Notes under the pieces: model-generated | Seen by the model: only the letters and a program-made list of their open reading frames with translations | Databases searched by the model: none | Told to the model about the DNA's origin: nothing | Part shown: positions 1 through 64,000 of the stretch, piece by piece | Layout of the letters: each line of letters begins with the position of its first letter | How positions within the stretch are numbered: the stretch's first letter is position 1 | Program-made: the position numbers and the translations under genes | Assembly (NCBI GenBank): GCA_048013815.1 | Contig: CM106586.1 | Location: 4,278,001-4,342,000 of the forward strand | Direction of reading: 5' to 3' | From: Setoptus koraiensis | Lineage: Eukaryota; Animalia; Arthropoda | Length of the DNA stretch: 64,000 nt

Positions 1-1
1 C

Positions 2-211
2 AACAACAAGCAACATAATTTGCAATTAAACAGCAACAACAACAACAACAGCAAGCAAGCCAGCCTAATCTTGCAACAACAACAACAGGCGCTAAACCAA
101 CATCAAATTGGAACAACAAAACAACAACAACAACAACAACAACACATGGAACTGGGCCGCATTATTGTCAACCGGGGACCCGATAACAACAACAAGCCCA
201 TTGAGGACTAA
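2..211 (+). CDS. Possible 3' end of a Q/N-rich low-complexity coding exon entering from outside the window
   Basis: Frame 2 is open from the window edge to TAA at 209-211 (NNKQHNLQLNSNNNNNSKQ...KPIED*). The style resembles the real low-complexity receptor exon. No homology recognised; it could be microsatellite-derived. Confidence 0.3.
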   Translation, partial: NNKQHNLQLNSNNNNNSKQASLILQQQQQALNQHQIGTTKQQQQQQQHMELGRIIVNRGPDNNNKPIED

Positions 212-300
212 TCACAAGCAGGCGGCTAATCCGTGTGGCTGGCGCGCTCACAGTGCCCAATTTTATTATACAAACATTCTAGTGGCTATCACATCCTATA

Positions 301-360
301 GCCACTAGAATATAGCCGCTAGAATATAGCCACTAGAATATAGCCACTAGAATATAGCCA
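301..360. repeat. 14-bp tandem repeat (CTAGAATATAGCCA) x4
   Basis: Read directly from the sequence. Confidence 0.9.
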
Positions 361-577
361 AGTGTGTGGATAGTGGATATAAATCGCTCATCTTATATTT
401 CTATTTTATTTATAGCAATAAAGAGAAAGAGAGCGCCCCCTTTGCTCCGTTACAAGACACGGCGCCCCATTGGTGTTGATGGGCACCAGCATGCTCGTTA
501 AATCATGGCCACTTTGCCATGTTATGTAATGACGATATTATTAAAATAATCTGATAATAAAAGTGACATTATATTGG

Positions 578-578
578 C

Positions 579-619
<41 letters not shown>

Positions 620-667
620 CGACAACAACGACAACAACAACAACAACAACGACAACAACGACAACAA
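578..667. repeat. (CAA)n microsatellite, about 30 units with CGA interruptions
   Basis: Read directly from the sequence. Confidence 0.95.
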
Positions 668-1515
668 GCGATCCAAACAATATCCTATTCACATGCACGT
701 GTGACACACATATTCACGGCAAACAACGGCATGCTGGCGACTGCCATAACTCACACAACAAACAGTGTAACCAAACTGTGTGTCGAGCGAGTGAGTGGCT
801 CAAGTCATAACACCAACTGTCGCTATAGTTAGACCGTATAGCCAGAGCTCAACATGGGGCGCACATTACGCAATGACGTAGTACGTGTAACAACGTGTTA
901 GTTAACTATCTAAACTAGCGAATGCTAGCTCTAGGTTAGGCGCCCTAAACAACGGCTAGCCAGTTGGCTATGATTGATACCGACTATCGCAAGTTGTTGC
1001 CAGCGTATTAGTGTGCAAGGTTCATTATCATCGTGATCATCAGCTATTAACTGGCTGTTGTTGCCCGATGTTGTTGCTCAACGTGGTTGCTCGTGGTGGT
1101 TGCTCGACACACAGTTGTTGCTCGATGTTGTTGCGTGAAACGAGACACTGCAACTTGCAACCAACCAGCGCCATATGTCGTGCTTGCTTGTGACCGTTAT
1201 TTAGTTATTTAGTTATTTAGCTCGCAGTTTCAAAGTTTGTTGTTGTTTCAAAGTTTGTTGTTGTTTGTCCATGTCGTTTGTTGTGTCGCTCGGTGCTTGT
1301 TTGTTTGTTCTCGCTTGTTTGTTGTTTGTTTGTTCTTGCTTGTTTGTTGTTGTTGTTGTCGTCGTCGTCGGCGCTTGTTGTTTGTGCAACAAATTAGGAC
1401 TAAAGACTCTTTTGTAAAGACTCTTCACAGAGCGAGTCGCTTGCTTCCATGGACAACTCCCCCATTGACAATTGTGAGTGACTCGAGCTAGGCGGCGCTA
1501 CAAACAGTCTTGGCC

Positions 1516-1598
1516 GGCGAGTCTCGACCGGCGAGTCTTGGCTGGCGAGTCTCGACCGGCGAGTCTTGGCTGGCGAGTCTTGGCTGGCGAGTCTTGGC
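1516..1598. repeat. 14-bp tandem repeat GGCGAGTCT(CGACC/TGGCT), about 6 copies
   Basis: Read directly; two unit variants. Confidence 0.9.
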
Positions 1599-3193
1599 GT
1601 GACAGTGCGGCCCAACAATTGTCATTTGTCGATGCAAGTCCACTCTGCTATAGAAGCATTAACAAAAAGCGCCATGTGAGCGTGAACCGTAGCGATAAAT
1701 ATCCATTGTTGTTACAGTGTTTGTATCAGCGTGAGCGGCCATTGATTTTGATTACATCACATGAGCGCTGATTGCTGGTCAGTGATGACTAGTTGACACA
1801 GTCGCTACTCGTGTGCCAGTTATATTGCCAATTTGCTTTCATTTGGCACGTGTGTGCGTCATAATTTGTAACTAACACTAATTACCGCGCAACCGAAAAA
1901 GTACCAATAATTGATGATTGTTCATCATACAAATCATCATATAATCGTATATCATATCATTTGCTTTATGGGGCACGTAAACAGCAATATAAAAGAGCAG
2001 AATACGTTGCCAGAGAATTGAAATGAAATAAAAAATATCAAGATACCGATATCGAGCGTTCACCTGGCGGCCATGCTCAAAACTACTGCTACGTGTTCCA
2101 CAAAACAACCGTTACGTGCAATGACGAGCGATGACACGGCTGCATTTGTGTGCAAACGTCATCATTGTACGGCAAGTCGTTTTGCTCAAGCGAGCGTCGT
2201 TTTGTCGGCTCACAAATGACGAGTGGGGCGCAACATTAAGCCAACATCAACATCGAGAGCGAGACGAGCCAAAAAGCGACAAGAACAAAAACAAAACCGT
2301 GCCGCTGGCCAGCTACCTGTGCAACATACACGCGGCACAGTGTGATATATGGCATCACTGTGCCGCGTATATGTGTGAGTGTAAACACGCACAGGCACGC
2401 GCACGCAGCTTGCGCCTAGCGGTATTGGCGGCAAGCTAAACTGGCAAGCTAGCTTTTGGTGGCTGGCAAATAAAGTTGCACGCTTCATCTATCTCGAGGC
2501 TCGAGGCTGGCGCGCCCGACGCAAGATTGCGCCCCAATAGACGGCGGCACGCGAGCTGCGGGGCCCATCATCGATCATGATATCAGTGGACGGGTCAGCG
2601 TTGCTTTGTGGTCATCATTGTCAAAAATGATCATCATTTGTTTGGCCGCGCTGCGTTTCTGGGCTTTGCCGGCGCTACTTGCAGTCTGTCTGCGGTGCAT
2701 CGGCGGTGCATCGGACAGCCAGCTCGCTGGCAGTTGCAGTCGCGGCAACAACCGCCACAACAACTGCAACAGCAGCAACTGCGACGACAACAACTGCAAC
2801 AGCAACGGCAACAGCAACAACAAGAAGCGCCCCCTCTCTTTGTGCGCCAGCCAGCCGATATTGGCTTGCGGCGCGCTCATTCAATTGGCCGAGATTCGCA
2901 CAGGTGAGCTCGCTCGCTCGCTGGGTGTGTGTGTGTCGAATTTGCGAGGCCATCAATTCGCAACGGTAAGTAATTTTTTTATTTAGCGGGCTCTTTTTCT
3001 GTTTTCATCTCGCTGGCAACAATTTTATCAACAATCGCACTGAATGGTGTTCCTTGTGAATGGCGAGTGGCAGTGAAATATATTCACCAAATAACGCAAC
3101 GCTCGCTTTCAAATGAATTCGCGGGCTCGCGGCAGGAAGGGGGCGCCCGCGATAGAGCCAACTTGTACCAGCTTAATGATAATAATAATAACG

Positions 3194-3194
<1 letters not shown>

Positions 3195-3234
<40 letters not shown>
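3195..3234. repeat. (GCC)n microsatellite, about 13 units
   Basis: Read directly from the sequence. Confidence 0.95.
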
Positions 3235-4577
3235 TATCAGATTATCTAGCCAGCCAGCCAGCCAGCCAGCCAGTGAGCCAGCCAGCCAGCGGTGCGAGAT
3301 AGCCGTGGCAAGCCAGGCACGGCGAGCGAGCCAGCTGAAAAGCTAGGCACGGCAGCGCACAGATAGATGAAAAGCTTGCGCTAATAGATGGGACGGGATA
3401 GGATAGGCGACGTTACGTAATAGGGCATGGGATACGTAATCATTCATCAAACGCACACAACAAACATATCATGCAGGCGGCAATAATGCAGCCAGTAATG
3501 ATACCTTTGCTGCTATCGTCGCTTGTGTCGCTTGTGTCGCTTGTGTCGTATTCCAACAACACTGAGCAGCGCCAACAACAGTAGCGACGGAGCTTATGAA
3601 AATTAACAGTTGCACACGCCGAGTGCAGTCGCCAGGGTCGCTGGCGTCGTTAGAGTGGGTGCAGTCGCGAACGTCGCTATAGTCGCTAGAGTCGCTATGT
3701 CGCCATGGTCGCAATAGTGCCGATATATTGTATATACTATATTGTGTGGCAGCCTAGAGAGAGAGATAAAACTAGTGGTGTGTGTCGCTCGTTTAGACGA
3801 GGCCCACATTGAGCCCGGTGAGCGGGCGGGCGAGCGAGCTGCTGTGATGAAGAATTAAAATGAAATAGAGAGTAGTAATAATAAATAAATAGACAGTGAG
3901 TGCGTTTTTTAATGAAGTTAGCCCGTGCAAAATTACTTTGTCGACTGGCAGTACAACTGTATAGTTATATTAACTATATAGTTAATTATAAATCAAGTTT
4001 ATCTAGCAGGCAGGACAACTTTGTTGCCAGTTGGCGCTGCTGTCTTGATTCGCTCAATCTACTCTATTTAGTCGATTTGCTTTTCGCCCTCATTGACGAA
4101 CCTTGCTGGCATCACCGCACAACACAACTACAACTAACTATATACTGCAATATATTTATTTTTATATTTGTATCTGTAGTGTGTTGGCTAGATAAATGCG
4201 ATCTTTGTATATCTGCGTATATATCGCCCCTGCAATATATATTTGCAAGCAGCAAATATATCACATAAAGACGACGAATATAGTTGCAGCGATAATAGCG
4301 GGCCCGGCAGAGTAATAATAACAGTAATAATAACGCAGACATACAGATAAAGTGACGACTACGGCGACAGCGTCACGACTACTGGCAATCATCGAATGTC
4401 GCAACATGAGCACAACAGCGCCAATCAGGCTGCTCCCAAAACAAGCTGCCAACTTATTTATGTAACATCATTTTTTTTTGTATTTTTATCTTCTTTTCAA
4501 TGCTAATTAAGCCAACAAATGATGCGTACTGTTATGTGTGCGATATGGTGATAAACTCCAAGAGTTCTCGCTGCCGA

Positions 4578-4604
4578 TGTTGCTGTTGTTGTTGTTGCTG
4601 TTGT

Positions 4605-4636
<32 letters not shown>

Positions 4637-4694
4637 TTGCTGTTGTTGCTGTTGCTGTTGCTGTTGTTGTTGTTGCTGTTGTTGTTGTTGTTGC
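4578..4694. repeat. (TGT/TGC)n microsatellite, about 39 units
   Basis: Read directly from the sequence. Confidence 0.95.
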
Positions 4695-5234
4695 CGCTGT
4701 GCGCTCAACAATAATGTTGCCAACTAGTTCGTTTGTTAGCTAGCTTGTTACATCACGAGATTAGAGGGCATTAGACACGAGAGCAAATCAATAGAAATGG
4801 GTCATGTACAAGGTGGCAGCGCAAGTGGTCAGCGGCGGCTATCACGAGGCGCTGCAATGATTAAATGAAATCTTTGATTTCATTAGAGAGAGTTGCTCCA
4901 GTGATCGCTCCTTGTCGCTATAGCTGGCTTTGCAACTGTGTTTATTATTGCTGGCGATTAGGCTTGACAAAAGGTCGCACCCGATCCGGCCTAAATATGC
5001 CAGCTATGCGCAATACTTGCTGTTGCAACTAATCAACTAAACAACAACTGGCTGTCCGACTAAAGCGCCAGCTGCCAATATTATATAAACTGGCTGGCTG
5101 GCTGGCTGGGCCCATTTTGTGTAACAATACAAGTGCTAGTTAGCTTCGATTACATCTAATTTCTTTAATACGCACACACAAAAGACATAGAGAGCCACTC
5201 AACTGGCACCAGGGCTACTAGTGGAATGGGGCCG

Positions 5235-5287
5235 CTCGGTGGGTCGACTAGCTCGGTGGGTCGACTAGCTTTGTGGGTCGACTAGCT
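5235..5287. repeat. 17-bp tandem repeat (TCGGTGGGTCGACTAGC) x3
   Basis: Read directly from the sequence. Confidence 0.85.
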
Positions 5288-7821
5288 GGACGTGGCCCAT
5301 CGCTAACGCGCGCTAAATTGGCCCAATCCGGCCCGGCGCTATCTAGGTGCCTGTCGATTGGCTGTTTGGGCCGCGCTAAACTCACTACATCTACAACGCG
5401 GGATCATTAGGTGGCATAGATAGAAAAAGAAACAAGGTAAGCATAGGTGCCAGCAACGTCACGCTGTTACGTCACCGGCGTGGTGTCGCCCTTATTTTCG
5501 TGTAACTGGCTGTGTCTGGCTGCGCTGACAGAGTTTTGTCGTAGCCGAGAGCAGCCCTACAAGGGTGCTATCTATATTGTGTATGTACTGTTGTTGGTTA
5601 TATTGGCGCCAGTACACAAAAGTGCACACAAACGGCACCATGACAGCGCGTCCATGTTAATGGGGCCAAAATTGCATTGATGCATTGACAAAATGCATCG
5701 CTGGGGCCCCGCTACCTGGTCGTCCAAGTTGCTGCTTGGTGCTGTTGTGACTGGTCTAGTGGTGATGCCATCTCGTAGTAAATAGTTGCCATAGTTCACA
5801 AGCGAGCCAGCTAGCGACTGGCTGAACACAACAAGCAAATAAACAGACAGATAGACAAGGCAGCAGGAAAAAAAGAGATAGTGATTACTGGCGGTGATTG
5901 ATACTGTCCTAGTACAACTGCCACTCACATACCATTACTGAGATCATTTAATTTTGTAGTGCAAAATAAATCCACGTTTGATTTCTATTGATTTCAGCTA
6001 GATTCTTTTTGCTGCAACAACTGCCATTGACACACACACACACACACACAACTGGCGCCGATAAGCCCGCTTTGCCAGAGACAGCTTTTGCCAATTTTGC
6101 TGATGCTGCTGCTGGCGACAAGCCTGTCGAAGCAAATATTTTTGCGCCACTATTTATATGTTTTATCTGTAAGCTAACTATTTTGTTTTCGTTAGCCCAC
6201 TTCCTTCCCTCGGGCTCTTTGTCGACATATGGCGAGCGCCTATAGCGAATGTTGCAAAAGAAATTGGCATTACATCAGTGTTTGTGTTCCTCTAGTCGTA
6301 CAACTACTCTCCTCCACTGCTACTCGTTACCTGTACTCCGAACAGGTAACAGGTCCACGCGAACACGACGACGACGACACACACACGGACGCACCAGTGG
6401 CTTATTTGTCATCCGACAACAAACCAGACAGCGCGTTAGTGGTGTTCATAATATCACATATATCTCCGCAAACGCACACAAGCCCGTTATGTAACAAGAC
6501 AGACAGAGAGAAACAAGTTGTCTCGTGAGAACAACAACAACGACAAAATAAGGGATAATAAATACACACAAATGACCGGCCCACGATATCTTTGGGGCGC
6601 TTTTTTAAAGCCCCATCCTGGCTTATGAGAGAAACGTCTACTCTAGCCAGTTATCTCCGGCCTAATGTGCCTGACATATTGTATAAACACAGTTGCGGCA
6701 ATGTAGCCACTATAAACCTGTCTCCTTGCACGACCAAAATAAGTAGTGGCCGCCTGTTTTGCCACGAGCAACTAATCTAGTTTTATGTTGTTGTCGCTGC
6801 TGCTGCTACTGCTAGTACCATTGTTATTATTGTGGCGTAGGCGCTGGCCAAGTGTCATTGAATATGCAGCCACATACTATCATTGACATTATTAAGTCTC
6901 AGTTTTAAACATCAGCCACTGCAAGCGCTGGCAAGATATTCAACGCCACGAGGATTAACAGTCGATAGCTGGCGATAGTCTAGACGAATAGAGGACTAAA
7001 AGTTAGAAATTACCATTAGTTTGATGGCATCGATTTGTGCACTAATCTCTAAATCCTCTTCACCACCCCATAATGTCGAGCAATAGTCATCGAGAACTTG
7101 TCGAGTGAAACAACTGCCAATGGCAACTATGATTGCACAAATTGCCCAGCGAGCTAGTGTGCTGGAGTCTCTGGTTTTAGTGGAGCAGTTTTTCCACATG
7201 CAATTTCGCCAGCATTCCGTTGGTTTAATCAAAGTCCTTGGCGATGGCGTGTAGCAAGACAAGCGGAGCGTAATGGACTGATTTGCAAGGCTTGTGCTAT
7301 GGCAATTGTTGCATATCATTAACAAGTTATAGTTAGGGCCCACAGTCAATTTGATCTGACTAAAGTTGAGAAAGTATGCAAATGAATATGGTAATGTTTT
7401 TAAAGCTAAAATAAGCCAAAATTCCTTTGCATTTGCCTAATCAATGAAATATGAACGGCAATACACGAGTTATAGTCAAGAGGTCACCTTGCTGTGTCGT
7501 CGCAATTAGCATATGAACACTGCACGCATTGGAAGAAACAGCCGCCTGTCGATGTGAAGTGTCTGCTTAGTATTGGGGCCAATAATGAAAGTTCAACAAA
7601 GCTAAATTCTATGAAACAACTTGCTGACTTGGTTGTATAACCAAGATAATTCCAATTAGACCTACATCGATGTCACGCCCTATTAATTTTGTCTCTCTCT
7701 CTCTCTCTCTCTCTCTCGCTCATTCTTATCGGTTCGAGTGAAAAGGCTGCTTTTTGTGAGGGCCTCTCACAATCGGCAACAAGATGCTCATAGTAGATGT
7801 TTATGTATATTGTCTACTCAC

Positions 7822-8984
7822 CCTTTAAGAAGCTTATACAGCATGCACCCCAGAGAGAACCAATCTGCGCTACTGTCGTAAGATTGTCCTTTTGAGAGCA
7901 CTTCGGGGGCCATGTATCCGTGCGTGCCCACGGAGGCTTGAGGTCTTTTTTTGCTAAAGTCACAGGCGAGTCCTAAATCTGATATTCTTGTATGTCCATT
8001 TTCGTCTAATAATATATTTGCTGGCTTGAGATCACGATAGACAACAAATCTGTTATGCATATGCTCTAGGCCTAATATGACTTCTGCGGCATAAAATCTC
8101 ATATCTGATTCACAAAATACTCCATGCTGAGACAGGTGATAATGTAAATCGCCTCCGTTCATAAGATCTAAAACGAAATATAATTTCTCTGGTGTTTGAA
8201 AAGCGTATGTCATGTTGACAATAAATGGACAATCTTCGCCTGTGGATACTAAGCTAAGCATTATGCGTTCATTTAAAGCTAACATTTCTCCCTGTTTCAT
8301 TTTGATCCTTTTTTTATCTAAACATTTCATTGCATACATTTTGCCTGTGTCGGCCTTCCTGCAGCCGTACACTTCGCCGAAGCCGCCCCGGCCTATGATT
8401 CGATGGACACTAAAATCGTTCATGGTTAATTGTATATTAAGTTCTAAATTTTTCCATTGACAAAATCTAGTATATTTATCACTGGCTAGAAATTTGTCAT
8501 AAACAAATTCTCTCAATATAAAATAGATTTCATCAATATAGGGCTGAAATAGTGATGTCGGCACTTCCTTTTTGCCGAGATGATTTAAAACGTAATCAAC
8601 GGCGCCCTTTGAGTAACGATGGGTCTGGCCTAATAGTTCGCCCATGATGTATGTATCATAAATTTCTTTGGCAGCTAAATTGCGTTCTTCTGGCGTTTCC
8701 AATCGCTCGTATTTTCTAATTTCTTCAAAGAAATACAATTGCGGCACTGGCTCTCCGTGGACTGTCTCGCAATATTCCTTGAACAATAGATAGCCTAATT
8801 TTTGATGAAAGATTTTCTCGAATGACACCTCGTCGTTTTTTTCCATGTATTTGTGCATGACACTGCGAACACTTGGATCGGGCAAAACAATCTTCTTAGA
8901 GGCCCTGGCCGCTGGTGTTGATTTGGATTTTTCCATGGCCATCAAATAGGAGACGTCGGCCAGCACGGCTTCCAGGTCTGCCAT
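7822..8984 (-). CDS. Gprk1: G protein-coupled receptor kinase of the GRK2/3 (beta-ARK, Gprk1) subfamily; first coding exon only (aa 1-388: N-helix, RH/RGS domain, most of the kinase domain)
   Basis: Invariant start [19 protein letters not shown]; motifs [25 protein letters not shown] and GTHGYMAPE. The frame ends at YKLLKG with a phase-2 donor AAA GG|GTGAGT at 7822/7821. The expected next exon (HSPFRQHKTKDK...) was not found in 1-7800. Confidence 0.96.
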
Positions 8985-11900
8985 TTTGAGCTATATCTCT
9001 CTATCTGTCTTGTGTAATTTGTAGTCTTGTTTGGTGTCGTCTGAGCGTTTGAGCAATTTCGATTTGCCCCGTCGGTGAAGCTGTAGCGCTGATTCAAAAG
9101 CAATGTGTTCAAATGGTGACACTCAAACTACATTTGACTAGATACTGATGGGATAATACGACGACGATGACGATGATGATGATGCTGATGATGATGAAAT
9201 TGTTGTTTGATGGATATTTTACACTACAAAATCAACACAAAATCTCTCTACTGCTAGCTTGTCGAGTCGACCCGAAAGCAACACACAAAAATCAAAACAA
9301 CAAAAACAAAATTACTGCTGACTCTCTCTCTCTCTCTATCTCTCGCTAGCTCACACAAACTGTGCTATATACAATCCCTTTTTTGTGCCCTCTGTGCCAT
9401 CAAGTCCTACAGCCCGTGCGTCTCTCCATCACCCTATCGAGCGTGTGTGTGTGCGTGTGCGCGCGCGTTTACGTGCGTGCTGATGTATGCTCGCGTGTGC
9501 TTGCTCGTATCGTGCCAATGTGCGCTGCTGCTGCTGGCGTGTGCCCGTTTGCGTTTGCGCGTAGTTGTTGTATACTATCACGCGCGTTATGTTATTAACG
9601 CATGCTGCAACAGCAGCACCAGCACCATTGATGCACTGCACTGCACTGCACTGTGAAAATCTAGCGCCAGTTTTGTCCGCCTGGCGGCGTTCCTGATTCA
9701 GCCACAATAGCGTGCAGCTATCGGCGCACCGGAATAATGGGGCCTTTCCTCATGGCAGGGCCCCCCATTATTCCGTCGCAATAACGCCACCAACAATCCA
9801 CATCCTCAGTCCGGGTTACCTGATCCAAATTCATAGCCAGGCTCGCTATGCAATTTTGCCTTGCTTGACATTTCTGTCATTTCTTGGTGGTGGCCGCTTT
9901 TTGGCTCTGTTGTCATTATTATTTTTTGTGTAGTCAAACGATAGTGCCTAGGACAATTTCGACAGTGGCACTAATTTGCGACTGGCACACGAAACAAGCG
10001 CGATATTGTTTCCGTTGGCCGCAGTAAAGTTTGCCTCGGACTATCACGTCTACTGTACACTTTTCACCCATTTGACACCACCGACACTACCGACAATTAC
10101 GCAATACGTGGCCGTATACGTATGCTGGCGATAAGATGCACAAGATAAGATACAATACCGGCCAATGTGTACTAGAGATATTGACGCTCGAAACGGGTAT
10201 CGGGCTCGCTTGGTGAAAACAACCGTCTTGCTGGTTGTTGTTTGGTGCCGTTGTGAACCGTGTCTCGATGTGCGTCTCAATCAGATATCATTTCAAGTCC
10301 GATCGGATCGTGCCCACGTCAAACAACAACAACAACAGCAATCGCACTCAAGTGACTGTCACGTTTTTAAGTCGCCAGCTGGGGCCTAAAACAAATATGT
10401 CACCAACATATATATTGGCGCCGAGGCCAACAAGACGACAACCACCACTACAACGACAGCCACAACAAACATTTAGACCACTCCACTTACAGCCGCAGGC
10501 ATTGCTCGTGTAACGTATGTGGGCGTACGACACTCGATATGTCTGGTGCCGTTGGTATCGTTTGGCGAGCTGCTCGCTTTGTGTCGTACATTCTTTTACT
10601 TTATTTTACATTATATTACGTTATGTTGGCTGCTCGCCAATCTAATCACTAGCACCGTTGCATTCAATGTTGCTGGCGTCTGGTCTGGTCTGTCGCTGGA
10701 CGGCAACGCTGACCGCGTTCGTGTCCAACATACAAATATTCAAATGTGTGTGTCGGCCAGCGATGACGGGCCCCAGTTGTTGATATTCATCCGTCTCACA
10801 CAATTTCATCCACACGCACACACGCTGGCAGACAATTCAAGTTGCGCACAATCCGGTGTGCGATTTTGCTGGCCGGCCGGCCGGGCACGATTGGCTACAA
10901 ATGGGCGCACTCTAATGATCGCTGCCAGTGCGCCAAATCAAACTGACCAAACCGAGCTCGTCCAATCCAATCCGATCCAGTCCAACGCAACCAGCCAAAC
11001 CGAACCAAACGAAACCGAACAACAACAAAGGAGCGAGTTGTCCACTGGATAGACTGCCCGCGCAAGGCCATAGAGAGACAGAGAGAGAGAGGCTCGAAAG
11101 AAAAAAAATTATGCCACGATAATGATCATTCACACCTATTGGTTGCGCTGGGAGCTCATCGTGTACGGGGCCCTCACTGACCCCGAAGGGATCGAGGCGC
11201 CGGTTTTATGGGCGCCACTTTACGGCCTCTACGATGGCGTTTTGTTTCATGGCGTGCCGTTTTATGCCCCCTCTAACCGTTATTTCTGGCGAGACCTCGT
11301 ATAGTTCAACACTGGCTGCTAACTGCCAACTGCTAAGCGCGCCAGCTGGCCGGCTGGCCAGCATTTTGGCCCGTGCACTTGGGCCATTGTGCGAGTTGGC
11401 TTGGGCTGGCTCGAGTTGGCGAGCTGTGCCGCCGACGTGTTGGCCGGCCGTGAACGGACGCAACTAGGCCGAAAGAAAGTTGCATCGTTAGAGCGACGGA
11501 CCGTTAGAGAGCGAGCTACACAGTGAAAGAGCGAGCGACAGGGCCAAAAGTTAATGCTGGCCGTTTGTATGAATATTTATTATCATATGATGGTCAGCGG
11601 CTCATGCAACAACTACCTACGGCACGAGCATTTAGTTGTGCAAATAAATTAGTACTTCAACAGGCGCATAGAGCCCCTGAAGTATTATTACCTGTGCCTA
11701 CAATGCGCCCTGCAACAACAATGGCAACAACCACAAGGCCGACACTGTTGTTGCGGCTAGTCGCTCAAGTTGTTGTTGTTGCTGTTGTTGTTGTTGTTGC
11801 TGTTGTTGCTGTCGCCGTTGTTGCCGTTGTTGTTGCTGTTGAGTCTGTGCCGGCGGTGTCTTGGTTAGTGGGCCACTCGCGCAATAAACCGGACCAAACG

Positions 11901-13724
11901 AAGAAAAGTACACTTGAATACAAATTGCAATACTGCGCGCGATATACATATTGTTATGCAGAGTTGCCGTTGTTGCAGCTTAGCGGCAACAACGCCAACG
12001 AAACAATAACAGTTATAAAACTGGCGGGGGACGGCACGATAAAACTAGCACTGAACAGGTTTACACAAAAGTGGTGCCGTTGTTGCGCAATATATATGTG
12101 CCTCGCAGTGCATTAGCATAAGTAACCATACAGCACGCGACCCACCGACCGACAACAGCGCCAGCGCCAACAACAACGCAAACAACAATACCAATAATCT
12201 GGCGACTATGCGGACTGACTCACTGATAGATGGATAGATAAATAGCTGGATGTAGTCGTCGCTTTGGGGGCCGACATGACGACTTAGCGGAGCGGAAAGT
12301 GCGCATGCATATCATCTACTCGCTCTCTCTCTCTCTCTCTGCATCTCTCAAATTGTATGTGGGCACGGATGATCCAAGATGATCTAGCCACTGAGTGCCA
12401 GCCGCACCGAGGGCCGCACCGAGGGCCGCGCCGAGAGCGGCGCGGAGAGCGGCGCTGGCGGGCGGCCAGACTGAGACTGAGTGAGCGAGCCCCAGAGAAA
12501 CAGTTTATTTGTGCACTATGATACTCGCAATACTCTCAATATTGCCGGCCAGATATCTCTCAACTTTGCTGGCTGCGCATCTCGCCGGGCCGCTTATGTT
12601 TGTGTGCATGGCCTTGCCGTGTTGTCGCGGCACTCCGACGCTCGCAGCCGCCATCCAGCGGCAAGCAGCCGAGCCGAGAGACGGAGCCCCCATTAGAATT
12701 GATACAAATTGTTGTTGCCCGCACTGCTCACGCTATCGCCGGCGGTAGCTGATGGCAAGCTGGCGAGCTGGCTGCCGTCAGCCGCCGCGGCGCCCCCACG
12801 CCGCAGCGCCGAGCCGAGCCATCAAGCTGGGCGAGCTCGTTGAGTGTCGCCGCGGCGCTGCCAAGATGCAGCTCGGCTCACGGTGTTAGGGGCGCAGTTC
12901 GGGGGCGCCAGCGCATAAATGAGCATATCAGAGCACTTTCGTTTTCTTCTTGTTCGCCGCCCGAATCCGCTGCCGCGCTCATTCGTCATGATTGCCCGTC
13001 ATCCCGCCGCCCTTATGCGCACTCGAAATTGCAGCGAACGGCGTATATGTATGCAAAACAAGCGCCACTACCCTGCTGATTTATACATCTTGATACCCAT
13101 ACATTTATACACACATAACAAATATATATGTGTGTGTGTACGTTTGCAGTAACAAGCGTCGGCTCGAAATTGGGGCGCCTGCGCCCACCGGCGACAGCTC
13201 GAGATAAGCTCGGCGCGTCTCGCGCGGTCTCGGCCGCGTCTCGCGCGGTTTCGGCCGCGTCTTGGCGGCGGCATCGGCATCCGCGCCCGGCGCATTGATG
13301 GCTGCCGGCCAACGGCCCGATGGCGCCCCAATGATGTGGCGCGATAATGTTGTAAAATAAGCTTGATTAGAGGCGCGGCTTGGCGCGCCTGGCCAGAGCC
13401 AGTTTGGCCAGCTTGGCACCGGCGTGTCATGTACGGTGCAACGGTGCACGGTTACGCAACGACGCGGCCTTTGTGTGGCCAGCGCACAGGTAACGGTCAG
13501 CAAACAAAGGCTGTCCAGTAAAACGGGCGCGCCAGAGTGGGCCGGAGTGTGGCTGTTTGTTGTCGTTGTCGACAATGGGCGTTCGCGAGCTCCCCCTATC
13601 TCACAACGTTGTCAGTGAGCAACGCCGTTGAAACGCCGTTGAATGGCGCCTATCGCCCATTGTCTCACAACATACCATTACATGCAACATACTATTACAC
13701 ACTCACACTCGTACTCACACACAC

Positions 13725-13765
13725 TTACGTAACACCACACGCTTACGTAACGCTCGCTTACGTAA
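13725..13765. promoter_or_regulatory. Cluster of three TTACGTAA (PAR-bZIP/E4BP4 D-box) sites, with a fourth at 13908
   Basis: Exact palindromic octamers at 13725, 13743, 13758 and 13908, separated by non-repeated spacers. Function is inferred. Confidence 0.45.
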
Positions 13766-14507
13766 CACGGAGCGTGTAGTGGCGTCGAGTCGCGACTTGC
13801 GAGGATTATAAACTATTATTATCATTATTATCTAGCGCTGGATTCCATCGGCCAGACATTGTCTAGACTCGAGAGCACTCAATGCTCGCCGCCAACAGGC
13901 CGCCGTGTTACGTAAGGCGAGCGGGCGAGCGGCCCAACGGGCCAACGAGCGAAACGGCGAACGGGCGAACGGGCGAACGGGGCCCCTCTCAAGTGTTTAC
14001 ATTTATCTTCTTGTGTGTGTGTGTGTGTGTGTGTGTGTGACGACTATCACGACGAAGCGACTCCCACCCACCACTCATATAACTGATGTAACTGTCAGGC
14101 CACTCACATAAACACAGAGACGACGACACACAACAAACATGGCATAATTCATTTGACACTATTACATCACTATTTGCTGACTATTTGCGAGATGGCGCAT
14201 CAGGGAGCCGGCGCAACGCGCAGCGCCATCTCGTGCGCTACATCGCGCCCAGTGGCCCGCTTGCGCTGGCTTGTGTCGGCCGAGATTTTTTCGCCGGTGT
14301 CGCCGGCTTCAAGTGATGAATTTTGATGATGTATTTTATCATTGCAATTTTAGCAATTTGTGGACATCACAAACAATCTTTTGTCCACCAGCGACAATGT
14401 GCCATCACGACAGGCCAATGGAGCAGCCTCACAAACAAACAATCAGCTTGCAACGACAACACAATTGTCGGCCATCTCGTAATAGGTGGCGTTGCTGGCC
14501 ACACGAC

Positions 14508-14566
14508 CGACCAACAACCGACAAACGACCGACCAACAACCGACCAACAACCGACCAACAACCGAC
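14508..14566. repeat. 11-bp tandem repeat (GACCAACAACC), about 5 copies
   Basis: Read directly from the sequence. Confidence 0.8.
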
Positions 14567-17162
14567 ACACAACGGCAACAATGAACAACATTGTGCTGCA
14601 TCGTGAGCCGTCTCATGAACTCAAGGTGGCCCCTCGACCGAGCTAGCTCGCCAACGAGCCAACGCAGCCGCGGAAATAGGCCAAATGCGGTTGTGGTGTG
14701 AGTGGCTTCACTTGTAATAGTTGGTGGCAAGAACAATGATCTCTCGTTCTGTTGACTGGAAGTGCAGCACTTGTTAGACAAACGGCCAGTTATCGCCGGT
14801 CACTTTGTTGGCAGCCGTGAGTGTGGTCACCGGCTAAAAATATAATATTACGACGACGACGACGACGACCATTTAAATAGCGACAAAATGCGGTATCATT
14901 GACCAGTCGGCCTGGCGAACATTCTGGAGCGGCTCATTAAGCCGGCGAGCCGTCGGCGCATCGTCGCAGTCGACTGGCCGTGTGCGAGAGTGATAATAAA
15001 CGCTGACCACAAGATATAAATAATATATTGTTGCCGCTGCTGCTACCGCCAGCGCAAAACGGCCGCTTGTTTGTGGCTATGCCAATTACTATCGTTCTCT
15101 GGTCCAGTCGCCACAACTCATTATGTCAGTACATAGTGGAACAAGGACCTCGACCTGAGATTAGACATTACTATTTCGAAGCATCTGTTACAAACGGCCA
15201 TGCGATAGGTCAGCGAGATTAGACCAAGCAGCGGGCAACAGGTTCACTTTTGGCTCATCTTCTCATCTTCGCTGGCTCGATGGGCGAGCAACCAACAACC
15301 GCGCCAGCAACAACAGCAACAACAACAACAACGGCACCACTAACAACGCCAACAACAACAGCATCACTAACAACGGCGCCAGCAACAAACTCGAAACATG
15401 TAATCGGCGACGCTCCTTGTTCTGCTGCGTCGCTGCTTAATGGTCAACCACAAAAACGTATCAAATAGCTTTAACCTCGATTAACGAGACGCCAGCGATG
15501 AGCATGGCGAAAGAAAACTAGATTATCAAGGTGTTCTTCTTCCATTACGTATCAGGTCTGAATGCTGCGGCGGCGGCTGCTGCATGTGTCGCCAATGTGT
15601 TCGCCAGCTCGCCGGTCACACTCTCATAAATGCTACATATAATAGCTATAGATGTTTGTTTGAGAATAACTTGAGATATGTAGATGATGCATGATTGTGA
15701 GGCCACTAACACCACCGCCGAGTGCATAGTTGTTATAAATACCGGTATAATATGTGTTTGTGTCTCAAACGAAAGCGACTTTTTGTTTGTTATCATCGTC
15801 ATGCATCTCGGTGCTGCAGTGCATCATCACCATGACGATTTTGTCCAGATATCATCGTCGTTCATTGAGCCAGCGCTCAGTTAGACATAATAGGGATGGC
15901 CAAAAGTAGCAACTCACTTATCCATCGGCTCATATGGCAACCAATAATATATTTGTTTGCAGCGCCACTCGTTGTTGTTGTCCAATATTGCTGTCTTGTT
16001 CAAGTTGGCTGTCTTGTGGTGGTCAAGCGAACAACAACAACAACATAATGGTTCAGCTTTGTTGTTATGCACATTTACAGTACAGTATAAATCACGTAAT
16101 TCATGCACTGTCACTCTCAAGATGGTTTCTGCTGGTTTGTCCAAGGCTAATATTGGCCACAAATTGCACCAATTCCGAGACAAGCACACACTTGTTGCAC
16201 CTCATCTAAAATATGCTGCCCAATACACACCTTGTTGTTGTATTATGTGCCAAGGCAATATAATAATATTATCATGTTTATGTGGAGCATCAAATATGCC
16301 TAGGTAGAAAGTGAAACAATCAAGATAAAGTTTATGCCAGCGGTATACAACTGGCTGGTAATTCTTTTTCACTTGTTTCACTTATTTTGCTGTGTTATCA
16401 CAGTTGAGTGTGAGTGGCACCAGTTTAGCTGGTTGTTGTAGGTGCGCCACTATATAAAATACCATGGCATCATGATGATTTTTTCACAGTATTCTTATCT
16501 GAAGCTTATCATGGAGCCGCTATCGCCGCTTGCGTATTCATATCAGGCAGATAGCGATGAGATAGCCAGATGAGACGAGAGCGGCAAGAGAAGATTTGGA
16601 TTCGGATTTGGATTTGTTTTTGTTTTTATGTTTGCAAGTTGCATCATCAATTCAATATAGCATTGTAAACCTAGTTCAAGTTACACATGACCAGCAAAAA
16701 CTTTTAGCGCTGAGTGGCCAAGCTATATTTAGTTGGTGACTCCTCCCAGACTTTCTCGGCTTATAATTGCCAAGAGCTATGTCAGGGTTTACTTCTTTTT
16801 AATGCTAACATTAGACACTGCACAACAAAAGTTAGTCGTCTCAGGTAAAAACAAAAAGCGAAAGTTACCTATGTGTTTATATTGGCCAGATGAAAGCAAA
16901 AGTCTCTACATGCACCCAGTCAATAGACGTCTTCTTTGCTGACCATAGCTGCTGACCAATCATTTTAGTTAAGTTTATACTTTATAATGTGTTGATCAAC
17001 ATCTCAGAGCAAAACATTCACGCAATCGAGCCCAAAGAGACAACAGTGTCAGTACTATTTCAGTCGAGTAAACAGTAACAGTAATAGTTGTTGTTATACA
17101 CATAAATGAACAACAATAAGTCCTCATTTAAAAGATTGAACACAAAACACATATCAGTTACG

Positions 17163-18606
17163 ATGAGAACCTCATCTGCCCTAATAACGGTAGCGTTATT
17201 AAACATATTAATATGCATAGGTAAATATAACAAACAAGAACAAACACTTAATCTGAAATTGTTTCAAATAATTGTTATAAACTACTGATTGGAAAGTGAC
17301 TTGTGTCAGTCTATTTCCGTCAAGTGTTACAAAAATTATATTGCGACCAATATGTACCCCATTGGTGATAAATTGACTTGACCGATCATTAACTGTATTT
17401 TATCAATTATTATTTAATTATGTAACAGTGTATGCACAACGTCCAGCCTCACAAGCCGCACAAAACTTTTGTCGGGCCAACAAGGGTAAAAATGGTGCTG
17501 TGTTCGCTCATGAAGAATATTGTGATTACTATTATGAATGCGACCAAGCTACCGATGAACCAGTACTCCAGGCCTGTCCAAACGGTCTGGCGTTTGCAGG
17601 TCTCAAACGAGGCTTGACCAGCAATTGCGACTACCCACACAGAGTGTCTTGCCCAGACGGAACCAGAGTCATTGGACGTAAGTAGTAGACTCACATAGCC
17701 GACACGTTGTTTCACGTTCTTTAGATTGAATACCTAAAATACCAATGAAAGAGCTCTGTTGTAACTATCATCAAATTCTTTTCCTATATCCTATATCAAA
17801 CAGAACAACCAATGACCTCAGAGAACTGTCAATGGCAATATGGAGTTTTCCCTCATACAACATCCTGTACAAGATACTGGCATTGTTGGAACGGAACAGC
17901 AACAATTCAACAGTGTCCATTCTCACTCCTGTACAATGACGCTATTCATGCTTGTGACTGGCCAGATAATGTTCCAGATTGCCAAAAACATCGTAAGTTA
18001 TCCAGCACTAAACTAACCAACACAAAATGATAATAATCGCTGCGTATTCGTGACTTGTTGCTAATTCTATATCTAAATTTTTTATCTCATGATCTATATA
18101 CAGCAATCTGTAAAGATACACCTAACGGTCTAGTCTTCATTGAGAAATCATGTGTTAGATATTGGTTGTGTGTCGGAGGTTATCCAAGATTACAAAGATG
18201 TCCAGCTGGTCTAGCTGTAAACCCAACAACTCTCAAATGTGAATTAGCAACAACAGTTCCAGGCTGGTAAGTTTGGTGTTTTAGTCGAACTATGAATCCT
18301 TGGGAGTCATTCTTGACCACACTATTCCATCAACTCGTTATTATTATATCTTTTCTCAAAACTTGATTAACAATGTCTTATCCCTCTCTTAATTATCCTC
18401 TCAAATTATCCAGTGAACCACCACCAACCACTACTCCCGCCGAAGAGGAGACATCAGAGGGCGGAGCCCAGGGTAACAATGGCTCCACCGCTAGCGGCAG
18501 CCAAGAGGCTCCAGCTCAAGGAGGTCCAGGTAGTCAAGCGAGACCATCAAATTCGTTCCCAACCGCCTTTAGAGGTCCAACACAGGCGACAAGAGTTGCC
18601 GGATAA
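17163..18606 (+). CDS. obst: Obstructor/CPAP3-family secreted cuticle protein with three chitin-binding peritrophin-A (CBM14) domains and a P/S/G/T-rich tail; join(17163..17220,17429..17677,17804..17992,18104..18266,18414..18606), 283 aa
   Basis: Signal-peptide exon MRTSSALITVALLNILICI. All four introns are GT-AG with compatible phases (852 nt in total). Three 6-Cys domains (CDYYYEC..CPNG, CTRYWHCWNG, CVRYWLCVGGYPRLQRCPAG). AATAAA near 18775. Confidence 0.93.
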
Positions 18607-19000
18607 CAACCTATATCCCGTTTGATGATAATGCTGGATTCATAGAAAGAAGATCAATCGAAGTCAAGCCAATGCAAGAAAATGATGATGACTCCTTGAA
18701 TCAACGTCCACCTTTAATATAATCGGGCTGTTATGTTGTTAGAGTAGTATTCTGTTAAATTGTTAAACATTTGCAATAAAAATGCACAATTGTATTCTGG
18801 TCTGGTCTGGTCTGATCTAGCACACAACGGAAAGTTGTTTGATCTTTCTAGTAAAAATATTGCATCGGTTGAAGGTTGTTATGGGGTGTTTTCAAAAGCT
18901 TTGCAGACAGTAACACAGAGAATGTCGGTAGTGTGGCGAGCTTGTGGGTGAATTTCGTAATCATCCGTTAATAATAATTGGGAATAATTATATATAGGCA

Positions 19001-19456
19001 TCATCCGCAGCAACCACCGCTGCTACATCCCATCATTGGCGGTGCTGGCGGTGGGTCCGTTATTCTGCCCATCCCTCTTGGTCCGAAAGGTCTTGGGCCC
19101 TTGTTTCCCTTGTTACTGCCACTGCTACCACTACCCCCGCCTCCGCCGCCCGAGAACGGACTGGAGAATGTTCCTCCGTTAGAGTTTGTATGTTTGTCGT
19201 CATTCTTCTTATCGCTGGAGCTATCCAATCCTACCAATGTTTTGAAGAATGATACAAAGAACAGGATTATCTTCCAGAAGATGTTTGTATGGTATTGCTC
19301 TACAACTTCTCCTCCTGAATTACAAAATGGAAGCGGACGATTAAAGTAGGAAAGTTATTATCGGCATCTTTGTGTGTAGTATATAAAATATCCTATCCGA
19401 CTGTTGAGTATCATCAAGATGATGTAGCACTACTTACTTGAATTAATGTAGACCAT
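19001..19456 (-). CDS. SelK: Selenoprotein K homologue, copy A (Cys form); join complement(19438..19456,19001..19314), 110 aa
   Basis: MVYINS|RGEVV start (human MVYISNGQV, fly MVYIDHNGRVWE); single TM IFWKIILFFVSFFKTL; G-rich tail; MGRI motif, PPPAPP and terminal GGCCG*. The 123-nt intron has GTAAGT and TTCAG ends. Confidence 0.88.
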
Positions 19457-20238
19457 TTTGCGATATGATGGGGTGATCCTCGAATGTTTCCAATAGACAA
19501 CAGTGATATTCCAATCTATTTATCCTCAAATAGTCAATCCTTGCCTCCCAAATGTCGTCGAGATAATGTTACTCAATCACAAGTTCTGATTTTATGCGCC
19601 GTGTACATGATAATAATTATTTGGTTGTTCTCAAAGTAGTAAAGACGGAAGAAACAAACCAACAAACAAAACAAGAGAAATGACGTTCTAGAGGAAAAGG
19701 TTTGTTCGTCATGTTTTGCGTAAATATACAAAAGACAAACAAACTGATGAGATCATCATTGCATTTTGAGGCACACGAAAACAGAGTAACAACAGAGACG
19801 AGTTGTGTGCGCGTCAACACGATACCTGAAATTGCACAACGAAGAGCGAGTTATTTGATGTTTGAATTGCGCGCTTAAACAGACAAGCTGAGATTCCGAA
19901 TAAACTCTGTTTTCTAGATAAATCCACATTGTGTTGGCCTTGATAATTATCTAGAAACTGAACTAATCTATTGCTTTGGACAAGCCAGCTCCGCGCAAAC
20001 ATTACATAATGCATTGGAGATACATATGGTGTGCTCCTCGAATACGTCAATCACTTGCTTAATCTCATCTGCTTAGCTTTATGGAGGGCCGCTCATTATC
20101 ATCATACAAATATTATTAAATTATTCACTTCATAAGCAATATACAATTACATGTAATTGTCGATTTCGTTAGACAACTCACCCGCATACCATATTTCAAT
20201 TGTTTAAGACACAAGCAACTGACAAAAAATTACTCAAC

Positions 20239-20889
20239 ATGAACAGTGAGCTAGAATTCTCCACTCAGGCGTATTGCAAGATAGTGATGCATGTCATGAA
20301 ACACTGTCATACAACTTGCACCGGTTTACTATTGTCGCCTAACCCAAAAGTTTCATCGCGCCAAGGCGATACCCAGGAAGGATCATCAAACAGATTAGTC
20401 ATCATCGATTCTATTCCTCTATTTCATCATGGCACTAATCCTACCACACCAAATTATGAGATCGCTTTGAATTCTGTTGCAGTGTACGCGCAACATCAAC
20501 AACTTCGCATAAGCGGCATCTATCAAGCCAGAGGTGAATCCGATAACACGCCTGACATTTTCAGTCGAAGAATAACAGAAAAAATCTCTGAGGCAGGTAA
20601 TGAAAACGCCATCTTATGTATGATCGACAATTATGGCTTTCAAACAATGGAAGCTAACTCGATACTACGTCCATATCAACTAGTTGATGGAAGGCTCAAA
20701 CCAACTAATACTTCAGTTATCGTCGAAGGCAACAACAATGAGCGTTTAAACAAAGAAATATTACTCTCCAAAGACAAATTATACAGGGCAATTGTGGATT
20801 TTGATGACCATCTAGATGATATCTCACTTGACTGGACTAATGCTCGCGTGACACAAAAAATTGATTATCTATGTGCTCACATATGCTAG
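20239..20889 (+). CDS. EMC8/9: ER membrane protein complex subunit 8/9 (UPF0172/COX4NB family), intronless
   Basis: Motifs TQAYCKIVMH, IDSIPLFH and VDFDDHLDDISLDWTN match the family. ATG at 20239; the TTG at 20200 in the ORF track is probably upstream sequence. Confidence 0.9.
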   Translation: MNSELEFSTQAYCKIVMHVMKHCHTTCTGLLLSPNPKVSSRQGDTQEGSSNRLVIIDSIPLFHHGTNPTTPNYEIALNSVAVYAQHQQLRISGIYQARGESDNTPDIFSRRITEKISEAGNENAILCMIDNYGFQTMEANSILRPYQLVDGRLKPTNTSVIVEGNNNERLNKEILLSKDKLYRAIVDFDDHLDDISLDWTNARVTQKIDYLCAHIC

Positions 20890-21001
20890 TATTGACACTA
20901 GATGGACTGGGTAGATGATATCAGCAGATTTTAGTTGTGTAATCTTTGTACTAAAAACACTAGTTGGTTTTGGCCAATTTGATCAATCACGAATTGTGTC
21001 A

Positions 21002-22393
21002 TTACGATATTTCATTCACATGTTCATTGTGTGTTGTATCACCACCCTCGATTAATCTTGCGGACAATCTTTTACGATCCGATGCTGATCTGTTTAGCTC
21101 ACCACCATTGGAGTTGTCGAGTACTATTAAAACTATTGAAAATATCACGGATATAGCCACCCACAGGACGAAGAACAATTCCAATAGTATATAGCCTTTC
21201 CAGTCTACCAATATTCCGGCAACATTTGATAGTACAGCTAGTCCAAGATTTTGTATGGCTTGCATCACTCCATAGGCTGTTCCGAGTTGTCTTTGCGGTA
21301 CAACGAACGCAACCAGGGGCCACAGAGCACTACAGAGTACCGAGTATCCAATACCTAGAAAAACAACCGGTATCCAAAGGTTTATAACAGTCACAGCCAT
21401 AGCCATGTGACTAAACATGACTAATAAACACGCAACCAATAAAAATATCAAATTACGTCCAACCATATCTACCAATAATCCTATAAATGGTGATGATACA
21501 GCGGATATCACATATATGAGGCTGTTGGCGGCGTTCGCTTCGTCGGGTGTAAAACTCCATTTAGAAACAAAAAACTCAGATGCTAATGCTATAAAAGGGA
21601 ATATTGTCGCATAGAAGCTTATGCAAATGACAGTGAGCAGCCAGAACTCTGCTTTGAAGTCTTTGACATCTGTAAAATTGACTTTGTCCCCACTTCGAAT
21701 TTCTTCTCTTTTCATTATTCTTGCGGCGCGTCTATCCAAGAAGCCTACTATGAGGCTGCAAATGAACGAAAGTACACATGTCAGGCTAGCTATCATCAAT
21801 GTATATCCTAGAACGTTTCTTGAATCGTATTTCTCGGCTAGTTGATTGTAAACCCTCCCCATTGTGTTGAAATTAAGTGTACTTCCAGCTCTCGACACAC
21901 TAATTTGAAAGCCAAAAACCATATTCAATTCTCTACCTTTAAACCAGGCGACTGTATAGGTATTTTGAGCAACAGCAAGTGACTCGCCACCCAGACCGAA
22001 AATGAATCGGCCCAACTGCATCATCCAGAATTGATGGAATAGGGCACCTGAGGCAAAAACAATCTGTCCTAATAATAGTAGCGCCATGAAGAGAACTGCA
22101 CTTAGTCTGATTCCAAGAACTTGATCGATGAGAATGCCCCCAAAGAAACACATGATCACATTTGGCCATGAATACAATGCGTAGAGGGACGTGAATTGGC
22201 TTGTTGTCACGGACATATCCTGTTCTATGTGTGTTTCTAAGGCACCTGGGTTGTCATAACAGAAATAACTACCGAACCCCATCAGGCTAATAAATATCAG
22301 GGTGAAGTATCGATGGTGGGGCCTGTGCGGATCAAATATGGCCCAGGAACCGATGCCATTCCTTTTAGGTTGTACCTCACAGTCCTCCTCCAT
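21002..22393 (-). CDS. MFSD1: Major facilitator superfamily domain-containing protein 1 (lysosomal MFS transporter), intronless, 463 aa
   Basis: Motifs GFGSYFCYDNPGAL, LYSWPNVIMCFFGGILID, GRFIFGLGGESLAVAQNTY and GTAYGVMQAIQNLG; about 12 hydrophobic segments. Confidence 0.95.
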   Translation of the reverse strand: MEEDCEVQPKRNGIGSWAIFDPHRPHHRYFTLIFISLMGFGSYFCYDNPGALETHIEQDMSVTTSQFTSLYALYSWPNVIMCFFGGILIDQVLGIRLSAVLFMALLLLGQIVFASGALFHQFWMMQLGRFIFGLGGESLAVAQNTYTVAWFKGRELNMVFGFQISVSRAGSTLNFNTMGRVYNQLAEKYDSRNVLGYTLMIASLTCVLSFICSLIVGFLDRRAARIMKREEIRSGDKVNFTDVKDFKAEFWLLTVICISFYATIFPFIALASEFFVSKWSFTPDEANAANSLIYVISAVSSPFIGLLVDMVGRNLIFLLVACLLVMFSHMAMAVTVINLWIPVVFLGIGYSVLCSALWPLVAFVVPQRQLGTAYGVMQAIQNLGLAVLSNVAGILVDWKGYILLELFFVLWVAISVIFSIVLIVLDNSNGGELNRSASDRKRLSARLIEGGDTTHNEHVNEIS

Positions 22394-23545
22394 GTTGATA
22401 GGTCTGGATTGGTGTCTGGGTGCGGCAGTCTGAGGTTCACTGCGAGTATTGAATGAAATTGATTGTTGTCAGATGCGACCAATGGGTGAATGCATGAATG
22501 TGTTCTGACGGGAAGGTTCGATGGGTGACAGTTTGTGATTAAAATCTAATAATGATGATATACGAATGAATTAGAAAGGCCACCTAAAAAGTTGGTAGGA
22601 GGGCTGGGGAGTAAAACAGGATGATTTCTAGATAAGATGATATTTTACATGTACCAATGGCAAACACATTCATACATATGGATTAATCCCAACCGCAACA
22701 ATATCAGTATGGCTACCACTTGTGAGCCATACGCTCGCCATGTTTGTAATCGAAACTGAGTTCATTGGGTGACCATTTAAAAAGTGGCACCACACACTGA
22801 TAAATGTGTTGCCATAACTGTTCTGTGTGAAACACAATGACGCGCCCAGTTGAAGATTTCTTATGTAGGTGTTGCTCCTGTTCCCTTGTTTTCAGCACAA
22901 CTGAAATACAGATAAGCGCTCTCTATGTATGAAGTCACCAACTAAATTATAACCCAAATGCCCGATGCACAATTTCGAGTACAAAAATAGAACACGAACA
23001 CTTCATGTACATGTTGTGCGTCCTTCAGATGTTATCTATGCTTCAGTTGTGCACCCTGAGAGCAGTTACATCTTCGGGCACAGAAAATATGTCGCGTACA
23101 AAATGTGAATTCGCGCAACGACGTGCAACCTTGTTAGGCACTGTGGGGGCTAGAGTAGTACATTCGCATGCATATTGAGCGTTTTCAAGTTTGCATGTGA
23201 ACTTGGAATTGAATATCAGTGCACAACTATGAACAAACATAAACAAACTGGCAAGCGTGTTGTTTGTATTGACGACAAGCTGATCTAGCGAAATTCTGCC
23301 GACAACCTCCTTTGGTATTATTTTTGGCCACCATATGATTGTTAGACGGATCTATCAATCTGATTTAATCAAATATTCACATCCCATAACAATAGCAACA
23401 GATATCTACTACCTTCGGCTTGCTAAAGAATTAATGTTGTAAAATACGTCATCTATAGTGGAGTATCGGCTGCGATTTGAGCCAAATATTACGATACAGA
23501 CAATAACCCGATCGTGGTAGATACAAGTAACAAATTCATTTCAAA

Positions 23546-24004
23546 ATGGTCTACATCAATTCAAGTAAGTATTTTCAGTAACTTATCTTGTCTAGACTGA
23601 ACAGTCTACTAAGATTCTTATCACCAACTGATAACAATAGAAGGCTAATAACCAACACTAATCAATCGTCTGATCCACCCTATGATTCAGGAGGGGAGGT
23701 TGTCGAGCAGTACCGTACAAACATCTTCTGGAAGATAATCCTGTTCTTTGTATCATTCTTCAAAACACTGGTAGGATTGGATAGCTCTAGCGATAAGAAG
23801 AATGACGACAAACATACAAACTCCAACGGAGGAACATTCTCCAGTCCGTTCTCGGGCGGCGGAGGCGGAGGTAGTGGTAGCAGTGGCAGTAACAAGGGAA
23901 ACAAGGGCCCAAGACCTTTCGGACCAAGAAAATTGGCCACAATAACAGACTTACCACGAGCACCACCAACGATGGGATGCAGTAGCGGTGGTTGCTGCGG
24001 GTGA
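23546..24004 (+). CDS. SelK: Selenoprotein K homologue, copy B (Cys form); join(23546..23564,23691..24004), 110 aa
   Basis: Same exon sizes (19+314 nt) and intron phase as copy A; 126-nt GTAAGT..TTCAG intron; ends GGCCG*. Confidence 0.88.
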
Positions 24005-25300
24005 TCTCTCTGAAGTTTTAAAGTGAATTTTCCAGCCCAATCAATGTGGAAATCATCAATTAAATGCAAACAAAAAAGAACACTTATAACTCGTTAAATT
24101 GAAGTCAAATTCCGCATAGCTGCGCCCACAAAACTGACTCCGCTATATAAATATAGTTGGTCCTTTCAATGAAGAGTGATCCATTTCTTTCCCTATCCAG
24201 GCGCCCATCGCTGGCTTGCATTTGCATGCATGTCGATAGACGAAATATGGCATGTTGGCCATCTGAAAAATCTCGCTTAGTCGCTTGTTATATGAATGAA
24301 GTAGATGATTACCACGATAGGCAAAGTTTTTTTGTTAAAGTAATATTTCTGAAAGTTTGTATTTAGACCAGAACTACCTGGATAAATTTCGTTCACGTCC
24401 TTGAAGCCATATTTGTTTACCCGGAAACACCAAATTTTGACCTTTACTGTCATAAAAACCGACAAATAGTATATGTTTTCACGAATTCTGTCACAACTAC
24501 TTTGCAACTAGATGTCGATGGAGAACGGCAATTGATGAGTTTTTGGATTTTGTGTTCATAAAACGAAAAAATGACATACAAAGATCCGACGTTTGGATCT
24601 CAAAAACGGACTTTGGGTAGTTTTAACTATCAATTTTGCTGGGATAGCATCGTCCTGTATGGTCGCCATGCCTTTGTTGCTGTTAACGGTAGCCTCATAC
24701 TTTATTCCGAGAACTTGAGCGCTTGCCTAGAGTAAGCTTAACTAGCGCCCTTTTATGCCAGTAATTGTTGCCTTGTTTTCATCCCCATTGCAGGACAAAC
24801 GCATGAGTACTTTGGAACTACACGAGAATTGTCAAGGCTGTTTTGACAGAGAGTCCCAACATCCAGCGCAAACTATTGTTGTTGTTGTCCAAAAATAATT
24901 GTTCATGCAGCATCATCTTTCGAATGGTTCGCTTAGTTTGGTGCGTCAGCGGGGGCCTCAAATTTGTAACGTCTAACTTGTCTGGCCCCGTTTTTTTTTT
25001 TCACATTGTCGAAAACACACTCTCGCAAGCCCTGAAACTCTTTACTGGCAATTGAATGTTGGGAGATTCTAAAAATATCCATATCAAAAGTTTATTTTGG
25101 AATCAACTCATGGCAAGGAAAACAAGAAAATACTGCCACTCAAATAAATGATATATAGTGATGGATGGTTCACCATTTTTAGTCATAAGCACTCTAGAGC
25201 TCATCAGCTCAAATCAACTGAGTCGTCAATAGTTTTATAGCTACAAACTCACAGTTCAAAACTCATCACGTACGCTGACTGGACCAATCGATTGTTCACA

Positions 25301-25492
25301 ATGGCCTCAAGAATTACAGTTTTTTTTACTTTGAGTTGCTTACTTATGTTAGCACTGATCATAAAGTCATTAGGTGTATCAGCTTGTAATGCAGACAAAC
25401 TGAGCTATGAAGATTGCCGGGACTGTTGCAGGGACAACTATCAATCTTTTCGTCTGGAAAGAGGTTTTTGTTTCTGTCAGGATGTTTTGTAG
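25301..25492 (+). CDS. Orphan small secreted cysteine-rich peptide, 63 aa (signal peptide plus 6-Cys mature domain), defensin/toxin-like
   Basis: Hydrophobic signal MASRITVFFTLSCLLMLALIIKSLGVSA; mature CNADKLSYEDCRDCCRDNYQSFRLERGFCFCQDVL (C-x9-C-x2-CC-x13-CxC); good ATG context (ACAATGG); AATAAA near 25660. Confidence 0.7.
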   Translation: MASRITVFFTLSCLLMLALIIKSLGVSACNADKLSYEDCRDCCRDNYQSFRLERGFCFCQDVL

Positions 25493-26330
25493 TGACGACA
25501 ACAATAACGAGTCGGCACGAGATCTTACACCGATGTAATCATTTACATCAATGGATGCTGGGCTTCACTGGTGCATAGATCACGAAAAAATGAACAAGCA
25601 AAGATTGTATGGTGCTTTCATTGAATCAGAAAAAAAGAAACAATTTTAACCAATCTCTAAATAAAGTTGTTGTGTTTTTAATCTTGGGCATTCAAGCTAT
25701 CACAATCCTGTCCAAAGTGCATACTCTGATCTTTTCCAACCTCTTTTATCTCTAACGTTCATATCGTTCAAAGCCAAAAGCTTGTCAGGCGCCAATTATA
25801 GCAGCTTTGATTTGATGTGCGTTCAAGTGAGGCATTCACATCACGAATCATATAGACTAAATTGGTAAGCTAGAGGCATTTAGCCCTAGCGCAAGACTCA
25901 CTGTTATTAGCCAGGTAAAAATGAATGCTCTACGCAAAAATATGTTACAAATAGTAACGGTGGCGTGCAGGTAGGTTGTTGAAAGGGGCTAATATTGTAT
26001 TAGTAACATCATATAACAAACGATTGAATGTTATCACTTTTATTCACAAAAATAAAACAGAGCGTCAACATTTGGAAATTTGTGTTTCGTTGGTTGGCTG
26101 TGTTGCCTGTTGAAACGCGAGTCAGGCGAGTGGTTGTAAATCAATCACAACTAAACAAATGTGTATTGAATGGTTACACGATGACGCAATAATGTAACAA
26201 TAATGAACAATCCATTTATATTCACGTATATATACGTATATGTACGTATATTCATGTATATATAGATTGTATAGTATATACAATGTATGTGTGTATATGC
26301 CTGGGCAAATTGGCACAATAGTGGTCAAAG

Positions 26331-26551
26331 TCAACAATTAGATGGCGTCAATATCTTTTTGAATGCCTTTCGAAATTCCAAATTGAAAATAGTATATATA
26401 ATTGGATTGACTAGGCTATTTATATAACCCAGCCATGTTGTTAATAGGAAGACAGTCATTCCTGGGCGGCAGTCTGTAGATTTCATCCAAATGCAAATGC
26501 CATCTAATATGTTGCACGTGAAAAAGGGCGTCCAGCACACCAAGAAGATGC
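26331..26551 (-). CDS. Dop2R: D2-like dopamine receptor, terminal exon (TM6, TM7, helix 8)
   Basis: IFLVCWTPFFTCNILD...CRPG...TWLGYINSLVNPIIYTIFNLEFRKAFKKIL...C*, with CWxP, NPxxY and a short Cys-terminated tail typical of D2 receptors. Acceptor AATAG at 26552; the phase matches the upstream exon. Confidence 0.95.
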
Positions 26552-26721
26552 CTATTATTGGGAGCATACGGTAACATATTGACACCGATATATACGTATA
26601 TATATAAATATATATGTATAATATATATGTATAATACAATTTAGAGAATAAAAGGTTAGCCAGTGATACAATGAGGGTTGTGTTGTTGTCGTTGTTGTTG
26701 CTACCATGTAACAATACTCAC

Positions 26722-29700
26722 CCAATACAATGGCCAATGTTTTGGTGGCTTTTCGTTCGCGTTTTGCTGCCGTCTTCTCACTTTTTCGTCTCTTTCTACC
26801 ATTTTTCCTTGATTTGTTTTTGCTCTTTTGTATGAGGGCCAAAGAATTAACACCTGTCCTTAATTGTGACACTGCCGTAGCTCGCTCTGGGTCATTATTT
26901 GTCGTGGGCGTGCAGGTCGCTAGTGGCCTATTGTTGTCGACGTCAAAGTTGTCAAGTTTGGCGCTTGCACGTTTGCCAGTTGCCACAGGAATATTGAATG
27001 TGTCAGTGGTGTTGTTGCTGTTGCTGTTTGCATTGTTGTTATTAACGCTATTCACACTATTGTTGTTGCTGTTGGTGTTGTTGTTGACGCTAGTCGATTC
27101 ATTGATTAACGTCAGCCGGTCCGCCAACAACAATGACGTGTCCGCGTTGCTGCTAGATGATTTACCTGGCGACACAACGAACGAGCCAACGTTCAATTGT
27201 GTCACATTGTTTGCCACATTCATGCCTGCTGCCGCTTGTTTTATGCTTGCCTCGCGAGCCATTTTGCCACCAATATCCGCGTTATTGGGCCCACTGGCGC
27301 CGCCGACAACAACAACAAACTCGTGACTAATGTGTTTGTCGAGCAGATTTTCCTTGTTGTCTTGCGTCTCGAATCTTATGCGCTGTTGCTGTTGTTGTTG
27401 CTGTTGTTGTTGTTGCTGCTGCTGTTGTTGTTTTGCCGTATGCAAATTGTTCGCGCCGGCAGACTCCTCTAAAGTAAGCAAAGTGTGCCCGTGGTAATTA
27501 TGCTCATCATTTGGTGACATTGTTATCGAGCACTGACCATTACCACTGGCTAATGGTAGCGCCGGCGACTGGATTATATTAGGGCCGCTCGATGATCGAT
27601 GACCAGTGGTCAGCGGGCGGTCGATAATAAAATCACTATTAGTCATGTTTAATTGAGTGTCGCCCGGCTCAATGAAATGATGATGATGATTCACTTCAAC
27701 ACCGTCTAAGCCACTAGAGCAATTTGCGTGTGCAGGCGAATATGACTTTTGCAAATCATGCTGCATCTCATTACCGCGAGCATCATTAGTGACATTACGC
27801 AACAATTGCTGCCCGTTGTTGTCCAATGGCTGCTGCTGCTGCTGTTTGTTGTCTTGGCACGAGATGGTGCGACTGACTTGATAGTTATAACAACAGCTCT
27901 TGGGTTGTTTGTTGAGCGATGATCTATTGCTACTGGTTGTGCGACCAGCAATGCCTCTCTGGTGCTGGCAAGACGACGAGCCGGACATACACGACGACTC
28001 GTTGGAATTTGTTGTCGTATTGGAGGTTGACGAGGCAATTGGTTTGCGCGTTATAAGCGCACTTTTGCTTGATTTCGTCGTCGGCGGCGGGTCGGTTAAC
28101 GTCACTTCCGGTTGCTGTTGCTGCTGCTCACTGGTTTGGTCTTTGGTATTTAACTCATAATTGTTGTTGTTGTTGTGCTTTTGCTTTTGCTGCTCGGCCG
28201 ATTGTTTTGCTGGCTGTTGGTCGCTAATTGCGGGCGCACGCAACGACGTTGATCTACTGGACGACACAACATGCGCCACCGTCTTGAAGACGCGCTCGCG
28301 AAAACTGCTGCTCTTTCTAGCATTACTCGACTCTTGGACACTGGCCGTCAATTGATTACATAATAATTTGTTGTTGTCCGTTTGTTTGCCGTCGTCCAAT
28401 GGGCCGCCTAGCGACCTTCTTTTGAGCGACGTTTTAAAGGGCGGGTTGCTTGCATTGGTCACTTGGGTTGTTGTTGGCGTTTTGCTCATACTTTCTGTTG
28501 CCTGCTCCGATGCCAATGAGTTGTTGTCGTCGTTGTCCGTTGATCCGGCCGACAAATCGGCCGAGTTTTGGCTGTAATGGCGTGTCGATGACACATTGTA
28601 GTTGCTGCTGCTGACCACGCGCGACAACGCCGACGAACAATTTCTATTTGACAATCTTATCGACAATCTGGTCGATCTAAACAACTTTTGCAGCGCTCGT
28701 CCGCCACCCAAAATGGGCGACGACAGCGCGCTCGCTCTGGGCGACGACTCTCGCTTGCAGCCAACAACAACATTTGCAGCAGTTGTTGTCGCCATCGTCG
28801 TCGGCTTCTGGTCGCCGGCCGGCTTGCCAGTGCCGTCGAGTGGCACGCGCGGCACAGCCACAACGTGCTGCCACGCGTTCGCCTGTGAGCTAATTAGCAT
28901 AATGGTTTTGTCTTCGCCGTCAGCCTGTTGTTGTTGTTTATTGTCCGGGCAACTGACGTTTCGGTCGCTCTGTTGTGCTCGCTGATGGCTTACGATGCAG
29001 TTGTCGCCCAGTTTTGCTGGTCGCCCAATCATTTGATGGTCTGGTTCATTAGCGAGGCGGCACCTAGATGACGCCACCGAGCCACCGGCTTGACAGTTGC
29101 AACAATGATGACATAGCGTCTGATGGTGAACTAGTGACAATTGACGCGCAATGACGCAATCATGTTGGTGTTTGTTGAGATGATTATGACTATGACATAT
29201 CATATGATGAACATGACGATGATGCTGTGCCAATGGCTGTGCTGTTGCGCAACTACCGTATTTGCGCGCAGCATTAAATTGTGCGCAATTTCCTGTTTCA
29301 CCTGTTTTGTCGTCAGATATGGAGGCGCCGTTGTCGTCGATGGGTCGTCGCAGTTGTTGTCTGTCATTTGTTTGTTGTTTGTTGCTATTAGCGGCACTTA
29401 ATCGCTTGCTTATATCACTTATTTCATCGATCACATTGGCTATAGCAGCGCTGCTGTTGTTGCCATCGATTGTTATAACGGTCTGCTCGTGTCTAATTGC
29501 TTGCTCGTTGTTCGCTCGCACAAAGCACTTCCTGTTGTCGGCTGCTGCTGCTGCCACTGCCGTTATTGCGTCATTGTTGTTGTCGTTGTTGGTGGTTGTG
29601 ACTGTCGTTGTTGTTGTTGTTGTTGTTGCTGTCGTTGTTGTTGTCGCTACATAATCGGCGCTTGCTGCATTTGGTTTGGTGGCGCTAACGATGACGACAG

Positions 29701-32700
29701 TGTCACCATCGGCGACTTTTGTAATTGTCGCTGCATCATTAGCGCCATCAGCTGATCGAGGCGCTCGCGTGTCGGCGGCTAATTGTTGTCGATTGTCGTC
29801 TGGGTGTGTGCGAACGCGTTCGCCGTTCGAACGTTCCGAATAAGGCGAACACGACGACGAAGAAGGCGACGAAGATGCCGTTGACAATATGATAACCGCA
29901 TTGAAACAATTAAACAAGCACTCGTGACAAACCAAATTGTTCCATGGGGCCATCAGCTGTTCAACGACATGCTGGTAACAACCCGTTAGCTGTTGTTGTT
30001 GTTGTTGTTGTTGTTGTTTTGCTCCTTTAGACACACAACACTCCAACTCGCGCCCATACTGCTCATACAGCTCGTGCTGCCGCCAGGCGCACACCGGCGA
30101 ACCGGAAGTGGGCCCACTCACGTCGTCAATCATCATATTTTGGTCTGTTTGTTTTGTTGTCTTTTTGTCTTTTTCAGTAACATGAGCGCCATTTGATGAG
30201 GCCAGTGTAATTGACAGAGTTGACTCAGTGTGGCCAGCGTCAGTCTGACACTCGATGTGGCCAGTTGCATTGTTGTCGCTGTCAGCGTTGCGCTGGTCAC
30301 TAGTGCCAGTTTCGTTGCTGTCTCGCTGTCTAGACAATCGACTGGCGCCATTGTGGTCAGTGTTGGAGACAGCTCCGGATGACGCAAGCCAGACGACAGG
30401 TGAATGGTGCGCTGCTTGTTGTTGTTCACCGTCTGGCGTCTCTGTCGCTGTTGTTGTCGCTGTTGTTGTCGCTGTTGTTGTTTCGCTCGAGACAAGACGC
30501 TGCTGTCTTTGCTCTTGTCTTATCTGTTGTTGTTGGCCTTGTTGTTGTTGCTGCTGCTGGCGGCCCGTCAAATTGGAATTGGGCAGCCTCGTGCTGTCGA
30601 TCGCGGCGTCATATATCGAGCTGTAATAGTCGACGGCGTAGTTGCTCCACAACCGTTTGCTTGTATCTGGCTGGATATTGTACAACTGCGCCCCATTGTT
30701 GCACAACACAAACCGTCTCTCGTCGCCGATCAAACCCGCGCCCGACACACAATAGTCTCGCTGGCCGCAATAATAGTAATCCAGTTGTTGTTGTTGCTGC
30801 TGACTCTTTTCGACAACTATCACCACCATCCAAGTGGCGCTATTATGTAACTTTGCGCAACTGCAACTGCAACAACTGCAACTGCTAATAAACTGGCCAT
30901 TATGATCGACGCCGCTCTTTGGGCGCTCGTGAGCGCCCCTCGCTCGCCCATTATGTTGGCCGGTTATCCAAGTATCAATTTGGGACCTATTACTATCTGT
31001 CGTCGCTTCGGGGGGCCCAATTTCGTTGTGGCCATTGTCGATGATTTTTCGCTTCTTTTCATCTTTCTCGCCCCCTTTTCGCGTCTCCTCTTCATCGCAC
31101 CCATTTTTGGCGGTCTCAATATTTGCACTTGTTTGATCATCGCTCCTTGCTGGCGCTATTTTCGAGCTGCAAGCCAGCCAGGCCCCGCCATTACTCAGCG
31201 CGGCAGCACCCATCGGGTCAGCGCTATCCGCCGCACACCCCATGGCGCCGCTCCGATATTTAAAGTGACCGCCAGCGGTCCCAGCCAGGGTGCCCATCGC
31301 TTCGCCAGGCTGTCCGCCAACGTGCCCGGCAACAATATCCAGCTGTCGGGCTCCATCAACGGGCCTCGTTATGGCCATCGGTTCACTCAAATGGTCGCAA
31401 GCAGTTGTCGTGGGATTTGTTGCATCACCTTTGTATGCTTGTCTGGTCGTGTGAGCCGGGTGCATTATTGGATCCGGTGTCACATAATGGCAACTGTCTC
31501 TGGCACAACAATTGTCATAGTCTCTGTTGTCTTGCTCTGTTGTCGCTTGCATTGTTGCCCCAAAATGCTGCCGCTGCTGCTCGCTTTTTATTGGACATTT
31601 TGGCGAGCTTGACTTTATCATCGCTTCACTTTTAGTTTTGTCGCTGTCGGCCGGCGGCCGGTTTGCGTTGCAGTCCGACGATAGCGACGACACCAACAAT
31701 CGCTGCTCGTGCTGCCTAAGCTGCCCGTGCCTATTTGCATAAAGCCATTGATCTTGTTCACCAGCGTCGCCAGTATTATTGTTATCACTATCACTATTAT
31801 TATTATAATGGCCACTTGCAATGATCATATTATCGTTGTCTAGACACACTAGAGACGGGCCACTGGCGCCGCTGCCCACCATTGGCGACAAACTGGCGCA
31901 ATTCGCAATGGCCTCACTGGTCAAGTTTATATTCAGCGTTGGATTGAAATCAGCGTTCAATTGGCGACAATTGCCGGCGACAATTGTTTGTTTATTGGGC
32001 CCAACTTTGTTGCTGTCGCTACTGTTGTTTTTGGGCCCCAAGCGGGCGCACGATGTTGAGTGCGCTCCATTGGCCGCCAATTCCAATTTGGCGCCACCAG
32101 ACGAGCCGCCAAGCCCGATCTGTCCAATGTTGACCGGACTGTTTGCCATTGTTGTCGCCGTTGTCGCCGTTGTGGCCGCTTCACCCAGGCCGCAGGATTC
32201 GCCATCTCGCATTGGGGCCCCGGCGCCGTCTTGGCCGGCGCCGCTCAATCTCCATATCAGTCCGACGGTGGCGCTTCCGTCCAATTTCATTGCGCTCTTG
32301 CAGCAGACGCATTTGGGGCGCCTCAAGTTGCTCTCGAGCGTCTCCTCGTGCCGCCTCGTGTGACAGGTGCACGCGCTGTGACGCGCAGAGGTCATGTCCG
32401 CCGCAGTGTGACAGCAGCGCCCGCCGCTGCTGTCAGTGCACGCGCTCGCCATGGGGGCCCCATTATTTTGCTGTTTGCATACGGCGCCTATAACACGCCT
32501 ACAAGTATCCGCTGTCAGCTGCTTTCTGTCATCATCATCTGTGTTTCTGTCACCTGTTCCATTAGCCGTTGTGTCAGCTGTTCTATTGGTCGTTGTGTCA
32601 GCTGTTCTATTGGTCGTTGTGTCAGCTGCTCTATTGGCCCTTGTGTCAACTGTTGTATTGGCCCGTGTGTCAGCTGTTCTATTGGCTGTTGTATCAGCTG

Positions 32701-33561
32701 CTGTGTCAACCGGATTAACGGTGTCACCTGTTTGTTGTGTCAAGTGGTTCGCAGTGTTCAGTTGGCAGCCACTGGCAAGCTCTTGCGGCCGATCGCGTTG
32801 ACGGCCATGACACAGGTGGTGACGAGCATGATGAAACACACGATTGGACGCTGTTGTTGTTGTCGCTGTTGTCGCCGTTGTTGTTGTCGCTGTTGTTGTC
32901 GCTGTTGTTGTTGCCAATAGACAGCAACAATGAGTGTCGCTTTGCGATCCCTGGCGGCCGTCGTCGCTTGATTGCAGCCGACTGTCAGTTGGTTGAAGTG
33001 GTTGCTTTTGGTTGTTGTTGCTCGTGCTTGCGCACTCGAACAGTTGACCAGTCACGTGACGATCAGTGTCAGTCTTTGTCACTGTGCCACAGTAACTCTG
33101 ACAACAGACGCTAGGGTAATGATTGTCACTATTATCACAGTAGAGCGGATTTTTTGTTGATAGGTGGCGCCTTGAACAGGTGAGCTGGCCAGTGGCATTG
33201 TCGGCCGTGGCGCAGTAGTACACTAGCGCCATAGACAATTTGTCCCGTTGTAATGTTGTTGCTGCTGTTGCTGCTGCTGTTGCTGCTGTTGTTGCTGCAG
33301 TTGGCCGGATTAGCTCAGGTGGAAAGCGCTGGCCGGCGCTGTCTGTGCTGTTGACCTCTGCAATCACTAATTCCGATGTGTGCGATATGGCGCCACAACG
33401 GTCGTTGTGGTGCAAGCCACTGCACAATGCAGCCGACTGGCGCTCACTGTCACCTGCTGTCGTGTCCATTATTAATGTTCCTGTTACTTTGCGGTTGTGG
33501 TTGTTGCTGTTGTTGTTCGCATTGGCGAGTTGCCCTGCACCGGACATAGCGGCACAAACAG

Positions 33562-33616
<55 letters not shown>

Positions 33617-35534
33617 GGCTGTGTCCACTGTTAATTTGATTATGAGCTCATCTATCAGAGTGGCATGAAAGCAGTTGTAGTTGCTCGACTCAGTCGGCCA
33701 GTGCAGCCGGTCGAAATTGTTTGTGTTGCGCAACGAATTGAGCAGCGGTATTGCGGTGGCCCAGGCCTGCTTTTGTTGTTGCTGCTGCTGTTGTTGTTGC
33801 TGTTGTTGCTGTTGATGCTGGCGCTTGTCGTTGTTGTTGCTGTTGTTGACCACAAACATGATGTCCGACATGGCAAGGTGCGTGCAAGCGGCATCATAGC
33901 TGGCCGAAGGCACAAGTAAGTCGTTGATAATGTGATCGATTGTGAGGTTGCCAGCTTTGTATTGAGGCTGGCCCAAAACAGGTGACAAGCCGGCCCTGGT
34001 TGGCGCGTAGTTGATCACCTGAGCGGCGGTGTCGCTGCTATCGCTGTTGTCATGACTGGCTAACTGGCTAGTAATGGCATTGTGTGCGACATTGTCCATA
34101 CAATGCGACGATTGATTGTTAATGAGACATCCATTAGCGTCCGTTAGCATGTTGTCGACATTATCATCGTGCTCGTGATCGACTGATTGAATTAATGGCG
34201 GCGCTCGCGACACAGCTCGCAACAACGACTGGCTACTGCCGTTGTTGTGGCTTCGGCACTGACCCGCATCACTGACACTTGTCGCATTGATTGATGATGT
34301 GTCCCATTTATCACTAATTTTATGCCCAAGCTCAGCCAGCTTAAGCTCGCTGGCTTGCTCGCCTCGGCAGCTCTCGCCAGCCTGACAGCCATCAATCGGC
34401 TGCGCATCAAGATGGCGCTGGTTGTTGTTGTTGTTGCTGTTGTTGTTGTTGTCGTTGTTGTTGTCGTTGTTGCTGTTGTTGGTGCTGCTGCTGGTGCGGT
34501 TGTTGTCGGTGGCGGTTGTGTGCAAGTCGGCACAACACGAGCAGTAGCAACAACTACAAGTGCAACTACAATTGCAAATGGGCGACATTGTAACCATGGA
34601 CCGGCTGCTGCATACATCACAGCTATCACTGTTAATGTAATCCATGGGCGATGACGTAATCTGGTTGTGCTGATTTGTTGCCGCTTGCTTGCCGCCGCCG
34701 CCGCCGCTTAGTGCAGCCGATGTGTCATAGGGGCGCCACTCTAATTGATATGATTGACAGTGGCCGGCGACAGGTACAAGCGACGCCACAATCTCGTCCG
34801 CTTGATCGTGTTTATTTTTGCTTGTTGTCCGGTCACCATTATAATCCAAATTGACACTGTTGGTTTCATTTGTTTGCGCTGCCGTCGTCTTATGTGGGCC
34901 TGTTAACGCTTCGCTTGACCCATTTAATGGGCCGTCTGATTGGCCTCTATGAGCGGGCTGCTGTGATTCCGTTGGCGTGGTGCTTGTCGTTGTGGTAGTG
35001 GCTGTTGCTGTTGCTGTCAAGACGGCCACTTGATTGTTGTTGTGCTGATGACCAATTGATTGATTGGTTGTCCGATGTTGGTTTTGTTGTTGTTGTTGCT
35101 GTTGAGCTGCGTTGTTGTTGGTGTTGTTGTTTGTTTGTTTGTGTGTATCGGACACTTGACCGATATTGGCCGACTGCTGATTATGATGCTGATGAGCGCT
35201 ACCTTGCGCCATCTTTGTTGTCGCTGATGTTGGCTTGGCAGCGTGACCGGCCAACGTTTTCTTGGTGCGCGATCTGATGGCCAAAAATATCTTGCAATAT
35301 AGACCGGTCATTAATATAAATGGTATGAAAAAAGACACTAGCGATGACCAAAATATAAATGTCGAGTTGTAAAAGATGCATAAATCGGGCTTCCGTTCTG
35401 CCGAAGTGTTCAGGCCGATCAATATGGGCGCCCCGGTGCACGCAGATATAAACCATACCATGCCAATTGTCAAGAAGGCACGAGTGCCATTCTTATGGGC
35501 ACTATAATAGATTGGCTTTGCCACCGCCATGTAC
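26722..35534 (-). CDS. Dop2R: D2-like dopamine receptor, giant 8813-nt exon: DRY tyrosine, TM4, TM5, ICL3 of about 2840 aa, start of TM6
   Basis: Acceptor TTTCAG|G TAC ATG (35535/35534) and donor TTG G|GTGAGT (26722/26721); 1+2937x3+1 nt with no stop. TM5 FWSSLVSFFIP carries the catechol-binding serines; the loop ends KRERKATKTLAIVLG. Confidence 0.88.
32561..32710 (-). repeat. In-frame 24-bp minisatellite, about 6 copies, encoding (A/T)NRTADTT octapeptides inside the Dop2R loop
   Basis: Unit GTTGTGTCAGCTGTTCTATTGGYC on the + strand; translation DTTANRTADTRANTTVDTRANRAADTTTNRTADTTTNRTADTTANGT. Confidence 0.9.
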
Positions 35535-35801
35535 CTGAAACGACCATAATGTAGCGGCATTAGATTTTTTACATTAGACAGGACATTTGATATCATTCGC
35601 GAGTATAATGGTTGGCTCAAATTGACCCCAAATTGGGTGATATACATTTGTGTGCGAATATTTCATGAATATATTCCACGAGTCAGTCATGGATAGGTGT
35701 GGATAGTCGTGCAGGACGGGTCAGGGAAAGTCGGTTGTGGATAGTTATGCCCATGGATAGTCATGCAGAGCGTGCTCGGTTGTGAATAGCCGGCGAATGA
35801 G

Positions 35802-35907
35802 GGTGAATAGTCGGTAGAGAGTTGGTGAATACTCGGCGAATAGTCGGTGAATACTCGGTGAATACTCGTTGAATACTCGGTGAATAGTCGGTGAATAGTT
35901 GGTGAAT
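35802..35907. repeat. 11-bp tandem repeat GGTGAATA(C/G)TC, about 8 copies, intronic
   Basis: Read directly from the sequence. Confidence 0.9.
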
Positions 35908-36356
35908 GAGGGGATCGGTGGGTGCGAGAGGCAAATATGCGTGACCTTGGATTCAAATTAAACTAGATTATCATCTCTAACAAGCGGCAAGGCAAGCTCA
36001 AGTGAGCGCCGTCTCGAACGATTCAATTGATTTAGATATACAGCCAGATATAGGTGGCTGTATAACGGTTTTAGTGAGCGATAGTGAAACAATACAAACA
36101 AAGAGGCGAGCTCGTGATCATAATAAATAATCATAAGTAATCATAAACAGACCAGCTGCTATCATGAGTCATTACGTAATTTCTGGCTAAATCTATTGCA
36201 TCATTTGAGCTGCTAGCGAAAAATTTATTTATTATGGTATAACCCGTTATTATATGACCACTGGTTATTATCCATGCTCGTAGTAGTAATAATACTGATA
36301 TCGCACACTAACTGGCGGCATGCGAAGTGCACTAGTCGAGTGGGGCAGCCCGAGTG

Positions 36357-36420
36357 AGAGTTTGAGGGATAGAGTTTGAGGGATAGAGTTTGAGGGATAG
36401 AGTTTGAGAGAGTTTGAGGG
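36357..36420. repeat. 14-bp tandem repeat (GAGTTTGAGGGATA) x4, merging into (GA)n
   Basis: Read directly from the sequence. Confidence 0.85.
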
Positions 36421-36478
36421 AGAGAGAGAGAGGAACACAAATGACCAACACTTTTATCTTTATGTTATTCATATTTAC

Positions 36479-36588
36479 CTATCTATGCTGATGGCCACCA
36501 AATTAAGTATAGAGGCGGTGGAACAGGTAACGTCGGTGGCAATATAAAAATCACATACAAAATCACTGAGATTCCATTCGTTGTTTAC
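36479..36588 (-). CDS. Dop2R: D2-like dopamine receptor, ECL1-TM3 exon (110 nt; absent from the ORF track)
   Basis: CCATTAG|GTA AAC AAC GAA TGG ... ATA GAT AG|GTAAAT translates to VNNEWNLSDFVCDFYIATDVTCSTASILNLVAISID(R). It carries the TM3 Asp and the DR of DRY; its phase-2 end matches the giant exon. Confidence 0.93.
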
Positions 36589-37620
36589 CTAATGGCGCGA
36601 TTATGCCAGCGATGCCAGTAATAGGAGAGGGGAGCACGAGAGGGAGAGAAAGGGAGCGAGAGAGAGAGAGTAAATAGGAAAATGTTGTTTTATTATTGTT
36701 GTCTCTGTATAATAACCGGCGAGCATCATATTTTCATAAGTATAAGTATAAGTATGCGGATAAATATGTGCTCGTGTTATTACTGGGCGCGGCTTTTGGG
36801 GCCCCAAATAATAACGCGGCACCAAATGGCCAAGATGACAGAGTTTAGTTGCGGCCATCTAGCGGCAGTTGGGGCGCCAGTGGCAGCCATCCAGGGCTAG
36901 CTTTCACGCGTTAGTTGCCCAAATGTCACTACTATCGCTCAAATCTGCTTACTAGTCCAGATTAGCTGCGCCAGCGAGCCGGTTGGGGATGGGGGAGAGG
37001 GGAGTGGCAGTTGCGCTTCTACTAAGTGAATTTTTAGGTTCGGTTGCACGAGCAGCAAGCCAGCGAGTCAGTGGTTTAGGCTTGTGAGCCAGTTCAGCGT
37101 AAGAAGTTGAGCCTAATCTTGGTCTTAGGGGACAATGGGGGCCGCTGCCGCTGCCGTCGCCGTCGCTGCCGCCGCCGGGGTGCTTGCACGGGCCATAAAC
37201 CAGGGGGAAGTGAACACATGAATTGCGTTAAGTTAAACTCGTGTCACGTTGTTTTTGCGCCCGGCTCGTGTTAGTGCCAACAACAGCTGATGATGACGAA
37301 ACTAGCTTGCCATGTCTCATCATTTTTCAATGGAGCTCACATTTACTCATATTATACAACCAATATTGTATCGCATATAATACACTGACAGTGTGTAAAC
37401 ATATATATTTATGATATTAATGAATGTAACAACAACAACAACGACAGCAACAGCGACAACAACACAGTGCGTATTTACTTTGCATGCTCGCCCAACTTCA
37501 ACCTGGCGCAAGTTGCGCAAGGCAAGCTTCTGTTTTTTTCTATTTGTTCTTTCTGGTCGCCTATTTCCTTTGTTGTCCGCGCTGCCACCAGCGACGCTGT
37601 TGATGAGCACGGACAAGCTC

Positions 37621-37673
37621 GCCAACTAGCTTGCCAACTGGCTTGCCGACTGGCTTGCCGACTGGCTTGCCAG
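37621..37673. repeat. 12-bp tandem repeat (GCCRACTGGCTT) x4
   Basis: Read directly from the sequence. Confidence 0.8.
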
Positions 37674-38583
37674 GCGCACTGACAACTGGCGGCCAAATGA
37701 TACACTTTTAACAGATATAGGCACCTGGTTGGTGGTTAGTTTTTGTTTTCGTCGTCATCGGATCAGGCGGCGCAAAAAGTTTTTGGTGTCCGTTGTAACA
37801 ACTCTTAAAACAACAACAACAACAACAACTGTTTACTTGCAGGTGATGAGGCGAGCCGGCCCGCGCCGACGTTCGCGGGCCGGCTCCGGCCAGATCGGTG
37901 TGATAGAGATAAGGGATAAATTATGGCCGCGCCATTCATCTTTCATTGGATTTCTACTCACACAAGCGTGCAATGTGTCATCCAATCCAATGAATTTGTT
38001 GGACCAAACTAACTCGCGACAACTCTTTCACATATCAAAATAAGAGCACATGCGGAAATGTGCACACATGGAGCCTCTATGATGGAGGACAGGCCACACA
38101 AATAGAGACACTCGGGCCAACATAGAAAGATGGGAGATGGGGCCAGTTGGGAGGCCGCTTGGGAGAGCAGGCCGGACAAAGCTGGACAAATGGCGATGCT
38201 AAAATGGGCGCCCGTTTGAATGGGCGCCAGATAAGCGGCTTTAATGGGCCCGGCGCGGAGCTAAGCCGATGACAGAACGAGGAGGAGCGAAGGGCGCAGC
38301 TTTAAATAGAGCCGACCGACCGGCCGGCCAAGTCGGGCCGGACCGGACCGAGCTGGCCGAGCTCGCTGGACGCACAGATAAAGGCGCCGCGGCACAATGG
38401 CGAACCGGTTGTACGTAGTCGTAGATGTCGATTTAGATATTAGGACGAATGGGGCCAATCGATTGGCCAGTTGATACATATACATCCCGTCTGTGGGCAT
38501 ACAATAGTGATGTAATGGAGTCGTGTATCGCCGACACAGCCGCGGACATTATCCGCGACTTGCACGAGCAAATTTCAAAAGAA

Positions 38584-38618
<35 letters not shown>

Positions 38619-41600
38619 GGTGAACGGGGGCCCGAAAGTTGGTTGCATCAATCGCGACGAGAGCTCGCTGGGCAATGGGCAGGCACAATGGCCGCGGACG
38701 GAAGGGGACCCCATATAGAAATTTAATTGACATGTGTAGTTGATGACAGGGTAATTGACAGAAGTTGAATTGAGTTGGCGCTGCTACTTGGATGGCGCCA
38801 CTCAATTGCATTACCACTAGTGTGTAACTATTCCGGTCAGACTATTGAATACTCATGACGATGATGGCCACGATGACCATGACGGCCACGATGACGATGA
38901 CGATGATGATATAGTGGCACACTACTGCTGAGCGAATGGCGGGCCGGGGTCCCGTTGGGGCCCCGGCTCGGCCAAGCGGCTCGGCGGGGCCTATTCGATC
39001 GGGGGCCCAATCATGGAATGCGGGCCGCATTAGTCACCAGGGGCGGCAACCTTGAACTTGTGACTGTTGTGGCAAGTGTTTCTTTTGTCAACATGTTCTT
39101 TGGGTTCTCTTGGCCCATGTTACATGATGGGAGCGCTCGAGGGGAGCCCCAGTGGAGTTTGTGAGTGGATGGGGGCCTTTGGCTTTGATTGCTAACAAAG
39201 TGCATCCTCCCCCTACCCTCTCCTTTGCTCTCTTCCCTACTCTCTCCTCTATCCGCTCCCCTGCTCCCTTCTCTACCCGCTCCCCTGCTGGCTCCCCACA
39301 CGCACTGGACACTAGGCCCCGCAAGCCAGCTCGGCGGGCCATTATTCAGCGCTGCGTGACCGTTATCTTATTATGGCCCGGTTTTGGTCTGAGTGGATCC
39401 AGTGTGGCGTGAAGGAACGGGCACGGGTTGTTGAATATCTCGGAGCGGCGGCGACGGCGGCAGTAATATTCATCAGCGTTTATTCAACATTTGCCACACT
39501 GCAACTTTTATCCCACGCGCCGACAGCCGGCCTCATTTGGCCGGCTGTCCGCGCGTGGGGCCAGCCGAATGAGGCCCCGAAATTCTTGTGGCGCGCAGAA
39601 TTATGGTCGCCATAATTGTGCGCAAGCTGGACATATGTTTCTATATGCGCTGTACGCTCAAGTGGTCGCCAGATAATCGCCAGATACCCTCAAACAAACA
39701 GGGACAGATCCGAGGCCAGATAAGTTGTGGCGCGGCAGTTGTTGAAATAAAATTATCAATATTACTGTCCGCAACATGGCCGAAATCGCTGTGACAAGTG
39801 ACGACAATTACGACCATGACGATTATGACGATAATGAGCCCTCGACACACAGCCTCTGGCACGACTCGTCGCCGGCAAGCCGGACAATGAGAAAAAATAA
39901 GAAACTCCACTCCATACAGTCACAACATAATTTATGGCTGCACAAAAGCGATCTCAAACGTGGCCAGTTTCACGGGCCCCAAAAGCATATGAAAAAACGC
40001 TTAATTATTGTCGTGTGTGTGTGTGTGTGTGTGTTTTTAGTGTTCATGTTTATACACGGCAACTTATTTCGGCCGATGCGCTCGCGCAAATATCCGCTGC
40101 TTGCATGATTAGTCGCACACTGCCAGATAATGACCGTTATTTTCCCACTATTTTGCTTCATTTTTCAACCATTGGCGCCACAATTCGATGATTAATTATC
40201 ACCATATACGGTGGGGCCCCGGCAGCGTTGTCACACATGCCATGGCTCGTTGTGAACGTGCTATTTGGCCGCTAAACTAGCACGTGGATGCAATGCAAAT
40301 GCAGTGTCAATGTGATGCGTTTTTTTTTCTTCTGGCCGGACCATTTTGTTCAGACCACCATTAATGCCGGCACACTGCGCTGAATGGGGTCCACTAGAGC
40401 GCCATTCAGTGGACTTTATTAACTGAATAGTCGGATGCAGCGTTTGTTTGTTTAATTGTTTTTTTCACTCATCATGTCCACTATGTATTTTTGCGCATAT
40501 GCACGCGGCCAGAGCTGACCCACTTTCAGCAAGCCAGAGAGCCGATGAAAATTATCAAAAAAATACCTGGAAAAAGCACTCTGTTGCCTGGAATCGCAGC
40601 GAGCGAGTCATATAAAAATCCAGCTATGCAATGAAGCATATCAGCACGTGCAAATTGACACTTTTATGGCACGAAACGGTCGTTAGGTACCGTTGGCTGT
40701 GCACTTTCCGAAGCACCACTCAAATGGGGGCCATTGAATGTTGCTGGCGGTTGTTCGAGCCACACGGAGACTGTCAGTGTTTTGTTTCCTGGTCGCTCCA
40801 TAAGCTATCTCCGAGAATGTCTACGAGGGGCGCTAGTGAAAATTGTTCCGGCAAAGAACAGTCAGAGCTGCCCGAGTGCAACTTGCCGTGCGCGCCCGTT
40901 CAGTCACTCGTATCATTGATTTGATGGATCCCCCGCACGCCGCCTGTCGAAAGGCTGCTCGAAATATCACTGACGGATTGGCATCAAGATAACGATACGA
41001 TAAAATTAGCCCACATGATTGATTTCTTTTCTTTCGAGCCGGCAACACGCAGTCCGCAATAATGCTGCACATCCTGTTCTCACTGGCGCGCCGTAGGAAA
41101 AACCGAAAAACCGAAAAATCGAAAAATCGAAAAATCGAACCGATCCGAACCGAAATTCCGAACAGAGTAACAGTTTTGGAATTTTCATTTAGACTAGAGC
41201 TACTTAGATAAATTACAATTGCATCGTTGGGCCCCACTTGCTCCCACCGGAAATACCCAATTTCGACCTTTTCTGTCACACGGGCTTCGTTTGCATGTGT
41301 TTGTATGCCATATCAGGTCAGAAATTTTCGATCTGGATGTCGATGAAAAACGTCAATTCATGATTCTTTTTTCAAAGATGTTATTTTGAAGAAGCCGGAA
41401 AAGTGCCAACTTGATCCGAATCGAGGATTTCGTTCGCCGAAAAGCGCAACGATGCACAAATCTGACACTTTGGGCAGTTCTGAGCGCCGATTTTGTCGCC
41501 CCCAATGATGAGTGACCCCCCCGTGATGAGTGACCCCCGTGATGGACACACGACAAACCAGAGGATGGCCTTGAATTTTTTGTCTCTCATTTCAAATAAG

Positions 41601-43928
41601 TTGTTTGTGTGTGATAGTGAAACGCAGAAAGAGGTCACCGTGTTTTCTATCGAAAACAATCTATTGCTGCTCGATTTGTGTGCTCAAGGGGCCGACCTTG
41701 GGGCCGCTCACAATGACAAGAGATACAAATAGAAGTTTTTGCATTCAGTGTCTAATTGTGATTCAGTAATCCAATTTTCAGAACATCCTATATAAACAAA
41801 GTGCTCATGTATATTCATCGGCTCTTTGGCCGGTTTTGGTGGCACATCATCGCTGCATCATCACTGTAACATGACAACTGTCCGACTGGCGACTGTTCGT
41901 AGCACCAAAATTAGACCTCATTAGCCGATGTATATGTATATGTGGTGTATGTATAATCCTGGTGCGATGACGATTCGGGCGTTTCGTTCCTATGAGCACG
42001 ACCGATGAGCGTTGCAGCACGATTTTTTCACTCGAGGCCAGTCTTTTTGTCAGCCTCCATGTCACAGGGGGGCCCGTGACAACTCACCGGCCAAAATAGG
42101 ATCGGTATTGTCATTGTGCAGACTGAACACTAGAGCTCGAGAGTCGCCAAGCGGCACTTCAATCTCATTGGGGATACATACAAAATGCCACATCAACTGT
42201 GCACTCATTTCTGTTGGTTAAAGTGGCCTATCCAGAATGTTATTTGCATATTCAGTGTAGTCAGTGTCTGCCAGTGCTGCTGTCAGCAACGACTACTGGT
42301 GGTGAGTACCAGCAAATAGAGTGGAAACAAGGAATTAACTATTATTAATTATTGGCCAGCGCATATTAACGCAGCACTGTCGCGCTTCCATCTGGCCCCA
42401 TCGCGCCAGGCCCCTCGCTAGGCCCCTCGTAATGGGCTCATCAGGCTGTTGGCTGGCTAGCGGGCAGATTCATGATAGGCCGTACGCAAAAGCGACTTTC
42501 ACTTTTGATTTTGTGTGATTTGTCGCGGGCCAATCATTTGTATAGCGGCCCAGCTGCCGTCAATTAGCTTTTGACACGAATGACAGGTGACAGCTATTTC
42601 GGCCAAACAACCAAACGGGGCCCAGCTAGTGGCTAGCTCTGTAATATTAAATCCGGCGCCCATAAGTAACGGATAATAGCGGCCGCTGGCCGATAAGCTC
42701 CATTATGGGCGCGTTGTGTGTCGCGCGTGGCAATATTGTGTGGCCGAGTTTGCACGTGCTCGTTGGAAAATGTCCAAAATAGAGCCGACGAGATGGCTGA
42801 ACGCGGCCTGGCCCCCCGGCCCGCCCGTTTGAGCCTAATTTGCAGTGGCAAATGGCGCCAACAAAAGGCAAGCTCGTGCGGTGAGCATTACATAACTATA
42901 GCCGTTGTCAACATTGTATTATTATCAAGTTACGTCACAATTCATTATATCACTCACCTGTGAGTGCGCGCGTTTTCGATGATGCTGTTAGCTCCATTAA
43001 AGTTGGCGCACTTGGCGCCAGTGTCACTGGTCAAGGCTGGCCAGCGACACACACACACACTGACCAGATTGTGGCCAGAGTGAGGCCAGTGGTTGTTGTT
43101 GTTTGGCACAAGTTAAGTGTGTGTGTGTGTGTGTGTGTGTGTGTTGTCCATATCTCGAGTGGTCAATCTAGGGGTTTATCATCGTGGTCGTTGTCGTCTC
43201 GAAAAACGATAAACCATTATATGTGGCAACTTGTCTGGACGGCCAACAACAACAGCAACAACAACGACAACGACAACAACAACAACAACGACAACAACAA
43301 CTCAAGTGTACACACGCACGCCAATCGTGTGACACGAGCTCGGCGGCCACTTACGCAACACTTGCCAGCACGTGAACTAACAACGCGAAATGACAGTGGA
43401 CACAGGAACTGAAGAGCTGGCGCAATCTTGGGGCGCCTCGCGCGTTGTCGCCATTGCGCCGCGTGTGATCATGGTTGTGTTGGGGCCCCAACAGAACGAT
43501 GATCACACGCCAACGTGACGCAATGGCAGCCAGCGAATGCAAACAGACGGACAAAACTGGCTGTCACCATCAAACAGATGTTACTGGGCCCATTAAGTGT
43601 TGGCCGCCATTACAAACAAGCCACTGGCCTCGTTGTCCGAATTCAACTCACCTGAGACGGGCGACTTTTTTGCAGCTACACAGGCGCGCAGAAAAAAAAA
43701 CTGAGTGACTTTTGAAATTCCAGCGCGCCACACTTGGCTGGCAATTTATTTTGGCCTCGCTCGATGACGTAATATCTCTCTGTTGCCCGCTCTCTCTCTC
43801 TCTCTCTCGATTGCTCCGTTTGGGGGAAGGGGGGAGCCAATATCTCTATCGCTCGATGACGCAATATATCGTCTCTCTAGCGGGCGATTCGCGCCACGCA
43901 CCGCCAATTGCCAGCAGCGCCTCTCTAC

Positions 43929-44003
43929 ATCTGGCCAGCGTATATCTGGCCAGCGTATATCTGGCCAGCGTATATCTGGCCAGCGTATATTTGGCCGGCG
44001 TAT
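43929..44003. repeat. 15-bp tandem repeat (ATCTGGCCAGCGTAT) x5
   Basis: Read directly from the sequence. Confidence 0.9.
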
Positions 44004-44050
44004 AGTCGGCGTACCGGCGCACATAGCGCACGGTATACATAGGCCGATAT

Positions 44051-44104
44051 TGCTGGATATGTGCTGGATATGTGCTGGATATGTGCTGGATATGCGCTGG
44101 ATAT
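44051..44104. repeat. 11-bp tandem repeat (TGCTGGATATG) x5
   Basis: Read directly from the sequence. Confidence 0.9.
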
Positions 44105-45130
44105 CGGGGATTATGCGCGCGGTGAATCGTAAACATTCTGGGAATTGCCAGCTATGACTTATATGACCAGCATGTGAACAGCATGCATATGCAAGCCCCG
44201 GAGGTAATGTCTGCCCGAAATCATGAATATCCGCCAAAATCAAGCGCCAAGCCACTCAGATCGCATCTGGCAGCGCGCATTTAGTCGGTCGCATTTAGGC
44301 CCAAAGGCCTAAGCAGTGTACTTGGCGCGCCCGCGCGGATATTGATATATATTGATGGATATCCGGCCGGGCGGCGCTGGCACCCGTGTGTCAGCAGTGT
44401 CAAACAAATTGTCGCGCACACTTGGCTGATTAAAACAATATACACTCACTGGCAGTGAGTCACTGCACTGAAAATACCCATTATTTAAATATATATATTT
44501 GTACTATTCACCATGAATACCTGGGCCCAAGCGGGCGTCAGCTGACGCTTGGTATGGACTTTGGGGGCCCCATTCAGACGACATTCTCTCAGACAACTTC
44601 GGACTTTTTGCGAATTGTGTGCCGGCGCCAACACGGCCAAAGTGACAACTGAGCAATTTAGAGGCGACTGCAATTTTGGTTACCATTGAGATTTTTGAGA
44701 TTTAACAAACTCACAAACACTATTATGTAATGGGTCAAATTGAATGTTGCCAGACAGCGCCGGCCGACAAAGGGCAGCGCGCGCCAGACACCAGACAGCA
44801 GAGCGGCCACTCAGACAGCAGGCAAAAGCAGACGCCAGACGAGAGGGGCCCCCAGACCCCCAGCCCCCAGCCAGACGCCAGTGCATTAGCGGCCCGGGGC
44901 GGCCGGTTGCTGGATTAGGCGGCGCCCCAAATAAGTCGCACACAAGCCGGCAGACAAGTGTGAATGTGTCGCCGCTGGATGTTTGTCCAGCGGAGATGGA
45001 CAACAAAGATAAGAGCGCTGGCCACTAAAAAGACAATTGGCCAGTATCAAGTGCTGGTCAGCTGAGCGCGCGCCTCCTCCGGCCTGAGTGCCAATCCAAT
45101 AAGGAGGCGCGCGTCTGGCGGCAACCCGAC

Positions 45131-45230
45131 GCGCCGGCCGTCGGTCTGGCAACTCTGTGCGCCGGCCGTCGGTCTGGCAACTCTATGCGCCGGCCGTCGG
45201 TCTAGCAACTCTATGCGCCGGCCGTCGGTC
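45131..45230. repeat. 28-bp tandem repeat (GCGCCGGCCGTCGGTCTGGCAACTCTAT), about 3.5 copies
   Basis: Read directly; the units abut with no unique spacers, so this is not CRISPR-like. Confidence 0.9.
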
Positions 45231-45297
45231 GGGGCGCCCGACGGGCGCGTCAAGGTTACCAGAGGGGCCCCTTCGGCCCGGCCGAGAGGCGCTCTCA

Positions 45298-45385
45298 GTC
45301 GGCGCTCGGTTGGCGCTCGGTCGGCGCTCGGTCGGCGCTCGGTCGGCGCTCGGTCGGCGCTCGGTCGGCGCTCGGTCGGCGCTCG
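45298..45385. repeat. 11-bp tandem repeat (GTCGGCGCTCG) x8
   Basis: Read directly from the sequence. Confidence 0.9.
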
Positions 45386-48300
45386 ACGGGCTGGCGACAG
45401 CGATTCGCGCAACCAACAACCAGCTGCCAACGCGATGACGAACGCGCCCGATAGAAGGGGCCAGATTGGCGGCGCTGATAGCGACGTGGCAGCGACAATT
45501 TATCATCGGCCAATCTCGCCGTGAGCGTGCGTGTGTGTGTGTGTGAATTATGAATCACAAAATTATTAATACAACTGCCACTGGGCCACTGGCCGGCCAG
45601 CCAGCTAACTAGCCACTCGGCGGCTGCAGCTAGCGGGCTTCGGAGTGGCCCCAAAGTGGCGGCCTCAAAATGGCTTCGCAGCGAGCAGCTGTGCGCGGCA
45701 ACAATGGCGCCCCTAGATGAAGAAACGGCAACTGGCAGCTGCCGAAAAAAACGCAACTAATGACACATAGCGCGGGCCAGTGCAAATTTTGATAAAGAAA
45801 CGGCTCACTGATGGTGCGCCGCTGGCCCCACCGTTCAGCTAATAATGACAAGCGCGCACCGGAAGTGGAAACATCCACTGACCTAGGGTCATTAGAGTGG
45901 CGCATTGTTTCGGCGCCGTGCCATTGTCACACGTGCTGCGGCTTATGCGGCGGCTTGCTCGTGCACACAAGCTTGTGATACATTTGAAATGAGCCAGATA
46001 AAAAGTGAGCCGAGTGCGGACTCATTTTGCAGAATTAACATTCTAGTTGAAACGCAACACACACACACACACACACACCGAGTAAATTCCCGTTTTAGCA
46101 TTCATACTGCGCTATTTATCTCTTTATCCCCCCCCTCCCCATTTCTTGAGCGCTTTTTCTCTGGCTTCCGCGAGCTGGGCCGGCCAGCCGAAACGTCGAT
46201 ATCGGAACCCATAATAAAACTGATAATAATAGTAACAGTGATAATGGCAACAGCGATAATAATAGTAATGATGATGATATTGTACATAAGCCGCGCTTAG
46301 TTGGTATTCGCGCCAGTCTTAATTCGATTTGGCTTGCGCAATATGATGTCGGCGGCCCCCAATATTATGTCGGCGGCCCCATCATGTGTGTGTGTGTGTG
46401 TGTGTGTGCCAGCGACAAAACCAATCAAAATTATCGTCAGCATCACTGGCTGACATGTCAAGGGGGCGCAGCGTCGGCTCAGATTGTTTTACTTAATCTA
46501 ATCTAATACTTAATGATACCATTGGTTACATTATCATCTATTTAGATCCATGATTTATCCGTCTATGCGCGCCCCATGTGAGCGTGTGCGGTTGCCCGTC
46601 GGGTTGGCCGGACGACCGACAGGCGGACGGTCGGTCGGCAACATCGGGCCCATTCAGCTCGATGTTGCCAAATGCCGTACGGCCAAATCGGTCTTAACAA
46701 GACGGACAGACTCAAGGAGCTTAGTGGGCCGCCTGATTTTGGGGCGCCGTCGCTGTCGACGGCAATTCTTTGGGTCCAATTCTTCGTTTGGCAATTGCGC
46801 CGGCCGATCGTTTTCTGGCGCCGATGCTGATCCATTTTGGCCAATGAACGGCACATCAGCGTCGACCATCAACGGCAACAAGCAACAACGAGCACGAAAT
46901 TTTATCTCCTCGCGAAAGACTTCTCGCGTTGTGTACGTGCGTTCGTGTGCGCACCTCCACGTTTGGGTGCTGTTGTCGGTGAATCGAGCAACCACCGCGA
47001 GCCCCAATGAGCTAACAAATATCGGATATAACAAGGGTGGCTCGCGCACCGATGCAAACGCGGAGCGGGCGGGGGGCGATGAAAGACAACGAGACAAGAA
47101 AACCTTTTTGATGGATCGTTTTTGACTCACTAGCTCGCCATCACTTTTCTATCTATCTTATCTATTGAGTAAAGAGAGAGAGAGAGCGCTGTCTGGCGGC
47201 AATATTTAATCTATAGTCCGTGTGTGTTTGACTAGCTGCTTATGGGGCCAGCAACAACAGCAGCATCGGCAGCAACAGCAGCATCGGCAGCAACAGCAAC
47301 AACATCAGCAACAACACAACCTAGCCAGGGGACTTGAGAGCCCGACTGCCAACTGGGGACCCCGTTGGCACAGGAGCGAGGGGCCGCGCCAGGGCGAGCT
47401 CGGTTTGAGTTGGCCACTGGCCCAACGCTCGTGTGTGACAGTGGGGCCGGCACTGGGTGGGGATAATCTTGGCAAAAGATGATCAGCGTTACGTCACACA
47501 CACAAAAAGACAAGCGCAACAGCAATTATGGCCACTGGATTTGGTTCAATCGAGTGGGCGCGAGAAAAATCGATTACAGTTGTTGTTGTGGTTGTTGCGG
47601 TTGTTGCTGTTGATGTTGTGCACATGTCAATATTGTCGATATTCTCCCCTCGGCCGGCCAATATCTATGGGCCAACTGGGCATCTATTCAACTGGGCCCG
47701 GCCCAACGCTGGCGAGCGCCACGCCGACAGGCCCCATTGAAATATCCGTCCGTGTGTCGGTATGCACGGGATGTTGCCGGCGCGCACAAGATCAATTTTG
47801 GCCAGCGCTGACACGGCCCGCCAAAACATCCCTTCGGCCGCACAGGCAGCGATATTTATCCGTATGCGGTGCGGGTGACACCGTGAAATTAACGTAGATA
47901 TTTTTGTTGTCAGTAACGCGAGTTGCTGCTGCTGGCCGATCAATGCATTCGACGAGGCTCCCGTCTATCGGTCTGTCTGTCGGTCTGTCGGTCGGTTTGT
48001 CGGTCGGTCTGTCGGCCGGTTGAGGGCATGACCGAGTGAATTAGTGAGCGGCCATCACTAATCAGTGCGGCGCAAAGCAACGGGCCGCCCAATTGTAACT
48101 GTGGCAACAATAATGACAAAAATAAGCCGATTCAATCTGATTATTGATTATGGCGTGGGGCGCGCCGGGATTCACTGGGGCCCGGCCGGCCGCCCGCGCC
48201 TCGAATTATCCCCTCTGCTCGGCAGCTGTCCGAGCGGCAGGGCGGATTTTGATTTGGCCGACAAATGGAGCCGATGGAGCCGACGGAGTTTGCCGGAATG

Positions 48301-51300
48301 CGGCCCAAACGAGGGCCCGAAAACAACGAGCGGAACAAGGCGCGACGGACTGGCCGCTGACGGGCTCGCTAACGATCAAATAACGGTTACAGTAACAAAT
48401 GAATTATTATTACGTTGCCTTATCGCCCGTTCGCCACCACCACCCCCCCTGCTCCCGAAAACAACGGCTTACCCAAGGCGCGCCGGAACCCCAGTTTCAC
48501 CCCCGACCGGCTGATTATGCAAGTGAACACACATCGCATTTCATTAATTCCACTGTTTTGGCTTACACCATTTTAGCGGCCGGGCGGACGGTCTCGCGAG
48601 AGGCCCAGTGACGGGAGCCCAGTTGCTTGAGTTGCAACAGTAAGTCGTTTGTTTCGGCGAAACGCGGCTCAATCGCGTGCCGTCCGTGCCCGATCCGTCG
48701 ATGGCGGCGACACGCCGACGATAATCAATTCGTTAACCAAAAGCCGATACATACCCGATAACTAACTCAAGGTGAGAACGGGCGGACAGCTGATTGGATG
48801 GATGGATGGCTGGCAGGCTGGTTGGCCCCAAGCTAATGTGCTTGGTTTATGGACAGATATGAAGCGATAGTAATTAGAGTTTTGGGCTCTGCTGTCTGCG
48901 TGCAGCTCGTGCTGCCAAGATAATCGCCGGGCCCCCAGACGCACAGGCACCGAAAAACAGCGACCAGTGCAATATCGGCGCGAAAAAACACCAAAAATGG
49001 CCCCAAGGCTGTGCGCGTCAATTCCCAAAAAGGAGCCATCGCAATCTCGGCAAGTGAGCCTCGAACGCCGACACTATTATACCAAGCCACTGACCATCGT
49101 ATCGTTGCAACAACCACCATGCCAAGCTATGTAAATATATCCGCTGAGCTGATGCTCGGCTGGCCGCACACAATGAGCCCAGATAGAGCCAAGTGTCAAG
49201 GGCGCCATAGAAAAAGCGAAAATCGACGCCGGGCAAATTTCGGATCTGGCAGACGTTTTCGACACTTGCTGTCTACACATTGATGACTGTAATTGCTTGT
49301 CGCTGGCGTCGCAGCACAGCAATCGCCAGTAACAGTGTCAATCTGATATATGATGATTGGGATTGGGGCCAGCGGAATCGGTTATAAATCATGTGAGAAG
49401 TTTGCCTCCCTCGGTGGATAGGTGAAAATCGCGCGGATGCGTTGAACAAATACAGCCTTCGGTCGACTCAATTAAACCGGGCCTCGAAATCGACAACTGA
49501 GCAGACTCAGTCGGAATTCGACCGCCTGACTGCGACTTTTTTGGGATCTACAAATATTATTTGTCTCTGAAAATCACTTGTTTATTTCGGAACATCATTC
49601 GAATCTATCATATTGCTAGTTTCGCAGTGAGGGGAATAAATTTCGGTTGAAAGGGCCTAACTTCGTGCTCCGAAACGAGAAAAAGCGCCCAATTCGGTGT
49701 CTGGGAGAAAAGCGTAAACGTCTCGAACGACTCATTCATGTATGGCTTGCTCCGAGACTAATTTCGAGACTTTTCACCCGGCCAGGAATAAATCGGGGAT
49801 AAATAGGGCACTCTGGCTGGGGCCCCACCGACGATCTATCTTCGGCAACTGCAAATAGCGCCAGGTTAGCTGGCAGCGGCGCGGATATTGTTGCAAGTTG
49901 CAACAACAAATTGATGCATTTCGGTTGCATTGGTGGGGCTAGTTTGGCCAATTCAGTTCGCGCTAAATTCGCCTTCTGCTTCGCCAGCAAGCAGCCGATG
50001 TGCAGCAGTGATCGATCATGTAGCTTGTCGCCAATGTCGATAATGAATTTCGTGAGCGATAGCGAAATTTGTTTTGTTTTGTTTTTTTTTTTCGCGGGCG
50101 ATTGGGGCCGGTTGGGCTGGTCTTGGTGGCGCAATGCAGTTTTCAAGTAGCGCTGGCTCAATGAAAAACAAACAGCCTCGACGCGCTGTCGCTGTCATCG
50201 CGCGAAATGGTGGATTTTTGATGTTTGGCGCACGGAAAATGTTTCTCGTTTCTTGTTGCGGGCCCGACCGATCTCGAAACATTGCACCCCCATCGGGCCC
50301 GATAAAAGCGGCAACACACACACTAATGTATTTAATCGCCAGTAGCGAGTTAAATACTGCTGATGCAGAAAAGGTATTCCATGATAGAATCGGTTTTGGA
50401 CCGCTTTTAGTTGTCGGTGGCGAGCTGGCGCAGCGAGATAGTGGCTCGCGCCAATCATATAAGTAATAAGTGATAATCCCCAAAAGCCGGCGCAGCTCAG
50501 ACGCAGCCGATTGGCTAGACAACTGAGTAACTTGAGGGAAAAAATGAGCGCCGGAAAGCTGATTGGATTCAGCTGGCCGCAAGCTAATGAGCGTGCTCAT
50601 GGAGTAATTAGAGATTTGGCTGTTGCTTTCGGGGGTGGGGGCTCGTACTGGCACGGGTGTGCAAGATGATGCACCGTGGACGGCCCCAAAAGCGAGAAAC
50701 ATCAGCGACCTGTATAAACAGGACGAGAGAAAAAAACACACACACCAAATGAAGCCCCAGGCTCCGCATCAATTTTCAAATTGCTACATCGCTCACAATT
50801 GGGCCCCCAAGAACGCGAGCAAGCAACGGAGTGGGCCCGAAAAAGTCCAAAGTTGACATTTGAGATTATAGATAGGGTAGCGGCAACAGGGCCCAGAGGC
50901 TGTATCCAGTTTGGCCAGTTTGGCATGCAAGTTCATGCTTGAGGAACTCACTTTGGGGGTGTTTTATGTAAATGATTCGCGCTGTGAAATGAGTAAATGT
51001 TTGCTTGCCGCTGCTGCTGCTGATATAAATACACAGGCAGAAGAGAGAGAGAGATGCACCTAAAACAAAAACAACAACACCGCCGGCAACAACAACAACA
51101 ACCAAGCCACTGCAGCAAGTAATTAATGTGGCTCGGAGGCGCCCCCGCTCGCATGGCCATAAACAAGCGCCACTAAAATGGAGAGGTAATCAGAGAGAAG
51201 ACACCTTTGTGATTTTTATCTCGGCTCATTTACATACGCTGCAACATTGTTTTATTACTGCCATTATTGCACAGCAGGGGCGCCATGGTGGCGATTGTTA

Positions 51301-51715
51301 TCTCAAGCAGTGTTGTGAGAGCGACCAACACAAGCCAAGACTGTGATTAATGGGGCCGCTCGATGGCATAATCGCAAAATAGCAGCGTAGCGAAGAAATT
51401 AAAAGTTATGCCAGTCTATTGTGCGTGTCACTAGGGCAACAAAATCGCTCTTTGCTCGTGCGAGCACTGGTCCAACTCTCTAGAGTTTAGACAGATAGCT
51501 AGATAAGTGGTTTATGGGGAGACAAGCCGGCGCGAAAAGGCTAGCTTCTCGGTTGTCGGCCAGATATGATTGCGAAACAAGGGGCCCATTCGACCCGATT
51601 GAACTGAAGCTCACAACGAAACAAGCTCAACAAGCGCATAAATATTGAGTAATTTGTGATCCGCCGGTGCCCAACATCGTATTCGGTTCGCATCATGGCC
51701 CCGAGAATATTATCA

Positions 51716-51851
51716 TAATTCTCCTAATAATATTATTATTAATATTATTATTAATATTATTATTAATATTATTATTAATATTATTATTAATATTATTAGG
51801 ATATTTTATTAATATTATTGGGATATTTTATTAATATTATTGGGAGAATTA
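51716..51851. repeat. AT-rich palindromic 12-bp array (AATATTATTATT)n bounded by 19-bp inverted repeats
   Basis: Left end TAATTCTCCTAATAATATT; right end AATATTATTGGGAGAATTA (1 mismatch). Confidence 0.8.
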
Positions 51852-52929
51852 AAATTTTCGAGACAGATCATTCAATTGCAAGATGGTCTCGTTCAGAATG
51901 ACAGACGTGAATTTAGACGAGAAAACACCCGAACGCAAAAGCCCAAGTTGGGTGGGTCGGCTCGAAACAAATATTGAATAACATGCTGGCATGATTTGCG
52001 CAAACACGGCTCACCGGAGCTTCCAAGCGGCTCGAGATGGATGGCTTGATGAGCGATTCCATTATTAATAATAACAGAATAATAATATTGTAATACCGAA
52101 TATGAAGATGCTGTCGCTATGTGATCTATGTCGGCCGATCGTCGCTGCAGCCACTGTCTGGCAGAACTTAATGGGCGCACAAAAACACATGGAAACAGTC
52201 AGCGAAACCAGAATATAAACCGAACTAACCAGACTTGGCAAGCGAACCAGAGTGGCCAAACCAGCCGACGAAGAGAAATAAACAGAGACAAACAAATAAC
52301 AAACAAACAGCGAAAGCGCAAAAAATAAATAGACAGCGCCAGCCATCATTTAAGTTAAATGCTTTAAGTAGCCAAATATTAGTTGTTGTCGGTTGTCGAG
52401 TTTACAATGGGCGTCCCTGCCATCGCGACTCGCGAGCCCTCAAAAAACATATCTGGCTCGTGCGCTGTTTGTTGTGTGTGCGTTTTGGGGCCCCAAATAA
52501 CTGGCCAGAAAGCAAAAAAACAAAAAAAAATGATAAACACAAACTGACTGAGCAACAATGACTGAGCATAAGCTGCGGGCCCCATTGACAGATGGATGCT
52601 GCATGCAGCCGAAGTGAGTATTATGTAGCTGAACAGTTGGATAGGCAGCGGCGGCAGCAAAAGCTGGCCAGCAAACAGTGAAAAGAGTGAAAAAATTGAT
52701 AACTGGTTATATAACTAATGAACGTTTACAACAAACAAAAACAACCGTTGACAACAAACACTTGCTTGCTGTTGTGTCTGCTGTAGCCGGATTGCGCAAC
52801 GACGGGCGTAAGCCATTCGGGCGGCTGGCGATACTTGCGAAATCGGGTTGTGCCGCTCGGATCGGCGGATAGCGGCCGATAGTAGGTAACAGGCATCTGA
52901 ATGAGCGCTGCAAAGTCGTCGCACTAGAT

Positions 52930-52998
52930 GGGCCCCGCTTTTCGACAGGGCCCCATTTTGCGACGGGCCCCCCATTCTGCGACGGGTCCCCCATTTTG
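52930..52998. repeat. Degenerate tandem repeat of about 18 bp (GCGACGGGCCCCCATTTT) x4
   Basis: Read directly from the sequence. Confidence 0.75.
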
Positions 52999-53331
52999 TG
53001 ATGGGCGGAACTGGAATGGGGCCGAAACGGGTGATTGAACATATGAGCTGTGAGGTAGCGCCGCCGCCGCCGCCGCCGCCAACACCACCACCAACAACAA
53101 CAACAACAGCATGCCGGAGACGCGGCACGCATCGCACGGCTGCACAACGGTCTGCCCAGCGCGGGCCCCGTCTAACCGGGCCCGTCTAAGCGGCTCTGTC
53201 TGAGCGATCTGTCTGGCCGGCGTGTGTGTGGGGCCGAGTCAGACGCCAGTCGCCAGTTCACTTATAAATGGCGGGGCCCAAATGTCTGGTTGACAACGGC
53301 GCCAGAGTAAGATTATACATACGAGAGCACA

Positions 53332-53385
<54 letters not shown>

Positions 53386-53400
53386 GATAATAATAATAAT
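53332..53400. repeat. (AAT)n microsatellite, about 23 units
   Basis: Read directly from the sequence. Confidence 0.95.
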
Positions 53401-53464
53401 GGCGAATGAGGGAGGAGTGCGCCAACGGAGCTAAGTGCCAGCTTTCTGCCACCTTCCGCCAGCC

Positions 53465-53536
53465 GTGGGCCCGCCATTTCAGTGTGTGGGCCCGCCGTTT
53501 CAGCGTGTGGGCCCGCCGTTTCAGCGTGTGGGCCCG
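53465..53536. repeat. 21-bp tandem repeat (GTGGGCCCGCCGTTTCAGCGT), about 3.5 copies
   Basis: Read directly from the sequence. Confidence 0.9.
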
Positions 53537-53758
53537 TGGGGCCGATGGCGGTCTGTCGATGGCAAGATCGACGTGCCATCGCTCATCGTATCATTTGAAA
53601 TGCAGTGGGTGACATTATGGCGCGGTGCGGTGCGGCGCGGCACGGTAGCGGCACAAGCGGCGGCAGTGGCGGCCACTAGCACGCCAATATTCAGCCAAAC
53701 GGCCAGACGATAATATCCGATCAGACGAGATCAGATCGGATCGGATCGCGCTCGTCGC

Positions 53759-53759
<1 letters not shown>

Positions 53760-53813
<54 letters not shown>
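53760..53813. repeat. (GTT)n microsatellite, about 18 units
   Basis: Read directly from the sequence. Confidence 0.95.
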
Positions 53814-55530
53814 AACAACTATTGTTGTCGCTTTCTGATTCGCCCCCCTATCGCCATATTCGTGTCTGATGAAACTGTCCGGCTGGCTGGCTCGACGCTG
53901 CATCCAGCCAGACACAGCTGAGGCCCCGCATGGCAGCCGAAAGGGGCCGACAGGCCAGAGATACAGCAATAACAGCGGCGGCAGCCATGGCGATAATCAT
54001 AACAGTGCAGCGGCAACGGACCATGTCACTAACTATGACATGCTCGTCGTCGTGCATATATTCTCGCTGTTATTATCTATTTCCAATAGGAGCCCCAGCC
54101 CCGGCAGCAGCAACAACAACAACAACACCAACGACAGCACCAACAACAACACCACCAACGACAGCAACAACAACAACAACAACACCAACGACAGCACCAA
54201 CAACAACCACGACAACGACAACCACCACAACGACAACAACAAGTAATGAACTGTTTAGTCAGGATTTGCATACTAATCTCTCCCTATGTGACTTAATCGC
54301 CTGACATTAGCAACTCTATGATTGGATCGGATCGCTCACAAGGCGGCGACGTAAGCGCGATCTGTTCCGATTTGGTCCATTCGTCGTCTATTTAGCGTCT
54401 AGATTGCGTCATTTTGAATAAAAGTCAATTCTCTCTCTCTCTCTCTCGCTCGCTCTCTGTCTGTCTCCATCACTCATCGCGAGCGACGCAGTTACATAAC
54501 GGATATCCTATGCTCGTTTACGCGCAGTCTGGCTCAAGATTCAGTTGAGTCAGCCAACGGCTCGCGAGCCGATATAAGTTGATTACAAGCCGATGGGAGA
54601 CGCCACTTTTGCAAGTGCAATTTCGCAAGTTGCAACAAAACAACGCAGCCGACCCCGTCACTCAAATTAAATATAAAATATAAATTGAGAACAATATTTG
54701 TCTTGCAACGTTTGCCCACTTCCTAAAACTTTTAGGCTAAAAGCGAAGCTTTTGTTTTTCCTCGGCTCGCTTATCTCGGCTAGTTTGTATCTGATTGTGT
54801 TACATAACAACTAATACGACAAACAAACAAGTGCAATGTTGCTGGCACGCTAAATAAACTTGTGTTAAATAAATAAACCTGACACTCTCAGACTGAGAGT
54901 AATATCAAATAGTGGGCCGAATTACGAACCACAAATCGCAAATTTAATATTTATTGTTTATTATTGGTTGTGGCCGCGATCGTAGAGAGCACCTCCTGCG
55001 ACTCGTTGGCCACTGCGTCGCCACAAGGTGACATTTATTTGCCACTGGTAAATTTATACATTTACGTATATATTTGCATACATTTGTGCGACACACACTA
55101 ACTGGACAGGTCGGTGCTTGATAAATTCAGGCAAAATTGTTATTGGTAAATTTATTTTCAAAACAACAATCGAAACTGTGCGAAATGTCATGAAAATCTC
55201 ACGATGAAATCTTAGCCAAACCGGAAAATTTACCGCTCATCTGCTGCACGTTGTCGATGCCAGTCAGTGAACTTGAATCGAGCCGCTAACTTGTTTTATC
55301 CTCGAGAGTCGAGACGCATTCTGTAAAAATGGCCCTGACAAAATACGTGTGGCCACAACAAAATACGTCCGGCGAACGTCAGTTATTGGCAACTCGATAA
55401 GCATGGGCGCAAAATGAGCCGACCAAAACAGAATCGAGGCAGAAATAGCGTCGAACCATCATTATGTTACCGATTATATTACCGACACGGTCAAGCGAAC
55501 GCTCAAGTGTTTTCCGTGTCGACAATTCCA

Positions 55531-55611
55531 AAACATTTCCAAACATTGCCAAACATTGCCAAACATTGCCAAACATTGCCAAACATTTCTAAAACATTTC
55601 TAAAACATTTC
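55531..55611. repeat. 10-bp tandem repeat (AAACATTGCC), about 8 copies
   Basis: Read directly from the sequence. Confidence 0.9.
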
Positions 55612-55711
55612 AGAAAAATGTCCGACACATTTGCAGCCAGCAACTACTTGACGAATGCCCGCTCTCGACGACACTGGTCATTTTGTGCCCATCGCATCTG
55701 ATGATAAATTG

Positions 55712-55752
55712 TGACATCTTGTGACTCGCAGCTCGTGAGTCACAAGATGTCA
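55712..55752. repeat. Perfect 16-bp inverted repeat with a 9-nt spacer (hairpin)
   Basis: TGACATCTTGTGACTC-gcagctcgt-GAGTCACAAGATGTCA. Confidence 0.9.
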
Positions 55753-56177
55753 TATTGGTTCTATTGGTGCGACAAAACACAGTGCAACAACATGATGTAA
55801 ACAAGTGGTTGGTTTGATGTGACGCAATCTTGCCACTTCATTTGGCACTGGTGACATTTTGCGTCAGCTGTGTGTGTTGCATACAAATTGAGCTGGTTGC
55901 GGTTGGTTGACATGTTTTGAAATTGAAATATTGAGATTGAGATTAATATAATTGAAAATGTTAAATAACTGAATGGCCGGCCCGACAGGTGCACAGGCCG
56001 ACAGGTATGTCTCCTCAAATAACAACAGCCATGTGTATAGCGATACCAATGCCGCCGAAAAGAAATTCTAGACCAGTCCAGACGCGATGGACTCTGGTCA
56101 GCGAGTATGGTCATGATTTGGCCATGATGATGATTGAATTTGCACATTGGCGCATTAGCGCTTGCATTAAACAATTA

Positions 56178-56208
56178 CCGCCTGACCAGTAATTTACTGG
56201 TCAGGCGG
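56178..56208. repeat. 31-bp palindrome (perfect 15-bp arms, 1-nt centre)
   Basis: CCGCCTGACCAGTAA-T-TTACTGGTCAGGCGG. Confidence 0.9.
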
Positions 56209-58239
56209 CTGGTTAGGCACGCCGGCCACTGGGTGCATGCGCTCGCTGGAGAGCAGCACTTTGTATATACATTGTGTGCAAGCTTAATTTGGCTTACATA
56301 ATAGCCTCGCAAAGTGCAAAGTTGCCCACTGAGGGGCCCATCATGAGAAGTGCAAATGATCTGACAGCCGATGGCTGGTGAAATGCGATTGCCTCGGCCA
56401 CACAAACGGCGCTGCCAGCGCCGCCAGCAACAAGCCAACAATTGGTTTGGTTTGGTACGTTTGGGTTTGCCGTATTTAGCCAGTTGGGCCAGTGGGGCCA
56501 GCGGGGGCCCCGATCGAAACTGGGCCAGTGCAGGCCGGTTTGCAGTTTGTAGCAAACTGGTAAAGAGCCTTGGGGCGTCGCTCGGTGGCCGGGGCACGAT
56601 TGGCAGCAGCAGCAGCAGTAGCAGCAGCTTTGCAAGATACAGCCGGCAAATAGCTTAGGTTTTACAAACAATTTGCCTGGCGCTTCGCCAGTATTTGAGT
56701 GCATAGATATCAGTCCATAATCTGTTATTTTGGCCCTCGCCTAGTTAGCTGACTTCTTGCCGGGCAAAGGGCAAAACGTTGATCGTTGGCTGGGATGGGA
56801 TTGTGGCCAGTGGAGAGCACGTTCAGCGCAAAAGTCCAAGGCGTTATGCAACTTCCGACCGCTTTATACGTGCACTGTCAGCCAACCAGCGATGTGTACC
56901 TGGCTGTGGAGCGCTTACCAAGAAGTTGCTGGTTACGTGATTCGTGTTCCATTGAATGAGTGGCTCGAATCGAGCCAATTCATTGTAACTTGTTCAGTTG
57001 TTGGCGCGGGCCCCGAAACTCGGCGGCCGCTCTGGCGGCTCAACTTGGCAAGCTGTGCAGCGAACCTGTTTGGGCCCGTTGTCGAATCGATTACGAACGT
57101 TCTCAACAATTCAACAATTGTGCGCGATATCACTCGAAAACTCCAGCAGACTGTCTATTGGTACTCTGATAGAGTGCCAAGCCCCACTGCTGCCATACAA
57201 CTGCCACAGCACAGGTACAAAACAGTCGCAGTGTGTACATCAAAATGTATTGCTACTCAGACTGGGGACTTTATTAGCTGGGGCCCATTTATGGGCCCCA
57301 TATACTGGCACAGCGAGCATGGGCTGTGAGTAGGGGCATACTCGCAGTGTCTGGCATGCGCTTAATATTAACGGTTCAACTTGGAGCTAACCGTCTGAGC
57401 GAGCGAGTAATAACAATGAAGATGGGGCCCCATTATTCGCGAGTCGCTCACTAAATGAGATGATATTTAAGATGCAAGCGACGCTGCTAATATTCTTGAT
57501 CGTATCATGAGTATGCGGCTCGGCTCGGCTCGAGAAAACTTGATGGCTCCTTATGCGGGGCTCTTTGTTTGTTTTGGAGGCGCGCCATTTATTTACTGAA
57601 CAAAGCGAGCGAGCCTGTGTGGGCAAATGGGGTAATAATAGATAATATATAATATGATAAACCAACTGATAACCGCCGACAGAAGGCGCGCCGCGACAAC
57701 ATGATGAACTCGGTGCTGGGGCCGCCAGGTAGAGCGCATCGCCGTGCAGTCGACTGGCCTGAGACTGTCAGGCTGAGAGTCGATCGCTTGTGGCCAAAAT
57801 GAAATCAGACCAGTTGTGGGCAAACAGTGGCCAGAAACAATTTTCGTCGGACGCTTATCGTCGGAAAATGCGCCGCACGTTAACAAGCCATTAACTGGCA
57901 ACGGCCGGTAGGGCACAGAATGATCTCGAGTACAAATATGTTTGTGGGGCCACTCGATCGACAGCGAAAACCTTTATGAATTAATTCAAATTTCGAGCTC
58001 AGCTCAGTTCGAGCCCAGCCCACAACTGGCGGTCTCCTCTCTAGGCGAATCCCTCTCTAGCCCGTCCATCCGATCTCTAGATAAAAACGGATTGCCAATA
58101 ACAACAGACGATACGCCACCGACTGGCTCAAAAGTGACCGTTGCGGCGGCACTTGGAGCCGCGCTATCGTTCGGCGGAAACAAGACACAGCAGCGACACG
58201 ATCGTCTCAGATGAATCGGACCGAAGCGGATTGGGGCCC

Positions 58240-58307
58240 GCCGAAACTGAGCGTGGCGCGCCGAAACTGACCGTGGCGCGCCGAAACTGACCGAAGCGCA
58301 CCGAAAC
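58240..58307. repeat. 20-bp tandem repeat (GCCGAAACTGACCGTGGCGC), about 3.5 copies
   Basis: Read directly from the sequence. Confidence 0.85.
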
Positions 58308-60300
58308 GGCGCCAAGTGGCCGAAAGAATGGCGCAATCTGTGACGCGCGTATTGGCGTATTACGCAACAAACAAAAGGAGGGCAAGCAAACAGAGTTGGA
58401 GGTCATTTCGGTGCATGTCATCGGCGTGGCGCCATCGGGCTGTCAGATTAAATGGGCGCCGCTGGCCGCTGGTCATTCCACAGTTGGCAGCCACTCAAAG
58501 TGACCACTTGACTCGCTGACCACAACAGCCGCCGCCGGCCAGGCCGCAGTGTGCGCGTCGCAGTGAGCTGGGCGCAGTGTGCGAGTCGCGGGGCGCTCAA
58601 TAGCGAGCCGCTCGCTCATTTGGGCCGGCCGAATTGGGCCAAACTAATCGCTAGATTTATCAGCCAAGCGGACGATGCGCTTGGGGGCGCCAACTGGCCA
58701 GCGGGCCAGTGGGCCGACGGGCCACCCGAGCAACCGAGCGACTGGCCCGAAGGAGCGGCTGCGAGGCACCGCGAGCAGCATCAGCGCGTGAAGAGCGCGT
58801 GCCAAGTCGCAAATGGAACGCGCTCGGCTGCTGGTGCATTCGAACGCTCGAATCTGGCCGGATTTGTCGTAAAAAAGCGCGCTCCAAAATAAATAGGCCG
58901 TGAGCGGCCGCTCCGAGCGACCAGCTCGCCGGGCTACGGGTCAGTTGGCGAGTTGTGCGGCGGGCGGAGAGCGGCGAGCGGCGAGTGGCAAGTGGCAGCG
59001 CCCGCAGGTATTGAATACGTGTCGGCCGGGCGCGCCCGTAGGCCGCCGCCCGGTTCGCGGGCCCCGCTAACAGGCAAGATTATCGGCCTATTAATTTGGC
59101 GCTGCCCGTTGGCCGGCCGGCCGGCCGGCTCACAGGGCTCAGCGCGGCCGGCGCTGAGCCAATATTGTGCCCGCGACAGATAATAAGTGAGCGCCGGCCG
59201 CAGCCAAAGCCGCTTTTGATGGCGCCTCTTTGGGGCCGGCTGGCCGGTGACAGTGCGACACAAACAGAGAGAACGCAGAGCGAATTCTCCATGTGAGTGG
59301 CACAGGAGAGACAGGTGTGCACAATTCATCTCATTGCTGCGCTATTATCCAGACGGGGGCCCGAGCGGGCCGGACGGGACAAGCGCAGTGACGACAATTG
59401 TTGACTGAATGAGAGCAGAGGCATCCTTTGTGGTTGCGTCACAATGGGGCCTGGTAGCGCACAGTTTATCGTGAGATGATAGCTATCATGACGCAACAAC
59501 GTCTTGCGTGCGCCGGCCGCATTTGTCGGTGCGCCGCCCAACTGCGGCTAAAAAGAAGCGCAGGTATAAAAGAGGCGCAGGTACTGCAGCGGCACCAGCG
59601 GCGGTTTCCAAAAGTGTCTGCGAGTTTAGATTTCCATTTATACCGGCCCGGTTGACGCAATTACTCTCGCCGCACCGCTGCTGCTGCCACCGAGCGGTTG
59701 CTGGCCGTTTAACGAGACGCCGATCAACGGGGACGCCACTGAAACAAGCAACGCTCACGTTTAATCATGTCTTGCGCCAACCTCCGAATTCTTTCGCCGC
59801 TTGGTCATTTCGGGGCCCCTATAAACACTGGGCGCTGGCACAGGCAAGCCGAGCGACCCAAACACAAACAAAGAGCGCGGGTCAGACAGGCTGACAGCGG
59901 TCATTTTGCATGCTGGCTCGCATTTGTTTGGTAGCGAGCAAACGCGAACAGTGAGCAAGCCAACAAATAATTGAACCAGTTGAAATCGAGAATGAAAGGG
60001 TAACGAAAAATGGCCATTTGCTTGGACGACACGGGGCCCCAATAATTGAAATGGGCCATTTCTATTATTGGCACAATCGTGTGGCACAATCGTGCACAAA
60101 TTTTGCACAGAACATGTTACAAACTTTGTTGTGCAACAAAGTTACATAACAATGGTCATATGTGCGGTAATACCTGGGCGGTCACTGGCGATCTCTGGCC
60201 CGATCGGCCCGTGCTCACCTGTGTGCCGGGTCCGTTTGAGTCCGTCTGAGCATGCTAAAGTCTGCCCGAGTCTGCCCGTGTCGGCCCGTGTCCGTCGGGC

Positions 60301-60356
60301 CGGACACAAGCGGACACAAGCGGACACAAGCGGACACAAGCGGACACAAGCGGACA
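60301..60356. repeat. 10-bp tandem repeat (CGGACACAAG), about 5.5 copies
   Basis: Read directly from the sequence. Confidence 0.95.
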
Positions 60357-61718
60357 GCAAACGGCAAGCTGAGGCGATGCCCGAATGCCGTCGATTGCGG
60401 ACACAAACAACAGTGAGTGACAGCGACGGGCCCGCACCCGAGCGGCTCGCCGATGGCAGGTCCACTGTATTTGTCTCATGCGACACAGCGGACTCTTGCG
60501 GACGCCGTTGAGCGGACTCCGGCCAGCGAGTGACGGAGCCGCCACAACACCAACGACGACAGCGAAATTTCGGCAGCCGGTCATTAGTTGGGTCGGGCAG
60601 TGCCCCGAACAAGGCCGAGGGAGACCCGGCGGATTGTTCAGCGGTGTGCCGAGCGGTGTCCGAGGTGCCAAGGCGAAGCATGTCGATAGTCCGTCGTCAA
60701 TCATTGGAGCAGCTCGCGCAAATTTGCATAGCGCCAGGTTCGTTGCATGGCGCTCGGTTTATTGCGTGGCGCTTGGTTTGTTGCATGGCTCCCCAGTTTG
60801 CGGACACGGGGGCCGGGCGCAAAAGTTTTGCCGGCGCGGCTGCGGGCCAGTGTTGAGCTATTGTATGTGCTAGTCGTACACTGTTCGCACACCTGAACAG
60901 TATAACTAAACGCCATTTAGAGGCGCAGCTAGGCTGTTGGCCGACGCATTCGGGCCCCACTGATCTGTCGGAAGTCGTGGCGCACTCATCAAGCGCTACG
61001 CACTGTACAACCGCTTTGGCGGCCAACCTCGGGCCCCAACTCTGGGCCCCAAGACTCGTGCGTAAGACGGGCCTCGAGCATCAGACATGAATCAAGACAG
61101 TGCCAGACGAGGCAGTTCGAGAGGCCCCAAACTGGCCAAGTTGCACGGCTACATCAAGGGCCGCGACAAGAGAGATCAATGGTAAACGACAAACTGTTTC
61201 CCCGAGCGACGCCGCCAGCTAGCCAGCAAATTTGACAACGCCGACCGCGAGCCGAGCCATCGTTTATCTCGAGTCGCTGATAACATCGACAACTCGAGTG
61301 CCGTCGGCTGGCTGCTGGGCGACTCCCTCAAGTTGGCGCCCGACGAGCCGGCCGCGACGAGCTTGCCGCGACGAGTTATTTGATCGCACAGGGGGCCCGC
61401 TTGTGGCCGCTGCGAGCGGCTCGAAACTGACCGCCGGCAAACAAGCCGAGCCCAGGTGAGCCGAGTGTGTGGCGCGTCTCATTTGCGAAATTGCGCACCA
61501 GAGGCGCCACAACTAGCCGCCAATATCCATGGGTATTTCCAGCGGATCGGGCTGCCATATCGCCGTTTGCGCAGCCTTGCTAATAGCAAGTTGCCATTTA
61601 TATCCATTCGGCTGATAGGTGTCGCTGCGCTGGCTGGCTGTCGTGCGGGCCACTTGATTAGGCCGCGCACGTAAATTAAATTAATGTATCGCAAGTAAAC
61701 TTTAAATTGCTCATGTTG

Positions 61719-61766
61719 CAACCCGTACATAACCGAATTGCAGCCAATTTGGTTATGTACGGGTTG
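61719..61766 (+). ncRNA. Candidate small-RNA hairpin (22-bp stem, 4-nt loop) whose 5' arm begins with the miR-100-family sequence AACCCGUA
   Basis: CAACCCGTACATAACCGAATTG-CAGC-CAATTTGGTTATGTACGGGTTG is fully paired on the + strand with one G-U. The hairpin is certain; the miRNA identity is speculative because the loop is short. Confidence 0.3.
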
Positions 61767-64000
61767 GCATTCGTCTAGCCAGTTACGTCGCGTGCCGTCA
61801 GTCTCACCAATTTATCCCCTGACGAGCGGGCCCACTGATGAAGCCAACTGATAACTGATAATTTTAGCCACAGTTCCAGTCACAGGCACTGTGGCACTCG
61901 AGCCCAGACAGAGCGAGCTCGCCAATGGAAAATTCAAATTTAATAACATGCGGCCTTGTTGTGGCCACTGTTGTCAATTTGGGGCCCGGCCAGCCAGTCG
62001 GCGAGCCGGTCAGCCAGCACTCAATCAATTAACTGTTTTGTTGGCGATGAGTGTATCGCGGCGTCATATTCGTGCCGTCGGACTGTGCCGGCCCGATTGG
62101 CCGGCGCGTTGGCAGTCAACCAAACACACTATTATGGTGTGTCCGTAGCGAGGGCTGTCACTCGTGAGAAGAGCCGTGCGGGGGCAGCGCCCATCAATAC
62201 GTGCCAGCATCGGCGCCTGCACGTGCACCGCCGTCAGCACTCGAGCGGGCGCGCATCATTTGCGCCCACCGACAGGGCCCGACAGACAGGAAGACAGGCT
62301 TTGGGCGAGACAGGGCCCCAATAATAATAGGCACCGGCGGCCGTGAGAGAGATTTGGCCGGCCGAGCGACAGACTGTGTGCCCGTTGCACAGAGAAACGG
62401 CACAAAGGGTAGCAAATTAATGGGTGGCGCTCCTTTCGCTCGATTCGGCGCTGGCGAGTCGCGAACGCACCTAGGTGCCCCGCGCACCGCGACACTCTGC
62501 CCAGTTCGCCCAGTGGGTTGCATGCTCGGCTGGCTGGCCCGCTTGCGCTGGCCTAAATTATTTAGGCTAAACAGCCCGGCAGGGCCAGTGCCGAAGCGGC
62601 TGCCGCTGTCGGGTCTGCGCGCCGTCCGGCTCGAATCTGGCGATCGCCATCCAATACCCATGGGCAAATTTAGTTCAATAGCGATATAGCCGGCCGATAT
62701 TGCTCGCCGGCCCCGCCAACTGTCAGGCCGGCGAGCCAGCGAGCGAGCTATTAGCGGCCCGTGCCTGCGCCGATCTGCCAATCTCGCAGCCAGCGCGCGG
62801 GGCCCCCGTCCGACATTCAGCTCAGCGCCGATATATAACTAGCGACATACCGCTCACACAACTATGTATACCCGGGTGATGCCTGGTGGCTGTAACTGGC
62901 GACATAATATAGTATAAAAAGTATTAGTGATATTATAACAAGCGGGCGGAATGGGGGCGCCGTCAATATGAGCGCCGCCGCGGGACGCGGAAAGGGGTTA
63001 AGGTGAGCGCCATCATGCGCACCGCTAGCGTTACCGCTGGCGCCGATTGGCCCGCTGCCGCATCGGGTCGGCCCGCTTGTCGCGGGCCGACGCGACCCGT
63101 TGCCCCTGGCGCCCCCTTAGTCACTTTTTGGGCCGGGCCGGGCCGGGCCGGAGCAGCGACCAGAGCGGGCCAGCGAGCCGAAAAATGGATATTTACAAAA
63201 CTGGACTCATTACGGGTGTTTTCTACGCGATGATTTCTGCCGCTCGGGCCGCGCTGACATTTTCTGGCGTTGACGTTGTTGACGTTTGTCGTTGGTGACA
63301 AATTGACAAATTGACAATTTGTCACGCGACACCAACAACAGTTGCCACCGTTCGGCTGTAGGTGGCCCCTCGATGAGGGCTCCATCCATGCGTCGCCTTT
63401 TGAGTGCGTATTTGCGGCCCAAGCGGCGCCCCAAACGGCGGCCGTGCCACTCACTCAAAAAGGTGTCGCATGTGTCATTTGGGTGACGACCAGATTTTCC
63501 CATTTATCAAATCGCTGCTAGAGCCAGTTGATATTTTAGTGGCGTATATTGCAAATCCAAATATTGACTGCATGCCACATTAGACACTGACAACTGCCGA
63601 ACAGGAAGCAGGCGCACCGGCTAATCGGGCGAAAAGCAAATGTTTAATCTCGCTGACTGTCTTGGCAAATAGGTGCCCCAGTGGGCTGGCAGCGCCACCG
63701 CCAGCCATGTGGAGCGGGTCGAGCGAGTGGAGCGGATCGAGCGTCGAGCAGGAAATATCGACTCAATATATTATCGGCGATCGGCGCATCGGCGGCTCAA
63801 AAATGCATTAGGCTAATTTCGGCGCCATTGCATGCGACTTTATTCTTGTCGCGGCCCCGTTCTAGACACGCGATATAATTTCATATCGAGCGTAAATATC
63901 CATCAACGGGGCCCATTAGTCGCGTTGACTGGCGTGCAAAATCGGGCGCGTCGGCGAGCGGGCGCAATGGTGCGCATTTGCATTTGTATTTGTATTTGTC

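What the first reader, a model, noticed from the sequence alone, without database searches (positions are those of the whole stretch)
26722..35534. Dopamine D2-like receptor with a third intracellular loop of about 2840 aa encoded by one 8.8-kb exon
Seen: a stop-free 8813-nt exon with canonical splice sites in phase with the flanking TM3 and TM6-7 exons. Only about 90 codons are TM4/TM5/TM6; the rest is a Q/N/T/S-rich, apparently disordered loop. The ligand and activation motifs are intact (TM3 Asp, DRY, TM5 SS..S, CWxPFF, NPxxY, terminal Cys). Known: ICL3 of D2-type receptors is normally about 100 to a few hundred aa and controls G-protein, GRK and arrestin coupling. Inference: this would be a receptor of over 3200 aa, about 90% cytoplasmic loop. 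The loop may act as a scaffold or condensate-forming domain, or it may be a giant exitron spliced out to give short isoforms. A stop-free frame this long is not expected without selection.
Basis: partly seen in the sequence, partly recalled or inferred. Interest (0 to 1): 0.92.

Follow-up and report, generated by a model that had tools for sequence, protein, structure and literature searches.

The report
Dopamine receptor with giant inner loop
A dopamine D2-type receptor gene carries one 8.8-kb exon that would place about 2,840 mostly disordered amino acids between membrane helices 5 and 6, over ten times the longest such loop in human receptors; the open frame is real and looks selected, but no RNA data could show whether the whole loop is translated.

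Summary
Exon 35534-26722 (8,813 nt) has no stop in 2,937 codons. The other five frames have 86-199 stops, and about 97 are expected by chance (P about 1e-43). Its splice sites are canonical and in phase with a TM3 exon (36588-36479, completing DRY) and a last exon (26551-26331: CWTPFF, NPIIY, terminal Cys). Both halves match D2/D3/D4 receptors best.

The loop is not an isolated oddity. In a tree the gene falls in a strongly supported clade of D2-like receptors. The nine others there with loops of 700 aa or more run to 708-1,033 aa, each in one ORF, against 76-544 aa outside the clade. In one close pair of relatives the loop has dN/dS 0.27.

The window's loop (2,838 aa) is 2.7 times the largest relative. 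It matches no other protein or domain. Its polymorphisms are in-frame triplet slips and third-position changes.

Best reading: a real D2-like receptor whose mid-loop has grown by triplet-repeat slippage and unique polar sequence, kept open because TM6-7 lie downstream.

Not shown: transcription, splicing, translation. No RNA run holds the locus, so the exitron idea stays open. The TM1-2 exons are not in the window.

Unchecked notes from this scan report other giant loops elsewhere in the same genome.

The parts
36479..36588 (-). TM3 exon (110 nt): VNNEWNLSDFVCDFYIATDVTCSTASILNLVAISID + the first 2 nt of the Arg codon of DRY
   Evidence: tblastn of 15+ D2-like relatives at E 1e-7 to 1e-14; HMM hit at E 2.5e-18; acceptor AG at 36590-36589 and donor GTAAAT at 36478 read
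35535..36478 (-). Intron between the TM3 exon and the giant exon (944 nt, GT..AG, GC about 0.42)
26722..35534 (-). Giant exon, 8,813 nt: 1 nt + 2,937 codons + 1 nt, with no stop
35270..35533 (-). TM4, extracellular loop 2 and TM5, through the conserved AIRSRTKK (residues 1-88 of the exon)
   Evidence: Pfam 7tm_1 at E 7e-15; D2 receptor at E 1.3e-14; 59-64% identity to the nearest relatives
26756..35269 (-). Third intracellular loop, about 2,838 aa: polar and disordered-looking, with Q, N and T runs and Cys clusters. No domain and no homologue found.
32548..32700 (-). 24-nt tandem repeat, 6.4 copies, encoding an octapeptide repeat (TADTTTNR-like) inside the loop
26722..26755 (-). Start of TM6 (KATKTLAIVL + the first nt of Gly). 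The roughly 22 residues before it (KRRKSEKTAAKRERKATKTL) are conserved with relatives.
26552..26721 (-). 170-nt intron inside TM6 (GTGAGT..AATAG, GC 0.30). It is absent from all relatives seen, where TM6 is contiguous.
26331..26551 (-). Last exon: rest of TM6 (CWTPFF), TM7 (NPIIY), a short tail ending in Cys, and the stop at 26333-26331
   Evidence: Pfam 7tm_1 at E 6e-10; D3 receptor at E 7e-17; coordinates

Best explanation
This is a genuine arthropod-type D2-like (Dop2R/DOP3-type) dopamine receptor gene. The middle of its third intracellular loop has expanded to about 2,838 aa.

Shown:
- The receptor core from TM3 to the C-terminus is intact.
- The juxtamembrane parts of the loop, about 10 aa after TM5 and about 22 aa before TM6, are conserved with relatives. 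From general GPCR knowledge (not tested here), these are the segments that contact G proteins.
- Everything between them is lineage-specific, polar, largely disordered-looking sequence.
- The locus is length-polymorphic through slippage at triplet and hexamer repeats.

Inferred:
- The loop grew through that slippage, plus accumulation of unique polar sequence, at the one site of the fold that tolerates insertions.
- The frame stays open because TM6-7 are encoded downstream of the loop, so any stop or frameshift destroys the receptor.
- There is also moderate constraint on the amino-acid sequence itself, as expected of a disordered regulatory region with phosphorylation, arrestin or scaffold sites.
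- The receptor signals like other D2-like receptors (Gi/o). The loop would act, at most, as a modulator or tether.

The expansion appears to be the extreme of a clade-wide trait and, from unchecked notes of this scan, possibly of a genome-wide habit.
For: Open frame and coding signal:
- 0 stops in 2,937 codons against 86-199 in the other frames; P about 1e-43.
- Splice sites are canonical and in phase with the TM3 and TM6-7 exons.
- In the non-low-complexity half of the loop, codon-position periodicity gives chi2 114. Random sequence merely purged of stops gives 18 +/- 7, with a maximum of 45 in 200 trials.
- No AT-rich, intron-like stretch lies inside the exon, and there is only one GTRAGT motif.

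Identity:
- D2/D3/D4 are the best solved-structure matches for both halves.

Relatives:
- Exhaustive HMMER finds Logan genomic ORFs with TM4-5, a 708-1,033 aa loop and TM6-7 in a single ORF.
- In a tree they form a clade with the window at 100/99 support. Other arthropod D2-like receptors carry 180-330 aa loops.
- In the close pair P0018/P0151 the loop has dN 0.012, dS 0.044, omega 0.27. That is 24 nonsynonymous against 26 synonymous changes, binomial P 7e-6.

Independent DNA data:
- Contigs of DNA-like runs under at least two study labels tile 27440-32299 at even depth. Runs X2 and X3 are probably one data set filed twice.
- All 5 indel differences are multiples of 3 and sit in triplet or hexamer repeats.
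- All 4 substitutions fall at codon position 3; three are synonymous.
Against: - There is no transcript or protein evidence. No RNA run was shown to hold the locus: runs X1-X3 also hold 0.63-0.97 of the adjacent intron/intergenic DNA.
- The TM1-2 and N-terminal exons were not found in the 27 kb upstream, so the full gene model is incomplete.
- The loop has no detectable similarity to the relatives' loops or to anything else searched. Amino-acid constraint in this species therefore rests on 4 substitutions and a periodicity statistic.
- Codon usage did not separate the reading frame from the shifted frames.
- The dN/dS figure comes from one pair of relatives, not from this species.
- The 5' third of the exon (32300-35534) is supported only by shared words (0.92-0.95 of the whole stretch), not by laid contigs.
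Confidence: 0.7

Rival explanations
1. Exitron or cryptic-intron reading: much of the loop is removed from most mature mRNAs by splicing inside the exon. The common protein would then be a D2-like receptor with a loop of ordinary length, and the giant form would be a minor isoform.
For: - D2-type receptors are known for alternative splicing within ICL3: vertebrate D2S/D2L (own knowledge), and the several Drosophila Dop2R isoforms of 760-905 aa listed.
- No RNA data were available to exclude it.
- Short in-frame introns of under about 300 nt could hide in a stop-free frame by chance.
Against: - The whole 8.4 kb is stop-free, so every part must be translated in some isoform that is under selection.
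- The known introns here have GC of 0.30 and about 0.42. No 150-nt window of the exon falls below 0.38, and there is only one strong donor-like motif.
- None of the 15 best-supported contig joints listed has intron ends (CT..AC on the + strand); 42 more were not shown. All listed have sides of about 20-29 nt at repeats, and the runs are DNA-like anyway.
- Nine relatives keep 708-1,033 aa loops as single ORFs, and one pair shows omega 0.27.
Confidence: 0.2
2. Passenger-only reading: the loop has no function of its own. It is neutral filler produced by repeat slippage and kept open only because TM6-7 must be translated.
For: - No domain was found, and no homologue of the one loop stretch searched (residues 1190-1550).
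- No conserved island exists across the clade's loops beyond the juxtamembrane segments.
- AF2 pLDDT is 35, and the protein atlas does not recognise the sequence.
- The locus is length-polymorphic at repeats.
- Unchecked scan notes report similar insertions in unrelated proteins of this genome.
Against: - Omega is 0.27 in a relative's loop, far below 1.
- Codon periodicity exceeds what stop-avoidance alone produces.
- 3 of the 4 substitutions are synonymous.
- 73% of the loop is not low-entropy.
Confidence: 0.25
3. Assembly artefact: unrelated poly-Q/N/T-containing sequences were joined at triplet repeats into a false exon.
For: - Short-read contigs break at every simple repeat (27378-27439, 29569-29649, 29991-30018), so they cannot confirm the joins.
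- The loop is richer in GC (0.51) than the TM exons (0.37-0.44).
Against: - Chance joins would keep strand and frame only about 1 time in 6 each, and there are about 10 repeats.
- Depth in X1 is even, 139-180, across all unique segments.
- X1-X3 hold 0.92-0.95 of the exon's words; the assembly's likely source sample (X4-X6) was checked only on the flank, where it holds 0.90-0.98.
- Relatives show the same architecture in independent assemblies.
Confidence: 0.03

Closest known systems
Arthropod D2-like dopamine receptors (Drosophila Dop2R/DD2R, Q8IS44; Dermatophagoides farinae XP_046920467; Microplitis XP_057329705)
   Same: - 7tm_1 fold, TM3 Asp, DRY, TM5 SSxxS, CWxPFF and NPxxY.
- A long ICL3 and a short tail ending in Cys.
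- A multi-exon gene.
- It groups with them in the tree. The defining traits are those given in PMC5533763.
   Different: ICL3 is about 2,838 aa against 180-330 aa in these receptors. There is an extra intron inside TM6. The TM1-2 exons were not located.
Unnamed clade of D2-like receptors known only from Logan genomic contigs (P0001, P0002, P0018, P0026, P0031, P0035, P0037, P0040, P0045)
   Same: - Nearest relatives: 59-75% identity in the TM parts, clade support 100/99.
- The same TM3-exon/TM4 intron position.
- A giant, fast-evolving polar ICL3 with Cys clusters and conserved juxtamembrane segments.
   Different: Their loops are 708-1,033 aa and are contiguous with TM6-7 in one ORF. The window's loop is 2.7-4 times longer, shows no detectable similarity to theirs, and is followed by a 170-nt intron.
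Human class A GPCR ICL3 as an autoregulatory, disordered gate (Sadler et al. 2023, PMC10033409)
   Same: A disordered ICL3 between TM5 and TM6, next to the G-protein pocket. In that study, receptors with long ICL3s show lower average conservation of the G-protein interface, and the authors model ICL3 as a gate that filters G-protein coupling.
   Different: Human loops span 10-240 aa. This one is over ten times the maximum, so whether the gating model scales to it is unknown.
Low-complexity insertions in Plasmodium falciparum proteins (PMC7534687, PMC3140889)
   Same: In-frame homopeptide and low-complexity expansions inside otherwise conserved proteins, length-polymorphic through slippage.
   Different: Here only about a quarter of the insert is low-entropy. 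The composition is Q/N/T/S/A at GC 0.51, not AT-driven Asn. A genome-wide pattern was not tested here.

Membership tests
D2-like dopamine receptor (class A, aminergic; arthropod Dop2R/DOP3 type) | Rhodopsin-family seven-helix domain | tested here: inconclusive
   Pfam 7tm_1 covers TM3-TM5 (profile positions 84-190) and TM6-TM7 (211-260). TM3 was found by tblastn and HMM. The TM1-TM2 exons are not in the window.
D2-like dopamine receptor (class A, aminergic; arthropod Dop2R/DOP3 type) | Amine-binding Asp in TM3 and catechol-binding serines in TM5 | tested here: met
   IATDVTCSTASILNL in the TM3 exon. WSSLVSFFIPF aligns to D2 YSSIVSFYVPF.
D2-like dopamine receptor (class A, aminergic; arthropod Dop2R/DOP3 type) | Activation motifs DRY, CWxP and NPxxY | tested here: met
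   D-R(AG|G)-Y reads across the 36479/35534 junction. VCWTPFF and NPIIY are in the last exon.
D2-like dopamine receptor (class A, aminergic; arthropod Dop2R/DOP3 type) | Long ICL3, short C-terminal tail (ending in Cys) and a gene with introns (PMC5533763) | tested here: met
   ICL3 is 2,838 aa. The tail is 20 residues after NPIIY and ends ...SNC. At least 3 exons were found.
D2-like dopamine receptor (class A, aminergic; arthropod Dop2R/DOP3 type) | Closest sequence relatives are D2-like receptors | tested here: met
   The best PDB hits for both halves are D2, D3 and D4. Named relatives are 'dopamine D2-like receptor' of Drosophila, Microplitis, Dermatophagoides and Artemia. The tree puts it in that group.
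D2-like dopamine receptor (class A, aminergic; arthropod Dop2R/DOP3 type) | Binds dopamine and lowers cAMP through Gi/o | not testable with these tools
   Needs heterologous expression and cAMP or BRET assays.
Exitron (an intron inside a protein-coding exon) | Spliced and unspliced forms both seen in RNA, with splice sites inside the exon | not testable with these tools
   No RNA run holds the locus. A sequence scan finds one GTRAGT motif and no AT-rich segment.
Slippage-driven low-complexity or disordered insertion | Triplet repeats that vary in copy number between individuals while the frame is kept | tested here: met
   16 tandem-repeat rows, mostly period 3 or multiples of it. 5 indels of 3 or 6 nt between samples, all at short repeats.
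Slippage-driven low-complexity or disordered insertion | The same habit seen across the genome's proteins | not tested
   Only unchecked first-reader notes from other windows. No other example lies in this window.

The most novel reading that the evidence does not exclude
The 2,838-aa loop is a working part of the receptor, not filler. It would be a disordered platform that recruits kinases, arrestins or scaffolds, or that gates G-protein access, on a receptor whose TM1-5 and TM6-7 halves act as two membrane modules tethered by about 300 kDa of cytosolic chain. That would make it the largest ICL3 of any class A GPCR found in these searches. It would also be a natural test of how far the 'ICL3 as autoregulator' model extends, and of how TM6-7 insert into the membrane after thousands of cytosolic residues.
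Probability: 0.2. Interest if true: 0.8.

Novelty: new variant of a known kind. Interest (0 to 1): 0.6.

Why it matters
- **How much insertion ICL3 tolerates.** ICL3 is the most variable and least understood part of class A GPCRs. In human receptors it spans 10-240 aa and tunes G-protein selectivity (PMC10033409). Here a clade has 700-1,000 aa loops under purifying selection, and one member reaches about 2,840 aa. That gives a natural series for asking what long disordered loops do.
- **Membrane insertion.** If the loop is translated, helices 6 and 7 must find the membrane and the first five helices after a very long cytosolic stretch.
- **Annotation.** Gene predictors are likely to split or truncate such genes. 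No protein of this size sharing the TM4-5 words exists among 5.8 billion protein clusters.
- **Pharmacology.** Arthropod dopamine receptors have been pursued as insecticide targets (PMC4368516, PMC3265452), so an unusual receptor architecture in a chelicerate lineage may matter for pharmacology.

Tried and rejected
- **RNA evidence.** The rna-kind search returned three runs of unknown type. After laying them I first read the 3'-to-5' fall in depth in X2/X3 (34 to 5) as poly(A)-primed RNA. I dropped that reading when the same runs proved to hold 0.63 of 10 kb of adjacent intron/intergenic DNA. They are low-coverage DNA, and X2 and X3 are probably one data set filed twice.
- **Intron control.** The 170-nt intron was meant as an internal control but was lost: no contig was laid on 26300-26499 in any run, probably through the human-likeness filter.
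- **Loop homology.**
  - Word-index searches for giant (1,615-5,140 aa) and normal-length relatives through TM4-5 found nothing.
  - A 361-aa complex piece of the loop also found nothing.
  - blastp against the relatives' loops found nothing, with or without the low-complexity filter.
- **Domains and folds.** Pfam on the whole exon gave only 7tm_1. The protein atlas gave no meaningful hit: recognition 1,403, best score 0.73. AF2 without an alignment gave pLDDT 35, which is weak evidence of disorder.
- **Internal duplication.** No large repeats exist within the loop or elsewhere in the window.
- **Codon usage.** RSCU correlation with three neighbouring genes was weak in all frames (0.35, 0.25, 0.33), so it was uninformative.
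- **TM1-2 exons.** Motif scan, tblastn and an HMM against six frames of the window and of loci L001-L004 found none.
- **Extra membrane helices in the loop.** One borderline hydrophobic window at residue 1867 (KD 1.5) was not accepted.
- **Conserved islands across the clade's loops.** None at 60% or more outside the juxtamembrane parts. A K-R-R-S-[IM]-[KR]-L...IRG motif occurs in three relatives only, not in the window.
- **Other.** Rfam gave no hits. Literature searches found no report of ICL3 loops of this size, and SRA accession searches gave nothing.
Full report
**Observation**

The feature lies on the minus strand. A stop-free frame runs from 35662 to 26558, 3,035 codons.

- The acceptor is TTTCAG|G and the donor is G|GTGAGT.
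- The 2,937 full codons hold no stop. The two other sense frames hold 106 and 199 stops, and the antisense frames hold 86-110.
- A first-order Markov model of the exon predicts 97 stops, so log10 P(0) = -42.8.
- The next longest open stretch anywhere in the 64-kb window is 488 codons, a real MFS transporter gene.

**Gene model**

- Upstream, a 110-nt exon (36588-36479) encodes TM3: VCDFYIATDVTCSTASILNLVAISID. It ends in AG. With the first G of the giant exon this makes Arg, followed by Tyr, so DRY is intact.
- The giant exon opens with TM4, extracellular loop 2 and TM5. It closes with KRERKATKTLAIVL plus one base of a Gly codon.
- A 170-nt AT-rich intron follows (26721-26552, GTGAGT..AATAG).
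- The last exon (26551-26331) continues G-IFLVCWTPFF...NPIIYTIFNLEFRKAFKKILTPSNC-stop.
- The three exons give 3,047 aa.
- The N-terminal and TM1-2 exons were not found in the 27 kb upstream by motif scan, tblastn or a profile HMM. The HMM also missed them in the 2-4 kb upstream of the relatives' genes, so they probably lie behind a long intron. The figure of 'over 3,200 aa' is a fair inference, not an observation.

**Identity**

- Pfam 7tm_1 matches both halves, at 7e-15 and 6e-10.
- The best solved structures are D2, D4 and D3 for TM4-5, and D3, D2 and D4 for TM6-7. Serotonin 1, alpha-2 adrenergic and muscarinic receptors rank behind them.
- Named relatives from the exhaustive HMMER search are 'dopamine D2-like receptor' of Drosophila (Dop2R), Microplitis, Dermatophagoides farinae and Artemia.
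- TM3 Asp, TM5 SSxxS, CWTPFF, NPIIY, a 20-residue tail after NPIIY and the terminal Cys are all present. These are the family's defining traits as given in PMC5533763.
- Ligand and G-protein coupling are inferred, not tested.

**The loop itself**

Measured from AIRSRTKK to KATKTLAIV, it is 2,838 aa.

- Composition: S, A, T and N at about 10% each, Q at 8%. Q, N, S and T together make 38%.
- Eight Q runs reach up to 16 residues, and one N run reaches 18. There are three Cys clusters and one His/Cys-rich stretch.
- Only 27% lies in low-entropy windows. 70% of 100-aa windows fall on the disordered side of the charge-hydropathy plot. No confident extra membrane helix is present.
- Pfam finds no domain. 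The protein atlas does not recognise the sequence. AF2 on the most complex 600 aa gives pLDDT 35, with only a poly-Q helix. Without an alignment that is weak evidence.
- There are no large internal duplications.
- Tandem repeats are nearly all of period 3 or its multiples, including a 24-nt unit repeated 6.4 times.
- The loop is richer in GC (0.51) than the TM exons (0.37-0.44). It holds no AT-rich, intron-like stretch, and it has one GTRAGT motif.

**Is the loop more than an open frame?**

Three lines say yes, modestly.

- **Codon periodicity.** In the 1,398 codons outside low-complexity windows, base composition differs by codon position with chi2 114. Random Markov sequence purged only of stops gives 18 +/- 7, with a maximum of 45 in 200 trials.
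- **Differences between samples.** Contigs of DNA-like runs under at least two study labels tile 27440-32299 at even depth. They differ from the assembly by five indels of 3 or 6 nt, all at short repeats. They also differ by four substitutions, all at third codon positions, three of them synonymous.
- **The relatives.** These are described in the next section.

Codon usage was uninformative.

**Relatives**

The exhaustive search of 1.84 billion representatives returned many ORFs from Logan genomic contigs. They start in TM4, run through a huge loop and end with TM6-7 and the Cys-bearing tail.

- Among the 54 hits that carry both halves, ICL3 ranges from 76 to 1,033 aa with a median near 240. 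Ten exceed 700 aa; two of these (P0018 and P0151) are near-identical.
- A maximum-likelihood tree of the TM parts puts the window in a clade with 100/99 support. The other members are nine long-loop receptors and one 423-aa sequence. The window is sister to the rest.
- Drosophila, wasp, house-dust mite, brine shrimp and millipede receptors lie outside that clade, with loops of 180-330 aa.
- The contigs are genomic. They carry several genes on both strands, and a TM3 exon sits just upstream at the same intron position.
- Loops are alignable only between close relatives, at 34-52% identity. No conserved island spans the clade except about 10 aa after TM5 and about 22 aa before TM6, which the window shares.
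- In the one close pair (P0018/P0151, 96.7% identical) the loop has dN 0.0118, dS 0.044 and omega 0.27. That is 24 nonsynonymous against 26 synonymous changes where neutrality predicts 77% nonsynonymous, P = 7e-6. The TM parts have omega 0.17, and flanking non-coding DNA is 96.9% identical.

Giant loops in this clade are therefore translated and constrained. The window's loop shows no similarity to any of them or to anything in 5.8 billion clusters. No protein of 1,615-5,140 aa shares its TM4-5 words.

**What could not be shown**

- No RNA run holds the locus. The three runs returned under 'rna' are of unknown type. They also hold 0.63-0.97 of the neighbouring 10 kb of intron/intergenic DNA.
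- The contig joints all sit at repeats with about 20-29 nt on the shorter side. None of those listed has intron ends.
- The hole at 26300-26499 occurs in all runs and is probably a filter effect.
- Transcription, the exitron alternative and translation therefore remain untested.
- The 5' third of the exon is supported only by shared words.

**Mechanism**

- *Shown.* The receptor core from TM3 onward is intact. The juxtamembrane loop segments are conserved. The frame is open, and slippage polymorphism is active.
- *Inferred.* The mid-loop is the insertion-tolerant site of the fold. From my own knowledge, split muscarinic and adrenergic receptors cut in ICL3 reassemble, and fusion partners are routinely placed there for crystallography. 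Repeat slippage plus drift enlarged the loop. Selection keeps it open because TM6-7 lie downstream. Moderate amino-acid constraint suggests regulatory sites, as in other disordered ICL3s (PMC10033409).
- *Context.* First-reader notes from other windows of this genome report a muscarinic receptor with a loop of about 1,260 aa and an allatotropin/orexin-type receptor with one of about 1,250 aa. They also report an opsin with one of about 350 aa, and large in-frame inserts in a cadherin, an Ig domain, P-glycoprotein and KDM2. These are unchecked and could not be tested here. If they hold, this locus is the extreme of a genome-wide habit.

**Verdict**

- The interpretation as a D2-like receptor with a loop of about 2,840 aa is supported at the DNA level and by comparison with relatives.
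- Functional claims about the loop are open.
- This is a new, extreme variant of a known kind. It is over ten times the human ICL3 maximum of 240 aa (PMC10033409) and 2.7 times the largest relative found.
- The literature searches found no description of such loops.

Noticed in passing
window 7821-8990 (-): An exon encoding the RGS-homology and kinase domains of a G-protein-coupled-receptor kinase (GRK2-like N-terminus; Pfam RGS 5.5e-18, Pkinase 1e-60) lies 18 kb downstream of the receptor gene. This is probably chance linkage between a GPCR and a GPCR kinase.
   Followed up: partly
window 26552-26721 (-): The 170-nt intron inside TM6, between AIVLG and IFLVCW, is absent from all nine long-loop relatives, where TM6 is contiguous. 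It is either an intron gain in this lineage or a loss in theirs. The intron starts with an ACAACAACAACGACAACAAC tract like the loop's repeats.
   Followed up: partly
window 26756-35269 versus the TM exons: The loop has GC 0.51, while the conserved TM exons of the same gene have 0.37-0.44. The inserted sequence has its own composition.
   Followed up: partly
window 20200-24001: Three neighbouring genes: a UPF0172 (EMC8/9-like) ORF at 20200-20886 (+), an MFS transporter at 21005-22393 (-) and a SelK/SelG-like ORF at 23582-24001 (+).
   Followed up: partly
window 43850-45520: Minisatellite-like tandem arrays lie in the upstream intron or intergenic DNA. They read as repeated peptides in open frames (for example RAPTERRPSAD units and ARYTL units), and (CA)n tracts occur nearby. 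They look non-coding.
   Followed up: no
Read laying on 26300-32299, runs X2 and X3: Contig depth falls steadily from 34 at 27440 to 5 at 32170 in X2/X3 but is flat in X1. I first read this as 3'-biased RNA. The runs also hold intergenic DNA, so the gradient remains unexplained.
   Followed up: partly
relatives P0002, P0018, P0026, P0035, P0040 and window loop residues 320-334, 1552-1559, 2141-2146: Short Cys clusters (CCC, CxCxC, CSCCSCSC) recur in the otherwise unalignable giant loops of the whole clade. They might be palmitoylation or metal-binding sites.
   Followed up: no
L002 8150-9580 (-) and about 11100-11841 (-): The relative's contig carries a called 7tm_1 gene next to its D2-like gene (8150-9580) and, further along, an uncalled ORF with TM1-3 of another aminergic-type receptor.
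   Followed up: no
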